Origin: an uncultured Solirubrobacterales bacterium
GTDB lineage: Bacteria; Actinomycetota; Thermoleophilia; Solirubrobacterales; Solirubrobacteraceae
Reading direction: 5' to 3'
Assembly: GCA_963770615.1 (NCBI GenBank)
Contig: CAVYQJ010000032.1
Span: 2,202-66,201 of the forward strand
DNA length: 64,000 nt
Part shown: piece after piece, positions 1 to 64,000 of the stretch
Numbering within the stretch: position 1 is the first letter of the stretch
Layout: the number at the start of each line of letters is the position of its first letter
The notes under the pieces: model-generated
Database searches by the model: none
Told to the model about the DNA's origin: nothing
The model's input: the letters and a program-made list of their open reading frames with translations, nothing else
Translations under genes and position numbers: made by a program

Positions 1-74
1 TTCATAAGGCGTATCTAGCGTAATGCCTTAAGTTGCCTATGTCCATTCCGGGGCGCTGAGATGAAAATCGTGGA

Positions 75-992
75 GTGCACGCCGGCCCGCACAAGAGCAC
101 GATCCCGCCGCAGGCGTACTTCGTCGGCAGCGCGGTGTTCCACTATCTCGGTCCGGCGTTCGCGGTGCTGCTGTTCGCGCGGGTGGCGCCGCTCGGGGTC
201 GCGTGGCTGCGGATCGCGAGCGCAGCGGTCGTGTTCGCGGTCTGGCGCCGGCCGTGGCGCCCGCTCCGAGCGGCCGATCGATCCACGGTGTGGCTCGTGG
301 TCGCGCTCGGGGGCGTGCTCGCGGTGATGAACAGCTGCTTCTACGAAGCGATCGCGCGACTGCCGCTCGGAACCGTGTCCGCGATCGAGTTCCTGCCGGT
401 GATCGCGCTCGCGGCGGTCGGCGTTCGCTCGGTCCGCAACGGGTTCGCGCTCGCGCTCGCGGTGGCCGGGGTGTACAGCCTGGTCTCGGTGCAGGTGACG
501 GGTGAGCCGCTCGGAATCGCGTTCGCGTTCGGCAACGCGGCCCTGTTCTCGCTGTACATCGTGCTCGCGCACCGGGTGTCGCGCGTGCCGGGTCTCGCCG
601 GCATCGACGGACTGGGCGCCGCGATGCTGGTCGCGGCGCCGGTGAGCACCGCGATCGGCGGCTGGGCCGTCCTCCCGCACGTGCTCGACCCGGTCGCGAT
701 CGCCGCCGGCATCGGCGTCGGCGTCACCTCGTCGGTGATCCCGTACGTGTGCGACCAGCTCGCAATGGCAAGGCTGCCCCGCGCCACCTACTCGTTGATG
801 GTGTCGCTGCTGCCGGCGACCGCGACCGTGATCGGGATCGTCGTGCTCGCGCAGATCCCGAGCGCGCGGCAGGTCCTCGGCGTCGCGCTTGTGATCGGTG
901 CGGTCGCGATTCACCGCGATCGCGCCGCCGCCGAGGCGACGGCGTCCAGCGGTCGCGCGCGTACGAGCGCAGACGTCACCGCCGCCGGTTGA
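75..992 (+). CDS. EamA/DMT family transporter (RhtA-like)
   Basis: About 10 hydrophobic helices in two repeated halves; motifs FYEAIARLPLG..AIEF and LLPATA typical of RhtA/EamA. Confidence 0.85.
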   Translation: MHAGPHKSTIPPQAYFVGSAVFHYLGPAFAVLLFARVAPLGVAWLRIASAAVVFAVWRRPWRPLRAADRSTVWLVVALGGVLAVMNSCFYEAIARLPLGTVSAIEFLPVIALAAVGVRSVRNGFALALAVAGVYSLVSVQVTGEPLGIAFAFGNAALFSLYIVLAHRVSRVPGLAGIDGLGAAMLVAAPVSTAIGGWAVLPHVLDPVAIAAGIGVGVTSSVIPYVCDQLAMARLPRATYSLMVSLLPATATVIGIVVLAQIPSARQVLGVALVIGAVAIHRDRAAAEATASSGRARTSADVTAAG

Positions 993-995
993 CGC

Positions 996-1020
996 GGTTA
1001 CCGGCGAGCGCGCTGGGTAG
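996..1020 (+). promoter_or_regulatory. Putative SigB/SigF-type stress promoter of the yihY-like gene
   Basis: GGTT-N15-GGGTAG upstream of an AGGAG SD and ATG 1068; matches GNNT-N14-16-GGGTA consensus. Confidence 0.4.
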
Positions 1021-1067
1021 CACTACGTCACAGGGTGGCGCGGCTTTTCACGAGAGGAGAAAGCGAC

Positions 1068-2006
1068 ATGCGCATGGCCGACAGGGTCGACCGCACCCAG
1101 CGGGAGAGCAAGCCCGCCGGTGTGGCGGTCGCGACGTTCAAGAAGTTCTCCGAGGATCGCAGCACGAACCTCGCGTCGATGATCGCGTTCTGGGGGATCT
1201 TCTCGATCTTCCCGCTGTTCATGGTCCTGGTCACCGTTCTGGCGTGGGTTCTGCCCGCGTCGGACAAGCACTCTGTACTCAGCCAGGTCGCGAAGATGTT
1301 GCCGCTGCTCGATCCGTCGACGATCAGCGGGCTCACCGGCAGCGTGCTGGCGCTTGTCCTCGGATTGCTCACCGCGTTGTGGAGCGGCCTCGGTGTCGTG
1401 CGCACGGTCCAGTTCGCGTTCGATTCGGTGTGGGAGATCCCTTACCACGAACGTCCCGGACTGGTCCAGCAGACGCTCCGGAGCGTGTGGGTGCTGGGAA
1501 CGATCGGCATCGGCCTGGTACTCACGACGCTGATCTCGGGCTTCGTCGTCACCTCGGCCAACGGCGTTCACCTCGGCGTCCTCGGGCGAGTGGGCGGCTA
1601 CGTTCTGGCGGCCGCGCTCGACGTCGGGATCTTCCTGGCCGCGTTCCGGATTCTCACGACGCGAGCCACATCCGTGCGCGACGTGCTGCCGGGGGCCGTG
1701 CTTTCCGGAGTGGCGTTTTTCATCCTTCAGCAGGTGTCGGCCCTGATCATTTCCCACTACCTGCAGAAGGCCCAATCGACTTACGGCCATTTCGCCACCG
1801 TGATCACGATCCTGTGGTGGTTCTATCTCCAGGCCAACATCACGTTGCTCGGCGCGCAGTTGAACGTCGTACTGAACGAGCGCCTGTACCCGCGCTCACT
1901 GGTGAACGCGCCGCAGACACCGGCCGATCATCGGGTGCTCGAGGCGTATGTCGGTGAACGCGCATACCACCCTCAGCAGCGAGTGACGACGCGCATGGAG
2001 GAGTAG
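1068..2006 (+). CDS. YihY/virulence factor BrkB family membrane protein
   Basis: FSEDRSTNLASMIAFWGIFSIFP, WFYL..ITLLGAQLN; start moved to ATG 1068 after AGGAG SD. Confidence 0.9.
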   Translation: MRMADRVDRTQRESKPAGVAVATFKKFSEDRSTNLASMIAFWGIFSIFPLFMVLVTVLAWVLPASDKHSVLSQVAKMLPLLDPSTISGLTGSVLALVLGLLTALWSGLGVVRTVQFAFDSVWEIPYHERPGLVQQTLRSVWVLGTIGIGLVLTTLISGFVVTSANGVHLGVLGRVGGYVLAAALDVGIFLAAFRILTTRATSVRDVLPGAVLSGVAFFILQQVSALIISHYLQKAQSTYGHFATVITILWWFYLQANITLLGAQLNVVLNERLYPRSLVNAPQTPADHRVLEAYVGERAYHPQQRVTTRMEE

Positions 2007-2015
2007 TGGGGGCGT

Positions 2016-2723
2016 CTACAAAGGCCGGCGGACGCCGACCTCGTCGATGTGCGCGAGTAGGTCTCGCGGGTCTTCGTACACCCGGTACGCGCCCGAGTAG
2101 ATGAGCTCCTCGCGGCCGTAACCGCCCGACAGCAGGCCGATCCCCAGCGCCCGAGCACGCCGGGCCGCGAGCAGGTCCCAAACGCTGTCGCCGACGACCA
2201 TGCTGTCGCGGATGTCGACGCGGATCAGCTCGGCGGCGGTCAGGAACAGGTCGGGGTCTGGCTTGGCGTAGCGAACCTGGTCGCGCGTCACGAGCGGTGT
2301 GTCCGCCGGCAGCCCGAGCAGCTCCACCCCTAGCCGCGCGTAGCGCTCCGCGCCGCTCGTCGCGATCGCCCACGGGACGCCGAGGTCGGTGAGCGTCGCG
2401 AGCAGGTCGCTCGCGCCCGGGAGCGGACGCACGCCGTCGTAGTGGCGCAGGAAGGCGTCGCCGTGCAGCTTGGGTAGCTCGGCGAGCGTGTCCCGGTCGA
2501 GCGGGGTCTCGAGCTCGCGGGCGAGCGCGCTGACGAACAGCCCGCCGCTCATCCCGATCCGGCGGTGGATCTTCCACACCGACAGATTGATCCCGACCCC
2601 CTGGAGCGCCTCGCGCCAGGCGATCACGTGCTGGTACACACTGTCGATCAGCGTTCCATCGAGGTCGAACAGGAACGCGGGGTTGCTCCGAGCCTCGAAC
2701 TCCACCGTTGCATCTTCGCTCAA
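2016..2723 (-). CDS. HAD family hydrolase (phosphatase)
   Basis: FDLDGTLIDS motif I, ATS, KPDPD, GDS.WD; start uncertain (TTG 2723 or GTG 2705). Confidence 0.9.
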   Translation of the reverse strand: MSEDATVEFEARSNPAFLFDLDGTLIDSVYQHVIAWREALQGVGINLSVWKIHRRIGMSGGLFVSALARELETPLDRDTLAELPKLHGDAFLRHYDGVRPLPGASDLLATLTDLGVPWAIATSGAERYARLGVELLGLPADTPLVTRDQVRYAKPDPDLFLTAAELIRVDIRDSMVVGDSVWDLLAARRARALGIGLLSGGYGREELIYSGAYRVYEDPRDLLAHIDEVGVRRPL

Positions 2724-2736
2724 TTACCGTACGCGC

Positions 2737-3945
2737 GTGATCACCGCCGAAAGCATCGCCGCCCGTCTGGCCGCCCTGCACGACGTCGGCGTCGGTCCCG
2801 AGGGGGTTTACCGCCTCGCGTGGACCGCCGAGGACGCGGCGACGCGAGCCTGGTTCGAGCGCCAGGCCGCGGATTCCGGGCTGCGCTTCGAGCGCGATCC
2901 GGCGGGCAACCTGTGGGCGCGCCCGGATGCGGATCCGCCATGGTGGGGGATCGGATCCCATCTGGACAGCGTCCGCGGCGGCGGCCGCTTCGACGGGCCG
3001 CTCGGCGTGGCGTGCGCGTTCGAGATCGCGTCCGAGCTCTCCGCCGGCGCGGCGCCACCGGTCGCGGTGCTGTCGTTCGCCGACGAGGAGGGCGCGCGCT
3101 TCAACACCCCGACGTTCGGGAGCAAGGCCTTGAGCGGGCGCCTCGATCTCCCGGCGGTGCTCGAGCGGCGCGACGATGCCGGCGTGGCGCTGGGCGACGC
3201 GATGCGCGCCGCCGGGGTCGATCCGGACGGGATCCGCGATGCGCCCGGCGTGCTCGCGACGCTCGCCGGCTTCATCGAGATCCACATCGATCAGACGACT
3301 GACCTGGCCCGCGCCGGCGAGCCCGTCGGGCTGGTCAGCGCGCTTGCCGCCCGGACCCGTCTCCAGATCGTGCTGCGCGGCCGAGCCGATCACGCCGGAA
3401 CCACGCCCCGGTCAGAGCGCCGCGACGCGCTGGCGGCGGCGGCCCGGCTGATCGTCGGCGCCGAGGACCTGGCCGCGGAGGATCCTTCGCTGACGGTGAC
3501 GACGGCGCGGATCCTGGCCGAGCCGAACGCGCCGACGACGATCGCGGCCGAGGTACGGCTGTGGATCGACGCGCGCTCCCCGGAGGGGTTCGGGGCGATT
3601 GACGCGTGGCGGGCTCGGCTCGACGGGCTCGCCGGCGAGCTGTCCGGCCGGACCGGGGTCGAGATCGAGATCGGCGTCGCTTCGCGCAGCGACCGGCGCG
3701 AGTTCTCGCCACCGCTCCGGGCCACGCTGGCCCGCGCGAGCGAGGAGGTCGTCGGCCATGCCGTCCCCGAGCTCGTGTGCAACGCCGGGCATGACGCCGG
3801 CGTCGTCGCCGAGCGGGTGCCGGCGGCGATGGTGTTCGTCCGCAACGAGACCGGCGTCAGCCATTCGCCGGCGGAGAACGTCGACCTGGACGACGCCGCG
3901 ATCGCCGCCCGGGTCGTCGCTCGCGCGCTACAGGAGGTTCAGTGA
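2737..3945 (+). CDS. M20 Zn amidohydrolase (allantoate amidohydrolase/N-carbamoylase family)
   Basis: GSHLDSV..GG.FDGPLG, EEGARF, EIHIDQ, GRADHAGTTP, AGHDA, SHSPAE; GTG start 2737; GTGA overlap with hutF. Confidence 0.9.
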   Translation: MITAESIAARLAALHDVGVGPEGVYRLAWTAEDAATRAWFERQAADSGLRFERDPAGNLWARPDADPPWWGIGSHLDSVRGGGRFDGPLGVACAFEIASELSAGAAPPVAVLSFADEEGARFNTPTFGSKALSGRLDLPAVLERRDDAGVALGDAMRAAGVDPDGIRDAPGVLATLAGFIEIHIDQTTDLARAGEPVGLVSALAARTRLQIVLRGRADHAGTTPRSERRDALAAAARLIVGAEDLAAEDPSLTVTTARILAEPNAPTTIAAEVRLWIDARSPEGFGAIDAWRARLDGLAGELSGRTGVEIEIGVASRSDRREFSPPLRATLARASEEVVGHAVPELVCNAGHDAGVVAERVPAAMVFVRNETGVSHSPAENVDLDDAAIAARVVARALQEVQ

Positions 3946-5093
3946 TCGCCACGACCGTCTCGATCCCCGGGATGCCGAATGCGCATTCGCACGCTTTCCA
4001 GCGCGGCCTGCGCGGACGCGCTGAACGGCCCGGACCCGCCGGCGGCGATGACGACTTCTGGACGTGGCGCACCGAGATGTTCGCGCTCGCCGAGACCCTC
4101 GACCCGGACTCGATGCGCGCGATCGCGCTCGAGACCTATCGCGAGATGGTCGGCGCCGGGTACGCCGTCGTGGGCGAGTTCCACTACGTCCACCACCAGC
4201 CCGACGGCACGCCGTACGCCGAGCCGAACGCGATGGCGTTTTCAGTCGCCGAAGCCGCGGTCGAGGCTGGACTGCCGATCGTGCTGCTTCCTGCCGCATA
4301 TCACCGTGGCGGCTGGGACGGCGGGGATCTTCCGCCGGCGCCGGGCCAGTCCCGCTTCTGCGACCCCGACGTCGAGGCGTTCCTGGCCCGGGTGGACGCG
4401 CTCCGAGTTTGGTCGGCATCTGTGCCCGGCGTCGAGGTCGGGGTAGCGGCACACAGCGTCCGCGCGGTCCCCGCCAGCTGGCTCGAGGCGATCGCCGAGT
4501 ACTCCGAGCGCCACGGGATCGTCCGCCACGTCCACGCCCACGAGCAGCGCCGCGAGCTCGACGAGTGTCAGGCCGAGCACGGTTGTTCCCCGATCGAGCT
4601 GCTCGAGCGGACCGGCTTCCTCGGGCCGCGCGCGAGCGTGATCCACGGGATCCACGTGTCGGCCGCGGATGTCGCGTTGCTCGCCGGGAGCGGGACGACG
4701 GTCGTCTCGTGCCCGACGACCGAGGGCAACCTCGGCGACGGGTACCTGCCGGCGATGGCCTACGCGGAGGCGGGCGTGCCGCTCGCGATCGGGAGCGACT
4801 CGCAGGTGCGGATCGACCCGTTCGAGGAGGCGCGCGAGCTCGAGACCGGCTCGCGCCGCGAGCGTCAGCTCCGCTCGGGCCTGCTCGCGTCGGTGGGAGA
4901 CCTGTGGACGGTGCTGTGCCGAAACGGCTACCGGAGCCTCGGGGTCGGCGCCGACCTCGAGCAGCCGAGGATCGAGATCGACCTGAACCATGTCGATCTG
5001 CGCGGGATCGATCTCGACGACCTGCCGCTCGCGCTGGTCACGTGCGCGTCGGCGGGGGTTGTGACTCGCGGCGTTGGCGCCCCGGCCCCTTAA
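3942..5093 (+). CDS. hutF: Formimidoylglutamate deiminase
   Basis: PGMPNAHSHAFQRGLRG, DDFWTWR, GEFHYVHH, AAHSVRAV, CPTTEGNLGDG, GSDSQ. Confidence 0.92.
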   Translation: MIATTVSIPGMPNAHSHAFQRGLRGRAERPGPAGGDDDFWTWRTEMFALAETLDPDSMRAIALETYREMVGAGYAVVGEFHYVHHQPDGTPYAEPNAMAFSVAEAAVEAGLPIVLLPAAYHRGGWDGGDLPPAPGQSRFCDPDVEAFLARVDALRVWSASVPGVEVGVAAHSVRAVPASWLEAIAEYSERHGIVRHVHAHEQRRELDECQAEHGCSPIELLERTGFLGPRASVIHGIHVSAADVALLAGSGTTVVSCPTTEGNLGDGYLPAMAYAEAGVPLAIGSDSQVRIDPFEEARELETGSRRERQLRSGLLASVGDLWTVLCRNGYRSLGVGADLEQPRIEIDLNHVDLRGIDLDDLPLALVTCASAGVVTRGVGAPAP

Positions 5094-5228
5094 GCGAGTC
5101 GCGCCCCGATTCCGGCGGAGAGGGAGGCCGGTTTAGAGGGGCGCGCTCAGAGGAGGGTGTGCGGGAATATTGACGGCTGAGGACCTAGCTGTCCAAGACG
5201 AACTTCGTCGCGAACTGATAAGCGGCGC

Positions 5229-6197
5229 TTATGGATTCGTGAACACGATCTTCCCGGCCGTCTCGCCCCGGAGCATCGCCTCGAACCCCTTCCCGGCGTC
5301 GGCCAGCGGCAGGGTCGCGCTGATCGCCGGACGCACGCCCCTGTCGACGCACATCCGGATCAGCCGGCCGAGCTCTTCGCGGGTCCCCATCGTCGACCCG
5401 ATCACCGACAGCTGGAGGAAGAAGATCCGGGTCAGCTCCGCCGGGGGAGCGTCGCCGGTGGTCGCTCCCGAGATGACGATCTTGCCGCCGGGCTTGAGCG
5501 CGCGCACCGAGTGCGCCCACGTCGCCTGGCCGGTCGTGTCCATCACCGCGTCGACCCGCTCGGGCAGGCGCGCGCCCGGTTCGAACGCCTGATCGGCGCC
5601 CAGCTCGAGCGCCCGGGCGCGCTTCTCCTCCGAGCGCCCGGTGACCCACACGCGAATGCCGGCGGCGCTGCCGAGCACGGTCAGCGCGGTCGCGACCCCT
5701 CCGGTCGCTCCCTGGACGAGCACGGTAGAGCCGGGCGAGATCGCGCCGCGGGTGAACAGCATCCGGTAGGCGGTCAGCCAGGCGGTCGGGAGGCACGCCG
5801 CCTGTTCGAACGACAACTCAGGCGGCTTGGGCACGAGATTCCAGCGCGGGACCGTCACCTTTTCGGCAAAGGTCCCCTGGTAGCGCTCGGACAGCAGCGA
5901 CCGGCGCGGGTCGAGCGTCTCGTCGCCGTGCCACGACGGGTCGTTGATCACCGAATGGACGATCACGTCGTTGCCGTCGTCGTCGACGCCGGCGGCGTCG
6001 CAGCCGAGGATCATCGGCAGCCGGTCCTCGGGGAGGCCGACGCCGCGCAGCGACCACAGGTCGTGGTGGTTCAGCGAGGCAGCCCTGACCGTGATGGCCG
6101 TCCACCCGTCGGGAATCTCGGGTTCAGGACGCTCTCCGACGGTCAGTCCGGTGAGCGGGTCGTCGCGGTTGATGGCCGAGGCATAGACGGCGAGCAT
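5229..6197 (-). CDS. Zinc-binding dehydrogenase/quinone oxidoreductase (MDR family)
   Basis: ASLNHHDLW, ILGCDAAG, PTAWLTAYRML, QGATGGVA, GSTMGT; start trimmed to ATG 6197. Confidence 0.9.
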   Translation of the reverse strand: MLAVYASAINRDDPLTGLTVGERPEPEIPDGWTAITVRAASLNHHDLWSLRGVGLPEDRLPMILGCDAAGVDDDGNDVIVHSVINDPSWHGDETLDPRRSLLSERYQGTFAEKVTVPRWNLVPKPPELSFEQAACLPTAWLTAYRMLFTRGAISPGSTVLVQGATGGVATALTVLGSAAGIRVWVTGRSEEKRARALELGADQAFEPGARLPERVDAVMDTTGQATWAHSVRALKPGGKIVISGATTGDAPPAELTRIFFLQLSVIGSTMGTREELGRLIRMCVDRGVRPAISATLPLADAGKGFEAMLRGETAGKIVFTNP

Positions 6198-6233
6198 CGG
6201 CGAATCATGCCGTAGTGCCACAATCTCGGTCAC

Positions 6234-6686
6234 ATGGCAACCGTCACCGCGCGCGCCACCCGAGCGGTCGACGCCCCGCCGGACCGGGTCCTTGCCTTCC
6301 TGAAGGACTACCGTGAGGCGCGGCCGCGCATCCTCACCGACAACTACAGCCAGTACCGCGTTGAGTCCGGAGGCCAGGGGCAAGGCACCGTGATCGGCTA
6401 CCACTTCGCGGCCGGGCGCCGCGAGCGCGACTACCGGCTGAGCGTCGAAGAGAGCGCCGGCGGGCTGGCCGAGCGGGACCAACTCTCCTCGTACGTCTCA
6501 CGCTGGACCGTTGCCCCGGACGCCGACGGCTCGCAGGTGACGCTCGAGGCCACCTGGGACGGCGCCGGCGGAATCGGCGGCGTGTTCGAGCGGACGTTCG
6601 CGCCGAGGGTTCTGGGTGGGATCTTCGGCGAGATGCTCGACAAGCTCGCCGCGGCCGTCTCAGGGCCCGACGGACCCTCAGCCTGA
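6234..6686 (+). CDS. SRPBCC/polyketide cyclase-dehydrase family protein
   Basis: 150 aa; VDAPPDRVLAFLKDY..RPRIL, FERTFAP typical START-fold pattern. Confidence 0.8.
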   Translation: MATVTARATRAVDAPPDRVLAFLKDYREARPRILTDNYSQYRVESGGQGQGTVIGYHFAAGRRERDYRLSVEESAGGLAERDQLSSYVSRWTVAPDADGSQVTLEATWDGAGGIGGVFERTFAPRVLGGIFGEMLDKLAAAVSGPDGPSA

Positions 6687-7127
6687 CTCGACTTGCTTCT
6701 TGAGCTCGCCGGCGCGCGCGCCCGCGAGCATCTGGCGGAGCATGTCGACCATCGGGCCTCGGACGAGCATCCCGAGCGTGCGGCCGAGGTCGACCTCGAT
6801 CGAGTAGGTGGCGCGCGTGCGCTCGCCGCCGAGGTCCTCGAGCGTCCAACTACCGTCGACCGACTTCAGATCGCCCTTCTCCTGAGTCCACCGCAGCGTG
6901 TCCGGGCCCTCGTAGGTGAAGCGGACGATCGACTTGACCGTGCGCACCTTGGCGTCGGTCTCGGCCTCGCACCTGGTCGCCCGGCCGTCGCCGTCCCGCT
7001 CGATCGCGTGCATCGACTTGAGCCCGCCCTGCCAGTCCGGCGCGCTCTCGACGTCCTGCACGAGCGCCCACACGCGGTCGAGCGGAGCGTCGATCTCCGC
7101 CGTCGAGCTCCCGATCAAGTTCGCCAT
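6678..7127 (-). CDS. SRPBCC (COQ10-like) lipid-binding protein
   Basis: EIDAPLDRVWALVQDVE..PDW, KGDLKSVDGSW. Confidence 0.8.
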   Translation of the reverse strand: MANLIGSSTAEIDAPLDRVWALVQDVESAPDWQGGLKSMHAIERDGDGRATRCEAETDAKVRTVKSIVRFTYEGPDTLRWTQEKGDLKSVDGSWTLEDLGGERTRATYSIEVDLGRTLGMLVRGPMVDMLRQMLAGARAGELKKQVESG

Positions 7128-7131
7128 CGAG

Positions 7132-8148
7132 TCACGCCTCCTCCATCGCCGCCGTATAAGCCCCGTTCCGTGCGGCCGAATTCAACCTGGCGCGGTGGAT
7201 GAATGCGTTCTGGGCGGCCTGCGCGTTCTCCCATTTGCCGTCCCACGCCCTGAGCGCCGCCCCCGACAGCGCCCGGCCGTACGAGAACGCCAGCTCCCAC
7301 GGATGGGGGCCGGCGGCGTTCATCGCGGCCAGGTGGGCGGTCGCGTCGTGGTCGGATTGGCCGCCCGACAGGAACACGATCCCCGGCACGCCCGCCGGCA
7401 CGTGCTTGTAGAAGCACTCGAGCGTCCGGTCGGCGACCTCCTCGATGCCGGCGCGCTCGGGCGCGTCGTAGCCCGAGAGCACCATGTTCGGCTTGAGCAG
7501 CGTGCCGAACACGTCGACCCGCTGGTCGAACAGCTCCGTGTAGACGGCGTCGAGCACGCGCGAGGTGACGTGGTAGCTGCGCTCGATCGTGTGCGTCCCG
7601 TCCTGGAGCACCTCGGGCTCGACGATCGGCACGAATCCGGCCTCCTGGCACAGCGCGGCGTAGCGCGCGAGCGCGTGCGCGTTGGCCCAGATGCAGTAAT
7701 CGCTCGGCAGCGTGTCGGTGATCGTGTAGGTCGCGCGCCACTTCGCGAACCGGGCGCCCATGCTCCGGTACTCGTGCAGGCGGTCGCGGAGACCGTCGAG
7801 ACCCTCGGTGATCGTCTCGCGCTCGGTCAGCGCGAGCGGGTGCTGCCCGATGTCGACCTTGATCCCGGGGATGATGCCCCTGGCGGCGAGCAGCTCGGGG
7901 AACGGTGTGCCGTTCGACGCCGACTGGCGGATCGTCTCGTCGTACAGGATCACGCCGCTGATGAACTCCTCCGCGCCCGGGGTCGTGAACAGGATCTCCC
8001 GGTATTCGGTCCGCAGCTCCACGGTCGACTCGAGCATGATCGAGTCGAACCGCTTCTGGATCGTCGTGTCGCTCTCGTCCGCGGCGAGGATCCCCTTGCC
8101 GGGTGCGACGAGCGCCTTGGCGGTGTCGTGCAGTTCGTTGGCGGTCAT
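7132..8148 (-). CDS. fba: Fructose-bisphosphate aldolase class I
   Basis: KGILAADES, IIPGIKVD, EGLDGL, FAKWR, PIVEPEV, LLKPNM (Schiff-base Lys), FLSGGQ, FSYGRAL; ATG 8148. Confidence 0.95.
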   Translation of the reverse strand: MTANELHDTAKALVAPGKGILAADESDTTIQKRFDSIMLESTVELRTEYREILFTTPGAEEFISGVILYDETIRQSASNGTPFPELLAARGIIPGIKVDIGQHPLALTERETITEGLDGLRDRLHEYRSMGARFAKWRATYTITDTLPSDYCIWANAHALARYAALCQEAGFVPIVEPEVLQDGTHTIERSYHVTSRVLDAVYTELFDQRVDVFGTLLKPNMVLSGYDAPERAGIEEVADRTLECFYKHVPAGVPGIVFLSGGQSDHDATAHLAAMNAAGPHPWELAFSYGRALSGAALRAWDGKWENAQAAQNAFIHRARLNSAARNGAYTAAMEEA

Positions 8149-8199
8149 GCGGCCGCCCTGATTATGTCCTGCGCGGGGTTCCGCGAGAATCGTCGACAC

Positions 8200-8805
8200 A
8201 TGCCCGCCACCGTCATAGAGATCGACACCCCGCACGGGCCCGCCCGGGCCCACGTGACGAAGGTCCGCGGCGCGCGCGGCGCGGTGGTGCTCGGGCACGG
8301 CGCCGGTGGCGGCGTCGGCGCGCCCGATCTGGTCTTGGCCGCCGAGGTCGCGCAGGCCGAGAAGCTCAGCGTGGCGCTGATCGAGCAGCCCTATCGGGTG
8401 GCGGGCCGGCGCTCGCCGGCGCCGGCGGCCCAGCTCGACACCGCCTGGATCGCGGTCGTCTCGCACCTGCGGGGCAAGACGCTGAAGGGGTTGCCGATCG
8501 TGTGCGGCGGGCGCTCGTCGGGCGCGCGCGTCGCGTGCCGGACCGCGGCGGAGACGGGGGCGGTCGGGGTGCTGTGCCTGGCCTTCCCGCTTCACCCGCC
8601 CGGCCGCCCCGCGGCAACCAGGCAGGACGAGCTCGACGGCGTGACCGTGCCCGTGCTCGTCGTCCAGGGCGCGAGCGACCCGTTCGGCATGCCGGCGCCC
8701 GGCCCGTCGCGAACCGTCGTGACCGTCAAGGGAAACCACAGCCTGCGGAGCGATCGCGAGGCGGTCCGAACTGCGGTGCGGGACTGGCTCTGCCGGATAC
8801 CCTGA
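8200..8805 (+). CDS. Alpha/beta hydrolase (KANL3/Tex30-like)
   Basis: LGHGAGGG oxyanion motif, GGRSSG nucleophile elbow, LAFPLHPPG, QGASDPFG, GNHSL. Confidence 0.85.
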   Translation: MPATVIEIDTPHGPARAHVTKVRGARGAVVLGHGAGGGVGAPDLVLAAEVAQAEKLSVALIEQPYRVAGRRSPAPAAQLDTAWIAVVSHLRGKTLKGLPIVCGGRSSGARVACRTAAETGAVGVLCLAFPLHPPGRPAATRQDELDGVTVPVLVVQGASDPFGMPAPGPSRTVVTVKGNHSLRSDREAVRTAVRDWLCRIP

Positions 8806-8812
8806 AGGCGCA

Positions 8813-9448
8813 ATGCTGTGTCAACGCATCGGCCACGGGGGCGCGAGCGCGCTGGCCCGGGCGAACACGCTGGCCTCGTTCGACGCGGCGTGCGAGATCG
8901 GAGTCGACATGGTCGAGTTCGACGTGCGCGCCTGGAACGGCGAGCTCGTGCTCGCGCACACCGTGCTGCACGCCCGCCGCGGCGGGAACGTGCGCCTGGA
9001 CGAGGCCCTCGCCCACCTGCGCGGCCGGCGGGTGGAGCTGAACGTCGACGTCAAGCACGTCGGCTGCGAGTCCGTGCTGCTCGAATCCGTGCGGCACGCC
9101 GGGCTGCTCGACCGGACGCTGATCTCCTCGCAGGTGCCCGACGTGCTCGACCGCGTCCGTGCGCTCGAGCCGCGGGCCTGGGTCGGAATCTCGATCGGCG
9201 GGCGGTTCGCGCGGTTCAGTCAGCGGTGGCGTGACTGGCGCGCGGTGGCGCTTGCCGGCCTGCACAGCGGGCGGTGGGACGTGCTGATGGCCCAGCACAA
9301 GCTCGTCGATCGCGGGCTGCTGCACGACGTCAGCGATCGGGGTGGGCGGCTGTACGCCTGGACCGTGAACGAGCGCGTGGCGATCGCGCGGCTGCAGGAG
9401 CTGGGCGTGCACGGGATCGCGACCGCCGACCCGCGGCTGTTCGCTTAG
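8813..9448 (+). CDS. Glycerophosphodiester phosphodiesterase family protein
   Basis: GHGGA..NT..SF, VEFDV, LNVDVK, AWTVN, GIATADP. Confidence 0.85.
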   Translation: MLCQRIGHGGASALARANTLASFDAACEIGVDMVEFDVRAWNGELVLAHTVLHARRGGNVRLDEALAHLRGRRVELNVDVKHVGCESVLLESVRHAGLLDRTLISSQVPDVLDRVRALEPRAWVGISIGGRFARFSQRWRDWRAVALAGLHSGRWDVLMAQHKLVDRGLLHDVSDRGGRLYAWTVNERVAIARLQELGVHGIATADPRLFA

Positions 9449-9551
9449 GTTTTCTCTGGGTCTCGCTTCGCTCGACGTCCAGCCGGATGACTCCCGGCCG
9501 GCCCGGTCTTGGCGAGGCCGGATGCCGAGCGGGCCGAGCCGGGAGGCCGTT

Positions 9552-9591
9552 CCGCAGGGCGTCCATGCCCTGCGGCCTTAGTTTTTGTTTT
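9552..9591 (+). terminator. Intrinsic terminator-like hairpin
   Basis: CCGCAGGGC-6nt-GCCCTGCGG followed by CCTTAGTTTTTGTTTT. Confidence 0.65.
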
Positions 9592-9608
9592 CTGTGTGCG
9601 TCCGTGTC

Positions 9609-9817
9609 GCCGGCGGATTGGGTCCGACGGCGGGGCGCCTGAGGGTGGGTGGGGGCGGGTCGCAGGCGCGCGGCGGCTCGCGGGGCATGCGTAACACGGC
9701 AATTGAGGGCGTTTGCGTCGGCCGTGCCGTGTGAGGCATGTGGGGCATGCGTGGTACGGCACGGCCTCCCCGGGTCGGCTCCGTTGTCGAGCTATGCATG
9801 CCCGGCGCGCCGCGACC
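9609..9817. repeat. Dispersed structured intergenic element, copy 1
   Basis: 9609-9765 aligns collinearly with 21013-21165; 11-bp IR GGCCGTGCCGT/ACGGCACGGCC; outer imperfect IR 9658-9695 / 9790-9817. Confidence 0.75.
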
Positions 9818-9979
9818 TGTCTCCGGGGACGACGCACCCTCCCTCAGCCGCCCGCCGTTTCCATTCGCTGGCTCTCAGCCATTCAGGGGTGCGCGCCCGC
9901 CGGGCACGGATGCCGGGCGGAACGGCCCCATGGACGCCGAGCGCAGCGAGGCCCCCAAACTCAGACCCACGTAGATTGG

Positions 9980-10711
9980 TTGACCGTGCAAGAGATCGTC
10001 CCCGCACCCGACCGCGGCCGCGTGTTCACGGAGTCGCTGCGCCCCGGGCTCGCCGACTGCTCGCCCACCGGGCGGATCCGGCTCGATGCGCTCGCGCGGT
10101 GGGCGCAGGACGTCGCGTACGCCGACTCGGTCGACGCCGGCCTGGCCGGGAGAGCGATCTGGGTTGTCCGGCGGACGCGCATGCGCGTGACCCGGTTCCC
10201 GCGGTTCGGCGCCGAGTTCACGCTGGCGACGTTCTGCAGCGGTCTCGGGCGGATGTGGGCCGAGCGCCGCACCTCGATCACGCCCGCGGGCGAGGAGGCT
10301 GGTGGGGTCGAGGTGGTGTCGGTGTGGGTCCATCTTGACCCGCTGAGCGGGCGCCCGACCAAGCTCACCGAAGACGAGATCGCGATGTGGGGCGACTCGA
10401 CGGCGGGACGGACCGTGACCGCGCGGCTCCGCCACCCGGCGCCCGACGGCGTCGCCGACGGCTTTCCCTGGTGGTTTCGCAGCACCGAACTCGATCTCGC
10501 GCGCCACGTGAACAACGCCGCCTACCTGACACCGGTCGAGGAGGAACTGCTCGCAAACGACGCCGAGCCGGACTCGATCGACCTCGAGATCGAATACCGG
10601 GCGCCGGCGCAGCCCGGCGAGATGCGCGTCCTGCGTCAAGATTCCCGCCGGTGGATCGTCAGCCCAGAGGGCGACACCTACGCCTCGATAATCATCAAAC
10701 AGGAGGACTGA
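9980..10711 (+). CDS. Acyl-ACP thioesterase (FatA/B-like double hotdog)
   Basis: RWAQDVA, WVVRRTRM, TFCSG..RMWAERR, ELDLARHVNNAAY; start TTG 9980 or GTG 9986. Confidence 0.85.
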   Translation: MTVQEIVPAPDRGRVFTESLRPGLADCSPTGRIRLDALARWAQDVAYADSVDAGLAGRAIWVVRRTRMRVTRFPRFGAEFTLATFCSGLGRMWAERRTSITPAGEEAGGVEVVSVWVHLDPLSGRPTKLTEDEIAMWGDSTAGRTVTARLRHPAPDGVADGFPWWFRSTELDLARHVNNAAYLTPVEEELLANDAEPDSIDLEIEYRAPAQPGEMRVLRQDSRRWIVSPEGDTYASIIIKQED

Positions 10712-10713
10712 AC

Positions 10714-11646
10714 TTGCGCGCCGTCACGATCACAGAGCCCGGGGGCCTCGACGTCCTGAAGGTCGCCGACCTGCCGCCGCACGACGCCGGCGCCGGCGAG
10801 GTGCGGATCGCGGTCAAGGCCGCGGCCGTCAACCCGACCGACATCGCGCTCCGCCAGCGCGGCGGTGGCGACCTGCCGGCGCCGTGGGTGCCGGGCATGG
10901 ACGCGGCCGGCGTCGTCGAGTCGGTCGGGCCCGACGTCGATCGCTTGAGCGTCGGCGACGAGGTGATGGCCGCGGTCAGCCCGCGGCGGCCCGAGGGCGG
11001 CGCGCAGCAGGCACTGGTGGTCGTGCCGGAGGCCTCGGTGGTACCGATTCCCGACGGCGCCACGCTGGCCCAGGCGGCAACGCTGCCGATGAATGGCCTG
11101 ACCGCGCGCTCCGGGCTCGAGCTGCTCGGCCTGAAGGAAGGCGACACGCTGGCGGTCACCGGTGGCGCCGGGGTGCTCGCCTCGTACGTGATCCCGCTCG
11201 CCAAGGAGCATGGGCTGCGCGTGATCGCGGACGCCAAGCCCGAGGACGAGGAGCTCGTGAAGAGCTTCGGCGCCGACGTGGTCGTGCCGCGCGGGCAGGG
11301 GTTCACCGACGGCGTGCTCGAGGCCGCGCCCGACGGGGCCGACGGGCTGTACGACACGGCGCTGCTCCGGCGCGCGGCGTTCCCGGCGATTCGCGATGGT
11401 GGCCAGATCGTGGTCGTGCGCGGCTGGGACGGCGACGAGGTCGAGGACCGCGGGATCCGCGTGCATCCGGTGGCGGTCTCAAGGGTGCTCGACCGCACCG
11501 ACTGGCTCGAGGAGCTGCGGACGCTGGCCTCCGACGGACGCATCCAGCTCCGCGTCGCGGCGGAGTTCCCGCCCGAGCAGGCCGCCGACGCTGAGCGTCT
11601 GATGGACGCCGGCGGGCTGCGCGGGCGGGCCGTGATCGTGTTCTGA
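10714..11646 (+). CDS. NADP-dependent oxidoreductase (quinone reductase-like MDR)
   Basis: AGGAGG SD plus TTG 10714; AAVNPTD, PGMDAAG, ATLPMNGLTA, GGAGVLA, GLRGRAVI. Confidence 0.9.
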   Translation: MRAVTITEPGGLDVLKVADLPPHDAGAGEVRIAVKAAAVNPTDIALRQRGGGDLPAPWVPGMDAAGVVESVGPDVDRLSVGDEVMAAVSPRRPEGGAQQALVVVPEASVVPIPDGATLAQAATLPMNGLTARSGLELLGLKEGDTLAVTGGAGVLASYVIPLAKEHGLRVIADAKPEDEELVKSFGADVVVPRGQGFTDGVLEAAPDGADGLYDTALLRRAAFPAIRDGGQIVVVRGWDGDEVEDRGIRVHPVAVSRVLDRTDWLEELRTLASDGRIQLRVAAEFPPEQAADAERLMDAGGLRGRAVIVF

Positions 11647-13053
11647 TCAGTCGCGCGCCGCTTCGAGGACGGCGCGGGCGGCGTTGTGGCCGGGGATGCC
11701 ACTGACGCCGCCGCCGCGGCGCGCGCCGGCGCCGCACAGCCACACGTTCGCGTGGGCGGTCTCGACGCCCCAGGTGCCGACCTCTTCGTCTGATTCGGCG
11801 AACGGCCACGCGAGGTCGCGGTGGAAGATGTGGCCGCCCGGCATCCCGAGCTCGGCCTCGATCTCGGGCGGCGTCAGCGCCTCGAGGCCCAGCAGGCAGT
11901 CCTCGATCGGCTCGGCCAGCGCCGAGTTGAGCGAGGCGAGCGTGGCGGCGACGGCGCGCTCTTTGGCGGTGGCGTCGGCGGGGTCGAACAGCCGGGCGGG
12001 CATGTGAAGCCCGAACAGGGTGAGCGTGTGCACGCCGGCTTTGCGGAGGTCGTCACCGAGGATGCTCGGATCAGTCAGTGAGTGGCAGTAGACCTCGCAC
12101 GGCGGCGTCGACGGGATGGCGCCCGCGGACGCCTCGCGGTACGCCGCGTCCAGCTGCTCGTAGCCCTCGTTGACGTGGAACGTCCCCGTGAACGCCTCCT
12201 CGGAGCTCACTCCCGGAACGCGGGGCAGGCGCTTCAGCAGCATGTTGATCTTGAGCTGCGCGCCTTCGGGCCGTTCGGCCGGCTCGCCCAGCAGTTCGCG
12301 CAGGACCGCCGGGGCGACGCCGGCGAGCACGTGCCGGGCCGCGTACGTGCGTTCGTCCGCGCAGCGCACTTCGGCCGCGCTCCCGTCGGTCTCGATCGCG
12401 ATCGCCTCGGCGCCCGTCACGAGCTGCGCGCCGGCGCTCGCCGCCGCTCCGGCAAGCGCGCCCGACAGCGCGCCCATGCCTCCGACCGGCACGTTCCAGG
12501 GCCCTCCGACCACGTGGTAGAAGAAGCAGCGGTTCTGCCGCAGCAGCGGATCGTCGGCCGGCGCGAACGTTCCGATCAGAGCGTCGGTCAGCACGGTGCC
12601 GCGGGTGAGATCGTCAGCGAACGACCGCTCGATCAGATCGGAGAGAGGGGTCTCGAAGAGCGCGTCCCAGAGGGCGTCGTCGCCGACCACCCGTCGGAAC
12701 TCCTCGCGCGAGCGCAGGGGCTCGGTCAGCGTGGGAAACGCCCGGTGGGCGATCGCCGTGAATGCGGGACCCGTCGTGGGCGGGTAGGCCGCGATCCGGC
12801 GGGGGCGGATCTCGATCGACACGCCGAGCGCGCGGAGCAGCGCCGCGGGGAACAGGCTGACGAGATAGGAGTAGCGAGACAGCCGCACGTCGAACCCGGG
12901 AAACGGCGCCGCCGAGACCGCGGCGCCGCCGACCTCGTCGCGCCGCTCGAGCACGACGACCGAGCGGCCGGCGCGCGCCAGCAGCGTGGCCGCGACCAGC
13001 GCGTTGTGACCGCCACCGACGATCACCACATCGAAGTTGCGGCGCTCGGCCAT
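11647..13053 (-). CDS. FAD-dependent oxidoreductase, phytoene desaturase/PYROXD2 family
   Basis: GGGHNALVAA..LA, GGAAVS, SRYSYLVSL, GGHIFH, GGGVSGIPGHNAA. Confidence 0.85.
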   Translation of the reverse strand: MAERRNFDVVIVGGGHNALVAATLLARAGRSVVVLERRDEVGGAAVSAAPFPGFDVRLSRYSYLVSLFPAALLRALGVSIEIRPRRIAAYPPTTGPAFTAIAHRAFPTLTEPLRSREEFRRVVGDDALWDALFETPLSDLIERSFADDLTRGTVLTDALIGTFAPADDPLLRQNRCFFYHVVGGPWNVPVGGMGALSGALAGAAASAGAQLVTGAEAIAIETDGSAAEVRCADERTYAARHVLAGVAPAVLRELLGEPAERPEGAQLKINMLLKRLPRVPGVSSEEAFTGTFHVNEGYEQLDAAYREASAGAIPSTPPCEVYCHSLTDPSILGDDLRKAGVHTLTLFGLHMPARLFDPADATAKERAVAATLASLNSALAEPIEDCLLGLEALTPPEIEAELGMPGGHIFHRDLAWPFAESDEEVGTWGVETAHANVWLCGAGARRGGGVSGIPGHNAARAVLEAARD

Positions 13054-13118
13054 GCGACCAACGTACTAGGACCAATTGCCTCTGGTGAGCGGGCGCCCGT
13101 GGACCTAGTCTGAACACC

Positions 13119-13442
13119 ATGACAACCGGACAACAGATCACCGAAGCCGTGGAGTCGTGGCCAGGAGTGGAGTCCGCACCGCACCGGTTCGGCGGCATCG
13201 AATTCAGGGTCGGCCGCCGCGAGCTCGGCCACCTGCACGGCGACCGGATCGCCGACCTTCCGTTCCCCCGGCGCGTCCGCGACGAGCTGATCGCCGCCGG
13301 CCGTGCCCGCCCGCACCACGTCCTGCCCGACTCCGGCTGGATCACGATTTCGATCCGCTCGGACGCTGAGGCCGAGGACGCGATCGAGCTGTTCCGGATG
13401 GCCTACGACCGCGCGCAGAACGCGCGCCGGGCGCATGCCTGA
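13119..13442 (+). CDS. DUF5519/luciferase-like small protein
   Basis: HRFGG.EF..GRRELGHLHG, ARPHHVLPDSGW. Confidence 0.8.
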   Translation: MTTGQQITEAVESWPGVESAPHRFGGIEFRVGRRELGHLHGDRIADLPFPRRVRDELIAAGRARPHHVLPDSGWITISIRSDAEAEDAIELFRMAYDRAQNARRAHA

Positions 13443-14448
13443 CCGCGCCCGCGTGTTCGTCGCCACCCGCGACGACGTCGTCCGGATGACGCTGACGGGC
13501 ACGCGGGTGCAGGACGCCCAGATGGTGCTCCCGGTCGCGTCGCCTCAGTGCGTGGCCGTCGATCCGCTCGATCCGGATCGCGTGTACGTCGGTACGTTCG
13601 ACGACGGGCTGTACGCGAGCGACGACGGCGGTTCGACCTGGCGGGTCGCGTGGGAGGGGATCGCCGACCGGCGCGTGATGTCGGCCAGCGTGTCCCCGTC
13701 GCACGTCGTGAACGGGGTGTCGGTCGTGTACGCGGGGACCGAGCCGAGCAACCTGTACCGATCCGAGGACGGGGGAAAGACCTGGCAGCTGATGCCCGAG
13801 CTGCGACAGCTGCCGAGCGAGCCACGCTGGTCTTTCCCCCCGCGTCCCTGGACCCACCACGTGCGCACGATCGCGCTGCACGCGACCGATCCGGACTCGC
13901 TCGCGGTCGGGATCGAGCTCGGCGGCGTGATGCGCTCGCGCGACGGCGGCGCCACCTGGATCGACCACAACCCCCAGGCGCACAGCGACGCCCACCAGCT
14001 CCTGACGCACCCGCTCGCGCCCGAGCGCCTGTACGAGGTCGCCGGCCAGGGGATCGCGGTGTCGCCCGATCGGGGCGAAAGCTGGCGCCGGCTGGACGCC
14101 GGGCTCGACCGGCACTACGCGTGGGCGACCGCCGCCGACCCGGCCGACCCGGACCTCTGGTACGCGTCGATCAGCCGCGGACCGTACGCCGCCCACAGCC
14201 GCGGCGACGGCCAGTCGCTGCTGCTGCGATCGCGGGGGAACGGCTGGTCGGCGATCGATCGGTGGGGCGACGATCCGGCGCTGCGGAGCATGCCGTACGC
14301 GCTGGCGGCGCTGCCCGGACAGCCGGATCGGCTGCTGGTCGGGCTCCGCGGCGGATCGATGCTGGTGACGGGCGATGCGGGCGAGACGTGGGACCGGCTT
14401 GACTCGGCGCTGGCCGACGTGATCGCGCTTGCGGTTGCGCCTGCGTAG
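13435..14448 (+). CDS. BNR/Asp-box beta-propeller protein (WD40/YVTN-like)
   Basis: Repeated S-x-D-G-G-x-T-W Asp boxes (SDDGGSTW, SEDGGKTW, SRDGGATW, SPDRGESW, TGDAGETW); overlaps upstream stop. Confidence 0.85.
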   Translation: MPDRARVFVATRDDVVRMTLTGTRVQDAQMVLPVASPQCVAVDPLDPDRVYVGTFDDGLYASDDGGSTWRVAWEGIADRRVMSASVSPSHVVNGVSVVYAGTEPSNLYRSEDGGKTWQLMPELRQLPSEPRWSFPPRPWTHHVRTIALHATDPDSLAVGIELGGVMRSRDGGATWIDHNPQAHSDAHQLLTHPLAPERLYEVAGQGIAVSPDRGESWRRLDAGLDRHYAWATAADPADPDLWYASISRGPYAAHSRGDGQSLLLRSRGNGWSAIDRWGDDPALRSMPYALAALPGQPDRLLVGLRGGSMLVTGDAGETWDRLDSALADVIALAVAPA

Positions 14449-14454
14449 GGAGGT

Positions 14455-14478
14455 GAGTTTTGCCCCCGAAACGGGTAT
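14455..14478 (+). promoter_or_regulatory. Putative SigB-type promoter
   Basis: GAGT-N14-GGGTAT, 12 nt before ATG 14491. Confidence 0.4.
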
Positions 14479-14490
14479 CTGCTCGCCACC

Positions 14491-14721
14491 ATGATGGACC
14501 GGGAAGAACTTCAACACCACATCGATTCAGCCGCACCGCTCGGCCGACCCGATGCACGCCGGCTTATGTCGTTGATGATCGGGGCGTGCTGGCCCGGCGG
14601 GCCGGCCGACCGGACCGAGCCAGTCGCGCGCGACTGGCTCCGCCGCTGGGATCCCGAGCAGCTCAGCTTCGAGCTGCCCGCGTGCTCGTGCCACACCGGG
14701 CATTGCGTACTCTGTAACTGA
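14491..14721 (+). CDS. Small hypothetical protein with C-terminal CSCHTGHCVLCN
   Basis: Fills the gap between two genes and abuts the next GTG; 4 Cys + 2 His in the last 12 aa. Confidence 0.7.
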   Translation: MMDREELQHHIDSAAPLGRPDARRLMSLMIGACWPGGPADRTEPVARDWLRRWDPEQLSFELPACSCHTGHCVLCN

Positions 14722-15474
14722 GTGGGCTCCGATCTCCGCCACCGCGTCGCGATCGTGACCGGTGGCGGGCGCGGCATCGGCCGATCGATCGCGCTGGCGT
14801 ATGCGCGCGCCGGCGCGGACGTGGTGATCAGCGCGGCGCGGAACGCCGGCGAGGCCGAGGCGGTCGCGGCGCTCGGCGAGTCGTTGCCCGGGAGCATCCA
14901 GGCCGTGCAGGCCGACGTGACCGTGCCGGACGACGTCGAGCGGCTCGTGGCGCGGGCGCTCGCTGTCCGCGGGCGTATCGACGTGCTCGTCAACAACGCC
15001 GCCCGCGGGATGCGGTTCGTCAATCCGCGGTTCATGACCGACCCACAGCCGTTCTGGGAGGCGGACCCCGATGCGTGGCGCCTCGTGATCGAGACGAACA
15101 TCGTCGGGGTGTTCCTGATGTCCCGCGCGGCTGTGCCGCACATGATCGCGGCCGGCGGCGGAAGCATCATCAACGTCACGATCAACAACTCGACGATGGT
15201 GCGCCGTGGTTTCTCGCCCTACGGGCCGTCGAAGGCGGCGCTCGAGGCGATGACGACCGTCTGGGCGGCCGAGCTAGAGGGAACCGGGGTTCACATAAAC
15301 CTGCTCGCCCCCGGCGGCGCCACCAACACCGGGATGATCCCGGAGGGGATGCCCGAAGGGGTCGATTTGCTCGACCCCGACATCATCGTGCCCGCGGCGC
15401 TTCACCTCGCGCTGGCGACGAGCAGCGGCGAGCGGATCCTCGCCACCGAATGGCACGACCCCGGCGACGGCTGA
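14722..15474 (+). CDS. SDR family oxidoreductase
   Basis: TGGGRGIG, NNAA, YGPSK catalytic motif. Confidence 0.9.
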   Translation: MGSDLRHRVAIVTGGGRGIGRSIALAYARAGADVVISAARNAGEAEAVAALGESLPGSIQAVQADVTVPDDVERLVARALAVRGRIDVLVNNAARGMRFVNPRFMTDPQPFWEADPDAWRLVIETNIVGVFLMSRAAVPHMIAAGGGSIINVTINNSTMVRRGFSPYGPSKAALEAMTTVWAAELEGTGVHINLLAPGGATNTGMIPEGMPEGVDLLDPDIIVPAALHLALATSSGERILATEWHDPGDG

Positions 15475-15550
15475 CCCGTAGGGTTCCCGACCCTACTCGG
15501 TGGTAGCTTTCCGGAGTCGTTTCGTTCTGCGGGCAGTGGGGTGAGTAGCC

Positions 15551-15916
15551 GTGAACAACGATTTCAGCGTAGAGGTGGAAGAACAGGGCGGCGCGACCGT
15601 GCTGGCGGTGACGGGCGAGCTCGATCTGCGAACGAGTCCGGCGCTCGAGGAACGGCTCTCCCGGGCGTTCGACGCCGGTGCCGAGCTCGTGATCCTCGAT
15701 CTGCGGCGGATCGAGTTCATGGACTCGACCGGGCTGCGCGTGCTGCTGACCGCGCACCAGCGCGCGCATGAGACCGGGCGGCGGTTCGCGCTGGTCAAGG
15801 GCGCGGATCAGGTCGAGCGCGTGCTGACGCTGACCGGCGTGCGCGACCTGCTGACCGTGGTCGACGCTCCGGAGGATCTGCTGACCGCCGGCGAGCAGTC
15901 TTCCGACGGCTCCTAG
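15551..15916 (+). CDS. STAS domain anti-sigma factor antagonist (RsbV-like)
   Basis: GELDL, ILDLRRIEFMDSTGL with phosphoacceptor Ser. Confidence 0.92.
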   Translation: MNNDFSVEVEEQGGATVLAVTGELDLRTSPALEERLSRAFDAGAELVILDLRRIEFMDSTGLRVLLTAHQRAHETGRRFALVKGADQVERVLTLTGVRDLLTVVDAPEDLLTAGEQSSDGS

Positions 15917-16011
15917 CCGTCTCGCGGAATTCTCACAAGTCGGTGTTAGGACCCGGCGCCGCTGGAAAGACTTACGTTGGGGCCAACTCCAGTCCGGATT
16001 CCTAATAGCGA

Positions 16012-16995
16012 GTGGGAGCAACCGTTGCCGTGAACGCCTGCGAGGACAGCTTGGCGCAGTCTGAGGCGCATCGGGCACTCTTCTACCGCGACTCCGACGA
16101 GTACGTCGGCGGCATCCTTGACTTCATCAAGCCCGGACTCGAGCGCGACGAGCCGGTGGCGATCGCTGTGCCGGCGCCGAAGCTGACGCTTCTGCGCGCC
16201 GAACTCGGGCCCCGAGCGGACGCGATCGAGCTGCTCGACATGTTCGAGCTCGGACGGAACCCCGGCCGGATCATCCCCGCCGTGCTGGGGATGATCGGAC
16301 GGCACGCGGGCAAGCCGCTCCGGTATGTCGGCGAGCCGATCTGGCCAGGCCGCTCGCTCGAGGAGATCCAGGAGGCGACCCGGCACGAGGCGCTGATCAA
16401 CCTCGCGTGGCCGGACGCCGACATCAGCGTGCTGTGCCCGTACGACGCCGAGGGACTCGACGACCGCGTGCTGGCCGACGCCGAGCACACGCACCCCGGC
16501 CTCGTCCGCGACCGGCGCCTCGAACCCAGCTCGGCGTATGCCCACGGCGCGGTGCCGGACGGCTGCGAGCAGCCGCTGGCCGACCCGCCGCCGAGCGCGC
16601 TCGTACGCGCCTTCGAGATCAGCGACCTTGGGGAGCTGCGGATGTGGGTGGCTGGACTGGCCGCCGCTTCGGGGCTCGATACCGACCGCGCCGGCGGGCT
16701 CGTGATCGCGATCAACGAGCTGACGACGAACACCGTCAAGCACGCGGACACCCACGGGGTGCTCCGCTTCTGGCAGGCGGCCGGACAGCTGATCTTCCAG
16801 ATCGAGGACGCGGGTCACATCGCGGATCCGCTGGCGGGCCGCCGGCACCAGATCACCGGCACGGGTGGACTCGGCCTATGGATGGTCAACCAGCTATGCG
16901 ATCTCGTCGAGGTCCGCACGAGCCGCGCGGGAACCACCATTCGCGTGCACGCGAGCTGCGGGAACGCAGCGGGCCACATCGGCCTGGCGGCATAA
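16012..16995 (+). CDS. MEDS-domain anti-sigma factor/Ser kinase (RsbW/PrsR-like)
   Basis: N-terminal HRALFY, RNPGRII, GEPIWPGR, LCPYD (MEDS); C-terminal NELTTN, EDAG, GLGLW (HATPase); start may be GTG 16030. Confidence 0.88.
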   Translation: MGATVAVNACEDSLAQSEAHRALFYRDSDEYVGGILDFIKPGLERDEPVAIAVPAPKLTLLRAELGPRADAIELLDMFELGRNPGRIIPAVLGMIGRHAGKPLRYVGEPIWPGRSLEEIQEATRHEALINLAWPDADISVLCPYDAEGLDDRVLADAEHTHPGLVRDRRLEPSSAYAHGAVPDGCEQPLADPPPSALVRAFEISDLGELRMWVAGLAAASGLDTDRAGGLVIAINELTTNTVKHADTHGVLRFWQAAGQLIFQIEDAGHIADPLAGRRHQITGTGGLGLWMVNQLCDLVEVRTSRAGTTIRVHASCGNAAGHIGLAA

Positions 16996-17040
16996 CCGGC
17001 GCGGACGTCGGGCCTGGCCGCGGCGTAGGATCAGGCCTGG

Positions 17041-17490
17041 GTGAAGGAGCTCACCGGACACGCTGAAGGCACCACCGCGGCCTCGCCGGACGCGTCTCTT
17101 GCGCTGCTCGGAGCCGTCGACCGGTACCCGGACTGGTATCCCGAGGCGGTCAAGTCGGTCGACGTGCTCGAACGGGGCGATCAGGGTCAGCCAACGAAGG
17201 TCCAGGCGAAGCTGCACGTCCAGCACGGACCGATCACACGCGATTTCGACCTGACGATGGAGGTCAAGCGCGATCCACCGGGCGCGGTGAGGCTGAGCCG
17301 GATCCCGCATCATGGATCCGACGGCGAGAAGTTCGACGTGAACTGGTTCGTGGCCGGCGGGCAGTCGACATCGATCGCACTCGACCTGGCGGCGAATCTC
17401 GATGTCCCCCGGTTTCTCCCGCTCGGCGGGATCGGCGACGCGATGGCCGCTGGTTTCGTCAGCGCGGCGACGAGAGAGCTGGGCTCGTAA
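17041..17490 (+). CDS. SRPBCC family protein
   Basis: LL..VDRYPDWYP.AVKSVDVLE START-like pattern. Confidence 0.7.
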   Translation: MKELTGHAEGTTAASPDASLALLGAVDRYPDWYPEAVKSVDVLERGDQGQPTKVQAKLHVQHGPITRDFDLTMEVKRDPPGAVRLSRIPHHGSDGEKFDVNWFVAGGQSTSIALDLAANLDVPRFLPLGGIGDAMAAGFVSAATRELGS

Positions 17491-18499
17491 GCGCGCGCGG
17501 CTCGAGGTCGAAGGCCTCGGCGATCAGCTCGTAGGAGCGCCGGCGCACCTGGTGGTCGTGGGTGATCGTGACGACGATCACCTCTTCCGCGCCATATTCG
17601 ACCGCGACCTCCTCGATGCCGGCGCGGACCTTGTCGGGCGCGCCGAGGATGCTGCGCCGCCCGGGCCGCCCGCCCGACGGGCTCTTGCCCTCGCGCCGGA
17701 GGAACTCGACCGCCTTCTCGGGCGGCGGGACCGGGATCAGCCGGTTCTGGCGCAGCAGCGTGAAGCTCATCCGGCTGCTCGTGGCCAGGAACTCGGCCTC
17801 CTCGTCGGTCGGCGCGCACAGCGCCCAGACCGCCACCGCCGTCCGCGGCGCTTGGAGGTCGCGGGCGGGCTCGAAGCGCTCGCGGTAGAGCTTGGCGATG
17901 TCGGCCCCCTCGGAGTTGATGAAGTCGGCGAACGCATAAGGAAGGGCCAGCTCTCCCGCCCAGATCGCGCTTTGCGGCGAGGAGCCGAGCAGCCACGGCA
18001 CCGGCAGCTCCGGGCGCCCGGGCAGGACGCCGGCGAGCCGCGCGAATGGATGGTCCTCGGGGAGGCTGTCGTCGAGGTACGCGAGCAGCTCGGCGAGCTG
18101 CTGGGGGAAGTCGTCGGGCGCGGCCTGGCGGCGGTCGCGCTGGAGCGCGAACGTGGTCATCGGATCCGTGCCGGCGGCGCGGCCGAGGCCGAGGTCGATC
18201 CGGCCCGGGAACAGCCCGGCGAGGATCGTGAACGTCTCGGCGACCTTGAACGGGCTGTAGTGCGGGAGCATCACGCCCCCGCTGCCGACCCGGATTCCCT
18301 CGGTGGCCGACGCGATCGGGCCGATCAGCGCCTCGGGGCTTCCACCCGCGAGCATCGGCCCGCCGTGGTGCTCGGCCACCCAGTAGCGGTGGTACCCGAG
18401 CTCGTCGGCCAGCCGCGCGAGGTCGATCGTGTTGCGGAGCGCGTCGGCGCCGGTCGAGCCCTCGGAGATCGGCGATTGGTCGAGAACGGAGAGGCGCAT
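17459..18499 (-). CDS. LLM class flavin-dependent oxidoreductase (YhbW/MsnO8-like)
   Basis: LSVLDQSP, YHRYWVAEHH, RVGSGGVMLPHYSP, GRIDLGLGRA. Confidence 0.92.
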   Translation of the reverse strand: MRLSVLDQSPISEGSTGADALRNTIDLARLADELGYHRYWVAEHHGGPMLAGGSPEALIGPIASATEGIRVGSGGVMLPHYSPFKVAETFTILAGLFPGRIDLGLGRAAGTDPMTTFALQRDRRQAAPDDFPQQLAELLAYLDDSLPEDHPFARLAGVLPGRPELPVPWLLGSSPQSAIWAGELALPYAFADFINSEGADIAKLYRERFEPARDLQAPRTAVAVWALCAPTDEEAEFLATSSRMSFTLLRQNRLIPVPPPEKAVEFLRREGKSPSGGRPGRRSILGAPDKVRAGIEEVAVEYGAEEVIVVTITHDHQVRRRSYELIAEAFDLEPRALTSPALSSPR

Positions 18500-18553
18500 G
18501 TGACTGATCTTAGGACGCGCGCGCCGTGTGTCCCGTCGGCGATCGGGTCGCTC

Positions 18554-20128
18554 TCAGCCGGCGGCCACGGTCGCCGGCGGTGCGTCCGCCTCGGCCGCTC
18601 CAGGACCGCCGGTCGGCTGCGCGGGAGGGACGTCGACGAAGTCACGCTGGCGGATCAGCAGCAGCGTCAGGACGGCGGCGACGAACGCGATGATCGCGCC
18701 GATCAGGATGATCGTGTTCAGGCCGTCGACGAAGCTGCTCTTGGCGGCGGCTTCGGCGATGCCGCGGAACCGGGGTGCCACGCCGTGCATCGCCTGGAGG
18801 ACGCTGCCGTTGCTGATCGCGCTCGCGAGGGCGTGCGAGCCGCTCGCGAGCGGACTACCGGACAGCTTCGAAACCACCGAACTCGAGACGTCGGTGGCGA
18901 GGATGCTGCCCAACGCCGCGACACCGGTGGCGATCCCGATCTGGCGGAACGTCGAGTTGATCCCGGAGGCCATGCCGGCGCGCGCGGGCTCGACCACGCC
19001 GACCGCGGTCGAGGCGAGCGGCACGGTGATGAGACCGGTGCCCACGCCCGCGACGACGAGCCCGGGCAGCAGATGTGTCCAGGTGTCGCTAGGCGCGATC
19101 CCGTGGATCAGCACGAGTCCGGCGCCGAGAAGCGCAAATCCCGGGCCGATCAGGAGCTTTGTCGGCACGTGACCGGTGAGCCGGCCGGCGAGACCCGCGG
19201 TGAGGAAGATCGCGCCCGTGTAAGGCAGGAGCCGCAGGCCGGTGTCGATCGCTGAAGACCCGAGCACGTTCTGGAGGTAGAGAACGAGATAGGTCAGCAG
19301 CGAGAAGATGGAGGCCGACAGCGCCCAGGCGGCGATCAGCCCGCCGTTGAAGGTCGGAACCCGGAGCAGCCCGAGGTCGAGCATCGGGGCGCGGGTCCGC
19401 AGCTCGACGATGACGAACGCGATCAGCAGCACCGCGGCGGCGAGGAGCGATCCGACCACGGTTGTCGAGCCCCAGCCGTCCGGATGGCTGCGGATCAATC
19501 CGTAGACGAGCCCGGTCAGCCCGAGCGTGAACGTCACGAAGCCGAACCAGTCGGGCGGCTTGGCGACCGGTGCCTTGGACTCCTGCACCTCGCGCAGCGT
19601 GACGATCAGCGCGAGCACCCCGATCGGCAGGTTCACGAAGAAGATCCACCGCCACGACAGCCCGCTCGTCAGGGCTCCGCCGAGCACCGGGCCGATGGCC
19701 ACGGCGACGCCGGTGACCGCGCCGAACACGCCGAACGCGACCCCGCGCTCGCGCGGCGGGAACGCGTCCGCGAGCAACGCGAGCGAGGTGGCGAACATGA
19801 TCGCGCCGCCGATGCCCTGGAACGCGCGCGACAGGGCGAGGAAGGTCGGATCGGAGGCCACCCCGCACAGCGCCGACCCGATCGTGAACACGACGATTCC
19901 GACCGCGAACACCAGCCGGCGGCCGGCGATGTCCGCGACCGATCCCGCGGTGAGGAGGAATGCCGCGAGCGTCAGCGCGTACGCGTCGATGACCCACTGG
20001 AGGTCGGCGAGCGATGCATGGAACGCCTGCTGGATGTAAGGCAGCGCGACGTTGACGATCGTGATGTCCAGCAGGAGCATGAACACGCCGGTGCAGACGG
20101 CGAGCAGGGTCCACCACTTGCGTTCCAT
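18554..20128 (-). CDS. DHA2 (EmrB/QacA) MFS efflux transporter
   Basis: FMLLLDITIVNVALP, LQWVIDAY, WRWIFFVNLPIG, 14 TM helices. Confidence 0.95.
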   Translation of the reverse strand: MERKWWTLLAVCTGVFMLLLDITIVNVALPYIQQAFHASLADLQWVIDAYALTLAAFLLTAGSVADIAGRRLVFAVGIVVFTIGSALCGVASDPTFLALSRAFQGIGGAIMFATSLALLADAFPPRERGVAFGVFGAVTGVAVAIGPVLGGALTSGLSWRWIFFVNLPIGVLALIVTLREVQESKAPVAKPPDWFGFVTFTLGLTGLVYGLIRSHPDGWGSTTVVGSLLAAAVLLIAFVIVELRTRAPMLDLGLLRVPTFNGGLIAAWALSASIFSLLTYLVLYLQNVLGSSAIDTGLRLLPYTGAIFLTAGLAGRLTGHVPTKLLIGPGFALLGAGLVLIHGIAPSDTWTHLLPGLVVAGVGTGLITVPLASTAVGVVEPARAGMASGINSTFRQIGIATGVAALGSILATDVSSSVVSKLSGSPLASGSHALASAISNGSVLQAMHGVAPRFRGIAEAAAKSSFVDGLNTIILIGAIIAFVAAVLTLLLIRQRDFVDVPPAQPTGGPGAAEADAPPATVAAG

Positions 20129-20146
20129 CAGGACTACCTCCTATTC

Positions 20147-20191
20147 CTGAGCGAGAACTCAGAATAACATATATACTGAGTAGACCATCAG
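20147..20191. promoter_or_regulatory. Two putative TetR operators between divergent MFS and TetR genes
   Basis: CTGAG-N7-TCAG at 20147-20162 and 20176-20191 in the 79-bp divergent gap. Confidence 0.55.
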
Positions 20192-20207
20192 GAATTGAGG
20201 ACAAGTT

Positions 20208-20828
20208 GTGACCGTGGCCCATCAAACGCCCAAGCGTCGTGGTCGACCGCCCGCCGGGGGTCGCGAGGCGATCCTCGCCGCTGCGCTCCAGGTGATCCGC
20301 GAGCGCGGGATCGGACGGCTGACGGCGCGCGAGGTGGCGAGCCTCGCCGGCGTCTCGGAGGCGAGCGTCTTCTACCACTACAAGGATCGCTTCGGCCTGC
20401 TCCAGGCGGTGTTCGAGGAGAGCCTGCGCCCGCTGAAGGCGCTCGCCGACGGAGGCGTCGAGCCGGGCACCGACCCTCGGACCGTGCTGAGCCTCTACGG
20501 GCACACGCTCGAGGACTTCCTCGACGGGGTGTTGCCGGTGATCGCCGCCGCCCAGTCCGACGCCGAGTTGCGCGACTCGATGGCGACCTACATGGCCGAG
20601 GACGACCTCGGGCCGCATCGCGGGGTACGCGCGATCGGCGACTACCTCGCGGCCGAGCAGGCCGCCGGCAGGTTGCGCGCCGACGCCGACCCGCACGCGG
20701 TGGCGATGATGTTCATCGGCGCCTGCTACACGCGCTCATCGCAGCGCCAGATGCCGATGCCGAACGCCAAGCTCCCGCCGCTCGAGGATGTGGTCGAGGC
20801 GATGGTGACGCTGCTGGCGCCGGAATAG
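20208..20828 (+). CDS. TetR family transcriptional regulator
   Basis: REAILAAA..LTAREVASLAGVSEASVFYHY HTH. Confidence 0.95.
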   Translation: MTVAHQTPKRRGRPPAGGREAILAAALQVIRERGIGRLTAREVASLAGVSEASVFYHYKDRFGLLQAVFEESLRPLKALADGGVEPGTDPRTVLSLYGHTLEDFLDGVLPVIAAAQSDAELRDSMATYMAEDDLGPHRGVRAIGDYLAAEQAAGRLRADADPHAVAMMFIGACYTRSSQRQMPMPNAKLPPLEDVVEAMVTLLAPE

Positions 20829-21012
20829 CGGAGCGACGACGCTGCTGGCGGGGGAGTAGCGGAGCGTATGATTTCGGGCGTGCCCGGTTGACGTTAGAAC
20901 TCTGCGCACCACCTCGGCTGTGCTCACTCCGCCCCGGAGCCCGAGGCGCTCGGTGGTGGTGCGCGTGCGCCTCCTGGGTCGTACTAGTTCGTTCGCGTCG
21001 CGGGGTGCCGGG

Positions 21013-21165
21013 GCCGGCGGGCGTTTAACGGCGGGCACCTGGAGTGGATGGGGGCGAGTTGCCGGCGCGCGGCGCCTCGCGGATCATGCATAACGCGACA
21101 AAGGAACTCGATCGCGCCGGCCGTGCCGTGTGAGGCGTGCCACGCGTGCATAGCACGGCAAGGCT
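21013..21165. repeat. Dispersed structured intergenic element, copy 2
   Basis: Same orientation as 9609-9765; shares 18-nt perfect core GGCCGTGCCGTGTGAGGC. Confidence 0.75.
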
Positions 21166-21221
21166 TCGCCGGCGGGCGTGAAATGTCGTGCTGTGCAGGT
21201 TTTGGGCGGCGGTCCGCTCCG

Positions 21222-21317
21222 GGGGATGGCGATCGCGCCGGGCTAGGGGATGGCGATCGCGCCAGGCTAGGGGATGGCGAACGCGCCGGCCTAGGGGAAG
21301 GCGATCGCGCCGGTCCA
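21222..21317. repeat. Tandem repeat, 4 x 24 bp
   Basis: GGGGATGGCGATCGCGCCGGGCTA units, head to tail, no spacers, 1-3 substitutions per unit. Confidence 0.95.
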
Positions 21318-21377
21318 GCCCCGGGTGCCCGCCGTTCGCAGGGCCAAGGCACCCGGAGTCGGGGACGACAATCGCCT

Positions 21378-21920
21378 TTATGCCGGCATCGCCGCCGGCG
21401 CTCCTGACCCGGCGGCCGCTTGCGGCTTAGCGGAGGAGCGTTCTGGCGCCTCGCCGGCGCGCTCGGCGTCGGAGGTCTTGGGAGGCTTGTCGGCGTGGAC
21501 GATCAGCACCGGGATCGGGCTGTGGTTGAGCGCGTAGTGGCTGACGCTCCCGAGCAGCGAAGCGCTGAGCGCGCCGCGCCCGCGAGAGCCCATCACGAGC
21601 AGGTCGAAGTTGCCTTCCGCCAGGCGGTGCACCAAGGCGTTGCGGATCGGCTTGCGGCTGATGATCGTGGTGACCGGCACGTCGGCGGGGACCCGCTTGA
21701 CCGCGCGGCGCATGATGTCGACGGCCTCCTTCTCGAGTTCCGCCGCTGACACGGCGGTGGCGCCGGCGGCCATCGCCGAGGCCGCCCATACCGGCGGTTG
21801 GGGGATCGCAGTCAGGATCGTCAGGCGCGCCTGGTCGGCCCTGGCGATGTCGATCGCTTCGTCGAGGGCCCGGTCCGAATGCTCAGACCCGTCGACGCTG
21901 ACGAGGATGTTGCGGAACAT
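21378..21920 (-). CDS. Universal stress protein
   Basis: FRNILVSVDGSEHS, DLLVMGSRGRG..LLGSVS. Confidence 0.95.
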   Translation of the reverse strand: MFRNILVSVDGSEHSDRALDEAIDIARADQARLTILTAIPQPPVWAASAMAAGATAVSAAELEKEAVDIMRRAVKRVPADVPVTTIISRKPIRNALVHRLAEGNFDLLVMGSRGRGALSASLLGSVSHYALNHSPIPVLIVHADKPPKTSDAERAGEAPERSSAKPQAAAGSGAPAAMPA

Positions 21921-21947
21921 GGTCTTGCTCCTGGATCGACGAAATGA

Positions 21948-21983
21948 TTAGCATGCCAAATGTTAGCATGGCAACCATGATAA
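21948..21983. promoter_or_regulatory. Putative MarR operator
   Basis: TTAGCATGG-CAA-CCATGATAA palindrome (21963-21983) plus a second TTAGCATG copy, between divergent usp and marR. Confidence 0.55.
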
Positions 21984-21994
21984 CGTCAAGTGGG

Positions 21995-22492
21995 ATGGAG
22001 TCGAACGTCAGCACCGATTTCCTCGCGGCGTTCGATGCGTTTGCGCAGGCCGTGCGCCGCGCCCGAGGGGCCGCTGCGGCCAACGGCGGCCTCACGCTGT
22101 CCCAGTACGGCCTGCTCGAGCTGCTGACGACGCGCCCGGTGGCGCGGGTGCAGGAGCTGGCTGGCCACGCCGGCATCACGCCATCGACGGCCACGCGCAT
22201 CCTCGACGCACTCGAGCGCCGCGGGATCGTCCGTCGGGTGCGCTCGGAGGAGGACCGCCGCGCGGTGGCAGTCAGCCTGACCGATCTCGGCAACGAGCTG
22301 CTGTGCGACGAGCAGGACTGGCTGCGGGGACGGCAGCGCGCGTTCTACGAATCGTTGCCGGCGGCGGAGCAGGAGCTCGCTCCCGATCTGCTCGTCCGCC
22401 TGGCGGCACTGATCGACGAACTCGCCGCCGGAGGTCCCGCGGGCCATCCCGCCGAGGCCGCAGCGCGCTTGAACCTAAGCATTCGCACATAA
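21995..22492 (+). CDS. MarR family transcriptional regulator
   Basis: LTLSQYGLL, ATRILDALERRGIVRR..DRRAV.V.LT; start uncertain (21944-21995). Confidence 0.9.
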   Translation: MESNVSTDFLAAFDAFAQAVRRARGAAAANGGLTLSQYGLLELLTTRPVARVQELAGHAGITPSTATRILDALERRGIVRRVRSEEDRRAVAVSLTDLGNELLCDEQDWLRGRQRAFYESLPAAEQELAPDLLVRLAALIDELAAGGPAGHPAEAAARLNLSIRT

Positions 22493-22575
22493 CCCGGACA
22501 CGGGTCGGTAACGACCGCCGTCACCGGCGTCCATATAAGTCCCGCCTCCTGACTCTCAAGAGAGGAGCTATTCGT

Positions 22576-24447
22576 ATGCGCAGAGTCACGAAGCTGGGGG
22601 CGGTCGCGGTGATCGCCGCCAGCGCGATCGGAGGGTCTGCGGCCGCTGTGTCGGCGCACTCCGATCACGGCGGTAACGGTGATCACGGTCACCATCGGAA
22701 CTCGATCCAGCACGTCCTGCTCATCTCGGTCGACGGTATGCACCAGTCCGACCTGAACTGGTACATCGCCAAGCATCCGGATTCGGAGCTCGCCAAGCTC
22801 GCCTCCGGTGGCGCCGAGTTCACCAACAACCACACCTCGGACCCGTCGGACTCCGATCCGGGCGGCACCGCGATCATGACCGGCGGCGACCCGCGCGCGA
22901 CCGGCGTCTACTACGACGTCGAGTACAGCCACGGGGTTGACGAGCCGAGCGAGATCGGCGGTCAGCCGACCGGCGCCACGTGCACCCCCGGTCAGCCCGC
23001 GACCGGTGGCGACGTGATCTACGACTCGCCAGACGACAGTCTTCCCGCCGTGCCGGACCTGATCCCGGGCAACACCAGCGGCCAGACGTTCCCGTCGTTC
23101 GACGAGGGCGGCTCGATCTATCCGGGCGGCGATGACACAAACCCGGGCCTAATCATGGGTCTGACCCCCGCCCCCCAGTCGGGTCTGAACCCGAAGAACT
23201 TCCCGGTCGACCCGAAGACCTGCCAGCCGATCCAGCCATGGGACTACCTGAAGGTCAACTCGATCTTCGGGGTGATCCACAACGCCGGTATGCGCACGGC
23301 TTGGTCTGACAAGCACGCGATCTACACGTCGTTCAACGGCCACGGTTCGGGTGGCAAGGCCATCGATGACTTCTTCGGCCCGGAGATCGACTCGCAGGCC
23401 GTCGAGCCGGACGGCACGCCCTACCCGACCGACACCGATTGGGCGCACGACGACGCCGCGACCAAGCAGTACGACGGTTACAAGGTGCAGGCGGTCATCA
23501 ACGAGATCAACGGATACGACCACAGCGGTAAGAACTACGTGGGCACGCCGGCGATCCTCGGGATGAACTTCCAGACGGTTTCGGTAGCCGAGAAGGTCGA
23601 CTCGCCCAGCACGCTGACCGAGAACGCGAATGGCACCTACACGGAGGGACCGACCGAGCTCGCCGGCTACTTGCCGGGCACGACGACGCCGGGCCCGTTG
23701 CTGGTCAGCGCGCTCGACTACGTCAACGACCAGCTGGCGCGGATGGACGCGACGATCCAGCAGGACCATCTCGCCTCCTCCACGGCGATCATCATCACGG
23801 CCAAGCACGGCCAGTCGCCTCAGGATCCGCTGCTCCTGAAGCGGATCAAGGACGGCCCGATCATCAGCGCGATCAACGCGGCGTGGACCGCCCAGACGGG
23901 TGACAAGAGCAACCTGATCGTCGCCGGAACCGACGACGATCTGTGGCAGAGCTACCTGTCGGTCAAGACGCAGCAAGCGGCCGACTTCGTCAAGAGCTAC
24001 CTGTGGAACCACAACGCTACGGCGGTGCTCTACAACAACGACGGCAACAACACCCGCGGCCCGAACGGCAACGGCACCGAGTCGGTCCCGCACTCGGGGC
24101 TGGCGCAGATCTACGCTGGTCATGAGGCGGCCGACTTCTTCGGCGTGCCGTACTCGGACCCGCGGTACCCGGACGTGTTCGGTCGCGTTCAGGTCGGCGT
24201 CGTCTACACGGGCGGCACGAAGATCGCCGAGCACGGTGGCGATAACCCGGGTGACCGGGACGTGCCGCTGGTCGTGTACGCCCCCGGCGCCGTCCGGCCC
24301 GGAACGTCGGACCGGTGGGTCGAGACGACCCAGATCGCCCCGACGGTCCTGCGTCTGCTGGGCCTCGATCCCGACGCGCTCCAGGCGGTCCGGCTCGAGG
24401 GCACGCAGGTCCTCCCGGGCATCGGCCGCGGGGGCCGCGGCTGGTAG
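22576..24447 (+). CDS. Secreted alkaline phosphatase superfamily protein (nucleotide pyrophosphatase/phosphodiesterase-like)
   Basis: AGAGGAG SD; signal peptide MRRVTKLGAVAVIAA..AVSA; LLISVDGMH, PSDS.PG, AWSDKH, IITAKHGQSP, AEHGG. Confidence 0.88.
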   Translation: MRRVTKLGAVAVIAASAIGGSAAAVSAHSDHGGNGDHGHHRNSIQHVLLISVDGMHQSDLNWYIAKHPDSELAKLASGGAEFTNNHTSDPSDSDPGGTAIMTGGDPRATGVYYDVEYSHGVDEPSEIGGQPTGATCTPGQPATGGDVIYDSPDDSLPAVPDLIPGNTSGQTFPSFDEGGSIYPGGDDTNPGLIMGLTPAPQSGLNPKNFPVDPKTCQPIQPWDYLKVNSIFGVIHNAGMRTAWSDKHAIYTSFNGHGSGGKAIDDFFGPEIDSQAVEPDGTPYPTDTDWAHDDAATKQYDGYKVQAVINEINGYDHSGKNYVGTPAILGMNFQTVSVAEKVDSPSTLTENANGTYTEGPTELAGYLPGTTTPGPLLVSALDYVNDQLARMDATIQQDHLASSTAIIITAKHGQSPQDPLLLKRIKDGPIISAINAAWTAQTGDKSNLIVAGTDDDLWQSYLSVKTQQAADFVKSYLWNHNATAVLYNNDGNNTRGPNGNGTESVPHSGLAQIYAGHEAADFFGVPYSDPRYPDVFGRVQVGVVYTGGTKIAEHGGDNPGDRDVPLVVYAPGAVRPGTSDRWVETTQIAPTVLRLLGLDPDALQAVRLEGTQVLPGIGRGGRGW

Positions 24448-24467
24448 CGACCGCGGCGTGACACATT

Positions 24468-24508
24468 TGACGGACGAGCGTGTCGAAACGGGGCACGCTC
24501 GTCCGTCA
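24468..24508. promoter_or_regulatory. Perfect 15-bp inverted repeat (terminator or operator) upstream of yciI
   Basis: TGACGGACGAGCGTG-N11-CACGCTCGTCCGTCA. Confidence 0.7.
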
Positions 24509-24558
24509 TAGGGTTGACGCCGCGAAAGCCGGCGGCCAACCAACCCCAAGGAGGCGAG

Positions 24559-24951
24559 ATGCCCCAGTACATGCTCTTGATCTACAACCCCGCGGACGCC
24601 GGCGAGGCGACCCCGGAGCAGCTCCAGGAGATCGGGTCCCGTTACGACGCCTACACGCAGAGCCTGGTGGAGGCCGGCGTGTTGGTCGGCGGCGACGCGC
24701 TCGAGCGCGCGGACACCGCGACCACGGTCCGCGAGCGCGACGGCCAGACGCAGTTCACCGACGGTCCGTTCGCCGAGACCAAGGAGTTCCTGGCCGGCTA
24801 CTACCTGCTCAACTGCCCGGATCTCGACACCGCGCTCGATCACGCAAGCCGCCTGCCGGCGGTTGGGTTCGGCGGCTCGGTCGAGGTGCGCCCGGTGTGG
24901 GACCGGACCGGCCCGATGGCGGCCGGGCGCGAGCAGGTCGCGCAGGCGTAG
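24559..24951 (+). CDS. YciI/DGPF family protein
   Basis: AAGGAGG SD; MPQYMLLIY, TDGPFAETKEFLAGYY, SVEVRP. Confidence 0.92.
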   Translation: MPQYMLLIYNPADAGEATPEQLQEIGSRYDAYTQSLVEAGVLVGGDALERADTATTVRERDGQTQFTDGPFAETKEFLAGYYLLNCPDLDTALDHASRLPAVGFGGSVEVRPVWDRTGPMAAGREQVAQA

Positions 24952-24966
24952 CACCGCATCCGCCGA

Positions 24967-25004
24967 GTGGGTGAGGCGTCCCCGTTGTTGGTCGCCTCAC
25001 CCGC
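24967..25004 (+). terminator. Hairpin after yciI
   Basis: GGGTGAGGCG-N14-CGCCTCACCC perfect 10-bp stem, extendable by 2 bp; no U tract. Confidence 0.45.
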
Positions 25005-25118
25005 GGCGCTACACGAATAAGAAGCTGGTGTTACGTCGTCCCGGTGGAACCCCCCGCGTGTCGGGTTTGGGCCACCCGGCCATTGGCATCACGGGCTGCT
25101 TTGGCGAACGTGTCTCCC

Positions 25119-26141
25119 ATGAGCACGACGATGCCGACGATCGACACCGACCTCGCGACCACTGAGAGCGCCGTCAACGGCCTCCCTTACGGTGCCGCGA
25201 TCGCGTCGGTCGGCGCGAGCCTGCCGCATACGGTCGTCCCGAACGCCGAGATCGCGGCGCGGATCGGCGTCAGCGACGAGTGGATCGTCCGGCGCACCGG
25301 GATCCGCTCGAGGCGCATCGCCGAGCCGGGCGAGCGCCTCACCACTCACGCGGCCGGCGCCGGCGCGGCCGCGCTGCGGAGCGCGGGGATCTCGCCCGAG
25401 CAGGTCGACCTTGTGATCGTCGCCACCACCACCCCGGACGAGGTCATGCCGAACGCGGCACCGCTCGTCGCTCACGAACTCGGCGCGGTGCGCGCCGGCG
25501 CGTTCGACGTCGGCGCGGCGTGCACGGGCTTTCTGTCGGCGCTGGCGGTCGGCACCGGACAGATCGAGTCGGGCCGCGCGCAGTGCGTGCTCGTGATCGG
25601 CGCGGACCTGATGTCGCGGATCCTCGACCCCGAGGACCGCACGACCGCGGCCGTGTTCGCCGACGGCGCCGGCGCGGTCGTGCTCACCGCCACCGGCGAG
25701 ACCAGCCGCATCGGGCCGATCGTGCTCGGCGCGGACGGCGCGGGCGCCGATCACATCATCGTCCCGCGCGACGAGGGCGTGATCCGCATGCGCGGCCACG
25801 AGACCTTCCGCGAGGCGGTCGCGCGTCTGTCGCTGTCCACGGTGCAGGCCGCTCGCGCGGCCGGCACGCGCCTCGACGACATCGACCTGTTCGTCTACCA
25901 CCAGGCCAACGGACGGATCCTGAGCGCGGTCGGCGAGCGCCTCAGCCTGTCCCCCGACCGGGTCGTCGACTGCATCTCCGAGTACGGCAACACGTCGGCG
26001 GCGACGCTCCCGCTCGCGCTCGCGCACGTCGAGCGCAACGGCCGGCTGAAGCCGGGGCACCGAGTGCTGCTCGGCGCGTTCGGCGCGGGCTTCACCTGGG
26101 GCGCGACCGTCATTAATTGGGACCCACGCATCCCGGCATGA
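25119..26141 (+). CDS. fabH: Beta-ketoacyl-ACP synthase III
   Basis: Catalytic AC(TGF), HQAN, GNTSAA; ATGA overlap with fabF. Confidence 0.93.
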   Translation: MSTTMPTIDTDLATTESAVNGLPYGAAIASVGASLPHTVVPNAEIAARIGVSDEWIVRRTGIRSRRIAEPGERLTTHAAGAGAAALRSAGISPEQVDLVIVATTTPDEVMPNAAPLVAHELGAVRAGAFDVGAACTGFLSALAVGTGQIESGRAQCVLVIGADLMSRILDPEDRTTAAVFADGAGAVVLTATGETSRIGPIVLGADGAGADHIIVPRDEGVIRMRGHETFREAVARLSLSTVQAARAAGTRLDDIDLFVYHQANGRILSAVGERLSLSPDRVVDCISEYGNTSAATLPLALAHVERNGRLKPGHRVLLGAFGAGFTWGATVINWDPRIPA

Positions 26142-27361
26142 GCGGCCGCGTCCTGATCACGGGCGTCGGCGCCGTGACGCCCCTCGGCGTCGGCGCGCGC
26201 GAGCTCTACGACGGCTGGACCGCGGGCCGCAGCGGCATCGAGGACGGCCTCGGCGCGTGCACGGACTTCGATCCGGCCGAGTTCATGACGGTCAAGGAGG
26301 TTCGGCGGAGCGATCGCTTCGCCCAGCTCGCGATCGCGGCGAGCACGCAGGCCGTCGCGGACGCGGGATGGGACGCAGAGAACCCGCCCACGGATCCTGC
26401 CGACCTCGGCTGCGTGATCGGCTCGGGGATCGGCGGAATGTGGACGTTCGAGAGCCAGTGCGACGTGCTGCGCGACCGCGGGCCCGAGCGCGTCTCGCCG
26501 CTCGCGATCCCGCTGATCATGGGTAACGCGGCCGCGGGCCTCGTGGCGATGCGCCACGGCCTCCGGGGGCCGGTGTTCGGCGTCATGTCCGCGTGCGCGT
26601 CGGGCACCCACGCGATCGGCGAAGCCGCGCGGATGATCCGATCTGGAGAGGCACAGGCAATCGTCGCGGGCGGGGCGGAGGCGACGCTGACTCCGCTCGC
26701 AAAGGCTGCTTTTGCGTCGATGGATGCGACCTCGCCGACGGGCATCTCGCGGCCGTTCGACGCCCGCCGAGACGGGTTCGTGATGGGCGAGGGCGCGGGC
26801 GTGCTCGTGCTCGAGTCCGAGGAGCTGGCGACGGCGCGCGGCGCGACGGTGCTCGGCGAAGTGCTCGGCTACGCGTCGACCGCCGACGCGTATCACCTGA
26901 CCGCCCCCGAGCCGACCGGCCGGCCCGCGTCGCTCGCGATCACGCGCGCAATGAAGAGCGCGGGCGTGACTCCAGAGGACATCGACTACATCAACGCGCA
27001 CGGCACCTCGACGCCGCTCAACGACCGCTCGGAGACCGAGGCGATCAAGCTCGCGCTCGGGGAGCGGGCGTACGACATCCCGGTGTCGTCGACGAAGTCC
27101 GCGATCGGGCACCTGCTCGGCGCCGCCGGCGCGGTTGAGGCGATCGCGACGATCATCGCGCTGGGCGAGCGCGTCGCGCCGCCGACGCTCAATTACGAGG
27201 AGCAGGACGAGGGGCTCGACTTGGACTACGTCCCCGACGGTCCGCGTCGGCTCGGCGCCGCCAACGGAAACGGCAACGGCCACGCGCGGCTCGTCGCGCT
27301 TTCGAACTCGTTCGGCTTCGGCGGCCACAACGCGGTGCTGTGCCTCGGAGGTGTCTCATGA
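26138..27361 (+). CDS. fabF: Beta-ketoacyl-ACP synthase II
   Basis: SACASG, NAHGTST, KSAIGHLLGAAG, SNSFGFGGHN. Confidence 0.95.
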   Translation: MSGRVLITGVGAVTPLGVGARELYDGWTAGRSGIEDGLGACTDFDPAEFMTVKEVRRSDRFAQLAIAASTQAVADAGWDAENPPTDPADLGCVIGSGIGGMWTFESQCDVLRDRGPERVSPLAIPLIMGNAAAGLVAMRHGLRGPVFGVMSACASGTHAIGEAARMIRSGEAQAIVAGGAEATLTPLAKAAFASMDATSPTGISRPFDARRDGFVMGEGAGVLVLESEELATARGATVLGEVLGYASTADAYHLTAPEPTGRPASLAITRAMKSAGVTPEDIDYINAHGTSTPLNDRSETEAIKLALGERAYDIPVSSTKSAIGHLLGAAGAVEAIATIIALGERVAPPTLNYEEQDEGLDLDYVPDGPRRLGAANGNGNGHARLVALSNSFGFGGHNAVLCLGGVS

Positions 27362-28785
27362 GCGCCACGCTCGCACCTCGGACCGATACGGCGCCGCTCA
27401 GCCCGGTCGAGCGCCTGGAGACGCTGTGCGATCCGGGGACGCTCGAGCTGATCCGCTCGGAGGTCATCTCGGGAGCGATGGGCGATAAGGCCCGTGCGGG
27501 CGACGGCGTCGTCGCCGGCGCCGGGCTCCTCGACGGGCGGCCGGTGTTCTGCTACGCGCAGGACTCGAGCTTCGCCGGCGGCTCGCTCGGTGAGCAGCAC
27601 GCGAACACGATCGTGCGCGTGCTCGAGCTTGCTGACAAGTCGCGCGCGCCCGTCGTCGGGTTCGTGGCCTCGGGCGGCGCGCGGATGCAGGAGGGCGTGG
27701 CCGCGCTCGGCGGTTACGGTCGCATCTTCCACCGGATCGTCAAGCTTTCCGGTCGCGTTCCGCAGGTGTCGATCATCACCGGCCTGTCCGCCGGCGGTGC
27801 CGCGTACTCGCCGGCGCTGACCGACTGGGTCGTGATGACCGAGGAATCGAGCATGTTCCTGACCGGACCAAGCGTGGTGCGTGAGGCGCTCGGCGAGGAC
27901 GTGACCGCCGCTCAGCTCGGCGGCACGCGCGTCCACGAGCGCAGCGGCGTCTGCCATTTCGTCGCGCCGACCGACGTGAATGCCGCGTACCTGGCGCGCG
28001 AGCTGCTCGGCTACCTGCCGCGCCACCGCGGCGCGCGGCCGCCGGTGCTGCCCGCGCGGCCGCCGCTCGGGCACGACCCGTCGGGGCCGGTCCCCGCGGA
28101 CGGGCGCAGCGTGTACGACGTGCGCGACGTGGTCCGCGCGGTCGTCGACGGTGGCGAGATGCTCGAGGCGTCGGCCGGCTGGGCGCGCAACCTCGTCACC
28201 GGGTTCGCCCGGCTCGACGGCCACACGGTCGGCATCGTCGCCAACCAGCCGCGCTACCTCGGCGGCATCATCGACGCGGAAGCCGCCCAGAAGGGCGCCC
28301 GGTTCGTGAACAAGTGCAACGCCTTCGGGATCCCGCTCGTGGTGTTGGTCGACACCCCCGGGTACATGCCCGGCACCAAGCAGGAGTCCGCCGGCGTGAT
28401 CCGGTTCGGCGCCGAGTTCGTGCACGCGTTCGCCGCGGCCGAGGTGCCGCGGGTGACGCTGATCCTGCGCAAGGCGTTCGGCGGCGCGTACATCACGATG
28501 AACTCCAAGGACCTCGGCGCGGATTACGTGTTCTCGTGGCCGAACGCCGAGATCGGCGTGATGGCCGCCAGGTCTGCGGTCGGGATCATCAACCGCCGGG
28601 AACTCGAGGCGGCCGAGGAGCCCGACGCCGTCCGCGACCATCTCGCCGCGCGCTACGCCGAGACCAACCTTTGCCCGCGGGTCGCGGCTGCGGCCGGGCA
28701 TATCGACGAGCTGATCGCGCCCGATCAGACGCGCAACCGACTGACCTGGGCGCTTCGCTCGCTGAGCCCGGAGGCCGCTGAATGA
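27358..28785 (+). CDS. Acyl-CoA carboxylase carboxyltransferase subunit (PccB/AccD type)
   Basis: GDGVV.G, GGSLG, SGGARMQEG, GIVANQP, LVDTPG, RKAFGGAY. Confidence 0.93.
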   Translation: MSATLAPRTDTAPLSPVERLETLCDPGTLELIRSEVISGAMGDKARAGDGVVAGAGLLDGRPVFCYAQDSSFAGGSLGEQHANTIVRVLELADKSRAPVVGFVASGGARMQEGVAALGGYGRIFHRIVKLSGRVPQVSIITGLSAGGAAYSPALTDWVVMTEESSMFLTGPSVVREALGEDVTAAQLGGTRVHERSGVCHFVAPTDVNAAYLARELLGYLPRHRGARPPVLPARPPLGHDPSGPVPADGRSVYDVRDVVRAVVDGGEMLEASAGWARNLVTGFARLDGHTVGIVANQPRYLGGIIDAEAAQKGARFVNKCNAFGIPLVVLVDTPGYMPGTKQESAGVIRFGAEFVHAFAAAEVPRVTLILRKAFGGAYITMNSKDLGADYVFSWPNAEIGVMAARSAVGIINRRELEAAEEPDAVRDHLAARYAETNLCPRVAAAAGHIDELIAPDQTRNRLTWALRSLSPEAAE

Positions 28786-29915
28786 CCCGCCCCGATGGCA
28801 CCATCCTGCTCACCGGCGCGACCGGATTCGTCGGCATGGAGTTGCTCGCCCGGTACCTCGAGCGGAGCGAGCGTCAGGTGATCACGATCGTCCGCGCGAA
28901 CGGCGACGACGCCGCGGGCGAGCGGATCGACGCGGTGCTCGAGAACCTGTTCGGGTATCGCGGCGCGCGCTACGCCGACCGGGTCACGGCGCTCGCCGGC
29001 GATCTGACGGCGCCGCGCCTCGGCCTCGACGGCGCTCGCTGGGAATGGCTCGCGGCGCAGGCGACGATGATCGTTCACGGCGCCGCGTCGGTGTCATTCG
29101 ATCAAACGCTCGAGGACGCGCGCGCGATCAACGTCGAGGGCACGCGCCGGATGCTCGAGCTGGCCGGACGGGCGCGCGAGCTGGGCGGGCTCGAGCGCTA
29201 CGGCCAGATCTCGACCGCGTACGTCGCCGGCACCCACGCGGGCCGCTTCTTCGAATGCGACCACGACGTCGGTCAGAGCTTCCACAACTCCTACGAGCAG
29301 TCGAAGTTCGAAGCCGAGCGGCTCGTGCGCTCCCGGCCGGGGTTGCCGTTCACGATCCTGCGACCGAGCATCGTCGTCGGCGACCGCAATAGCGGCTGGA
29401 CCGCGGCCTTCAACGTTCTGTACTGGCCGCTGCGCGCTCTTTCGCGCGGTCTGTTCCCAGCGGTCCCAGCGCTGGCGTCCTCGCCCGTCGACGTCGTCTC
29501 GATCGACTACGTCGCGGACGGCATCTACGAGCTTTGCGAGTCCGCCGGCGGGATCGGTCAGACCTATCACCTCACCGCCGGCGCCGACGCGACCACAATC
29601 GGCGAGCTCGCCGAGCTCGCGAGCGGATACTTCCGCCAACCGCCGCCGCGCCTGATCCCGCCGGACGAGTTCGAATTGCTCGACCACGACGGGATGGGAC
29701 GCTCGATGTTCGAGGAAGGGCGCGCGTACTTCCCGTACTTCTCGGTGACGACCACGTTCGACGACGCGTTGACGCGCGCGCGACTCGAGCCGGCCGGGAT
29801 CGCCGTCGCGCCGCTGCGCGAGTACATCGATCGCCTGCTCGACTACGCCACGACGAGCCGCTGGGGCAAGCACCCGATCGCGCGCGCGGACGCGGCGGCG
29901 CTCGCCGGCGTGTGA
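28782..29915 (+). CDS. Stand-alone thioester reductase/fatty acyl reductase-like extended SDR (NAD_binding_4)
   Basis: LLTGATGFVG, HGAASV, NVEGT, YEQSK, RPSIVVGD. Confidence 0.88.
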   Translation: MTRPDGTILLTGATGFVGMELLARYLERSERQVITIVRANGDDAAGERIDAVLENLFGYRGARYADRVTALAGDLTAPRLGLDGARWEWLAAQATMIVHGAASVSFDQTLEDARAINVEGTRRMLELAGRARELGGLERYGQISTAYVAGTHAGRFFECDHDVGQSFHNSYEQSKFEAERLVRSRPGLPFTILRPSIVVGDRNSGWTAAFNVLYWPLRALSRGLFPAVPALASSPVDVVSIDYVADGIYELCESAGGIGQTYHLTAGADATTIGELAELASGYFRQPPPRLIPPDEFELLDHDGMGRSMFEEGRAYFPYFSVTTTFDDALTRARLEPAGIAVAPLREYIDRLLDYATTSRWGKHPIARADAAALAGV

Positions 29916-29994
29916 TCTAGGTCTCGCCCCCCACCTGGGGGGTTGGCGCGCATGGTCGGTTGCCTGCGGCCTTGAGGGCGAGCAACCTAGGCAG

Positions 29995-30225
29995 ATGGCC
30001 ATGCACGCCGACACGGCCAGGTTCCGCAGCGACGACCCCGATCCGCTGGTGATTGCGTCGCTGGCGTGTTCGATCTGTCTGCGCAGTGACGACATCGAAT
30101 GGCACGCCGCACTCGACGGATACGATCCGTCCGTCGAATGCCGATGCCCACGCTGCGAGGAGACCTGGCGGGTGTATCTGGAACCGCAGCAGGCGCTGCG
30201 GTTCGCGCTGATGGACTCCCTCTGA
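29995..30225 (+). CDS. Small double-CxxC (zinc-ribbon-like) protein
   Basis: CSIC and CRCPRC in 76 aa; stop overlaps the next gene (CTGA). Confidence 0.75.
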   Translation: MAMHADTARFRSDDPDPLVIASLACSICLRSDDIEWHAALDGYDPSVECRCPRCEETWRVYLEPQQALRFALMDSL

Positions 30226-31331
30226 GCTCGCGCTCAGAAGTCGGAATCGACGCGCTCGAGTTGTTCGTCGAGGTGCTGTCGCAGTCCGAAGACGCCTCGT
30301 CCAACGGCGGCGGCTTCTACGATCGCCTGTGCGACGCGGTGTGTCGGTTGGCGCGGATGCGGCGAGCACTGATCTTCCGCTATGACAGCGCGGTCCGGCG
30401 CGTGCGCGCGGCCGGCGCGCACGGCCTCAACCTCGAGCAGTTTGCCGGCGCCCACGTGACCGTCGAGTCGGCGCCGATCGCGGCCCAGTCGCTGCGTGAG
30501 GACCGCGTGATCGAGATCGAGGGAGACATGACCGGGCAGTTCCCGCCGGAGTACGCGAGCGTCTTCCCCGAGCCGGTCCGGCTCGTGTGCGCGCCGATGG
30601 CGGCGGCCGGCCGCGCCATGGGCGTGATCTTCGCCGACCGGTTGCTGACCGAGCCGCCGCTCGACGACGCTGAGCGGTATCTGCTGTGGACGCTCGGCAA
30701 GACCGCCGCGCTCGCCTCGGTCGCCCGGCTCGTGGCCAAGCACGCCGAGGAGGCAGACCAACTCGAGCAGCGAATCGATCTCGCACGCGACATCCACGAG
30801 GTCGTCATCCAGCGCCTGTTCGGCGTCTCGATGGCGCTCGACGGCGAGGGCGATCTGCCTGCGGAGGCCCGCCAGCGCTGCGCGACCGAGACCCAGGAGG
30901 CGCTATCAGATCTGCGCACCGCGCTCCAGCGCCCGCTCGGCCGCTCGCCGCGCGCGACTCAGACAGAGTTCGTGGCCGAGGTCGAGCGGCTGTCGCGCGT
31001 GCACCCAGATCTCGGCGTGACGCTCGTCGCGGGTGGCGAGGGCGACGTCCCGCCGGCGCTCGAGCCGCTCGCCCAGTCGGTGCTCGCCGAGGCGGTCCGC
31101 AACGCGCACAAGCACGCCGACCCGAGCCAGGTCAGCGTGCGCATCGGGCGCGACGACGGCACGTTCGTACTCGAGGTGGCCAACGACGGGGTCACCGGCG
31201 CCAGGCACCGCGCCGGGATGGGCCTGCGGCTGGCCGCGATGGAGGCACTTCAGTTCGGGGGCGTCGTCGAGTTCGGCGCGCGCGAGCCGGGTACCTGGCA
31301 GGTCCGATTGGTGGTGCCCGATGAGTTCTGA
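30222..31331 (+). CDS. Cytoplasmic GAF sensor histidine kinase (HisKA_3)
   Basis: GAF region; LARDIHEVVIQRLF H-box; EAVRNAHKHA N-box; NDG, GMGL; start uncertain (CTG 30222 overlapping upstream stop). Confidence 0.88.
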   Translation: MSSRSEVGIDALELFVEVLSQSEDASSNGGGFYDRLCDAVCRLARMRRALIFRYDSAVRRVRAAGAHGLNLEQFAGAHVTVESAPIAAQSLREDRVIEIEGDMTGQFPPEYASVFPEPVRLVCAPMAAAGRAMGVIFADRLLTEPPLDDAERYLLWTLGKTAALASVARLVAKHAEEADQLEQRIDLARDIHEVVIQRLFGVSMALDGEGDLPAEARQRCATETQEALSDLRTALQRPLGRSPRATQTEFVAEVERLSRVHPDLGVTLVAGGEGDVPPALEPLAQSVLAEAVRNAHKHADPSQVSVRIGRDDGTFVLEVANDGVTGARHRAGMGLRLAAMEALQFGGVVEFGAREPGTWQVRLVVPDEF

Positions 31332-31944
31332 AACGGCGATGCGAAGTCCGGAAAAGCTGAGCGTGCTCGTCGTGGACGATCACGACGTCGTCCACTGGGG
31401 CATCCGGCTGATGCTGACCCAACAGCCGTGGGTCGACCGGTGCCTGAGCGCGCACTCGGGCGAGGAGGCGCTGGCGCTGGTGGCGCGCTACCGGCCGCAC
31501 GTGGCGCTGGTCGACCTGTTCATCGGCGAGGAGTCGGGCGCGGAGATCTGCGAGCAGCTGCGTAAGACCGAGCCGCTGACGCGCGTGCTGCTGTTCTCGG
31601 GCGCCGGCGAGATCTCCCCGCACGCGGCGCGCGCCGCCGGCGCATCGGGGTTCGCCTACAAGGACTGGCCGGCGCGGAAGATCGCGAGCGCGGTGCGCAT
31701 GGTCGGGCTGGGCAAGACGGTGTTCGATCACCAGGACCGGCCGGTCGCGCTCGGCCTGTCCGACCGCGAGCGCGATGTTTTGAATCTGATGGCGTCCGGC
31801 GCCACCAACCCCGAGATCGCCGAGGCGCTCCATCTGTCCAAGCACACGGTCAAGGAGCACACGAGCGCGGTGTACCGCAAGCTCGAGGTGCGCAACCGGA
31901 CCGAAGCGGTGCAGCGCGCGCAGCGGCTCGGGCTGCTGTCGTAG
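31321..31944 (+). CDS. NarL/LuxR family response regulator
   Basis: VLVVDDH, ALVDL, LSDRERDVL.LMA.G.TNPEIAEALHLSKHTVKEH. Confidence 0.95.
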   Translation: MSSETAMRSPEKLSVLVVDDHDVVHWGIRLMLTQQPWVDRCLSAHSGEEALALVARYRPHVALVDLFIGEESGAEICEQLRKTEPLTRVLLFSGAGEISPHAARAAGASGFAYKDWPARKIASAVRMVGLGKTVFDHQDRPVALGLSDRERDVLNLMASGATNPEIAEALHLSKHTVKEHTSAVYRKLEVRNRTEAVQRAQRLGLLS

Positions 31945-31987
31945 TCTCAGTTAGGTACATGTTTACCTCGACGTCGAGGAGCTCCCG

Positions 31988-33676
31988 CTGGACGCGGCGC
32001 TGAGCGAGATCGCGCGATTCCTGGCCGCCCGGGCTCCGTTCGATGCGCTTGCGCCCGAGGAGCTCGGTGAGGTCGCGGCACAGACCGAGATCGAGTTCTA
32101 CGTCTCCGGCGCCGCGATCCTGACCGAGGACGGCGGGCCGGTCACATTCCTGCGCGTGATCCACTCGGGCGCGGTCGACATCATCCACGACGGGCGCCTG
32201 CTCGACATGCTGGGTACCGGCGACGCGTTCGGTCACGCCTCGATGCTGTCCGGGCTTCCGCCCGGGTTCGAGGCCCGGGCCGCCGAGGACACGCTCTGCT
32301 ATCGGATCCCGGTGAGCGTCGCGCGGCCGCTGCTCGACCGCGTCAATCGGCGCGAGATCGAACTCGCGGCGGGGCCCCCGAACCACAGGCCGGTCACGAG
32401 AATGATCCGTTCGCCGACCGTACGCTGCGAACCGATGGAGAGCATCCGCGAGGTCGCCCGGCGGATGACCGAGGTCGGCGCGAGCTCGGCGATCGTCGAT
32501 CTGCGCGGCGGCGGCTTCGGGATCGTCACCGATCGCGACATCCGCACCAAGATCGTCGCGGCGGGCCTGCCGTTGAGCGCGCCGGTGGCGACCGTGATGA
32601 CCAATCCCGTGTTCTCGGTCACCCCCGACCGGCTCGGTGGCGACGTCCTGTTCGAGCTGCTCGAGCGCGGGATCAAGCACGCGCCGATCGTGTCCGAGGG
32701 CGGTCAGCTGATCGGGGTGATCGAGGACGCCGACCTGTTCCCGGCCCAGTCGCAATCGTGGTTCGGGGCGCGGCGCTCGATCTCGCGCGCTTCCTCGCCG
32801 GATGATCTCGCGGCGGTCGCCAAGCGGCTGCCCGACGTGATGGCCGACCTGCATGCGGCGCGGCTGCGCGCGCCCGAGGTAGTGCGCGTGGTGTCGGCGC
32901 TCGTCGACGCACTGACCACGCGCGCGCTCGAGCTGGTTGCGCCGGCGCCGGGGGGCGGCGTCGTGTGGGTTGCGGTCGGTGCTCAAGCGCGCCGCGAGCT
33001 GACCCCGGCGTCGATCGCCCGTGGGGCCGTGGTGTGTCACGATCCGCCGCCGGCCGAGTGGATGAGGTCGGTGGGCGAGGTGATGCGCGCGTGCGGCTTC
33101 CCGGGCGAAATCGTCGCGCGCAGCACCGAGGAGTGGACCCATGCCATCGGGGAGGACGAGCTCGAGCTCTCGGTACTGATCGAGCGCCGCGCCCTATGGG
33201 GGACGCCGATCGATCCGTTGCCGGCGCCCGAAGGCCCGGCGCGCGATGCGGTCGTGGCCGCGCTGGCGCGCCGCGCGCTCGCGGCCGTGCCGCCTACGGG
33301 GTTCGACGCCGATTCGGTACTCGAAGAAGGTGGTGGACGGAGTGACCGGCTCGACATCCGGCTGGCCGCGGTCGCGCCGATCGTCGAGCTCGCGCGCTGG
33401 GGCTCGACGGTGGCGGGCGTGTTCGAGGGATCGACGCCGGAACGGCTGCTCGCCGCCGCGGCCGGCGGAGCGCTTAGCGAAGCCGAGGCGCGGACGCTCG
33501 CCGACGCGTTCGACCTCGCGCTCGAGCTGCGGATCGGCCACCACATGAGCCGGATCGCCGCCGGCCAGCCGCCCGACGACGAGATCGAACCCGCCGAGAT
33601 CAGCCCGCTGATGCGCGACACCCTCCGCGACGTGTTCCGGGCGGTGACGTCGGTGCAGCGGAGGTTGCGGGGGTGA
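31988..33676 (+). CDS. cNMP-CBS-CBS-DUF294 nucleotidyltransferase-like protein, catalytic motif degenerate
   Basis: FLAARAPFDAL, GDAFG (cNMP), GIVTDRDIR (CBS), LDIRLAAVAPIV..AR (DUF294_C); GAQARRE..SIARG in place of GS..RRE..SDQDN; proposed CTG start after GAGGAG. Confidence 0.85.
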   Translation: MDAALSEIARFLAARAPFDALAPEELGEVAAQTEIEFYVSGAAILTEDGGPVTFLRVIHSGAVDIIHDGRLLDMLGTGDAFGHASMLSGLPPGFEARAAEDTLCYRIPVSVARPLLDRVNRREIELAAGPPNHRPVTRMIRSPTVRCEPMESIREVARRMTEVGASSAIVDLRGGGFGIVTDRDIRTKIVAAGLPLSAPVATVMTNPVFSVTPDRLGGDVLFELLERGIKHAPIVSEGGQLIGVIEDADLFPAQSQSWFGARRSISRASSPDDLAAVAKRLPDVMADLHAARLRAPEVVRVVSALVDALTTRALELVAPAPGGGVVWVAVGAQARRELTPASIARGAVVCHDPPPAEWMRSVGEVMRACGFPGEIVARSTEEWTHAIGEDELELSVLIERRALWGTPIDPLPAPEGPARDAVVAALARRALAAVPPTGFDADSVLEEGGGRSDRLDIRLAAVAPIVELARWGSTVAGVFEGSTPERLLAAAAGGALSEAEARTLADAFDLALELRIGHHMSRIAAGQPPDDEIEPAEISPLMRDTLRDVFRAVTSVQRRLRG

Positions 33677-34359
33677 GGCTGCGCCGGTCGCCGCCGACGG
33701 GTTCGGCCGCGGAGTTCGCGCAGGCCGAGCGGCCGGCCGACGACACGCCATGGCGCGATGCCCACTGGTGCGCGCTCGACCTCGAGATGACGGGCCTCGA
33801 CCCCCGCCACGAGGAGATCATCGCGATCGGCGCGGTCCCGATCGACGAGGGCCGGATCGTGCTCGGCGGCGGGCTGTACACGCTCGTGCGCACGAGCCGG
33901 CGCTCCCAGCACGGGGCCGTGCTCGTGCACAAGCTGCGGGTGCCCGACCTCGCCGAAGCGCCGCCGCTCGAGGAGGCGCTCGATCGCATGCTCGAGATGC
34001 TCGCCGGGCGCGTCCCCGTGTTCCACACCGCGGCGATCGAGCGGAGCTTCCTCGAGCGGCAGTTCGCCGGCCGGAACGTGCGGCTGCCGGCGGCCGCCGA
34101 CACCGAGGCGCTCGGGCGAGCGTGGCTGCGCCACCGCGACGGGTCCTCGCCGGAGGGGATCTCACTCGGCCGGCTCGCCCGCGTGCTCGGGCAGCCGGCG
34201 GAGACGCCCCATCACGCGCTCGGCGACGCGCTCACGACCGCGCAGGCGTTCATCGCACTCGCGACCCTGCTCGACACGGTGGCGCCACAGACCGTCGGCT
34301 CGTTGCTCGCGGCCAGCCGGCCTGCAGTCGGGGCGGGGCGGCGGTTCGGCTCGGGCTGA
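33673..34359 (+). CDS. DEDDh 3'-5' exonuclease (DnaQ-like)
   Basis: ALDLEMTGLD, IIAIGAVP, VFH, HHALGDA; GTGA overlap with the DUF294 gene. Confidence 0.9.
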   Translation: MRLRRSPPTGSAAEFAQAERPADDTPWRDAHWCALDLEMTGLDPRHEEIIAIGAVPIDEGRIVLGGGLYTLVRTSRRSQHGAVLVHKLRVPDLAEAPPLEEALDRMLEMLAGRVPVFHTAAIERSFLERQFAGRNVRLPAAADTEALGRAWLRHRDGSSPEGISLGRLARVLGQPAETPHHALGDALTTAQAFIALATLLDTVAPQTVGSLLAASRPAVGAGRRFGSG

Positions 34360-34364
34360 GGCGC

Positions 34365-34404
34365 TTGGGAAGAAACGTCACGCATGCTGGACGTTTCTTC
34401 CCAA
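34365..34404. promoter_or_regulatory. Perfect 15-bp inverted repeat upstream of ureohydrolase
   Basis: TTGGGAAGAAACGTC-N10-GACGTTTCTTCCCAA, directly followed by TAGGCT (-10-like). Confidence 0.7.
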
Positions 34405-34422
34405 TAGGCTTGCCGGCGTGAG

Positions 34423-35394
34423 ATGACGCACTTCGAGCCGCCGGACCCGTTCGCCGCACCGCGCTACACGGGCGTCCGCACGTTCGCGCGGCTGCCCCAC
34501 GTGCAACTCCCCCGCGACGACGTCGACGCGGCGGTGATCGGCGTGCCGTTCGACACGGCGACCAGCTTCCGGAGCGGGGCGCGCTTCGGGCCCGAGGCGA
34601 TTCGGGCCGCCTCGACGCTGCTGCGCCCGTATCACCCGGCGCTCGACGTCGACGTGTTCGCCACGCTGTCGCTCGTCGACGGTGGCGACCTGAACGTCAC
34701 GCCGGGCAACGCCCTGAAGACCACCGAGCAGATCGATGCACAGCTCCGGCCGCTGATCGCCGCGGGCATCGTGCCGCTCGTGCTCGGTGGCGATCACTCG
34801 ATCGTGCTGGGGGAGCTGCGGGCACAGCACGCCCTGCACGGCCCGGTGGCGCTGGTGCTGCTCGACGCCCACGCGGACACCTGGGATCAGTACTACGGCG
34901 AGCGGTACTTCCACGGCACGCCGTTCCGCCGCGCCCTCGAGGAGGGCCTGATCGACCCGGCGCGCTCGTTGCTCGCCGGTATGCGCGGTTCGCTGTACGG
35001 CCCCGAGGACATGGATGTCCCGCGCGAGCTCGGGTTCGAGCTGATCGACGGCGTCGATCTGGTGTCGATGACCCCGGATGCTTACGGCGAGCGGGTCCGG
35101 ACGAGAGTCGGCGACGGGCCGGCGTACCTTTCGTTCGACATCGACGTGCTCGACCCGGCCTCCGCGCCCGGGACGGGAACGCCCGAGGTGGCGGGTCTGC
35201 AACCGCGTGAGGCACTCGCGTTCCTGCGCGCGCTCGCCGGCATGTCGTTCACGGGGTTCGACGTCGTCGAGGTCGCGCCGGCGTACGACTCGCCCGGGCA
35301 GATCACCGCGCTGGGCGCCGCTGCGGTCGCATACGACCTGTTGGCGCTGCTCGCGGTGGCGCGCAGCCGGGCCCGATACGAGGACCGATCCTGA
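34423..35394 (+). CDS. speB: Agmatinase-family ureohydrolase
   Basis: RSGARFGP, GGDHS, DAHADT, HGTPF, SFDIDVLDP, APGTGTP; substrate not established. Confidence 0.85.
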   Translation: MTHFEPPDPFAAPRYTGVRTFARLPHVQLPRDDVDAAVIGVPFDTATSFRSGARFGPEAIRAASTLLRPYHPALDVDVFATLSLVDGGDLNVTPGNALKTTEQIDAQLRPLIAAGIVPLVLGGDHSIVLGELRAQHALHGPVALVLLDAHADTWDQYYGERYFHGTPFRRALEEGLIDPARSLLAGMRGSLYGPEDMDVPRELGFELIDGVDLVSMTPDAYGERVRTRVGDGPAYLSFDIDVLDPASAPGTGTPEVAGLQPREALAFLRALAGMSFTGFDVVEVAPAYDSPGQITALGAAAVAYDLLALLAVARSRARYEDRS

Positions 35395-35466
35395 CCTAGA
35401 ACGGAGATACGGTCGCAGGCACCATCAGCGGACTAAGGGCCACGCCTGAGCCCTAAAGGAGCATCA

Positions 35467-36357
35467 ATGCCCGAGCTAGACCGTTACATCGCCGGCGTTC
35501 CGTGCTGGATCGATACGAGCCAACCGGACCCGGACGCCGCGGTCGCGTTCTATCGCGACCTGTTCGGCTGGGAGATCGAGGACGTGATGCCGGCCGACGC
35601 GGAGGGCAGCTACTTCACGGCGCGGATCCGAGGCGGCAACGTCGCTGCGATTGGCTCGATCACCGAGGGAGCGCCCCCGGTCGCGACGTGGAACACCTAC
35701 GTCTGGGTCGACAGCGCTGAGGAGACCGCCGCCAAGGTCAAGGACGCCGGCGGCCAGATCCTCGTGGAGCCGATGGACGTCTTCGATGCGGGCCGCATGG
35801 CGGTGTTCAGCGATCCCGAGGGAGCGGTATTCGCGGTCTGGGAGCCCAACCGGCACCGGGGCGCAGACGTCGTCAACGAGGCCGGCTCGCTGAACTTCAA
35901 CAACCTGAACACGCACGACGCGAACGCCGCGAAGTCGTTCTACGGCGCGGTCTTCGGATGGGGGACGATGCCGATGGGCGGCGGCGCCGAAGCGTGGACG
36001 TTGCCCGGGTACGGCGATCACCTCGAGCGCCTCAATCCGGGAACGCGCGAGCGTATGGGAGCGATGGGCGCGCCGGGCGGTTTCATCGACGTGGTCGCGA
36101 CGATCGCGCCGCTTCCGGACGGCCACGACGACGTACGCCCGCACTGGGGCGTGACGTTCGCGGTCGACGATGCGGACGCGACCGCCGAGAAGGCGTTCGC
36201 GCTCGGCGGAAAGATTCTGGCGCCGCCGTTCGACGCTCCCTGGGTCCGGATGTCGATCATCGCCGACCCGCAGGGCGCGACGTTCATCGCGAGCCAGTTC
36301 GTTCCCGAGAACCGGGACGTCGCGACCCCCGGAAGCGAATCGCTCAGCGCGGCGTAG
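35467..36357 (+). CDS. VOC/glyoxalase family protein (Cfp30B-like, two domains)
   Basis: AAGGAG SD; GVPCWID, FYRDLFGW, WNTYVWV, DPEGAVF, DPQGA. Confidence 0.9.
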   Translation: MPELDRYIAGVPCWIDTSQPDPDAAVAFYRDLFGWEIEDVMPADAEGSYFTARIRGGNVAAIGSITEGAPPVATWNTYVWVDSAEETAAKVKDAGGQILVEPMDVFDAGRMAVFSDPEGAVFAVWEPNRHRGADVVNEAGSLNFNNLNTHDANAAKSFYGAVFGWGTMPMGGGAEAWTLPGYGDHLERLNPGTRERMGAMGAPGGFIDVVATIAPLPDGHDDVRPHWGVTFAVDDADATAEKAFALGGKILAPPFDAPWVRMSIIADPQGATFIASQFVPENRDVATPGSESLSAA

Positions 36358-36449
36358 CGAGCGAACCGAGCGCGCCCGCACGTCGCCGCCGACCCGTCTA
36401 GGTTCGGCGCCGCGACTCATGCAACGGAGGGACGGGGCCGACGAACGCC

Positions 36450-38495
36450 GTGATGTCAGGGGAGTCCGCGTTCGTCGGCCGGGCCCGGCGAGACCGGGTG
36501 GTCGCGGCATGCTCGGGGCACTTCCTCGCGTTCGGATTGCTCGGGCTGATGAGCGTCTGGGCCGTCGTCTACGAGCTCGCCTTCACGGTTTTCCCGGGTC
36601 TGCTCGGCGCCGTCGCGTTCCGTGGCATCGCGCCCGACGTGGTCTTCCTGATCGCGGCGGCGCTGCTGATCTGGCGCGGGCTCAGAGGGGAGCGCGGGTG
36701 GGCGCTGATCGGGATCGGCGGGCTGTGCTGGGCCGCCGGTGACATCTACTGGACGCTCGTGCTCGGCAATCTCGCGAACCCGCCGGTGCCGTCCCTGGCC
36801 GATGCCGGTTACCTGTCGTTCTGCCCGTTCGCGTTCGCCGGAATCCTGTCACTTGTGCGGCAGCGCATGTCGTGCGTGCCGAAGGCCCTCGCAGCGGACT
36901 CGGTCGCCGCCACGCTGGCGGTCGGCGCGGTGGGCGCGGCGCTGGTGGTGCAGCCGGTCGTCGCCCACGCAGACGGCGGAGGCCTCGCCGTGGCCACCAA
37001 CCTCGCCTACCCGATCTTCGACCTGCTGTTGCTCGGCCTGATCGTCGGCGCGACGGCGCTCGGCCACTGGCGGTTGAACCGGACCTGGACCTTGCTTGCC
37101 GCATCGGTGCTCGCGTTCTGGATCGCCGACAGCGTGTACGTCGTCGCCGACGCGACCGGCACCTACACCCAGAACGACTGGTACAACGCCCTGTGGTACT
37201 GGTCGCCGGTGATCGCGGCGTGGGCGGCCTGGGTCCCCCGGGGCGAGCGGGCATCGATGCGGAACCCGACGAGCGCCCGCGGCATCGTCATGCCGGTCGC
37301 GTTCGCGTCGGTCGCGATCTCGATCCTGGTGTGGTCGAGCTTCGATGGCGTCGGTTTGATCGCGATCGCCCTCTCCGCGGGTTCGCTGTCCGTCGTCATG
37401 GGCCGGCTCGTGCTCACCTGGCGCGACAACGCGCGTCTGCTCCGGGCAAGCCAGGACGAGGCGATTACCGACGCTCTCACGGGTCTCGGGAATCGGCGCG
37501 CGCTGCTCGCCGACCTCGAACGGCGGCTGTCGACGGTGGGGAACGATCCGCCATTCACGCTCGTGCTCTTCGATCTAGACGGCTTCAAGCAGTACAACGA
37601 CACGTTTGGGCATCTGTCGGGGGACGCTCTGCTTCTTCGCCTCGGACGAAAGCTCGAGGCGCAGATCGCGCCCGGGGGGAGGGCGTACCGGATCGGCGGC
37701 GACGAGTTCTGCGCGTTGATCGATGCCCCAGAGGGTGTCGCCGACTACCGGGTTGAGGCGGCGGTCGGCGCGCTGTTCGAGCGGGGCGAGGGCTTCGCGA
37801 TCGGCTGCTCGTGCGGTTCAGTCGTCGTGCCCACTGAAGCGCAGGACGTGAGCACCGCGCTCACGATCGCGGACCAGCGCATGTACGCCCAGAAGCGGAT
37901 GGGCCGCGCCTCAGCGGCCCGCCAGTCGAGAGACGTTCTGGTGAGTGCGCTCGGCGAGCGTAACCCCGACCTCGGCGCGCACGGGCGCGACGTCGCCGAG
38001 CTGGCCGGCGCCGTGGCCGTGGCGTTCTCGCTGCCGCTCGAGGACATCGACGCGATCCGCCAGGCCGCCGAGCTCCACGACGTCGGCAAGGTGGCGATCC
38101 CGGATGCGGTCCTGGGCAAGCCAACCGCGCTCGACGAAGACGAATGGGCTCTCATGCGCCGGCACACGCTGATCGGCGAGAAGATCATCGCGGCCGCGCC
38201 CGACCTCTCACGCGTAGCCCGCCTGGTTCGCTCGAGCCACGAGAACTTCGACGGGTCGGGCTATCCCGACGGGCTCGCGAGACGCGAGATCCCGCTCGGC
38301 TCGCGCATCATCTTGGTGTGCGACGCGTTCGACGCGATGACGACTGACCGCCCGTACCGCCAGGCGATGGACGAGGCCGCCGCCGTCCGGGAGCTGCGCC
38401 GCCATGCCGGAAGCCAGTTCGACCCCGACGTGGTCGAGCACTTCTGCGCGGCGCTGGGTGCCGGTCGAGCCGGCACCCTACCGCGCGCCGCCTGA
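36450..38495 (+). CDS. Membrane-bound GGDEF plus HD-GYP c-di-GMP enzyme
   Basis: About 9 TM helices; DLDGFKQYND.FGH, RIGGDEF; LHDVGK, SHE.FDGSGYP, DAFDAMT.DRPY. Confidence 0.93.
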   Translation: MMSGESAFVGRARRDRVVAACSGHFLAFGLLGLMSVWAVVYELAFTVFPGLLGAVAFRGIAPDVVFLIAAALLIWRGLRGERGWALIGIGGLCWAAGDIYWTLVLGNLANPPVPSLADAGYLSFCPFAFAGILSLVRQRMSCVPKALAADSVAATLAVGAVGAALVVQPVVAHADGGGLAVATNLAYPIFDLLLLGLIVGATALGHWRLNRTWTLLAASVLAFWIADSVYVVADATGTYTQNDWYNALWYWSPVIAAWAAWVPRGERASMRNPTSARGIVMPVAFASVAISILVWSSFDGVGLIAIALSAGSLSVVMGRLVLTWRDNARLLRASQDEAITDALTGLGNRRALLADLERRLSTVGNDPPFTLVLFDLDGFKQYNDTFGHLSGDALLLRLGRKLEAQIAPGGRAYRIGGDEFCALIDAPEGVADYRVEAAVGALFERGEGFAIGCSCGSVVVPTEAQDVSTALTIADQRMYAQKRMGRASAARQSRDVLVSALGERNPDLGAHGRDVAELAGAVAVAFSLPLEDIDAIRQAAELHDVGKVAIPDAVLGKPTALDEDEWALMRRHTLIGEKIIAAAPDLSRVARLVRSSHENFDGSGYPDGLARREIPLGSRIILVCDAFDAMTTDRPYRQAMDEAAAVRELRRHAGSQFDPDVVEHFCAALGAGRAGTLPRAA

Positions 38496-38498
38496 ACC

Positions 38499-39896
38499 TC
38501 AGAACAGCTGGAGGTAGCGGTCCAGCTCCCACTGGGTGATCTGCTCGTGCGCCGCCTGCCACTCGCGACGCTTTACCTTCGCGAAGTAGTCGACGTAGTC
38601 GCCGTCTCGCGTCTTGCCGAACGCGGCTCGGAGCACGTCGTTCTTCTCGAGCTCGCGGACGGCGTCGAGCAGGTTGGCCGGGAGCAGCTCGATCCCGGCG
38701 GCAGTCCGCTCGTCGGGGTGCATCTCGTACAGGTTGGCCGAGTTCGGCTCGCCGGCGTCGAGTCCGCGCTCGATCCCGTCGAGGCCCGCGGCGAGCATCG
38801 CGGTCGCCGCCAGGTACGGGTTGCACGAGCCGTCGACGGTGCGGTCCTCGATCCGGCCGCTGTCCGGGATGCGGAGCATCTGGGTGCGGTTGTTGTAGCC
38901 GTAGCTCACGTACGCCGGCGCCCAGGTCGCGCCGCTCGTCGGCGCGCCGACGACGAGGCGCTTATATGAGTTCACGGTCGGCGCGGTGACCGCGATGTAC
39001 GCCTTGGCGTTGGCCTTCAGTCCGCCGATGAACTGGTATGCGAGCTCGGACAGACCGAGGCCGCGCGGATCGTCGGCGGCGTCGCGCGCGAACACGTTCT
39101 CGCCGTTCGACCACAGGCTGACGTGGAAGTGGCAGCCGTTCCCGGTCAAGTTGGCGAACGGCTTGGGCATGAACGTCGCTGTCAGCCCGCGCTGCTGCGC
39201 GAGCGACTCGACCATGTAGCGGAAGAACACAGCGCGGTCGCACGTGGTCAGCGCGTCGGCGAACTGGAAGTTCTGCTCGAACTGGCCGTTGGCGTCCTCG
39301 TGATCGGTCGCGTAGTTGTCCCACCCGAGTTCGGTCACCGCCTTCGAGACCTGCGAGACGAAGTCGAGGTTGCGGGTCAGCGCGCGCATGTCGTAACACG
39401 GCAGGTCGAGCGTGTCGAGCTTGTCGGCGACCTCGATCGTGCCGTCCTCGCGGCGCCGGACCAGGAAGTACTCGAGCTCGGCGCCGACTTTCAGCTCGAA
39501 CCCGAGCGCCTTCGCGCGCTCGAGCTGGTTGCGCAGGATCGTGCGCGGGCAGAACGGCCATGGCTCGCCCTCGACCGTCACGTTGCACGCGAACCGCGCC
39601 ACGTTCGGCTGCCACGGCAGGATCGTGAGCGTGCTCGGATCCGGCATCGCGATCATGTCCGGGTCGTGCGGGCCCTGACCGATGTCGCCGGCGGCGAAGC
39701 CCGCGAACCCGGCGCCGTCGGTGAGCAGGTCATCGATGTGATGCGCCGGTACGAGCTTGGCGCTCGGTTTGCCGTGCATGTCGACGAACTGAGCGAACAG
39801 AAACTCGATCTGCCGCTCGCTGATGATCCGCCGGACGTCGTCGGCGTCGCGGGCGTGCGGCGCGTCCTCGTTGCGATGCTCAGTTGTGATAGCCAT
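38499..39896 (-). CDS. gmaS: Type III glutamate-ammonia ligase (GlnT), probable gamma-glutamylmethylamide synthetase
   Basis: AQFVDMHGKPSAKLVP, GAGFAGFA, DHEDANGQFE, FMPKPF..TGNG.H, NNRTQM.RIP, NPYLA; near mgsABC. Confidence 0.88.
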   Translation of the reverse strand: MAITTEHRNEDAPHARDADDVRRIISERQIEFLFAQFVDMHGKPSAKLVPAHHIDDLLTDGAGFAGFAAGDIGQGPHDPDMIAMPDPSTLTILPWQPNVARFACNVTVEGEPWPFCPRTILRNQLERAKALGFELKVGAELEYFLVRRREDGTIEVADKLDTLDLPCYDMRALTRNLDFVSQVSKAVTELGWDNYATDHEDANGQFEQNFQFADALTTCDRAVFFRYMVESLAQQRGLTATFMPKPFANLTGNGCHFHVSLWSNGENVFARDAADDPRGLGLSELAYQFIGGLKANAKAYIAVTAPTVNSYKRLVVGAPTSGATWAPAYVSYGYNNRTQMLRIPDSGRIEDRTVDGSCNPYLAATAMLAAGLDGIERGLDAGEPNSANLYEMHPDERTAAGIELLPANLLDAVRELEKNDVLRAAFGKTRDGDYVDYFAKVKRREWQAAHEQITQWELDRYLQLF

Positions 39897-39963
39897 GAGC
39901 GAGGTATATCCCCACGCACCGCTATCCGGCAATGGCCGCGAGCACTGGGTATCTGGGTCTAGG

Positions 39964-39980
39964 ATGTGCGCTTCGCACAT
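39964..39980. promoter_or_regulatory. Palindrome ATGTGCG-CTT-CGCACAT, candidate PucR/CdaR site
   Basis: Perfect 7-bp IR between divergent gmaS and regulator; half-site recurs at 43893 and 45755. Confidence 0.55.
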
Positions 39981-39997
39981 ACGACGGGAGGCCTTTC

Positions 39998-41770
39998 CTG
40001 ACGGCTACCTCTGAGGCCCACGGGCTTCGCGAAGAGAACCGGACCCTGTACCGGGTGATCAACCTTGTCGGCTCGTCGATCGAGCTCGGCCCGATGCTGC
40101 ACGGGATCGTCGACCTGGCGACCGAGGCGACCGACTGCCACGCGTGCTTCATCTACCTGCTCGAGGACGGCGTGCTCACGATCCGCGCCGCCTCGCCCGT
40201 GTACGCCGCGGCCGTCGGCGTCGTGCAGATGCGGCTCGACGAGGGACTGACGGGGTGGGTGGCGCGGCACCGCCAGCCCGAGTTCATCCGCGACAGGGCG
40301 ATGACGGATCCGCGGATGAAGTTCTTCCCGATCCTCGAGGAGGAGCGGTTCCAGTCGATGGTCGCGGTCCCGATCGTCTCACGCGCGAACGACACGATCG
40401 GCGTGATCGTGCTCCACACCGAAGCGCCGCGCGAGTTCACCGAGGACACGCTGAAGCTGCTCGTCCACATCGCCTCTCTGGTTTCGGGCGCGATCGCGAA
40501 CGCGCAGCTGTACGACCAGCAGGGCCGCCGGGTGGACGCGCTGACGAGCCTGTCGGGGCTCGCTCAGGAGGTCGCGACCGCCGGCGACGTCGGCGAGATC
40601 GGGCATTCGGTCACGCGGGGGATGCGGCGGCTGCTGGGGGCCGAGGTTTGCCAGCTGTATCGCCTCGACCGCGCCGGCGCGGGACTACAGCTGCTGTCCT
40701 CCTCGCCCGCGACCGCCGAGCCCGAGGCGCTGTCGGCGACCGCGCTGCTGCTGGCGGCGTTCGACGGGAGCGCGTCACGGCCGCCCGCGCAAACGCTGTG
40801 GCCCGGGCTCGACGTCGCCGACCTGATGGTGACGCCGCTCGTGTCGGGCGGCGAGCGGCTCGGGTTGCTGTGCGCGGGCGCTCCACCTCGGCGGCCGTTC
40901 ACCGGCGAGGACACCGAGATGGCGCGGGCGATCGCGCACCTGGCCGCGATCGCGATCAAGCGCGCCGAGCTGATCGAGGGGCTGACCAACGCGAACATCG
41001 TCAAGGACCTGTTCGAGGCGCTCGCCGCCGGGGCGACTGCATTCGCCGTCGGCAAGGCGATGGAGGTCCGCTGCGATCTGACGAAGCCCTACCTGATGCT
41101 TTGCGCGGAGCCGGCCGCCGGACGCGAGCAGGGCTCGGGCGAGTGGCGCGCTGCCGCCGAGGTGCTCGGGCGGGACCTCGCCGAGCTCGCGCCGCGGACC
41201 GCGGTCGAGGCGGGTCCGGGGCCGGTGCGGGCGGTGCTGTCGCTGGGAGCCAGTGCCTCCCAGCGGATCGAGGAGGTCGTGCGGGCATGCCGGGACCTCG
41301 GCCGGCGCCGCGGGGCCGCGATTGGGCTCAGCGAGCTGCACTCGTCCGGGGCCGACTCGGCCCGCGCCTACCGCCAGGCGCTCGACGCGACGATGATCGG
41401 CCGCGCGTTGCTCGGCGACGGCGGCGCGATCGGCTACGCCGAGGTCGGCGCGTACCGGTACCTCGTTCACATCGCCGCCGAGAACGCGCCGCACGACCGG
41501 ATGCGGGCCGCCGTCGATCGCCTGATCGACTACGACGCCAGGCGGCGCACCGCGCTGCTCGACACGCTCGAGCGGTATCTCGCCGAGCGCCGTAGCGTGA
41601 TCGAGTCGGCGCGCGAGCTGTTCATCCACCCGAACACGCTGCGCCAGCGGTTGGCCCGGATCGAGGACCTGACCGGACTGAAGCTCGACGAGGACGACTT
41701 GCTGTCGCTCGAGTTGGCGATCAAGCTGGCGCGACTCCACGGGCGGCCGGCGGAGGCACGCGGCGGCTAA
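39998..41770 (+). CDS. Double-GAF PucR/CdaR family transcriptional regulator
   Basis: Two GAF domains (GLTGWVA, SMVAVPI); LLDTLERYL, LFIHPNTLRQRLARIE HTH; proposed CTG start after GGGAGG. Confidence 0.92.
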   Translation: MTATSEAHGLREENRTLYRVINLVGSSIELGPMLHGIVDLATEATDCHACFIYLLEDGVLTIRAASPVYAAAVGVVQMRLDEGLTGWVARHRQPEFIRDRAMTDPRMKFFPILEEERFQSMVAVPIVSRANDTIGVIVLHTEAPREFTEDTLKLLVHIASLVSGAIANAQLYDQQGRRVDALTSLSGLAQEVATAGDVGEIGHSVTRGMRRLLGAEVCQLYRLDRAGAGLQLLSSSPATAEPEALSATALLLAAFDGSASRPPAQTLWPGLDVADLMVTPLVSGGERLGLLCAGAPPRRPFTGEDTEMARAIAHLAAIAIKRAELIEGLTNANIVKDLFEALAAGATAFAVGKAMEVRCDLTKPYLMLCAEPAAGREQGSGEWRAAAEVLGRDLAELAPRTAVEAGPGPVRAVLSLGASASQRIEEVVRACRDLGRRRGAAIGLSELHSSGADSARAYRQALDATMIGRALLGDGGAIGYAEVGAYRYLVHIAAENAPHDRMRAAVDRLIDYDARRRTALLDTLERYLAERRSVIESARELFIHPNTLRQRLARIEDLTGLKLDEDDLLSLELAIKLARLHGRPAEARGG

Positions 41771-42264
41771 CCGTCTTCGTAAACCAGGAACACCGGGATC
41801 TTCTTCGCCTTGCGGCGGACCCGCTGCGGTTCCTGGGACCAGGCGAAGTCGCCGGTCACGCGATTGCGATCGGGGTCGGCGGCCATCACGATCGCCTCGC
41901 AGCCGGCGAGCTCGGCCTCCTGGAGGATCCGCTTGGTGGTCTTCCGGGTTCCAACGACGTGCCCGTCGGCGTCGATGCCCTTGCGCTCGAGCCGCTTGAC
42001 CGCCTTGTTCACGATGTCGCGCTGTTCCGCCCATTCGGCCTTGGTCGGAAGCAGCCCCGGCATCTGCATTCCGAACGAGACGCCGTGAATGCGCGCGATC
42101 GTGAATACGCGGACGCTCGCGCCCGAGGCCTTGGCGAGCTCTACCACGCGCGCGATCGCGGCATTCGAGATCGGCCGACCTTCGGACGCGAGCAGGATCC
42201 GCTCGAACGGTCCCTCGGACGGGCTTCCCGGCTCGTGTTTGCTCAGCCTGGCCGTCGCGCTCAC
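41767..42264 (-). CDS. Universal stress protein
   Basis: RILLASEG, EAIVMA, RRKAKKIPVFLV; overlaps permease stop. Confidence 0.75.
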   Translation of the reverse strand: MSATARLSKHEPGSPSEGPFERILLASEGRPISNAAIARVVELAKASGASVRVFTIARIHGVSFGMQMPGLLPTKAEWAEQRDIVNKAVKRLERKGIDADGHVVGTRKTTKRILQEAELAGCEAIVMAADPDRNRVTGDFAWSQEPQRVRRKAKKIPVFLVYEDG

Positions 42265-43823
42265 GGGTCAGACGCGCCCGCGATCGGAGCGGGCGTACCC
42301 GCCGCGACCATTCCCTCCGCCGGCGCGGTCCGTTTGTCCTCGACGCGCTTGCGATAGGCGTAGAAGAGCGAGTAGGACAGGAGCACCGCCCAGCCGATGA
42401 AGTAGTACGGCAGCGTCTTGCGCCCGGCCGCGTTGCACGTGCAGTTCGCATACACCGGCCCGCCGTAGAAGTAGATGATCGCGTAAAGCGCTGCTACGAC
42501 AAGCGCGACGTACTTCATCCACTCCGGTAGCTTGAACGGCCGGCGCACGTTCGGCCGGTGCTTGCGCAGCAGGTAGTAGCCGATCAGCACCGGGATGAAC
42601 GAGGCCAGGTAGCCGACGTTCGAGAAGGTGTAGATCTCGACCGCGCCGCCCATGAAGACGACGGCGATCGAGCACGCGACGTTGAACCACATCGACCGGT
42701 TCGGCACGCCGTGCTTGTTGACCCTCTGGAAGAAGCGCGGGAACTGACCGTCGGTCGACATCTGGTGAAGCGATCGCGCGGTGCCCGTGATCGCGTTCAG
42801 CGCCGACAGGATCAGCGCCAGGATCAGCATGATCGCGATCAACCACTCGAGGATGCTCGAGCCGGTCCCGGTTCCGAACACGGCCGCGGCGTAGTGGACG
42901 AAGATCGTCTTGGGGTCGACCAGGGCCGCGTTGCCGAGCGCGGGGAGGCCGAGCACGATGATGAACGCCACGGGGATCAGCGTGTAGATGAACAGGCCGT
43001 AGAGCCCCTCGAGGTTCATCGCGATCTTCGCGTCGCGGTCGGGATTCTTGGTCTCCCCGATGTAGCACGCGGCTGCCTCCATCGCGATCACGTTCCACGT
43101 CAACAGGAACGAGAACGCGATGTACAAGGTGAGCCACCCGTGCCCGAACAGCGGCGTGAAGAAGCCGGTGCCGTTGGTGTGGCGGAAGTGCCACAGCCAG
43201 CTGAAGTCCACCGCGGACGGATTGAAGATCCAGGAGATCGCGAGGAATGTCAGCGGGATCATCGAGAGCAACGCGAGCGTCGTCGCGAACACGGTCCCGA
43301 ACCGCAGCCCCCTCACGGCCGGAATCGCGAGCAGCAGCAGCCCGCCGATCGAGATGCCGAGCGTCCACCAGGCGATCGGCGTGTGGATCGGCGTGAACCC
43401 GGCGGTCGAGAGCTTGAAGCGGTCGACGATGTAATACGAAGCCAGGATCATGTTGAGCGGCGCGACCGGGAACCAGCCGAGCCAGTAGGCCCAGGCGGTA
43501 AAGCCGTTCACGTGCTCGGCGAAGCGCGGCCATCTGTCCTTGTACGCGGGGTACGCGTACGACGGCAGGCCGCCGGACCGGTCGGGCATCATCGCCGAAA
43601 GCTCGGCGAGCAGCAGGCAGACGATGTACCCAGTGATCGTGATCAGCACGATCACGGGCACGGACGCGGCGCCGAGCTCGGTGACCATCACCGGCGCGAT
43701 GCCGGTGACGAGGATCGTTCCGGCGAGACCGATTACGAACGCGCCCCACCAGTTTGTCGTCTTCGGCAGCCCGCCGGACTCGTATACGAGTTCGTCGTGT
43801 CCCGCTGATGACCCGTCCGCCAT
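42261..43823 (-). CDS. APC family amino acid/amine permease
   Basis: 12 TM helices; LLAELSAMMP..SGG, MEAAACYIGE.KNP, AR.L.QMS.DGQFP, RRPFK. Confidence 0.9.
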   Translation of the reverse strand: MADGSSAGHDELVYESGGLPKTTNWWGAFVIGLAGTILVTGIAPVMVTELGAASVPVIVLITITGYIVCLLLAELSAMMPDRSGGLPSYAYPAYKDRWPRFAEHVNGFTAWAYWLGWFPVAPLNMILASYYIVDRFKLSTAGFTPIHTPIAWWTLGISIGGLLLLAIPAVRGLRFGTVFATTLALLSMIPLTFLAISWIFNPSAVDFSWLWHFRHTNGTGFFTPLFGHGWLTLYIAFSFLLTWNVIAMEAAACYIGETKNPDRDAKIAMNLEGLYGLFIYTLIPVAFIIVLGLPALGNAALVDPKTIFVHYAAAVFGTGTGSSILEWLIAIMLILALILSALNAITGTARSLHQMSTDGQFPRFFQRVNKHGVPNRSMWFNVACSIAVVFMGGAVEIYTFSNVGYLASFIPVLIGYYLLRKHRPNVRRPFKLPEWMKYVALVVAALYAIIYFYGGPVYANCTCNAAGRKTLPYYFIGWAVLLSYSLFYAYRKRVEDKRTAPAEGMVAAGTPAPIAGASDP

Positions 43824-43892
43824 ATGTCCTCCAAGACGCGGTTGTACCTAGCCGCGGTTAGGCTCCCACTTGGCCGGTGCACGTCCCAGGCG

Positions 43893-43903
43893 CGATGCGC
43901 ACA
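43893..43903 (-). promoter_or_regulatory. TGTGCGCATCG motif upstream of permease
   Basis: Matches TGTGCGNWTCG at 39965 and 45755. Confidence 0.4.
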
Positions 43904-43920
43904 CAATTGCAGGTGTCGAC

Positions 43921-45747
43921 ATGGAGCAGTTGGACACATTCCTCGCCCGCTACGCTCCGTTCGACGCGCTCGATCAGGACGAGCTGAGGGGGCTTTCGGC
44001 CGGCGCGATTGAGCGGGCGTACGAGACCGGCGTCTCGGTGCTGGTCGAGGACGGACTGCCGACGCCGGGGCTGTGGGTGATCCTCACCGGGTCGATGGAC
44101 ATCGTCCACGACGGGGAGCCGATCCAGGTGCTCGAGCCGGGCGAGTGCTTCGGGCATCCGTCGCTGCTCACCGGGATGGCACCCGCGTTCACCGTGCGGG
44201 CGCGGGAGCCGTCGACGTGCGCGTTCTTCGGTGCCGAGGCGGGCCGGCGGATCCTCGGAACCGAGGCGGGCGCGGCCTACGTCGCGAACTCGATGCGAAA
44301 GCGCCTGACGATCGCCGGCCACACGGTTCACGGACTTCCCGACGTCGGCACCACGCCCGTGTCGCTGATCATGAGCGCCGCCGAGTTCTGCGAACCCGAC
44401 GAACCGCTGCGCGCGGCCGCGGCCCGGCTCGGCGAGCCTGGGGTCTCGGCGCTGCTGGTCCGGGTGGACGGCGGCGAGCTTGGGATCGTGACCGACGCCT
44501 CCGTGCGGGCCGCGCTCGTCGTCGAGGGCGTGCCGCTCGACGCGCCGGCTCGCGTGGCCGCCCGCGCGCCGGTGCCCACGGTTCCCGCGGACCAGCTCGC
44601 GGTCGAGGCGACGGTCGAGATGCTTGCGGCCGCCTCAGACCACCTGGTGGTGCTCGACGGCGGGGAGATCTGCGGCCTGCTGTCGGCGCGCGACCTGCTC
44701 GGTCTCGACGCGCGCAGCCCGATGGCGCTACGTCACATGCTCCTCGGCGCGCCCGACGAGGACGCGCTGGTGCGGGCCGCGGAGGAGATCCCAAAGCTGT
44801 TCCTACTACTTAAGCGCGCGGGAGTGCTGCCGCGCGACCTCGGGCAGGTGCTGAGTCTCCAGCAGGACACCGTGGTGGCGCGGCTGATCGACTTCTCGAT
44901 CTGGAGCCGCGGGCCCGCGCCCCTGCCGTGGGCGTGGCTCGATCTCGGGAGCGCGGCTCGCCGAGAGTTCACGCTCGCATCCGACCAGGACAACGCGCTC
45001 GCGTACGCCACCCCGCGGCCGGGAGACGAGGGGGTCGACGAGTACTTCGCGGGGCTCGGGGCCGACGTCAACGCCGGGCTGGTCAGGTGCGGGATCGGGC
45101 TCGACAACAACGGCGTGCTAGCCGGCAACCGGTTGTGGCGCATGTCGAAGGACGCCTGGCTCCAGACGTTCGACGCATGCCTGACCGAACCCGACGAGTC
45201 GCATCTGATCCGCGCCAGCGTGTCGTTCGACTTTCGCCCGACGGCGGGCGGGCTGGCGGTCACCGCCGAGCTGACCGCGCGCATCCGGGACGCACGCCAC
45301 CACGCCCAGTTCATGCGGCTGATGGCGCGGACGGCGACCGGCTACCCGGTCGCGCTGGGTTTCCGGGGTCAGCTCGCCACCGGGCACGAGGGGGATCCCC
45401 CGGGGAAGCTCGACATCAAACGCGGCGCGATCATCCCGCTCGTCAATCTTGTCCGCTTCTACGCGCTCGCGAACGGGGTGACGATCTCCCCGACGGTCGA
45501 TCGGATCGAGGCGGTGGCGAGCGTCGGCGGGATCGAGCGCGCGGACGCGGACGCGCTCCGCGAGGCGTTCGTGGTCATCACCGGCATTCGCTTCGATCAC
45601 CACGCGGCGCAGGTGCAGGCCGGGGTCCCGCCCGACAACCTGATCGACCCCGAGCAACTGGCGCCGATCGCGCGCAGCGACCTGCGCGAGGCGCTGCACG
45701 TCGTACGCCGGGCTCAGAAGCGCGTGGGGGCCTGGTCGCCACCGTGA
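43921..45747 (+). CDS. cNMP-CBS-CBS-DUF294 nucleotidyltransferase, catalytic motif intact
   Basis: FLARYAPFDAL, GECFG, GIVTD, LGSAARREF...SDQDNAL, FDFR, LDIKRGAIIPLV. Confidence 0.92.
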   Translation: MEQLDTFLARYAPFDALDQDELRGLSAGAIERAYETGVSVLVEDGLPTPGLWVILTGSMDIVHDGEPIQVLEPGECFGHPSLLTGMAPAFTVRAREPSTCAFFGAEAGRRILGTEAGAAYVANSMRKRLTIAGHTVHGLPDVGTTPVSLIMSAAEFCEPDEPLRAAAARLGEPGVSALLVRVDGGELGIVTDASVRAALVVEGVPLDAPARVAARAPVPTVPADQLAVEATVEMLAAASDHLVVLDGGEICGLLSARDLLGLDARSPMALRHMLLGAPDEDALVRAAEEIPKLFLLLKRAGVLPRDLGQVLSLQQDTVVARLIDFSIWSRGPAPLPWAWLDLGSAARREFTLASDQDNALAYATPRPGDEGVDEYFAGLGADVNAGLVRCGIGLDNNGVLAGNRLWRMSKDAWLQTFDACLTEPDESHLIRASVSFDFRPTAGGLAVTAELTARIRDARHHAQFMRLMARTATGYPVALGFRGQLATGHEGDPPGKLDIKRGAIIPLVNLVRFYALANGVTISPTVDRIEAVASVGGIERADADALREAFVVITGIRFDHHAAQVQAGVPPDNLIDPEQLAPIARSDLREALHVVRRAQKRVGAWSPP

Positions 45748-45754
45748 GCTTGGA

Positions 45755-45765
45755 TGTGCGATTCG
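45755..45765 (+). promoter_or_regulatory. TGTGCGATTCG motif upstream of mgsABC
   Basis: GGATGTGCGATTCG (45752-45765) vs GGATGTGCGCTTCG (39962-39975), 13/14 identical. Confidence 0.45.
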
Positions 45766-45883
45766 TCCGTGGGGGGCGCTAAGAACGCGTTAAGAAGTAG
45801 AGCCCACAACCACATTCGCAGGTCAAAGTGTGCCCGTGCGGTCCATTGGACGGGTCATGGCCAAGCTCTAGCCTCAGCGCAAC

Positions 45884-46795
45884 GTGTGTGGGATAGCAGG
45901 TCTTTACACGAAGTCGGCCACGCTTCGTGAGCAGCTCGGCACGTATCTGGCGAGCATGCTCGAACAGCTGTCGGACCGCGGTCCGGACAGCGCCGGCGTG
46001 GCGTTCTATCGGGATCCGGCGCCGCCGGGGTGGTGCAAGGTGTCGCTGCACTCACCTTCGCCGACTCCCGAATGGGAGAACCTGACCGCCGAGCTTCAGG
46101 TCGAGTTCGGCGACGCGTCGCCGCCAGCCGTGCGAGCGACCCACGCGGTGTTCAGGATCGCGTCGGACGCGGAGGATGCCGAGGCGTGGTTGCTGGAGAA
46201 CCACCCCGAGTTGACGTTGATGAGCGCCGGCCGCTCGATCGAGATCTACAAGGAGGCGGACCTCCCGACGCGGTTCGTCGAGAAGTTCGCGCTCCACGAG
46301 ATCGCCGGCAGCCACGCGCTCGGCCATACCCGGATGGCGACCGAGAGCCGCGTCACGACCGCGGGCTCGCACCCGTTCTCGACCGGCCTCGATCTGTGCC
46401 TGGTCCACAACGGCTCGTTGTCGAATCACAACCGCCTTCGCCGCACGCTTCAGCGCGAAGGGATGGTGTTCCAGACCGAGAACGACAGCGAGGTGGCGGC
46501 CGGGTATTTGACGTGGCGCTTGCGTGAGGGGGCGTCCCTGGAGCAGGCGCTCGAGGGATGTCTCGACGATCTGGACGGCTTCTACACGTTCGCGGTGGGC
46601 ACGGCGGACGGCTTTGCGGTGTTGCGTGACCCGATCGCGTGCAAGCCGGCGGTGATGGCAGAAACGGATGAATGGGTGGCGATGGCGTCCGAGTACCGGG
46701 CGATTGCCGTGCTTCCGGGCGCGGAGGACGCCGTCATGTGGGAGCCCGCCCCGGGGCACGTCTACAGCTGGGGCACCGCGTCGCTGGTGGCGTGA
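45884..46795 (+). CDS. mgsA: Class II glutamine amidotransferase, N-methylglutamate synthase subunit A (GlxB)
   Basis: MCGIAG Ntn Cys, RGPDSAG, GHTRMATES, HPF, VHNGSLSN, DSEV. Confidence 0.88.
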   Translation: MCGIAGLYTKSATLREQLGTYLASMLEQLSDRGPDSAGVAFYRDPAPPGWCKVSLHSPSPTPEWENLTAELQVEFGDASPPAVRATHAVFRIASDAEDAEAWLLENHPELTLMSAGRSIEIYKEADLPTRFVEKFALHEIAGSHALGHTRMATESRVTTAGSHPFSTGLDLCLVHNGSLSNHNRLRRTLQREGMVFQTENDSEVAAGYLTWRLREGASLEQALEGCLDDLDGFYTFAVGTADGFAVLRDPIACKPAVMAETDEWVAMASEYRAIAVLPGAEDAVMWEPAPGHVYSWGTASLVA

Positions 46796-47514
46796 TGGCC
46801 GCACCGGAGGTCACGCGCGAGGCGCTGTGGTCGTTCGACCTGGCCGAGCAGACGGTCCGGGACCTGAACGCGTACCTACACGCCGGATCGATTGCGGATG
46901 CCGCGAGTGCCCGGGTCGTCGTGCTGAACCCCGGCGGACGCCACGCGATCGCCGTCGGTCTCGACGCCCCGTATGACGTCGAGATCGAGGGGCACGTCGG
47001 CTACTACTGCGCGGGCATGAACAAGCTCGCGACGGTGCGCGTGCGCGGAAACTGCGGCGTCGGGGTGGCCGAGAACATGATGTCCGGGTTGGTCATCGTC
47101 GAGGGGAGCGCTTCGCAGTCGGCCGGCGCGACGGCCCGGGGTGGATTGTTGGTGATCCACGGGGACGCGTCGGCGCGGTGCGGGATCTCGTTGAAGGGCG
47201 CGGACATCGTCGTGCGCGGGTCGATCGGGCACATGGGCGCGTTCATGGGCCAGAAGGGCTGCCTGGTCGTGTGCGGCGACGCCGGCGATTCGCTCGGAGA
47301 CTCCATATACGAGGCGCGGCTGTACGTCCGCGGGTCGGTGGCCGGACTCGGAGCGGATTGCATCGAGAAGGAGATGCGCTCCGAGCACGTCGAGCAGGTT
47401 CGCGATCTGCTCGCGCTCGCCGGGATCGAGGACGTCGATCCAGCCGACTTCCGCCGGTACGGGTCGGCGCGCCGCCTGTACAACTTCCACGTCGACAACC
47501 TGGGCGCGTACTGA
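46795..47514 (+). CDS. mgsB: GXGXG-domain protein, N-methylglutamate synthase subunit B (GlxC)
   Basis: GHVGYYCAGMN, GVAENMMSG, RCGISLKG, GDSIYE. Confidence 0.88.
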   Translation: MAAPEVTREALWSFDLAEQTVRDLNAYLHAGSIADAASARVVVLNPGGRHAIAVGLDAPYDVEIEGHVGYYCAGMNKLATVRVRGNCGVGVAENMMSGLVIVEGSASQSAGATARGGLLVIHGDASARCGISLKGADIVVRGSIGHMGAFMGQKGCLVVCGDAGDSLGDSIYEARLYVRGSVAGLGADCIEKEMRSEHVEQVRDLLALAGIEDVDPADFRRYGSARRLYNFHVDNLGAY

Positions 47515-48869
47515 TGGCCATCTCCGCGGGGGCAGGGTCGATGAACGGCGGGTGGCAGCCGGGGCTGTACGAATCGGCGACGTTCGACCGGAACGTGATC
47601 GCCGAGATTCAGCGCGCCGCGCGCGAGGGCATGTACGACATCCGCGGGTTCGGCGCCAAGCGGAAGGTTCCCCATTTCGACGATCTGCTGTTCCTCGGGG
47701 CGTCGGTCTCGCGGTACCCGCTCGAGGGGTATCGCGAGAAGTGCGCAACCGATGTCGTGATCGGAACGCGTTACGCGCGCGAGCCGGTGCGGCTCGACAT
47801 CCCGATCACGATCGCGGGGATGAGCTTCGGAGCGTTGTCCGGGCCCGCCAAGGAGGCCCTGGGGCGCGGCGCCACCGCGGTGGGGACCTCGACTACGACC
47901 GGCGACGGCGGGATGACACCGGAGGAGCGCGAGCACTCCTCCGTCCTGGTGTACCAGTTGCTGCCGTCGCGCTACGGCATGAATCCCGACGACCTGCGGC
48001 GCGCCGACGCGATCGAGGTCGTGATCGGCCAGGGGGCGAAGCCGGGCGGAGGCGGGATGCTGCTCGGACACAAGATTTCAGACCGGGTGGCCGAGATGCG
48101 GGATCTGCCGGTCGGGATCGATCAGCGAAGCGCGTGCCGGCACCCGGACTGGACCGGGCCGGACGACCTCGAGATCAAGATCGAGGAGCTGCGCGAGATC
48201 ACCGACTGGCGGATCCCGATCTACGTCAAGGTCGGCGCGTCGCGGACTTACTACGACGTCGCGCTCGCGGTCAAGGCCGGCGCGGATGCGGTCGTTCTGG
48301 ATGGGATGCAGGGCGGAACGGCCGCGACCCAGGACGTGTTCATCGAGCACGTCGGAATTCCCATCCTCGCGGCGATCCCGCAGGCGGTCGAATCGCTGAT
48401 GGAGCTCGACATGCATCGCAAGGTCCAGCTGATCGTGTCCGGAGGGATCCGGACGGGCGCGGACGTGGCCAAGGCGCTGGCGTTGGGTGCCGACGCGGTC
48501 TCGATCGGGGTGGCGGCACTGATCGCCTTAGGCGACAACGCTCCGGCCTTCGATTCGGAGTACCGAGCACTCGGGTCGGCCGCGGGTTATTACGACGATT
48601 ATCAAGCGGGCCTCGACCCCGCGGGCATCTCGACGCAGGACCCGGCGTTGGCTGCCCGTCTCGATCCGGTCGAGGGCGGCCGCCGGCTGGCCAATTATTT
48701 GCGGACTCTGACTCTGGAGGCCCAGACGCTCGCGCGGGCGTGCGGAAAGTCCCATCTGCACAACCTCGAGCCCGAGGACCTGGTGGCGCTGACGATCGAG
48801 TCGGCCGCGATGGCGCGGGTGCCGCTGGCCGGGACGTCCTGGATCCCCGGCCTGGTGGCGCCGGCTTAG
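47514..48869 (+). CDS. mgsC: FMN-binding glutamate synthase family protein, N-methylglutamate synthase subunit C (GlxD)
   Basis: IAGMSFGALS, TTGDGGM, GQGAKPGGGG, RHPDW..PDDL, DGMQGGT, SGGIR; TGATG overlaps. Confidence 0.9.
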   Translation: MAISAGAGSMNGGWQPGLYESATFDRNVIAEIQRAAREGMYDIRGFGAKRKVPHFDDLLFLGASVSRYPLEGYREKCATDVVIGTRYAREPVRLDIPITIAGMSFGALSGPAKEALGRGATAVGTSTTTGDGGMTPEEREHSSVLVYQLLPSRYGMNPDDLRRADAIEVVIGQGAKPGGGGMLLGHKISDRVAEMRDLPVGIDQRSACRHPDWTGPDDLEIKIEELREITDWRIPIYVKVGASRTYYDVALAVKAGADAVVLDGMQGGTAATQDVFIEHVGIPILAAIPQAVESLMELDMHRKVQLIVSGGIRTGADVAKALALGADAVSIGVAALIALGDNAPAFDSEYRALGSAAGYYDDYQAGLDPAGISTQDPALAARLDPVEGGRRLANYLRTLTLEAQTLARACGKSHLHNLEPEDLVALTIESAAMARVPLAGTSWIPGLVAPA

Positions 48870-48909
48870 GGCCCGTCGGCAGTTCGCACTGCTCGCTCGC
48901 ACATTCTCC

Positions 48910-48959
48910 TGAACTGAAGTAAGCTCATGCGCCGTGAGCGCCAAGCTTACTTCGGTTCA
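48910..48959. promoter_or_regulatory. Paired operator sites forming a 16-bp inverted repeat
   Basis: TGAACTGAAGTAAGCT ... AGCTTACTTCGGTTCA (15/16); each arm resembles GAACTGA-N2-TCAGTTC. Confidence 0.65.
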
Positions 48960-48988
48960 AATTGAGGGAGCACAAGGAGTTCTTAGTG

Positions 48989-50332
48989 ATGTCGGATTCA
49001 GATTCGACCGTTGACCTGCTCGTCTTCGGCGGTGGCATGGCTGGGATGAGCGCGGCGGCGCGCGCGTGCAGCGACGGGGCCAGCGTGGTGCTGGTGGAGA
49101 AAGGCCCGGCGATCGGCGGCTCAGCCGTTTACGCCGGCTTCATCTGGACGGCGCCGACGGTCGAGGTGATGCGAGAGGTCAACCCGGACGCCGATCCCGC
49201 GCTGTCGGCGAGAGTCGTCGAGCAGTACGGCGACGCGCTCGATTGGGTCCGCTCGCTCGACGTCGCGGTGGCCGACCCGGTGACGGTTCTCGGCTACGGC
49301 CGCGGCTCCGCGACCGACATGGCCAATTACCTGTTGACATGCGATCGACTGGTCCGTGAGCACGGCGAGGTCCTGGTGGGCTCCTCAGCGACAAGGCTCC
49401 TGGTCGAGGACGGAGCCGTCGTCGGCGCGGAGATCGAGACCGGCTCCGGCGAGCAACGGGTGATCCGGGCGCGCTCGACGCTGCTCGCCACCGGTGGCTT
49501 CGGCGGCGATCCCGCGCTTCGCGCCGAGCACATCGGCCCGCTCGCCGCCGATCTGCCGTTGCGGGCGAACACGCACAGCGTCGGCGACGGACTCAAGCTC
49601 GGCCTGTCGGCAGGAGCCGCCTTCGGGCCCCCGAACTCAGGCTTCTACGGCCATCTGATCCCATCGAAGGTCGCGTACAACAACCCTTACGAGTTCACCG
49701 ACCTCACCTTCTACCACTCCGAGCACGGCATCCTGCTCAACCTGGACGGTCGTCGCTTCTGCGACGAGACGATCGGCGATCACCTCAACACGCTGTACGT
49801 GCTGGACCAGCCTGAGGCGCGCGCACTGCTCGTGTACGACCAGCGCGTTCACGACGAGTGGGAGATGGCGCCCTACGTCGAGGGCGTCGAGCCACTCGAT
49901 AAGTTCCAGCTCGCCTACCGCCGCGGCGCCCGGGCGGCCGTAGCCGACGACATCGACGAGTTCGAGGCGCTTCCGGAGGAGTGGGGCTATCCGGGTCCGG
50001 CTTCTCGAGACACCCTGTACGAGTTCAACCGCCAGTGCGAGGCCGGGGACCCGACGCCGGGCCGCAAGCTCGACGCGGCGCCGCTCGTCACGCCCCCGTA
50101 CTACATCATCGAGGTGATCCCAGCGATCACGTTCACGTTCAGCGGGCTGAGGATCGACCCTCACGCCCGGGTCCTCGACGAAGCGGGGCAGGTGATCCCC
50201 GGGCTGCTCGCCGCGGGGGCTGACGGCGGCGGTGTGTTCCACCGGGCCTACGCCGGCGGGCTCGCGTGCGCGCTCGTGTTCGGGTTGCGGGCGGCCGCCA
50301 CCGCCACCGCGCAGCGCGCCGCCTCGGCCTAG
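48989..50332 (+). CDS. FAD-binding oxidoreductase (fumarate reductase/ketosteroid dehydrogenase flavoprotein family)
   Basis: GGGMAG, EKG..IGGSA, LATGGFGG, TFT.SGL, GL.AAG, GLACALVFG. Confidence 0.85.
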   Translation: MSDSDSTVDLLVFGGGMAGMSAAARACSDGASVVLVEKGPAIGGSAVYAGFIWTAPTVEVMREVNPDADPALSARVVEQYGDALDWVRSLDVAVADPVTVLGYGRGSATDMANYLLTCDRLVREHGEVLVGSSATRLLVEDGAVVGAEIETGSGEQRVIRARSTLLATGGFGGDPALRAEHIGPLAADLPLRANTHSVGDGLKLGLSAGAAFGPPNSGFYGHLIPSKVAYNNPYEFTDLTFYHSEHGILLNLDGRRFCDETIGDHLNTLYVLDQPEARALLVYDQRVHDEWEMAPYVEGVEPLDKFQLAYRRGARAAVADDIDEFEALPEEWGYPGPASRDTLYEFNRQCEAGDPTPGRKLDAAPLVTPPYYIIEVIPAITFTFSGLRIDPHARVLDEAGQVIPGLLAAGADGGGVFHRAYAGGLACALVFGLRAAATATAQRAASA

Positions 50333-50349
50333 GTCTCGCGGTACGCGCG

Positions 50350-51295
50350 GTGGTGACCGGGGTCACCGCCGACCCCGTCCGGGTCGGCATCGTGCTCCGC
50401 GAGCAGGACCTCGGTGCCTGGTCCGGTCGGTTCGGGGAGCTCGCCTCGCACGCGGTCGACGCCGGCATCGACCACCTGACCGTCGGCGATCACGTCAGCT
50501 TCGCCGACGGTCACGGCGCCGACGGCCTGATCCAGGCGACCGCGCTGCTGTCCGCGCATCCGCGTCTGTCCGTGCAGACCGGCGTGTACCTGATCGCGCT
50601 GCGTCACCCGGCGGTCGTCGCCCGCCAGCTCGCCACGATCGCGCTACTCGCTCCCGGACGGTTCACGTTCGGCGTCGGCGTCGGCGGCGACGATCCGAGC
50701 GAGCTCGAGTTGTGCGGGATCAACCCGCGCGAGCGCGGCGCCCGGACGACCGAGGCGCTCCTCTGCGTGCGGCTGTTCATGCGGGGAGAAGACGTCGAGT
50801 TTCGCGGGCGGTTCTTCGACCTCCGCGGAGCGATCCGTCCCGCGCCCTCGGTGCCGATTCCGATCCTCGTGGGGGGTCGGTCGGACGCCGCGCTCGTGCG
50901 CACCGGCCGGCTCGCCGACGGCTGGCTGGCGCTATGGGTCTCGCCGCGTCGCTTGCACGAGGCGGTCGACCGGATTGACGCGGTTGCCGCCGAGCAGGGA
51001 CGGAGCCAGGTTCGGTGGGAGCACGCGCTTCAGCTCTGGGCCGGCTTCGGCGCCTCCCGCGAGGTGGCGAGGGAGCGGGTCAGCCGTGTCATGGAAGCGG
51101 CGTACGCGCTTCCGTTCGACCGGTTCGAGCGGTATGTGCCCTGTGGTCCGCCCGAGGCGGTGGCGGAGGCGCTTGCCCCGTACCTCGAGGTGGGCATGCC
51201 GCCGGTTCAACTTCGTGTCCGAGGCGACGAGCCTCACGGACGCGATCGAGGCCGTAGCTGAAGTGAAGACGCTTCTGTCAACGGCACGAACTTAG
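50350..51295 (+). pseudogene. LLM class flavin/F420 oxidoreductase with one +1 frameshift near 51196
   Basis: GDHVSF, LRHPAVVARQLAT, GRFTFGVGVGG, GGRSDAA..R.GRLADGW; removing A51196 restores GCRRFNF..EVK to stop 51295; may be a sequencing error. Confidence 0.8.
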
Positions 51296-51379
51296 CCGTC
51301 GGGCGAGGGGTTTCGACGCCTTGGCGGCGCGGCCCCAGCTTGCCAGGGCACGCTTTTGCGCCCTAACGAACTATCAACC

Positions 51380-51427
51380 TTGACTTCCGGGCGAAGCATG
51401 TCTAGGATCCCGACCTGAGTTCAATTC
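51380..51427 (+). promoter_or_regulatory. Housekeeping promoter plus operator for ABC operon
   Basis: TTGACT-N17-TAGGAT (51380-51408), followed by GACCTGA-GT-TCAATTC (51412-51427). Confidence 0.75.
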
Positions 51428-51543
51428 ACCTCGAGGAGAGGGTGCTTCATGCGAGACGGTCCCGGCGCCGCGTTGGTGCGCGAATCAGATTGGTTTGAGT
51501 TCGGCGGAGCGCCTTCGACCCGCCCGACGAAGGGACGGGCCCG

Positions 51544-52662
51544 GTGGTAACCGTCAGCAAGCAGACCCCGGAGCGCTCGCGCCGGAAGTTCAGCACCGGC
51601 TTCGACCGCTTCAGCGGCCTCTACCTGGGGGCCCTGTTCATCATCGTGTTCGGGCTCTGGGTGCCCTCCCAGTTCCTGACGACCTCGACGCTGCACAGCG
51701 TTGCCGCGCAGCAGGCGGTGACGGGGATGATCGGCCTCGCCGTCCTGATCCCGCTCGCCGCCGGTCTGTACGACCTGTCGGTGGGAGCCACGGCGAACGT
51801 GTCCGGGATCTTCACGATCGTCCTGATGAACGGCAGCCATTGGGCGGTGGCTCCCCGCGATCATCGCCGGGATCGCGCTGGCCGTCGCGATCGGCTTCAC
51901 CAACGCGTTCATCGTGGTCAAGCTCGGCGTCAATTCGTTCATCGCGACGCTCGGCATGGGATCCGTCCTGGCGGCGCGTCGAGGTGATCATCTCGTCGAA
52001 CAGCCAGCCGATCCCGCCTACGTCGACGGCGTGGAACAACCTCACGCAGACCACGGTCGGCGGATTCCAGATCGTGGTGCTGTACCTGGTGATCCTCGCG
52101 TTCGTCCTGTGGTGGCTGACTGCACACACGCCGGTCGGGCGCTACCTGTACGCGATCGGTGGCAACCCCGACGCCGCCCGCCTATCCGGGCGTGCGCATC
52201 AACCGCTACACGACGTTCGCGCTCGTGACGTCCGCGACCATCGCCGGTTTCGCCGGCGTCATGTTCTCGTCGCTGAACGGTCCCTCGCTTGACTTCGGCT
52301 CGACGCTGCTGCTGCCGGCGTTCGCCGCCGCGTTCCTCGGTTCGACGCAGCTGATCCCCGGTCGTTTCAACGTGTGGGGGACGCTGCTGGCGATCTACGT
52401 GCTCGCCATCGGCGTCCAGGGGCTCCAGCTCGTCTCGGGCGCCAGCTGGCTGAGTGACATGTTCAACGGCGTGGCCCTGATCATCGCGGTCGCGCTCTCG
52501 ATCAAGCGCTCGCCGTCGGCGCTGGGACAGCGGCTGAGGGGCGCGTTCCGCCGCGGTTCGGGAGGCTCGGCGAGTGGTCCGGAACAGCCGGGCACGGGGG
52601 CGGATGCCTCTCTGGAAGAGGTCGCGGCCCCCGTCGGCTCCGAAGCCGCCAGACCTCACTGA
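51544..52662 (+). pseudogene. Sugar-type ABC permease (RbsC family) with three +1 frameshifts
   Basis: AGLYDLSVG, KLGVNSFIATLGM, GRYLYAIGGNPDAARLSG, AAAFLGST..PGRF, found in successive frames; extra bases near 51855, 51976 and 52189. Confidence 0.85.
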
Positions 52663-52757
52663 AAGCAGGACGACCTCTTATGAAACCGAGCGAAATGCCT
52701 GCTCAGATGGCGTCGCAACCAAATCGTGACTGTAGTCACATCCGAAAGGAGACACAC

Positions 52758-53952
52758 ATGACAAAACTCGATCGCCGGAGGGGAGGCCGGCCGCTTGGAT
52801 TCGTAGCGATCATCGGAACGCTGGTGCTCGCCCTCGCGGTCGCCGCCTGCGGCTCGTCCAGTTCCTCGACCACATCCAGTTCGTCGGCCGCTTCGTCAGG
52901 CTCGAGCGGCGGTAGTTCGACCGCCGCGTCTTCGGGCTCGTCGTCGACCGCTGCCGTCACCGCTGCGCTCGCCCCGTACAAGGCGACCGCCGACGACGAT
53001 CAGCGTCACCACCCCGCTGAACTCCGCCCCGCCCTCCGGCAAGACGATCGTGATGCTCGGGACGAACAATCCCTCGAACGTGATCATCCAGCAGGGCCTG
53101 CAGAAGCTCGCTCAGATGGCCCATTGGAACTATTCGCTGGTCAGTTACGACCCCGCCAACCCGGGGACGTTCACACAGGCGGAGACGACCGCGCTGGCGA
53201 AGCATCCCCAGTACCTCGTGGAAGCGGGGCTTCCCCTGACTGCCTCGCAGCTCGCGATGGCCAAGAGCGCAGGCGCGAAGTGGATCCTCGACTCGGTCTA
53301 TCCGGTCTCGGTAACAGACCCGGTCATCGGTCAGGTGGACGCATACGCCCAGGATGCCCTGATGGGGAAGATCGTGGCTGACTACTTCATCTCCGACTCG
53401 GGCGGCAAGGGCAACGCGGTGATCGAGCACGTGCCGGCCTATCCGATCCTCGATGGCTTCACGACGGGCTTCGCGAACGAGGTCAAAGCGCAGTGCCCGG
53501 GCTGCAAGACCTCGACGACCAACATCACGATTCCCGACCTCGTGGCCGGGAAGGTCGCGAGCGATTTGGTCTCGGCGCTCAGGTCGAACTCGTCCGCGAA
53601 CTATTTGGTGTTCGACGACGGTCCGTTCGCGGACGGCGTCACCTCCGCCCTCTCGGCCGCCGGCCTCAGCAGCAAGGTCAAGATCATCGGCGAAGCCGCC
53701 GATCAGGCCGGCATCGCGGCGCTGAAGACCGGCCAGGAAGCGGCTTGGACCGGGTTTGATCCTGGCTACCAGGCCTACGAGGACATGGACATCGCGTTCC
53801 GCGCCGCCGAGGGCATGGCGATCCCGGTCGCTCTGGAGGCGCAGCAGCCGACGCAGCTACTGACCAAGGACACGATCGGATCGACCACAAACTGGAGCGC
53901 TCCGACCGATGCCCAGGCGCAGTGGCTGAAGCTCTGGCACCTCAGCAGCTAG
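52758..53952 (+). pseudogene. Lipoprotein sugar-type ABC substrate-binding protein with one +1 frameshift near 52988
   Basis: AAAGGAG SD; lipobox LAVAAC plus Ser-rich linker; continues in frame of ORF 53050-53952. Confidence 0.82.
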
Positions 53953-53990
53953 TAGGCGGAATAACAGGTGACTCACTCCAGGAGGACACG

Positions 53991-55562
53991 ATGAGTGCTG
54001 TGCTCGAAGTTGAGGGCGTGTCGAAGACATTCACGCGCACCAAGGCGCTGGCAGGCGTCAGCATGACGATCGAGCCCGGCGAGGTTCACGCCCTCCTGGG
54101 GCAGAACGGATCGGGGAAGTCGACCCTGATCAAGATCCTCTCCGGATACCACGCGCCCGATCCGGGCGGTGGTATCCGGGTGGAGGGCAATGACCTGCCA
54201 CTCCAGTCACCCGTGCAGTCCTACCGGCTGGGATGCCGGTTCGTCCAACAGGACCTGGGGCTCGTCTCGACGTTGTCCGTCCTCGACAACATGGCCCTTG
54301 GGTCCGGCTTTCCCACGTCGTTCGGAACGATCAACGGAAAGGCGACCTACAAGCAGGCCAAGACCGACCTGGAGCGGCTCAGCCTCGACATCAACCCGAA
54401 GGCGCTCGTGGCCACGCTCAGCGCGTCGGAGCGGACCGGCGTGGCCATCGCCCGCGCTCTACGTGAAGACCCGGAGTACCCGGCGTGTCTGCTCGTCCTC
54501 GACGAGCCGACGGCGACGCTTCCCGTGGACGAGGTGGACAATCTGCTCGACCGGGTGAGCGCGATGGCCGCGACCGGCGTCGGAGTCCTCTACGTCACCC
54601 ATCACCTCGGCGAGGTCTTCCGGGTCGCCCACAAGGTCTCGGTGTTCCGAGACGGCAGGGTCGTGGGGGCCGGACCCGTCAAGGACTTCGACCACGGCGG
54701 CATCGTCGAGTTGCTCGCCGGCGAGGAGCTGCTCGCCGAGGAGACGGAGTCCCGGCGCGAGAAGGCCGGCAGGGCGGCGGCGCGCGAGCACGAGACCGTG
54801 TTCGAGGTCAAGGATCTACGCGCGGGAGCCCTCGCGGGCGTGTCCTTCAGCGTCGAGCGCGGCGAGATCGTCGGAATCGCAGGCCTCGCCGGTTCCGGCA
54901 GGGACAGCGTTCTGGGCGCGAGCTTCGGTGCGCTCCCCCGCGCCGACGGCGAGGTGATGCTCACGGGTCAGCCGCTTCCGGCCGGCCGGCCCGATGTCGC
55001 CATCGGCCGCGGAGTCGCATACCTGGCGCCCGACCGGAAGGTCGGCGGCGGCGTGATGACGATGAGCGCCCGCGAGAATCTCACCCTGCCGGACCTGAAG
55101 CCGTTCTGGAAGGGCGGGCTTCTGCGCCGACGGGCCGAGACGGCGAGGACCACGGAATGGTTCGAGCGGCTCTCGGTGAGACCGGCGACCGCCGTCAACG
55201 AGCCGCTCAGCATCTTCAGCGGCGGGAATCAGCAGAAGATCCTGTTCGGCAAGTGGCTGTCGCAGGAGCCGTCGGTATTCCTGCTCGACGAGCCGACCCA
55301 GGGCGTCGACGTCGGCGCCAAGGCCGACCTTCACCGCGAGCTCGTCACGGCTGCCCAGAACGGAGCCGCGGTAATCGTCAGCTCCAGTGACCTCGAGGAG
55401 CTCGCCGACCTGTGCGATCGTGTGCTCGTCATCGTCGACGGTCAAATCAGCGCACAGCTCGTGGGCGCCGAGTTGACCGAAGGAAACATCACACGCGGGT
55501 TCATGCCGATGTCCGCGGTGCCGGCCGAGGCCGCCGCCACGAACGGCGGCGAGGCACATTAG
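53991..55562 (+). CDS. Sugar ABC transporter ATP-binding protein (RbsA/MglA type)
   Basis: GQNGSGKST, LVLDEPT, FSGGNQQK, LLDEPTQGVDVGAK; AGGAGG SD. Confidence 0.95.
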   Translation: MSAVLEVEGVSKTFTRTKALAGVSMTIEPGEVHALLGQNGSGKSTLIKILSGYHAPDPGGGIRVEGNDLPLQSPVQSYRLGCRFVQQDLGLVSTLSVLDNMALGSGFPTSFGTINGKATYKQAKTDLERLSLDINPKALVATLSASERTGVAIARALREDPEYPACLLVLDEPTATLPVDEVDNLLDRVSAMAATGVGVLYVTHHLGEVFRVAHKVSVFRDGRVVGAGPVKDFDHGGIVELLAGEELLAEETESRREKAGRAAAREHETVFEVKDLRAGALAGVSFSVERGEIVGIAGLAGSGRDSVLGASFGALPRADGEVMLTGQPLPAGRPDVAIGRGVAYLAPDRKVGGGVMTMSARENLTLPDLKPFWKGGLLRRRAETARTTEWFERLSVRPATAVNEPLSIFSGGNQQKILFGKWLSQEPSVFLLDEPTQGVDVGAKADLHRELVTAAQNGAAVIVSSSDLEELADLCDRVLVIVDGQISAQLVGAELTEGNITRGFMPMSAVPAEAAATNGGEAH

Positions 55563-55568
55563 CGTCCG

Positions 55569-56300
55569 ATGGGCAAGGTCATCGGGCGGTTCGACCCGAC
55601 TCCGTCCCGGACGCCGGAGGAGTGCGAGCGCCACTACACGCATGTCCACGTTCGCATGGCCCAGGATCTCCTGAGGCCGATGCCTTCACTGCTCAGCTAC
55701 TACACCAATCGCGCTGTCGCGCAGGCGGATGTAAACGGGGGATGGAACCAACGGCCGCGCGCCTGGCGGTTCGTGGTGCTTCGCTTCACGCCCGGCGAGA
55801 CGCTCGCGTTCACGGCCGATCAGAACGAGATGGTGGCGCAAGATCACGTCAACTGTCTCTACCGGTTGCGCTCCTGCGAAGTTGAGGAGAGCGTGCTGCT
55901 CGACCGCGTCAACGGTCAGCTCGCGCTGACCAAGTTCATGCTCGAAGCCGATCGCGCGCCGGGTGTCGATGCCGACAGCGCGTGGAATGCCTTCACCTCG
56001 TTGGCGGATGCCGTTCGCGCTGCGGTAAACGGGGCGTTCGGCGTGCGGCGCCTGATCGTCAATCGCGTGCTGAACGAGGTGGAGTGCGAGCCGCTCGACG
56101 TCGAAGGCCAGCGGCCGATCGGGCTGCTCGAGGACTCCACGCGGGTCGGGTACGTCGAGGCGTACTTCGATCACGCCCGCTGGGGCGAGGAGGCCCTCGG
56201 CCCGCTGGTCGCGAGTGGCGCCCTGCGCGATCCCGCGCTTGTCGACGTCAACCTCTTGCGGGTCGAGGAGCAGGCCCCGCTTGACGCGACGGGGCACTAG
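55569..56300 (+). CDS. EthD-like tandem-domain protein
   Basis: EECERHY..VH motif in first half; degenerate second dimeric alpha/beta barrel. Confidence 0.65.
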   Translation: MGKVIGRFDPTPSRTPEECERHYTHVHVRMAQDLLRPMPSLLSYYTNRAVAQADVNGGWNQRPRAWRFVVLRFTPGETLAFTADQNEMVAQDHVNCLYRLRSCEVEESVLLDRVNGQLALTKFMLEADRAPGVDADSAWNAFTSLADAVRAAVNGAFGVRRLIVNRVLNEVECEPLDVEGQRPIGLLEDSTRVGYVEAYFDHARWGEEALGPLVASGALRDPALVDVNLLRVEEQAPLDATGH

Positions 56301-57055
56301 GTCGCGACGAAGCCACCGTCGATCGGAAGCGCGACGCCGGTGATGTAGGACGACTCGTCCGAGGCCAGGAACAGGACCGCCGCCGAGATCTCGTCGGGAC
56401 GACCGTCGCGGCCGAGCGGAATCCGCGCCTTCAACGCCTCGACCGCCGCGGGCGACGCGCTTTCGGTCATGCCCGTCACGACGAGGCCGGGGCAGATCGC
56501 GTTCACGCGGATGTTGTCCGGTCCGTACGAGACCGCGGCCCCTCGGGTCAACCCGAGAACGGCCGCTTTGCTCGCCTGGTACGGGATCGATCCGGAGAGG
56601 CCGACGAGCGCGGCGACCGACGCGATGTTGACGATCGAGCCCCCGCCATTTCTGGTCATGCCCGGGATGACGGCTCGCATACCCAGGAAAACGCCGCGTT
56701 GGTTGACGGCCGTCACCTTCGCCCACTCCGCGTCGTCCGCTTCGATGCCGACCGAGCGAACCTGGACGCCGGCGTTGTTGACCAGGATGGAGATCGGGCC
56801 GTGGGCCTGTTCCACAGCGGCGACGAGGTCGCGCCACGCGTCGGGATCGGTGACGTCGTGATCGTGGTAGGAGCTTCTCCCGCCGGCGTGTCGCAACTCG
56901 GCGGCGAGCCGCTCTCCGGCATCGGTCGCGATGTCGGCGACGGCGACGGTGGCGCCCTCGCGCGCGAGGAGCTGTGCGTGCGCTGCTCCCATGCCCTGGG
57001 CGGCTCCGGTGATCAGCGCGACCTTGCCGGCGACGCGGCCGTGGTCGTCGCTCAC
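56297..57055 (-). CDS. SDR family oxidoreductase (3-alpha,20-beta-HSD/cyclopentanol dehydrogenase-like)
   Basis: TGAAQGMG..HA, NNAG, YQASK, IRVNAICPG. Confidence 0.9.
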   Translation of the reverse strand: MSDDHGRVAGKVALITGAAQGMGAAHAQLLAREGATVAVADIATDAGERLAAELRHAGGRSSYHDHDVTDPDAWRDLVAAVEQAHGPISILVNNAGVQVRSVGIEADDAEWAKVTAVNQRGVFLGMRAVIPGMTRNGGGSIVNIASVAALVGLSGSIPYQASKAAVLGLTRGAAVSYGPDNIRVNAICPGLVVTGMTESASPAAVEALKARIPLGRDGRPDEISAAVLFLASDESSYITGVALPIDGGFVAT

Positions 57056-57112
57056 GATGGGACTTGCGCCCGCGCGGTCGCGTTCCTGTTCACGCCGTTT
57101 AGTGTACCATTC

Positions 57113-57128
57113 TAACTGAGTTCAGTTC
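57113..57128. promoter_or_regulatory. Operator TAACTGA-GT-TCAGTTC between divergent SDR and ADH
   Basis: 13/14 match to consensus; adjacent to TACCAT (+) and TACACT (-) -10-like hexamers at 57101-57110. Confidence 0.75.
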
Positions 57129-57169
57129 TGTTGATCGATCCTGGAGCGTCCGTCGTGAGCGCCACAACA

Positions 57170-58210
57170 ATGCGGGCCGTGCGTCTGACGCAATGGCAAT
57201 CGGACCCTGTCGTCTCCGACGTCCCGCGGCCGGAGCCGCGCGGATCGGAAGTGCTCGTCGAGGTCGGCGCAGCGGGACTGTGCCGATCGGACATTCACAT
57301 CATGAGCGCCCCGCCCGGCGCGTACCCCTACACGCTTCCGTTCACGCTCGGCCACGAGACCGCCGGACGGGTTGCCGTGCTCGGCCCGGGTGCGTCCGGC
57401 GTTGACGTGGGCGACGCCGTCGTCGTGTACAGCCGGTGGGGCTGCGGAACGTGTTGGCAGTGCGCCAACGGGCGCGACAACGCCTGCGCCCGCACGCAAT
57501 CCGGTCCTCACGGTGGAGGGCTCGGGCGCGACGGCGGGCTCGCGGAGTACCTCCTCGTCCCATCTGCGCATTACCTGGTGCCGGCACCGGGGCTCGATCC
57601 GGTCCCCGCCGCGCCGCTCACCGACGCCGCCCTTACCTCCTACCACGCGGCGAAGCTGTCGCTTGCCCAGCTGCGGCCCGGCAGCACGGCGCTCGTCCTG
57701 GGCGTGGGCGGGCTGGGGCACATGGCGGTCCAGGTCCTCAAGGCGATCAGTTCCGCGCGGATCGTCGCCGTCGATGTGCGCGACGCGGCGTTGGAGCTGG
57801 CGCGGACGGCCGGCGCCGACGCGGTCCTGCGGGCGGACGGCTTGACGCCGGACGACGTGCGCGCCGAGACCGGTCCCGACGGGGCGACCGTCGTGCTCGA
57901 CTTCGTCGGCAACAACGCGACGCTTGCGCTGGCCGCCGGATCGGTGGCCCAGGGTGGCGACCTGACGTTCGTCGGTCGTGGCGGCGGCGAGCTTCGCGTG
58001 GCGCCCGGCCTGATCCCTTACGAGTCAACGGTCCGGATGCCGACGTGGGGTACCGTGCCCGAGCTCGCCGAGGTAGTGGCGCTCGCCCGCTCCGGCGCGA
58101 TCCACTCCGAGGCGGAGGTGTACGGAATGGACGACGTTCTCAGCGCGTACGGAAAGCTTCGGCACGGCGACGTGCTCGGCCGAGCGGTCGTCGTCCCCGG
58201 TCGCGGTTAG
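57170..58210 (+). CDS. Zn-dependent NAD(P) alcohol dehydrogenase
   Basis: GLCRSD, GHE.AG, C..C..C...C structural Zn site, DAALTSY, GVGGLG. Confidence 0.92.
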   Translation: MRAVRLTQWQSDPVVSDVPRPEPRGSEVLVEVGAAGLCRSDIHIMSAPPGAYPYTLPFTLGHETAGRVAVLGPGASGVDVGDAVVVYSRWGCGTCWQCANGRDNACARTQSGPHGGGLGRDGGLAEYLLVPSAHYLVPAPGLDPVPAAPLTDAALTSYHAAKLSLAQLRPGSTALVLGVGGLGHMAVQVLKAISSARIVAVDVRDAALELARTAGADAVLRADGLTPDDVRAETGPDGATVVLDFVGNNATLALAAGSVAQGGDLTFVGRGGGELRVAPGLIPYESTVRMPTWGTVPELAEVVALARSGAIHSEAEVYGMDDVLSAYGKLRHGDVLGRAVVVPGRG

Positions 58211-58226
58211 GCGCCCGGCACGCGGA

Positions 58227-58256
58227 TTGAACTGACCTCACTTCACGTGATAGTGT
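58227..58256 (+). promoter_or_regulatory. Promoter with operator overlapping -35
   Basis: TTGAAC-N18-TAGTGT; GAACTGA-CC-TCACTTC at 58229-58244 (13/14). Confidence 0.7.
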
Positions 58257-58305
58257 CCGTCCGGTAGCGCCATTCGGCGGGACCGCGGAAGGAGAGTTGA
58301 GAGCG

Positions 58306-59142
58306 ATGGGACTCGTTGACGGGAAGGTCGCGCTGGTCACCGGCGCCGGCCGCGGACAGGGGCGCTCGCATGCGTTGCGGCTGGCGGCCGAGGGCGCGGA
58401 CGTGATCGCGGTCGACATCGCGGCGAACAGCGTCGAGACGATCTCTTACGCGTTGGCGAGCGAGGAGGATCTCGACTCGACCGTGAAGGAAATCGAGTCG
58501 ATGGATCGGCGGGCGGTCAAAGCCGTCGCCGACGTCCGGTCGCTGTCAGAGCTTCAGCAGGCCGCCGACACCGGCCTATCCGAGTTCGGGAAGATCGACA
58601 TCGTCTGCGCCAACGCCGGCATCGGCTCGTGGGCGGTCGCATGGGAGATGACCGCGCAGCAGTGGAAGGACATGATCGACATCAACCTGACGGGCGTCTT
58701 CAACACCGTCCGCGCGACGCTTCCCTCGATGGTCGAGCGCGGAGAGGGCGGGAGCATCGTGCTGACGAGCTCTACCGCCGGCCTGCGCGCCTACGCGAAC
58801 ACCGCGCACTACACGGCCGCCAAGCACGGCGTGATCGGGCTGATGAAGGTGCTCGCCCAGGAGGCCGGCCCCCACCGGATCCGCGTCAACGCCGTGTGCC
58901 CGACAACCGTCCGCACCCCGCTGGTCATCAACGACGCGACGTTCGAGCTGTTCGCTCCGCATCTCGAGAACCCCACCGAGGACGACGTGCGCGAGCCGTT
59001 CGAGTCGCTGAACATCCTTCCCGGGGTGGCCTGGGTCGAGCCCAGCGACGTGTCGGACGCCGTGTTATTCCTGTGCTCGGACGCCGCCAAGTTCATCACC
59101 GGGGTCGCGCTTCCGATCGACGCCGGCAACATCGTGAAGTAG
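58306..59142 (+). CDS. Mycofactocin-coupled SDR oxidoreductase (carveol dehydrogenase-like)
   Basis: TGAGRGQGRSHA.RLA.EGAD.IAVD, Y.LASEEDL insertion, CANAGI, HYTAAKHG, VCPT.V.TP. Confidence 0.85.
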   Translation: MGLVDGKVALVTGAGRGQGRSHALRLAAEGADVIAVDIAANSVETISYALASEEDLDSTVKEIESMDRRAVKAVADVRSLSELQQAADTGLSEFGKIDIVCANAGIGSWAVAWEMTAQQWKDMIDINLTGVFNTVRATLPSMVERGEGGSIVLTSSTAGLRAYANTAHYTAAKHGVIGLMKVLAQEAGPHRIRVNAVCPTTVRTPLVINDATFELFAPHLENPTEDDVREPFESLNILPGVAWVEPSDVSDAVLFLCSDAAKFITGVALPIDAGNIVK

Positions 59143-59165
59143 CCCGCAACATCGTGAAGTAGCCC
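59126..59165. repeat. Exact 20-bp tandem duplication spanning the SDR stop codon
   Basis: GCAACATCGTGAAGTAGCCC x2. Confidence 0.95.
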
Positions 59166-59181
59166 GGGGGCTGCGCGGACT

Positions 59182-59236
59182 GGGTCATAAGCGAGCACTC
59201 GACGCGACGCGCAGCTCGAGTGCTCGTTTGTGACCC
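59182..59236. terminator. Long hairpin between convergent genes
   Basis: 21-bp arms GGGTCATAAGCGAGCACTCGA / TCGAGTGCTCGTTTGTGACCC; both mismatches are G-U pairs on the + strand. Confidence 0.7.
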
Positions 59237-59358
59237 ATATTCGTGCGTGAATCGGCGTTCACGGCGAGGGGAGGTGCCGAGTGTCGGCTTATGACCCAGG
59301 GGTGTCGACTCTCGACCCGAGCAGGGTGTGTCGGCTCTTGCCCGCGGGGATGCCGGCC

Positions 59359-60507
59359 TCAGACCGTGAGCACGGTGCAGGCGCTCACGCCGGGGGCGCC
59401 GTAGACCTGCGTGAACCCGACCCGGCATTCCTTCGGGACCTGATGGTCGCCGGCCTCGCCCCGCAGCTGAAGCGCGATCTCGTGGACCTGCCGCAGGCCT
59501 GAGGCTCCGATCGGCTCGCCGCACGCGAGACAGCCGCCGTCGGTGTTGATCGGCAGCCGTCCGCCGATCTCGGTGGCGCCGCTCTGAATCAGCGTCTCCT
59601 GCTCGCCGTGCTCGCACAGTCCGGTCTCCGCGAGGTGCATGACCTCGGCCCCGGACTCCGTGTCCTGAATCTGTGCGACGTCGACGTCGCCGGGTCCGAT
59701 CCCGGCCTCCTCGAACGCGGCCGCGGCCGCCTCGGTCGTCGCCGATGGCCCCGACTCGATCGGGATCGATGGCGCGAACACCTCGAACGAGCCGAAGCGG
59801 CGAGTGCGGAACGCGACCGAGCGAAGGTACACCGGCGTGCGCGTCAGCTCTCGGATGCGATCGCCGCGGGCCAGCACGAGCGCCACCGCGCCCTCACCCG
59901 GCGAGCAGAACATGTACTGAGTCAGTGGGTTGTTGACCATCCGCGAGGACAGGATCTCGTCCTCGCTGAGCGGGGCTCGCCGCCACGCGTTCTCGTTGCG
60001 CGCGCCGTTGTCGAATGCCTTGGCTGCGACCTTGGCCAGGGTCGACTCGGAGATGCCGTGATCGGCCATGTAGCGCTGGATCTTCATCGCAAAGAACTGC
60101 GTGGTGAGCATCAGGCCGGTCTCGCCGTACCACGAGCCGATGCCCCAATCCTCGGGCAAAGGGTTGAATGCCCCCCGTGGGTGCTTGTCGAAGCCGACCA
60201 CGAGCGCGACCTCGGCCGCGCCGGAGACGAGCATCGCGTGAGCCGTCGTCAGCGCCGACCCGCCGGTGGCGCAGCCGTTCTTGACGTTGATGAACGGGAC
60301 GCCGGTCAACCCGAGCATCGAAACGGACGTGTCTGCATTGCCGGCGGCATCGGACCCGCCGGCGGCGAAGTCGATGTCCTTCCAGGCAATCCCAGCGCTC
60401 GCGAGCGCGCGACGGGCAGCGATCGCGCCCATCTCGAGTCCGGACACGCCGTCGTGGCGGCCGAACGTGTGGATGCCGAGGCCGACGATCGCGACGTCGT
60501 CGCTCAC
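59359..60507 (-). CDS. Thiolase-like protein (SCP2-thiolase superfamily) with non-canonical catalytic residues
   Basis: NVKNGCATG, CSPGEGA, AQIQDTESGAE, INTDGG..CGEPIGASG. Confidence 0.88.
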   Translation of the reverse strand: MSDDVAIVGLGIHTFGRHDGVSGLEMGAIAARRALASAGIAWKDIDFAAGGSDAAGNADTSVSMLGLTGVPFINVKNGCATGGSALTTAHAMLVSGAAEVALVVGFDKHPRGAFNPLPEDWGIGSWYGETGLMLTTQFFAMKIQRYMADHGISESTLAKVAAKAFDNGARNENAWRRAPLSEDEILSSRMVNNPLTQYMFCSPGEGAVALVLARGDRIRELTRTPVYLRSVAFRTRRFGSFEVFAPSIPIESGPSATTEAAAAAFEEAGIGPGDVDVAQIQDTESGAEVMHLAETGLCEHGEQETLIQSGATEIGGRLPINTDGGCLACGEPIGASGLRQVHEIALQLRGEAGDHQVPKECRVGFTQVYGAPGVSACTVLTV

Positions 60508-60944
60508 GGGTCAACCTCCTCCTGCGCGGGCCGGAACGCAAACGTGAGCTTGTCGCTCGCCCCGGGGACCGGGATCAGCGTCAACTCCATCTCCATCCCG
60601 ATTCGCAACCGCGCCGGATCGCTCTCGGTCAGCCGCGCCTCCACGCGGACCTCGCCCGGCAACTCGATGTAGCCGACGCCGTAGGGCTCGAACTCGGCCA
60701 CGCCGCCTTCGAGGTACGGTGGCGCCTTCGGCGCAAAGCACTGGATCGTCCACGTCCACAGCGCGCCGCGCGTGGCCAGCTCACGGGCGTGGACATCCTC
60801 GGAGGTACACCGCGGGCATGACCGCTGGCGCGGGAACGTCACCGTGCCGCACCGCTCACACTCCGAGCCGATCAGCCTGGGCTCGTCCTCGGTGCCCCCG
60901 ATCACATTCGGGTCGATCAGCTGTAGCTCGCGAGTGTCAGTCAT
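60504..60944 (-). CDS. DUF35/ChsH2-like Zn-ribbon OB-fold protein
   Basis: C..C...FP....CP.C, G.LWTWT, PYGVGYIELP, IGMEMEL; coupled to thiolase. Confidence 0.9.
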   Translation of the reverse strand: MTDTRELQLIDPNVIGGTEDEPRLIGSECERCGTVTFPRQRSCPRCTSEDVHARELATRGALWTWTIQCFAPKAPPYLEGGVAEFEPYGVGYIELPGEVRVEARLTESDPARLRIGMEMELTLIPVPGASDKLTFAFRPAQEEVDP

Positions 60945-61389
60945 CGGTCCGCGGGAACGCGAGCGCCTCGGTCCGCGGGAACGCGAGCGCGGAGGACCGC
61001 GCCACCATGTACCTGCGCATGCGTCCCGCCTGGTCTAGCTCCGCCACCGCGAGGAACGTGCCAATACGTTCGCCGTTGTCCCAGCGAGTCTCACCGAGAG
61101 CGAACTCGAGGTCACCGCTCACCCCAGTGTGCATCACATAGTGAGCCCACCCGCTTGTGTCACCCGCGTCGATGAACCCTCGCAATTCCTCACGCCCACC
61201 CAGGAACTGGCTGCTCTTGCGTGACTCGTCCGCAGCCCACTGGATCGAGAACTCCAGATCATCGGCTACGAGCTCGAGGGAGCTGTGTGGATCGGGGCCG
61301 TCGAGCAGTTCGAAGTACCGCTCGAAGAACGTCTTCGTACCCGCTTCGCTCGATGGCGGCACGGTTGGCCTTGCTTGACCTGAAGTCAT
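60937..61389 (-). CDS. SnoaL/NTF2-like protein
   Basis: FFERYFELLD, LVADD, GREELRGF; C-terminal ALAFPRT duplicated. Confidence 0.6.
   Translation of the reverse strand: MTSGQARPTVPPSSEAGTKTFFERYFELLDGPDPHSSLELVADDLEFSIQWAADESRKSSQFLGGREELRGFIDAGDTSGWAHYVMHTGVSGDLEFALGETRWDNGERIGTFLAVAELDQAGRMRRYMVARSSALAFPRTEALAFPRTDD
60944..60990. repeat. In-frame 24-bp tandem duplication at gene end
   Basis: TCGGTCCGCGGGAACGCGAGCGC x2, encoding ALAFPRT(E/D) twice. Confidence 0.92.
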
Positions 61390-61404
61390 TTCAACAAAAT
61401 CATA
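61377..61404 (-). promoter_or_regulatory. Internal promoter (-10 TATGAT) with operator over a probably leaderless start
   Basis: TT-GACCTGA-AG-TCATTTC-AA at 61375-61394 overlaps ATG 61389; TATGAT on - strand at 61399-61404. Confidence 0.65.
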
Positions 61405-61411
61405 CCCGACG

Positions 61412-62992
61412 CTAGGCGTTGACCGTCGGGCGTTCGAGAATCTGGGTCACCACGTCGCGCTTGACGACCTTCAGCGACGGCGTCCGGGGGAAGTCCTCGA
61501 ACACCTCGACGGACTCCGGCCAGGTGTATTTCGCAACTCCTTCTTGATCCAGGAACTGCTGCAGCTCCTCGAGCGTCGGCGCCGGCTTGCCCTCGACCGC
61601 GATGATCGCGGCACACGCGCGCTCGCCCAGTCGTTCGTCCGGGAGCGGCACGATCGCGACCTCGTGGACGTTCGGGTGGCGCAGAATCACGGGCTCGACT
61701 TCTGAAGGCACGATCGTGACGCCGCCGCGCCGGATGATGTCCTTGCTGCGGCCGACGTATACGAACTGGCCGTCTTCGTCGAGATAGCCGAGGTCGCCGG
61801 TCCGGTAGCCGCCCCACTCGGTGAGCGATTCGCGCGTCAAGTCGTCGTTCCCGAGGAAGCCGAGGAAGCGGCTCGGACCGTTGACGATGACCGAGCCGAC
61901 GGTGTTCGCCGGAACGGGCTCCCCGCTGTCATCGACGATCCGGATCTCGGTGCCGTCGTATGGGCGGCCCTCGGTCAGGTCGATCTTCGCTTCGGGGTCG
62001 TGAAGCCCGTGAGCGGCGTGTCCGGGCACCTCGGAGAGGCCGTAGTCGCCGAGCGGCGGAACTCCGAACGCCTCCCTCATCGCGACACGGCGCTCGCGCG
62101 TCAGCCCCGGCGCGGCGAGGACGCGCATCGACGGCAACTCGAGCCCGCTCTCCACCTTCGCGTCGATCAGGTCCGCCGAGTGCGTCGGCATCGACAGGAC
62201 GTACGTGCACTGATGCTCGTCGATCAGCCGCAGGGCATCCTCGGCTCGCCACCGGTTGACGAGCACGCCCGTGGCGCCGTTGAACAGGGGCGGGAAGTAA
62301 CCGAACACGAGGCCACCGACGAAGCCGAACTCGCACACGACGAGGTAGACGTCATCTCCGGTCAGCTCCCAACGCTTGCAGATGCCTTCGGTGGCGTAAC
62401 GCAGCGTGTTGTTCGAGTGCGAGATGCCCTTCGGGGTCGAAGTGGTCCCTGAGGAGTGCAGCACCATCGCCAGGTCGTCGGCGGCGCGCGGGACGTGCTC
62501 GCCGGGAGGGTCTGCGCCGGCCAGGCGGTCGACGAGGTCGGGCTCGATCGGGAGGAACAACGGAACCTGATCGGCGACCTGACGGCACTTGGCGAGCTCC
62601 TTGTCGCCGCCGAACCCGAGCAGTCCCTTGGCGCTCGTCTGCTCGATCAGCGCCGACAGCTGAGTCTCGTTGAACATCGGCGGGAGTGGCGCGATCACCA
62701 CGCCCCGGTGCATGCAGCCGAGCATCGCCACGGCGGCCTCGATCGAGTGGCGGCCGAGGAGGATCACGATGTCCCCGGGCTCGACGCCACCGTCGGCGAG
62801 CATGCTCGAAACGCCGGCGGCCGCCCGGCGGAGCTGATCGAACGTGAACACGCGGTCGTCGAGGATCAGCGCCGGCTTCTCCGGCGTCTCGGCCGCGCGA
62901 CTGGCGAAGTCGCTCCACAGGTCTCCCTCACGCCAGTACCCCTCTGCGTAGTAGCGATCGGCCTCGGGCTGGAACGTCAGGGTCGGCATCAA
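61412..62992 (-). CDS. AMP-binding acyl-CoA ligase (cyclohexanecarboxylate-CoA ligase-like)
   Basis: HSSGTTSTPKG, YGLSE, YRTGDLG, GRSKDII.RGG, PRTPSLK. Confidence 0.92.
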   Translation of the reverse strand: MMPTLTFQPEADRYYAEGYWREGDLWSDFASRAAETPEKPALILDDRVFTFDQLRRAAAGVSSMLADGGVEPGDIVILLGRHSIEAAVAMLGCMHRGVVIAPLPPMFNETQLSALIEQTSAKGLLGFGGDKELAKCRQVADQVPLFLPIEPDLVDRLAGADPPGEHVPRAADDLAMVLHSSGTTSTPKGISHSNNTLRYATEGICKRWELTGDDVYLVVCEFGFVGGLVFGYFPPLFNGATGVLVNRWRAEDALRLIDEHQCTYVLSMPTHSADLIDAKVESGLELPSMRVLAAPGLTRERRVAMREAFGVPPLGDYGLSEVPGHAAHGLHDPEAKIDLTEGRPYDGTEIRIVDDSGEPVPANTVGSVIVNGPSRFLGFLGNDDLTRESLTEWGGYRTGDLGYLDEDGQFVYVGRSKDIIRRGGVTIVPSEVEPVILRHPNVHEVAIVPLPDERLGERACAAIIAVEGKPAPTLEELQQFLDQEGVAKYTWPESVEVFEDFPRTPSLKVVKRDVVTQILERPTVNA

Positions 62993-63034
62993 CTTCCTCC
63001 GGTGTTCATGTTGTCGAATCGTGATCGGCGACGA

Positions 63035-63793
63035 TCACACACTTGCCATGCCACCGTCGACGCTCAGGACCGTCCCGGTGACGAAGCTGCTGCCCTGGCC
63101 GAGCAAGAACACGACGGCGTCGTCGAGCTCGCCGGTTCGACCGCCGCGCCCGAGTGGCGTCCGCGAGAGCAGAAAGTCGGGAAACTGCTCGGGGTCCTCG
63201 CCAAGGTCGTCTTTGTTCATCTCGGTGGCGAAGAAGCCCGGCGCGACCGCGTTCACGCGAATGCCATAACGGCCCCACTGGGACGCGAGCTCTCGCGTCA
63301 GGCCGATGATGCCCGCCTTCGAGGCAACGTAGGCCGCGTCCGGGATCTGACCGATCGAGCGCAGCCCCATGACCGACGCGACGTTGACGATCGATCGGCC
63401 GTGGCCGTTCCCGTTTCGCATCCGGTCCGCCGCCAGGCACGAGAGCGCGTACGGCGCGACGAGGTTGAGATCGAGCACGCGGGCGAACGTCTCCGCCGAG
63501 GTGCGAAGCGCAGGAGCTGTGGCAGCGGCGCCCGCGTTGTTGATGAGCCCGTCGAGCCGGCCGTACCGGTCCATGACGCCGTCGATCAGCCGCTGGCGAT
63601 CCGCCTCGTCCGTGACGTCGCAGGTGACGGGCTGGGCGCTCGGAATCTCCGTCGTGAGCGCGGCTAGGCGGTCGGTTCGCCGCGCGGCCAGCACGGGAAT
63701 GCCGCCGGCGTCGCCGACCGCCTTCGCGAGCTGGGCACCGAGTCCGGAGCTCGCTCCGGTGATGATCACGACATGTTCATCGAGCCGCTGCAT
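63035..63793 (-). CDS. SDR family oxidoreductase
   Basis: TGASSGLG, NNAG, YVASK, RVNAVAPGFF. Confidence 0.92.
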   Translation of the reverse strand: MQRLDEHVVIITGASSGLGAQLAKAVGDAGGIPVLAARRTDRLAALTTEIPSAQPVTCDVTDEADRQRLIDGVMDRYGRLDGLINNAGAAATAPALRTSAETFARVLDLNLVAPYALSCLAADRMRNGNGHGRSIVNVASVMGLRSIGQIPDAAYVASKAGIIGLTRELASQWGRYGIRVNAVAPGFFATEMNKDDLGEDPEQFPDFLLSRTPLGRGGRTGELDDAVVFLLGQGSSFVTGTVLSVDGGMASV

Positions 63794-63803
63794 TCGGTCC
63801 TTT

Positions 63804-63849
63804 AAGTTGAAGTCAGTTCAATTCTATCGAGGCGAGGACTGGAGCGCAA
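63804..63849 (-). promoter_or_regulatory. Promoter plus operator of the SDR-CoA ligase operon
   Basis: - strand TTGCGC(63844-49)-N17-TAGAAT(63821-26); operator AAGTTGA-AG-TCAGTTC at 63804-63819. Confidence 0.75.
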
Positions 63850-63956
63850 CCGCGCATCGCCAATAGACACAGGGGAACCGAGGGATTTGCGCCGATCGAC
63901 CGGTCGCGCCCGCACCCGCTGATAGAGTTGGGGTCACTTCAATGGAAAGAGGAACA

Positions 63957-64000
63957 GTGGCCAAGAACGCGCAAACCCGGGCGAAGCGGGAAGTAAAGCC
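63957..64000 (+). CDS. 5' end of a truncated divergent gene (possibly the island's regulator)
   Basis: AAAGAGGA SD plus GTG (MAKNAQTRAKREVK...); weak operator copy at 63925-63940; family cannot be seen. Confidence 0.4.
   Translation, partial: MAKNAQTRAKREVK

What the first reader, a model, noticed from the sequence alone, without database searches (positions are those of the whole stretch)
25119..29915. Compact FabH-FabF-carboxyltransferase-thioester reductase operon without ACP
Seen: four genes joined by ATGA overlaps, all with intact catalytic residues, ending in a stand-alone NAD_binding_4 reductase. No ACP, FabD, FabG or biotin carrier is present. Known: such reductases release acyl thioesters as aldehydes or alcohols, and PccB-type subunits supply (methyl)malonyl-CoA. 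Inference: a dedicated accessory route to a reduced, possibly branched lipid (fatty alcohol/aldehyde, wax or ether-lipid precursor, or signal) rather than core FAS II.
Basis: partly seen in the sequence, partly recalled or inferred. Interest (0 to 1): 0.55.

Follow-up and report, generated by a model that had tools for sequence, protein, structure and literature searches.

The report
Wax-precursor branch of fatty-acid synthesis
This soil actinobacterium carries a stripped-down second copy of its fatty-acid-building genes ending in an enzyme that most likely turns fatty acids into fatty alcohols for wax-type storage lipids, and a short shared DNA signal suggests that the neighbouring sensor-regulator pair controls both copies.

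Summary
Observation confirmed: four intact, ATGA-coupled genes, with no ACP, FabD or biotin carrier in the window. The host is an uncultured Solirubrobacteraceae bacterium with a complete fab operon on another contig, so this copy is accessory. Two corrections. (1) The carboxyltransferase is AccD6-like (Ile, not Asp, at PccB position 422) and the true PccB lies elsewhere, so branching is unsupported. (2) The operon is not a purpose-built pathway but a reduced version of an order-wide locus: box-(zinc-finger ORF)-kinase-regulator-box-fabD-fabH-fabG-acp-fabF-CT-(MaoC)-fabI-reductase. In other genera, including the isolate Conexibacter sp. SYSU D00693, the reductase ends the genome's only fab operon. 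Reductase relatives are fused or adjacent to wax ester synthase in several lineages and occur in a family with no detectable ketosynthase. This points to a fatty acyl-CoA/ACP reductase feeding wax esters (inferred; the partner synthase subtype was not found in this genome). A rare CCCCCC-N4-GGGGGG box precedes both fab copies, the zinc-finger/kinase genes and, in one genome, a wax synthase. The scan noted the spare operon and box before in another genome (e1-5236000). New variant of known parts; no enzyme or binding data.

The parts
25050..25065 (+). Degenerate regulatory box (CCCCCC-N4-GTCGGG) upstream of fabH; candidate response-regulator site
   Evidence: Left half CCCCCC plus a fixed consensus in 85 of 85 accessory fabH upstream regions; coordinates
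25119..26141 (+). FabH (3-oxoacyl-ACP synthase III), C135-H261-N291; 62% identical to the core FabH on C21
   Evidence: TIGR00747 328.6 bits, cut-off 292.1
26138..27361 (+). FabF (3-oxoacyl-ACP synthase II), C153-H288-H325; 64% identical to the core FabF; the gene most often missing in relatives
   Evidence: PRK07314 472 bits, cut-off 387; TIGR03150 486, just under 493.75; found in about 44 of 80 loci
27358..28785 (+). AccD6-like acyl-CoA carboxylase carboxyltransferase, Ile379 at the PccB Asp422 position; 57% identical to the core CT
   Evidence: PF01039; ungapped alignment to PccB 385-460 and to AccD6; Ile in 134 of 134 homologues
28782..29915 (+). Stand-alone NAD_binding_4 acyl-thioester reductase (predicted fatty acyl-CoA/ACP reductase), T145-Y171-K175
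   Evidence: PF07993; best NCBIfam hit is the N-terminal part of PRK07201; model pLDDT 88, closest folds MxaA R domain TM 0.79 and rice DPW fatty acyl reductase TM 0.75; WS/DGAT fusions
29927..29942 (+). Perfect CCCCCC-N4-GGGGGG box upstream of the zinc-finger ORF, kinase and regulator (candidate autoregulatory site)
   Evidence: One of 4 perfect sites in the 6.6 Mb genome, another being the core fabD promoter; other spacer lengths give 0-1; perfect in 62 of 81 homologous regions
29995..30225 (+). 76-aa CxxC...CxCxxC microprotein of no known family; travels with the kinase and the box
   Evidence: 72 of 80 loci; five invariant Cys; dN/dS 0.06-0.16; no Pfam family
30222..31331 (+). Soluble GAF-HisKA_3-HATPase histidine kinase; start uncertain (CTG 30222 overlapping the upstream stop, or TTG 30261); paralogue beside the core fab operon
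   Evidence: Pfam; no hydrophobic segment above 1.45; 52% identical to the C21 copy; junction survey
31321..31944 (+). NarL/LuxR-family response regulator; paralogue beside the core fab operon
   Evidence: PF00072 + PF00196

Best explanation
The operon is the reductase-bearing, ACP-less remnant of a second copy of the Solirubrobacterales fab locus. SHOWN: gene identities and intact active sites; a complete core operon elsewhere in the genome; descent from a full operon that ends in this reductase; a shared rare box. INFERRED: when the adjacent soluble kinase/NarL pair is active, the regulator binds the box and switches the operon on. The CT, paired with the genome's biotin carboxylase-carrier subunit, makes extra malonyl-CoA. 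FabH and FabF add priming and elongation capacity, borrowing FabD, FabG, FabI, a dehydratase and ACP from the core set. The reductase uses NAD(P)H to reduce finished long-chain acyl-CoA (or acyl-ACP) to the aldehyde and probably the primary alcohol. One of the genome's WS/DGAT enzymes then esterifies the alcohol into wax esters, a carbon and reductant sink. The reductase and the regulatory trio are the retained core; fabH, fabF and CT are optional supply boosters.
For: Core operon on C21, only fabD in the genome there, and two FAS-type ACPs. Among the 80 loci closest by reductase similarity, 79 have the kinase-regulator pair, 72 the Cys-rich ORF, about 72 fabH, 70 CT, 44 fabF and 1 an ACP. The reductase ends complete fab operons in G100, G106, G130, G227, G148 and G118 (same family) and in G219 and G200 (another family; acp and fabI not detected in G200). 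In G106 and G130 this is the only ketosynthase locus; G106 is Conexibacter sp. SYSU D00693. Link to wax synthase: fusions P0122, P0123, P0125; L158 reads fabD-fabH-fabG-acp-fabF-CT-RED::WS/DGAT; WS-RED gene pairs in G038, G035, G062, G073; in G259 the perfect box precedes fabD-fabH-fabG, fabD-acp-fabF-CT-RED and a WS/DGAT gene. Three of four genomes of a family with no Ketoacyl-synt_C hit keep a roughly 50% identical reductase, consistent with an acyl-CoA substrate. The fold matches thioester reductases and a plant fatty acyl reductase. Box: perfect copies in 17 of 19 genomes of kinase-bearing families and 0 of 6 in the two families without the kinase; by my count 27 of 38 sites directly precede fab, Cys-rich ORF, kinase or WS genes. 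Four WS/DGAT genes in this genome. An NADPH-dependent acyl-CoA reductase feeding wax esters is established in M. tuberculosis (PMC3522743).
Against: No WS/DGAT lies in this operon. The WS subtype found next to the reductase elsewhere has no orthologue here (best 38-40%) and occurs in only 5 of 60 genomes of the genus. None of the four local WS genes appears among the top box matches. The WS-linked reductases are about 50% identical and mostly fall in neighbouring branches of the tree, not the window's branch. The long fusions come from single assemblies, and L158 has frameshifts, so a fusion could be read-through; adjacency would still hold. In Fcr1 the acyl-CoA reductase activity was annotated to the C-terminal SDR part, not the part this protein resembles, so it might reduce only aldehydes. 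Substrate, chain length, product, expression and regulator binding are untested. The loci were selected by reductase similarity and are kin.
Confidence: 0.55

Rival explanations
1. Lipid-signal circuit: FabH, CT and the reductase make a diffusible fatty aldehyde or alcohol that the GAF domain of the adjacent kinase senses, closing a quorum-like positive loop.
For: Reductase and kinase-regulator are the most tightly linked elements (79 of 80). Some genomes keep only kinase-regulator-reductase (G062, G215). Boxes precede both the enzymes and the regulator genes. The kinase is soluble and has a GAF domain.
Against: The same kinase pair and box sit at core fab operons that lack the reductase across three families, so the pair predates and does not need it. 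No exporter or tailoring enzyme is conserved in the neighbourhood. Reductase relatives occur without the kinase, beside WS/DGAT.
Confidence: 0.15
2. The alcohol goes into membrane ether lipids or another non-wax lipid rather than into wax esters.
For: More distant relatives (33-42%) are fused to acyl-CoA synthetase or acyltransferase domains, an architecture I recall from the myxobacterial ether-lipid protein ElbD. Ether lipids in Rubrobacterales are also recalled; neither was verified here. The partner WS subtype was not found in this genome.
Against: The nearer fusions (52-59%) are to WS/DGAT and a desaturase. No alkylglycerophosphate synthase or acyltransferase is a conserved neighbour.
Confidence: 0.12
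3. No coupled pathway: fabH, fabF and CT are spare, slowly eroding isoenzymes for ordinary membrane fatty acid synthesis under a second regulator, and the reductase acts separately (for example as an aldehyde reductase or a drain for surplus acyl-CoA).
For: Frequent independent losses and fragments of fabF, CT and fabH; same CT specificity residue as the core copy; a third fabH elsewhere in the genome.
Against: In this lineage all four genes are intact, translationally coupled and under purifying selection. The reductase stays at the end of fab operons across two families.
Confidence: 0.13
4. One reading: a dedicated methylmalonyl-CoA route to a methyl-branched reduced lipid.
For: Ile at this position gives a promiscuous enzyme that still accepts propionyl-CoA (PMC7835884), and the whole-protein best PDB hits are named propionyl-CoA carboxylase.
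Against: The propionyl-specific Asp is absent in all 134 homologues, the core CT has the same motif, and an Asp-type PccB is encoded on C3. Length and local sequence match AccD6. The operon has no dedicated acyltransferase or ACP to load methylmalonate.
Confidence: 0.05

Closest known systems
Mycobacterium tuberculosis fabD-acpM-kasA-kasB-accD6 operon
   Same: FAS II operon with an embedded short AccD6-type carboxyltransferase (473 vs 475 aa, Ile at the specificity position). Operon layout of the Mtb locus is from my own knowledge.
   Different: Here FabH is in the operon, ACP and FabD are missing from this copy, a reductase is appended, and the adjacent regulator is a GAF kinase/NarL pair rather than a one-component PucR-type protein (FasR/MabR, own knowledge).
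Fatty acyl-CoA reductase to wax ester route (M. tuberculosis Fcr1/Rv3391, Marinobacter Maqu_2507, with WS/DGAT)
   Same: NAD_binding_4 domain; the best NCBIfam hit is the N-terminal half of the 657-position PRK07201 model, which I recall as the Fcr1/Maqu_2507 family; genomic link to WS/DGAT.
   Different: Single domain without the C-terminal SDR; below the family cut-off (176 vs 549 bits); encoded inside a fab operon; no WS/DGAT beside it in this genome.
Terminal thioester reductase (R) domains such as MxaA, and plant FAR (rice DPW)
   Same: Best structural matches, TM 0.79 and 0.75; Thr-Tyr-Lys triad.
   Different: Free-standing, 20-29% identity, no carrier domain or NRPS/PKS nearby; TIGR01746 cut-off not reached; the FAR C-terminal Pfam PF03015 was not hit.
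Duplicated FAS II modules in Streptomyces clusters (RedP/RedQ/RedR; CDA FabH4/FabF3/ACP; own knowledge)
   Same: Extra FabH and FabF that borrow the remaining enzymes from primary metabolism.
   Different: Those carry their own ACP and feed a PKS or NRPS; this operon has no ACP and no assembly line.

Membership tests
FabH (KAS III) | Cys-His-Asn triad and family HMM above cut-off | tested here: met
   C135, H261, N291; TIGR00747 328.6 vs 292.1
FabF (KAS II) | Cys-His-His triad and family HMM | tested here: met
   C153, H288, H325; PRK07314 passes, TIGR03150 is 8 bits under its cut-off
PccB (propionyl-CoA-specific carboxyltransferase) | Asp at position 422 | tested here: not met
   Ile379 maps to PccB 422 by ungapped alignment; role of the residue from PMC7835884
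AccD6/AccB-like carboxyltransferase | Ile at the specificity position, short N-terminus, location in a fab operon | tested here: met
AccD6/AccB-like carboxyltransferase | Acetyl-CoA carboxylation with a biotinylated alpha subunit | not testable with these tools
   Candidate alpha subunit on C3; no assay
NAD_binding_4 acyl-thioester reductases | TGxxGxxG, Thr/Tyr/Lys triad, extended-SDR fold with C-terminal helical subdomain | tested here: met
Fcr1/Maqu_2507 two-domain fatty acyl-CoA reductases | NAD_binding_4 domain fused to a C-terminal SDR | tested here: not met
   377 aa, matches only positions 4-350 of the 657-position model
NRPS/PKS terminal R domains | Fused behind a carrier domain of an assembly line | tested here: not met
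   No PP-binding hit on this contig; TIGR01746 152 vs 213
Wax ester pathway (FAR + WS/DGAT) | WS/DGAT partner linked to the reductase | tested here: inconclusive
   Linked in other lineages; four unlinked WS/DGAT genes here, partner subtype not found
Wax ester pathway (FAR + WS/DGAT) | Alcohol and wax ester are made | not testable with these tools
   No lipid paper found for Conexibacter and wax esters
Secondary-metabolite FAS II modules (Red, CDA type) | Dedicated ACP in the cluster | tested here: not met
   ACP in 1 of 80 loci, none in the window
Two-component regulon with a palindromic operator | Box conserved at target promoters and co-distributed with the regulator | tested here: met
Two-component regulon with a palindromic operator | Regulator binds the box | not testable with these tools
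   Needs EMSA or ChIP

The most novel reading that the evidence does not exclude
Solirubrobacterales control fatty acid synthesis with an undescribed cytoplasmic three-part system (Cys-rich microprotein, GAF kinase, NarL regulator) whose regulon joins FAS II, a single-domain fatty acyl reductase and wax ester synthase. In this genus a second copy has specialised to run the reductive branch, possibly sensing its own aldehyde or alcohol product.
Probability: 0.3. Interest if true: 0.7.

Novelty: new variant of a known kind. Interest (0 to 1): 0.46.

Why it matters
Solirubrobacterales are common in soil metagenomes and little studied; my literature searches found nothing on their fab regulation or wax lipids (open-access papers only). 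If the reading holds, it gives them a predicted storage or stress lipid route, adds a compact single-domain bacterial fatty acyl reductase (about 6,000 homologues at E<=1e-40) of possible use for fatty alcohol production, and names a two-component system with a defined operator as the fab regulator in an actinobacterial order. A cultured strain carrying the single-copy version makes each step testable. The enzyme families themselves are well known, which caps the surprise.

Tried and rejected
Complex prediction of the 76-aa protein with the kinase gave no verdict, score 0.00, and is not evidence either way. The sigma-70 promoter and terminator scan found nothing. The ESM Atlas and Pfam gave the microprotein no family. 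Recent duplication within the genus: accessory and core FabF+CT form separate, fully supported clades and are not sisters in the best tree, but the AU test does not reject sisterhood (p 0.28), so old duplication and acquisition from a related lineage cannot be separated. Fixed differences between accessory and core FabH/FabF were listed but do not allow a chain-length prediction. A genome-wide matrix scan for further regulon members gave no convincing lipid genes; weak hits lie before a pyruvate dehydrogenase-like and a 2-oxoacid:ferredoxin oxidoreductase-like gene, not followed up. An OleD-like beta-keto acid reductase role was considered and dropped (E 0.0008 only). My first gene caller missed real genes in this GC-rich DNA, so counts rest on tblastn. 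Paper searches for AccD6/D422 and for Maqu_2507 domain roles returned nothing.
Full report
Observation. The four genes are present at the stated coordinates, in frame, and joined by ATGA overlaps. Family scans identify FabH, FabF, a Carboxyl_trans protein and a single-domain NAD_binding_4 protein. Catalytic residues are intact and all genes show purifying selection against nine close relatives (dN/dS 0.10-0.26). No fabD, ACP or biotin carrier is in the window. The closest homologues (up to 91%) come from uncultured Solirubrobacterales/Solirubrobacteraceae genomes.

Accessory status. Contig C21 carries kinase-regulator, a divergent SDR, then fabD-fabH-fabG-acp-fabF-CT-fabI, with 62, 64 and 57% identity to the window's FabH, FabF and CT. 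A second FAS-type ACP lies in the plsX-acpP-rnc locus, and a biotin carboxylase with carrier domain lies on C3. The missing parts are therefore available in trans. That they are borrowed is an inference.

The unit is larger than reported. After the reductase come a 76-aa protein with five invariant cysteines, a soluble GAF-HisKA_3 kinase and a NarL/LuxR regulator. A paralogous kinase-regulator pair sits beside the core operon. In the 80 loci closest by reductase similarity, the full order fabH-fabF-CT-RED-microprotein-kinase-regulator occurs 39 times and the version without fabF 21 times; others lack fabH, CT or all three. The kinase pair is present in 79 and an ACP in one. These loci are kin and were chosen by the reductase, so they show what is retained, not independent origins. 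A few absences are contig ends.

Origin. In other genera and families the layout is box-(microprotein)-kinase-regulator-box-fabD-fabH-fabG-acp-fabF-CT-(MaoC dehydratase)-fabI, and the reductase ends it in G100, G106, G130, G227, G148, G118 and G219, with shorter versions in G200, G259, G265 and G073. In G106 and G130 this is the only ketosynthase locus. G106 is the isolate Conexibacter sp. SYSU D00693. L104 is an intermediate that still has acp and fabI. FabF+CT trees give separate accessory and core clades, each with support 100; the accessory clade groups with the other genera's operons, but sisterhood with the core is not rejected. The window operon is thus a reduced old second copy that kept the reductase, while the core copy of this genus has none.

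Carboxyltransferase. Ile379 aligns with PccB residue 422. Asp there marks propionyl-CoA specificity and Ile a promiscuous enzyme that accepts acetyl-CoA (PMC7835884). All 134 operon CTs, core and accessory, have Ile, and an Asp-type PccB is encoded separately on C3. Length and local sequence resemble M. tuberculosis AccD6. Malonyl-CoA supply is the plain reading; methyl branching is not excluded but has no support.

Reductase. The model (pLDDT 88) matches the MxaA R domain (TM 0.79), rice DPW fatty acyl reductase (0.75) and other thioester reductases ahead of sugar epimerases. Context points to long-chain lipids. The nearest longer homologues are fused to a desaturase (59%) and to WS/DGAT (52%, three proteins, both domain orders). 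One of them ends a complete fab operon. WS-reductase gene pairs occur in G038, G035, G062 and G073. A family whose four sampled genomes (91-96% complete) have no ketosynthase hit keeps the reductase in three, which fits an acyl-CoA substrate. Against a direct wax link in this genome: the partner WS subtype is not found here and is rare in the genus, the four local WS/DGAT genes are unlinked, and Fcr1's acyl-CoA reductase activity was annotated to the domain this protein lacks (PMC3522743).

Regulation. An earlier scan note (e1-5236000) reported a palindrome shared with the main fab operon in another genome; I tested it here. CCCCCC-N4-GGGGGG occurs at four places in this genome, two of them the core fabD promoter and the microprotein-kinase promoter at 29927; other spacer lengths give 0-1. 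A degenerate form lies at 25050 and its left half and consensus are kept in all 85 accessory fabH upstream regions. Perfect boxes occur in 17 of 19 genomes from kinase-bearing families and in none of six from the two families without the kinase; the N6 control hits few genomes, largely in C/G runs. By my count 27 of 38 sites directly precede fab genes, the microprotein, the kinase or WS/DGAT. In G259 boxes precede both halves of a split fab operon and a WS/DGAT gene. Binding by the regulator is inferred from position and co-distribution only.

Verdict. Best reading (0.55): a regulated reductive branch of fatty acid metabolism that makes fatty aldehyde or alcohol, probably for wax esters, with optional extra FabH, FabF and CT working on the core carrier. 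Rivals: lipid-signal loop 0.15, uncoupled spare genes 0.13, ether or other lipid 0.12, methyl-branched product 0.05. All enzymes belong to known families. What I could not find described is the arrangement: a fab operon ending in a single-domain acyl reductase, tied to a two-component pair and a defined box across an order. New variant of a known kind; interest 0.46.

Noticed in passing
genomes G025, G030, G034, G038 (family f2 of the same order): No Ketoacyl-synt_C hit in four genomes of 91-96% completeness, one a single contig, and no fab-linked kinase in 8 sampled; G025 has eight WS/DGAT genes. Possibly a family that depends on outside fatty acids or alkanes.
   Followed up: partly
G000:C3:288249-290047: The AccA-type gene has its biotin carboxylase and biotin carrier parts in different frames near the 3' end; assembly error or a real frameshift.
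   Followed up: partly
window 30222-30263: The kinase has no ATG or GTG start after the microprotein; a CTG overlapping the stop (CTGA) is in frame here and in 21 of 72 relatives.
   Followed up: partly
G000:C27:63828 and L236 (G007): A perfect box is conserved in two genomes between an aminopeptidase-like gene and a small gene that appears to begin with a CxxC...CxxC motif; not a lipid gene by appearance.
   Followed up: no
G000:C9:20115-21239: A second reductase paralogue (51% identical) lies next to a patatin-like gene, with no box upstream.
   Followed up: partly
G000:C10:93855-95274: A third fabH (53%) follows a gene that looks like a fatty acid hydroxylase (HHxxH motif), identified by eye only.
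   Followed up: no
L227:3737-5011 and L229:1740-3215: In two genomes a cytochrome P450 gene lies just upstream of the core fabD, on the far side of the box, in one case directly divergent.
   Followed up: no
window 32156-34359: A cNMP-CBS-DUF294 nucleotidyltransferase and a DEDDh exonuclease follow the regulator here and in most close relatives.
   Followed up: no
L239, L240 (G244, G265): Between the regulator and the box these genomes insert three genes including an asparagine synthase-like and a nitrilase-like gene (by eye); G244 has kept the box but has no fab genes behind it.
   Followed up: no

Follow-up and report, generated by a model that had tools for sequence, protein, structure and literature searches.

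The window analysed here is a 64-kb stretch of DNA from an uncultured soil actinobacterium, and its right-hand part carries a palindromic repeat that recurs between positions 48910 and 63941 beside a series of operons. The leftmost copy (TGAACTGAAGTAAGCTCA, 48910-48927) lies ~68 bp 5' of the GTG start (48986) of a FAD-enzyme gene, departs from the refined 18-mer by one mismatch and scores 23.4 with the position weight matrix (PWM) described below. It is accompanied by a weak second site, CAAGCTTACTTCGGTTCA (48942-48959, PWM 15.1), which is an inverted copy of the first; the segments 48910-48925 and 48944-48959 form a 16-nt inverted repeat with 94% complementarity, whose left arm is the 48910 site. 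Two sites also lie next to the orthologous FAD-enzyme gene of locus L038. According to Pfam and NCBIfam, the plus-strand operon that follows (48986-51261) encodes a FAD_binding_2 flavoenzyme (TcuA/KstD-like) and an F420-class luciferase-like oxidoreductase, though these products miss every NCBIfam equivalog cut-off. The next site, CGACCTGAGTTCAATTCA (51411-51428, PWM 20.8), begins 3 bp past the -10 of a promoter-like sequence at 51380-51408 and precedes a plus-strand ABC transporter operon (51449-56300). Pfam identifies a permease, a Peripla_BP_4 binding protein and a double ATPase in this operon, together with a 243-aa protein; where its reading frames seem to shift, the window sequence contains 1-bp insertion errors.

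Further downstream, the site CTAACTGAGTTCAGTTCT (57112-57129, PWM 22.2) matches 13 of the 14 bases first proposed to define the repeat. It is common to the divergent SDR (56297-57055, minus strand) and Zn-ADH (57131-58210, plus strand) genes, and most of the orthologous loci mapped have retained a site there. A copy with no mismatches, TGAACTGACCTCACTTCA (58228-58245, PWM 26.1), sits 5' of a mycofactocin-coupled SDR gene (58306-59142, plus strand), whose product scores 389.5 bits against a TIGR03971 cut-off of 300. The second such copy, TGACCTGAAGTCATTTCA (61376-61393, PWM 29.4), separates the stop codon of an acyl-CoA ligase gene from a minus-strand operon for a 141-aa protein, a DUF35 protein and a thiolase-like protein (61362 to 59359), and is retained between the same orthologues in most loci mapped. 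The highest scoring site, TAAGTTGAAGTCAGTTCA (63803-63820, PWM 31.1), abuts the minus-strand -10 element TAGAAT of the SDR/acyl-CoA ligase operon (63793 to 61412, minus strand). Finally, AGAGTTGGGGTCACTTCA (63924-63941, PWM 19.3) overlaps the -10 element TAGAGT of the promoter of a TetR-family regulator gene, whose first 14 codons, beginning with GTG, close the window (63957-64000, plus strand). The left half of this last site is degenerate, and an alignment of 15 genomes shows that it is conserved in its degenerate form.

The repeat had been described in an earlier note as a 16-bp palindrome with eight copies, and our scans reproduce all of the coordinates and match counts given there (the copies at 48943 and 63925, each 10/14, were read from the sequence). 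The palindromic character holds, and the length has to be revised: the conserved unit spans 18 bp and is better described as TGAnnTGAnnTCAnnTCA, with four TGA/TCA triplets at 5-bp offsets. Scanned as GAACTGANNTCAGTTC with up to three mismatches, the original pattern of 14 defined bases occurs seven times in the window against 1.0 expected, and none of 100 shuffles gave seven or more matches. The refined 18-mer, scanned as TGANNTGANNTCANNTCA with up to two mismatches, occurs nine times against 0.71 expected, and all nine occurrences fall inside 48910-63941. A PWM trained on sites from other genomes only recovers all eight of the sites first noted, each with a score of at least 13 (random sequence would give 0.59 matches), and adds two further sites past the window end. 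The same scan yields no match in positions 1-48800 and none in the coding DNA of the window. A weak PWM match at 20192 (four mismatches), between an MFS gene and a gene for a different TetR protein (TetR_C_7), was considered and placed outside the regulon.

Every promoter-capable intergenic region of the island contains at least one site. The gaps that contain none are the convergent gene ends at ~56300 and 59143-59358 and the operon-internal gap at 62993-63034. The A/T-rich flanks pointed out earlier are also evident, with 50-64% A+T at positions -5 to -1 relative to a background of ~33%. The palindrome is a genuine repeat.

The sites lie close to recognizable promoter elements. TTGACT-N17-TAGGAT at 51380-51408, one of the promoters quoted in the earlier note, is the sole sequence to pass an E. 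coli-type consensus scan as a promoter; a match at 61375 on the plus strand is merely the TTGACC of the operator itself. The other quoted promoter, TTGCGC-N17-TAGAAT at 63849-63821, is present in the sequence and its boxes are conserved in 15 genomes, but it falls below the threshold of the consensus scan. The proposed overlap with a -35 element near 58227 corresponds to a -35-like TTGAAC that the 58228 operator overlaps. Across the SDR-TetR intergenic region, the only blocks conserved among the 15 genomes are the two operators, the -35 and -10 boxes and the ribosome-binding sites. Since sites overlap conserved -10/+1 regions, their placement points to repression as the mode of action of these predicted operators. 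No fixed register relative to the -10 or -35 hexamers is detected across all loci: in ~28% of the oriented sites the left end of the site itself forms a TTGMNN hexamer, and ~10% have TANNNT at -5. The operator position differs from promoter to promoter. Metatranscriptome contigs are short, of low depth and derived from related populations, and are too fragmentary to reveal start sites or induction.

The truncated gene at 63957 had been singled out as the candidate regulator, and its continuation past position 64000 supports this choice. Contigs that share 99.2-99.6% identity with the window carry the gene in full, and it encodes a 238-aa protein with TetR_N and TetR_C_24 domains. Both families (PF00440 and PF17932) are present in the full-length gene of L001-L005 and in each of the 120 homologues listed, and the 15-genome alignment identifies GTG 63957 as the conserved start codon, preceded by a conserved ribosome-binding site. 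The AF2 model of an orthologue with 91% identity (pLDDT 84) contains 10 helices, and the PDB structures that match it best, at target-normalised TM-scores of ~0.6-0.8, all belong to the TetR family. The nearest structures are DarR, PfmR, AibR with isovaleryl-CoA, KstR2, BkaR and FadR with acyl-CoA; 3dcf, PfmR, DarR, FadR and KstR2 are recovered as sequence matches. The protein combines the helix-turn-helix of PF00440 with a modeled all-helical, two-domain fold and has, in silico, palindromes at its own and neighbouring promoters. It belongs to the TetR_C_24 subgroup together with DarR, PfmR, AibR, KstR2, BkaR and FadR. It scores below every curated family cut-off tried, including those for KstR (NF033703, 25.4 vs 280 bits), MftR (29.1 vs 224.9), ScbR (34.1 vs 150) and SACE_7040 (39.8 vs 250). 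We saw no further DNA-binding gene in the island. The 243-aa and 141-aa proteins, which have no Pfam match, were considered as regulators and rejected, as neither displays a helix-turn-helix on inspection.

For comparison, we collected 79 loci from 69 Solirubrobacterales/Gaiellales genomes, all of them picked for containing the TetR; the regulator-free control is limited to the other 48.8 kb of the window. These loci contain 514 collapsed sites, 462 of which are noncoding, giving a noncoding density 21-fold above that of coding DNA. The short intergenic segments alone account for 264 sites, with 2.0 expected when each segment is shuffled. In 66 of the 79 loci the 300 bp 5' of the TetR gene contain a site, an autoregulatory placement. 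Moreover, sites stay beside orthologous genes despite rearranged gene order, as seen in L035, in the Gaiellales locus L037 and in Solirubrobacter soli DSM 22325 (L052). Metagenome contigs scanned for the exact consensus TGAACTGANNTCAGTTCA gave at least 120 matches. Among the matches listed, none is accompanied by a TetR homologue, nearly all lie in DNA of 30-60% G+C, and the seven in high-GC DNA have no second site. These are chance hits in AT-richer DNA, and the scan therefore speaks neither for nor against the association of motif and TetR.

Taken together, the sequence data make it very probable that the palindrome is the predicted operator of the TetR_C_24 repressor encoded at 63957, with control over ~10 transcription units. 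The repressor would bind the 18-bp element, which lies across the -35, the -10 or the start of transcription, and so block RNA polymerase at each promoter. Its units, among them its own gene, would extend over at least 20 kb, from 48.9 kb to ~5 kb past the window end. The 15-kb island proposed earlier is too short on its right-hand side, where two more sites and ~5 kb of genes extend the regulon. By likeness to B. halodurans FadR and DarR, two dimers probably occupy each site, on TGA-N7-TCA repeats that overlap with a 5-bp offset. The regulon genes include an ABC importer, three acyl-CoA ligases, two DUF35/thiolase-like pairs and several SDRs (one mycofactocin-coupled), as well as Zn- and CurA-type reductases, an F420-class oxidoreductase, a KstD/TcuA-like flavoenzyme and an aldehyde dehydrogenase. 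As a set they resemble a degradative route whose substrate would be an acid or alcohol of alicyclic, terpenoid-like or steroid-like structure. The effector that triggers release is probably a CoA thioester of this pathway, as suggested by the three acyl-CoA ligase genes in the regulon and by structural neighbours that bind CoA esters. The effector class is uncertain, however, because DarR, the closest structural neighbour, answers to cyclic nucleotides and not to a CoA ester.

The earlier note assigned at least six units to one repressor. The TetR type stands and the number of units has grown, but a single repressor is not established. Related genomes encode a second TetR, 55% identical to the first, ~10 kb past the window end, and its recognition helix (GSTALYHYFESKLHCL) is the same. 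With the same helix, either protein could occupy a given site, and the paralogue probably shares the sites. The labour could also be divided, such that the second TetR or heterodimers account for most or all of the binding at the window sites and the 63957 gene controls a subset. That most related genomes have the paralogue, in many cases on the same contig, that its helix is identical and that the same motif surrounds it in its own neighbourhood would all fit such an arrangement. We nonetheless consider it somewhat unlikely: conserved operators are present at the promoter of the 63957 gene and at that of the divergent operon, loci with a single homologue inside 20 kb still have several sites, and the site sequences do not separate into two apparent sub-classes. 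It is very unlikely that the motif serves an unrelated, unlinked regulator of, for example, the CRP/FNR or GntR type, with the TetR gene a mere neighbour. TGA...TCA cores are known from the sites of several regulator families, and the core for CRP is TGTGA-N6-TCACA. The spacings found here, TGA-N7-TCA and TGA-N2-TCA, are unlike it; a TetR homologue consistently accompanies the sites through rearrangements of the loci, with a site at its own promoter in 66 of the 79, and the lack of sites across the remaining 48.8 kb of the window speaks against a global regulator. The chance that the palindrome is a nucleic-acid structure (RNA hairpin, attenuator or terminator) or a dispersed REP/MITE-like repeat is negligible, even though it is palindromic and repeated and the 48910/48944 pair makes a 16-nt inverted repeat: base identity is conserved in the four triplets while the intervening positions vary freely, complementarity at these N positions occurs in 18-24% of sites vs 30-32% expected, which argues against a hairpin, the 2-nt central gap is too small for a loop, no copy draws a terminator-like call, and the flanks are devoid of the conservation expected of a mobile repeat.

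Control by the 63957 repressor also lends itself to a broader, more speculative model that we regard as rather unlikely. At least two paralogous TetRs with identical helices and different ligand domains would share the four-triplet operator, with two dimers per site, and integrate two signals over a supercluster of more than 35 kb. The supercluster, which takes in P450, KstD-like, NTF2/SnoaL-like, DUF35-thiolase, mycofactocin-linked and F420-linked enzymes, would then specify a Thermoleophilia pathway, so far undescribed, that acts on a soil compound of terpenoid-like, steroid-like or alicyclic type. Actinobacteria of the class Thermoleophilia (Solirubrobacterales, Gaiellales) abound in soil, and hardly any experimental genetics exists for them. 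A defined operator, a cognate regulator family and a regulon kept in 69 genomes provide a handle on a large catabolic cluster: the operator map shows which genes group together, repressor and operator constitute a biosensor scaffold, and the paralogues offer a test case for TetR proteins that share or split one operator. The predictions are directly testable, since a cultured relative, S. soli DSM 22325, has the system.

The closest parallels come from characterized TetR regulons. KstR and KstR2, which govern cholesterol catabolism in Mycobacterium and Rhodococcus, are likewise autoregulated TetR repressors, and many promoters of the clustered lipid/alicyclic catabolic pathway under their control contain a short palindromic box. 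The KstR2 box is AnCAAGnnCTTGnT. That of KstR is TnnAACnnGTTnnA and overlaps a putative -10 at kstR's own promoter (PMC1995591). Both boxes are 14 bp long, compared with 18 bp and four triplets here. The KstR box has no match in the window, and the KstR2 box has only three 1-mismatch matches (3121, 21916 and 55929), none in an island promoter, consistent with the initial claim that the motif differs from both. KstR2 (Rv3557c; 4w97/4w1u) matches the regulator with an E value of 1e-8 and ~24% identity, ranking below 3dcf, PfmR and DarR; the sequence comparison places the regulator as a homologue, not an orthologue, of KstR2. The host lineage (Thermoleophilia) differs too, and the gene content is no obvious match to the steroid ring-degradation set. 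The JGI automatic annotation names many regulator orthologues "cholesterol catabolism regulator".

DarR from Mycobacterium and Rhodococcus is the closest structural match and is of the TetR_C_24 type. It is a repressor that occupies overlapping palindromes as a dimer of dimers; its operator is ATACT-N4-AGTAT (PMC10636190), which has no match in the window at up to one mismatch. DarR is modulated by c-di-AMP and cAMP and has a small regulon. BkaR (Rv2506), AibR and PfmR resemble the regulator in being autoregulated TetR repressors whose target operons, catabolic or biosynthetic, are CoA-linked, and in having a pair of palindromes in divergent intergenic DNA, as documented for BkaR (PMC3920632), and AibR binds isovaleryl-CoA according to PDB titles. 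Their regulons are smaller, they share 21-29% identity with the regulator, and BkaR binds as a single dimer to the box GTTAnTn4AnTAAC. FadR of B. subtilis and B. halodurans, a structural neighbour of the regulator model, has an operator made up of four short, repeated TGA-containing units, two direct and two inverted. These form two overlapping inverted repeats that each take one dimer, giving a dimer of dimers, and acyl-CoA releases the protein (PMC5397183). The FadR units, ATGA(A/G)T, are offset by 4 bp, whereas the four conserved TGA/TCA triplets here are offset by 5 bp; identity is ~22%, and the FadR regulon serves fatty-acid beta-oxidation. In concept, then, this is one more KstR/FadR-style regulon with no new mechanism, and the operator-repressor pair is an uncharacterised example of a well-known type of switch.

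The window scans confirm the repeated palindrome described in the earlier note. In this DNA of about 70% G+C, the pattern GAACTGANNTCAGTTC with up to three mismatches has seven matches against 1.0 expected, a number reached by 0 of 100 shuffles, and the weakest copies, at 48943 and 63925 (10/14 each), are present in the sequence, which bears out all eight copies first listed. They are confined to 48.9-63.9 kb. The original length of 16 bp does not stand: reading of the flanks reveals a larger, 18-bp conserved unit of four triplets at 5-bp spacing, TGAnnTGAnnTCAnnTCA. With up to two mismatches, this 18-mer has nine matches in the window (0.71 expected), all within the island; several represent one site displaced by 5 bp, because the motif is internally periodic. 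A weight matrix (PWM) built solely from sites in other genomes scores all eight copies at 13-31 bits and yields zero matches in coding DNA or in the other 48.8 kb of the window (0.59 expected in random sequence), which answers the concern that matches might be as frequent in coding DNA as in promoters. Within the island, each intergenic gap able to hold a promoter has a site, and the three gaps without one are convergent gene ends or operon-internal.

The island opens with genes for a TcuA/KstD-like FAD enzyme and an F420-class luciferase-like oxidoreductase (48986-51261, + strand). These are followed by an ABC importer (permease, Peripla_BP_4 binding protein and double ATPase) with a 243-aa protein of no assigned family (51449-56300, +), an SDR (56297-57055, -), a Zn-dependent alcohol dehydrogenase (57131-58210, +), an SDR of the mycofactocin-coupled subfamily (TIGR03971; 58306-59142, +; 389.5 bits against a cut-off of 300), a set comprising a 141-aa protein (NTF2-like by eye), a DUF35 protein and a thiolase-like lipid-transfer protein (61362-59359, -), and an SDR with an acyl-CoA ligase (63793-61412, -). 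The luciferase-like oxidoreductase (50266-51261) best matches F420-dependent LLM families, under their cut-off (133 versus 167 bits). Because the regulon combines a mycofactocin-coupled SDR with an F420-LLM-like oxidoreductase, the pathway may use both cofactors in this organism.

The left boundary of the regulon is sharp, since the genes before 48.9 kb are unrelated: a glutamine-synthetase-like gene, a PucR/GAF regulator, an amino-acid permease and a three-gene glutamate-synthase-like set. The 38499-48869 region also encodes a cNMP/CBS/DUF294 nucleotidyltransferase, and its three-gene GATase_6/GXGXG/Glu_synthase set resembles N-methylglutamate synthase subunits; by gene content, the cluster looks like amine or amide utilisation. 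Two Usp genes are found at 21378-21920 and 41767-42264. An unrelated second TetR gene (TetR_N and TetR_C_7; 20208-20828, +) diverges from an MFS transporter gene (18554-20128, -), with a weak palindrome-like PWM match between them at 20192. This pair looks like a typical efflux pump and repressor outside the regulon.

The SDR protein encoded at 63035-63793 is identical on eight soil-metagenome contigs. Five of the six contigs compared overlap the window at 99.2-99.9% identity (99.2-99.6% for L001-L004), and on these the gene cut at the window end is complete. It encodes a 238-aa protein with TetR_N and TetR_C_24 domains, upholding the truncated gene at 63957 as the candidate regulator. The GTG at 63957 and its ribosome-binding site are conserved in an intergenic alignment of 15 genomes; the upstream ATG is not. 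Past the regulator lie five genes, encoding a CurA-like reductase, a second acyl-CoA ligase, a second thiolase/DUF35 pair and a divergent aldehyde dehydrogenase, and the divergent gap at the latter, beyond the window end, holds two further operator sites. Because these genes and sites continue past its end, the window cuts a regulon of about 10 transcription units and eleven sites. Strains with 99% identity in the island diverge past the aldehyde dehydrogenase gene (L001/L003 1-3100 versus L002 1-2900). Contigs L001 and L003 carry a hydantoinase-A-type gene and SDR genes, with an EthD-like gene too in L001, where the L003 calls differ. L002 instead has genes for an acyl-CoA ligase, a NIPSNAP protein and an SDR, the arrangement of most related genomes, which leads on to a paralogous TetR.

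At 51849-51852, 51976, 52188-52191 and 52989, the window has one base more than the contigs of three independent soil metagenome DNA runs. These are 1-bp insertion errors, as expected of long-read assembly, and the ABC permease and binding-protein genes are therefore not pseudogenes: their seeming frameshifts are artefacts. Sister contig L001 has similar gene fragmentation. The mycofactocin-type SDR gene has its stop codon within a 20-nt tandem duplication at 59122-59161 (GCC[G/C]GCAACATCGTGAAGTA x2). L003 may be without one copy, which would be a strain polymorphism, because its genes beyond the duplication are offset by 20 bp from those of L001/L002 and its alignment has 26 gaps versus 4-6 in the other contigs. 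The convergent SDR and thiolase genes are separated by 216 bp. This gap holds an inverted repeat with 22-nt arms (91% complementary) and a third related copy (59181-59237 and 59278-59299), a probable bidirectional terminator hairpin that lacks a T-run and drew no call in a terminator scan of the window.

For the wider survey, one genome per species was scanned, and loci were picked by a regulator homologue of 55-95% identity. This gave 79 loci in 69 genomes, nearly all Solirubrobacterales or Gaiellales from soil metagenomes. Among them is the cultured Solirubrobacter soli DSM 22325, and the predictions are testable in a cultured relative. Motif matches in these loci (1.5 Mb) number 614, or 514 once shifted copies are merged. 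By a crude gene mask, 462 of the 514 are in noncoding DNA, at a density 21-fold above that of coding DNA, and short intergenic segments hold 264 sites against 2.0 expected when each segment is shuffled at its own composition. In 66 of the 79 loci, the regulator gene is preceded by a site at a distance of no more than 300 bp. The motif keeps its orthologous neighbour genes even in rearranged loci (comparison loci L035, L037 and L052). In the 15-genome alignment of the SDR-TetR intergenic region, conservation is limited to the two operators, the -35/-10 boxes and the ribosome-binding sites; the roughly 70 bp separating these blocks show none.

A hairpin reading of the palindrome is rejected for want of covariation at unspecified positions: at positions 4/15, 5/14 and 9/10, complementary bases occur in 18-24% of the 446 distinct sites, versus 30-32% expected. 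The palindrome bears the signature expected of a protein-binding site, since it is the base identity of the triplets that is conserved. Operators lie 18-70 bp upstream of start codons. One begins directly after TAGGAT at 51403, another abuts TAGAAT at 63821 (minus strand), a third overlaps TAGAGT in the regulator's own promoter, and a fourth overlaps the TTGAAC -35 at 58227. Because operators overlap promoters wherever a promoter is recognisable, their position indicates probable repression by promoter occlusion. The operator at the regulator promoter has a degenerate left half, conserved in this form, which would fit weaker, leaky autoregulation.

Triplets 1+3 and 2+4 form two identical TGA-N7-TCA repeats, offset by 5 bp, with half-site centres 10 bp apart. 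The structure of B. halodurans FadR on DNA shows four ATGA(A/G)T units arranged as two inverted repeats that overlap, with one dimer on each (PMC5397183). DarR, too, occupies overlapping palindromes as a dimer of dimers (PMC10636190). Two dimers could likewise occupy the overlapping TGA-N7-TCA repeats from opposite DNA faces, a model to which we give an even chance; a single dimer reading 8-bp half-sites is a viable alternative. At 48910-48959, the two operators upstream of the FAD-enzyme gene are inverted duplicates with shared non-consensus bases (AAGTAAGCT), forming an inverted repeat with 16-nt arms and 18 nt between. This repeat may be two operators only, or also a structure that ends transcription of the upstream glutamate-synthase-like gene. 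The orthologous gene at locus L038 likewise has two sites, but 63 bp apart.

The interpretation of the earlier note is supported with amendments, one of them concerning its single repressor of at least six transcription units. The unit count is exceeded, but a single repressor is not established, because a paralogue shares the recognition helix and the motif; the two proteins may share the sites or divide them. In most related genomes, this second TetR (55-58% identical) lies about 10 kb past the first, with the same recognition helix, GSTALYHYFESKLHCL, and the same basic N-terminal SSRSKR arm. The motif recurs in its neighbourhood, which encodes a P450, a full-length KstD-like flavoenzyme, a SnoaL-like protein, alpha/beta hydrolases, an acyl-CoA ligase and SDRs. 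This organism's paralogue should lie just beyond the end of L002.

The regulon enzymes include the mycofactocin-coupled SDR, the F420-type oxidoreductase, a KstD/TcuA-like desaturase, BbsAB-like thiolase/DUF35 pairs, and cyclohexanecarboxylate-ligase-like and 4-hydroxycyclohexanecarboxylate-dehydrogenase-like proteins, all below equivalog cut-offs except the mycofactocin-coupled SDR. Tentatively, this set suggests an alicyclic or terpenoid-like substrate. The nearest solved relatives of the regulator by sequence are 3dcf, PfmR, DarR, FadR and KstR2. By structure, judged from an AlphaFold model (pLDDT 84) of an orthologue 91% identical to it, the closest are DarR, PfmR, 3dcf, AibR with isovaleryl-CoA, KstR2, BkaR and FadR with acyl-CoA. 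Because several of these proteins have CoA thioesters as their releasing ligands and three acyl-CoA ligases belong to the regulon, we slightly favor a CoA ester of the pathway as the inducer, although DarR, which responds to cyclic nucleotides, urges caution.

The regulator scores under each NCBIfam equivalog cut-off tried (KstR, 25 versus 280 bits; MftR, 29 versus 225; ScbR, 34 versus 150; SACE_7040, 40 versus 250). As the earlier note held, the motif is distinct from the KstR and KstR2 boxes; window scans find neither these nor the DarR box in any island promoter. It also differs from the BkaR box, GTTAnTn4AnTAAC (PMC3920632), and the MftR box, T-N2-GGCA-N5-TGCC-N2-A. Literature searches returned no report of this regulator or motif. 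Although it belongs to none of the KstR, KstR2 or FadR orthologous groups, the regulator resembles them as a probable autoregulated TetR repressor of a multi-operon catabolic cluster: an uncharacterised regulator and motif within a well-known kind of regulatory system.
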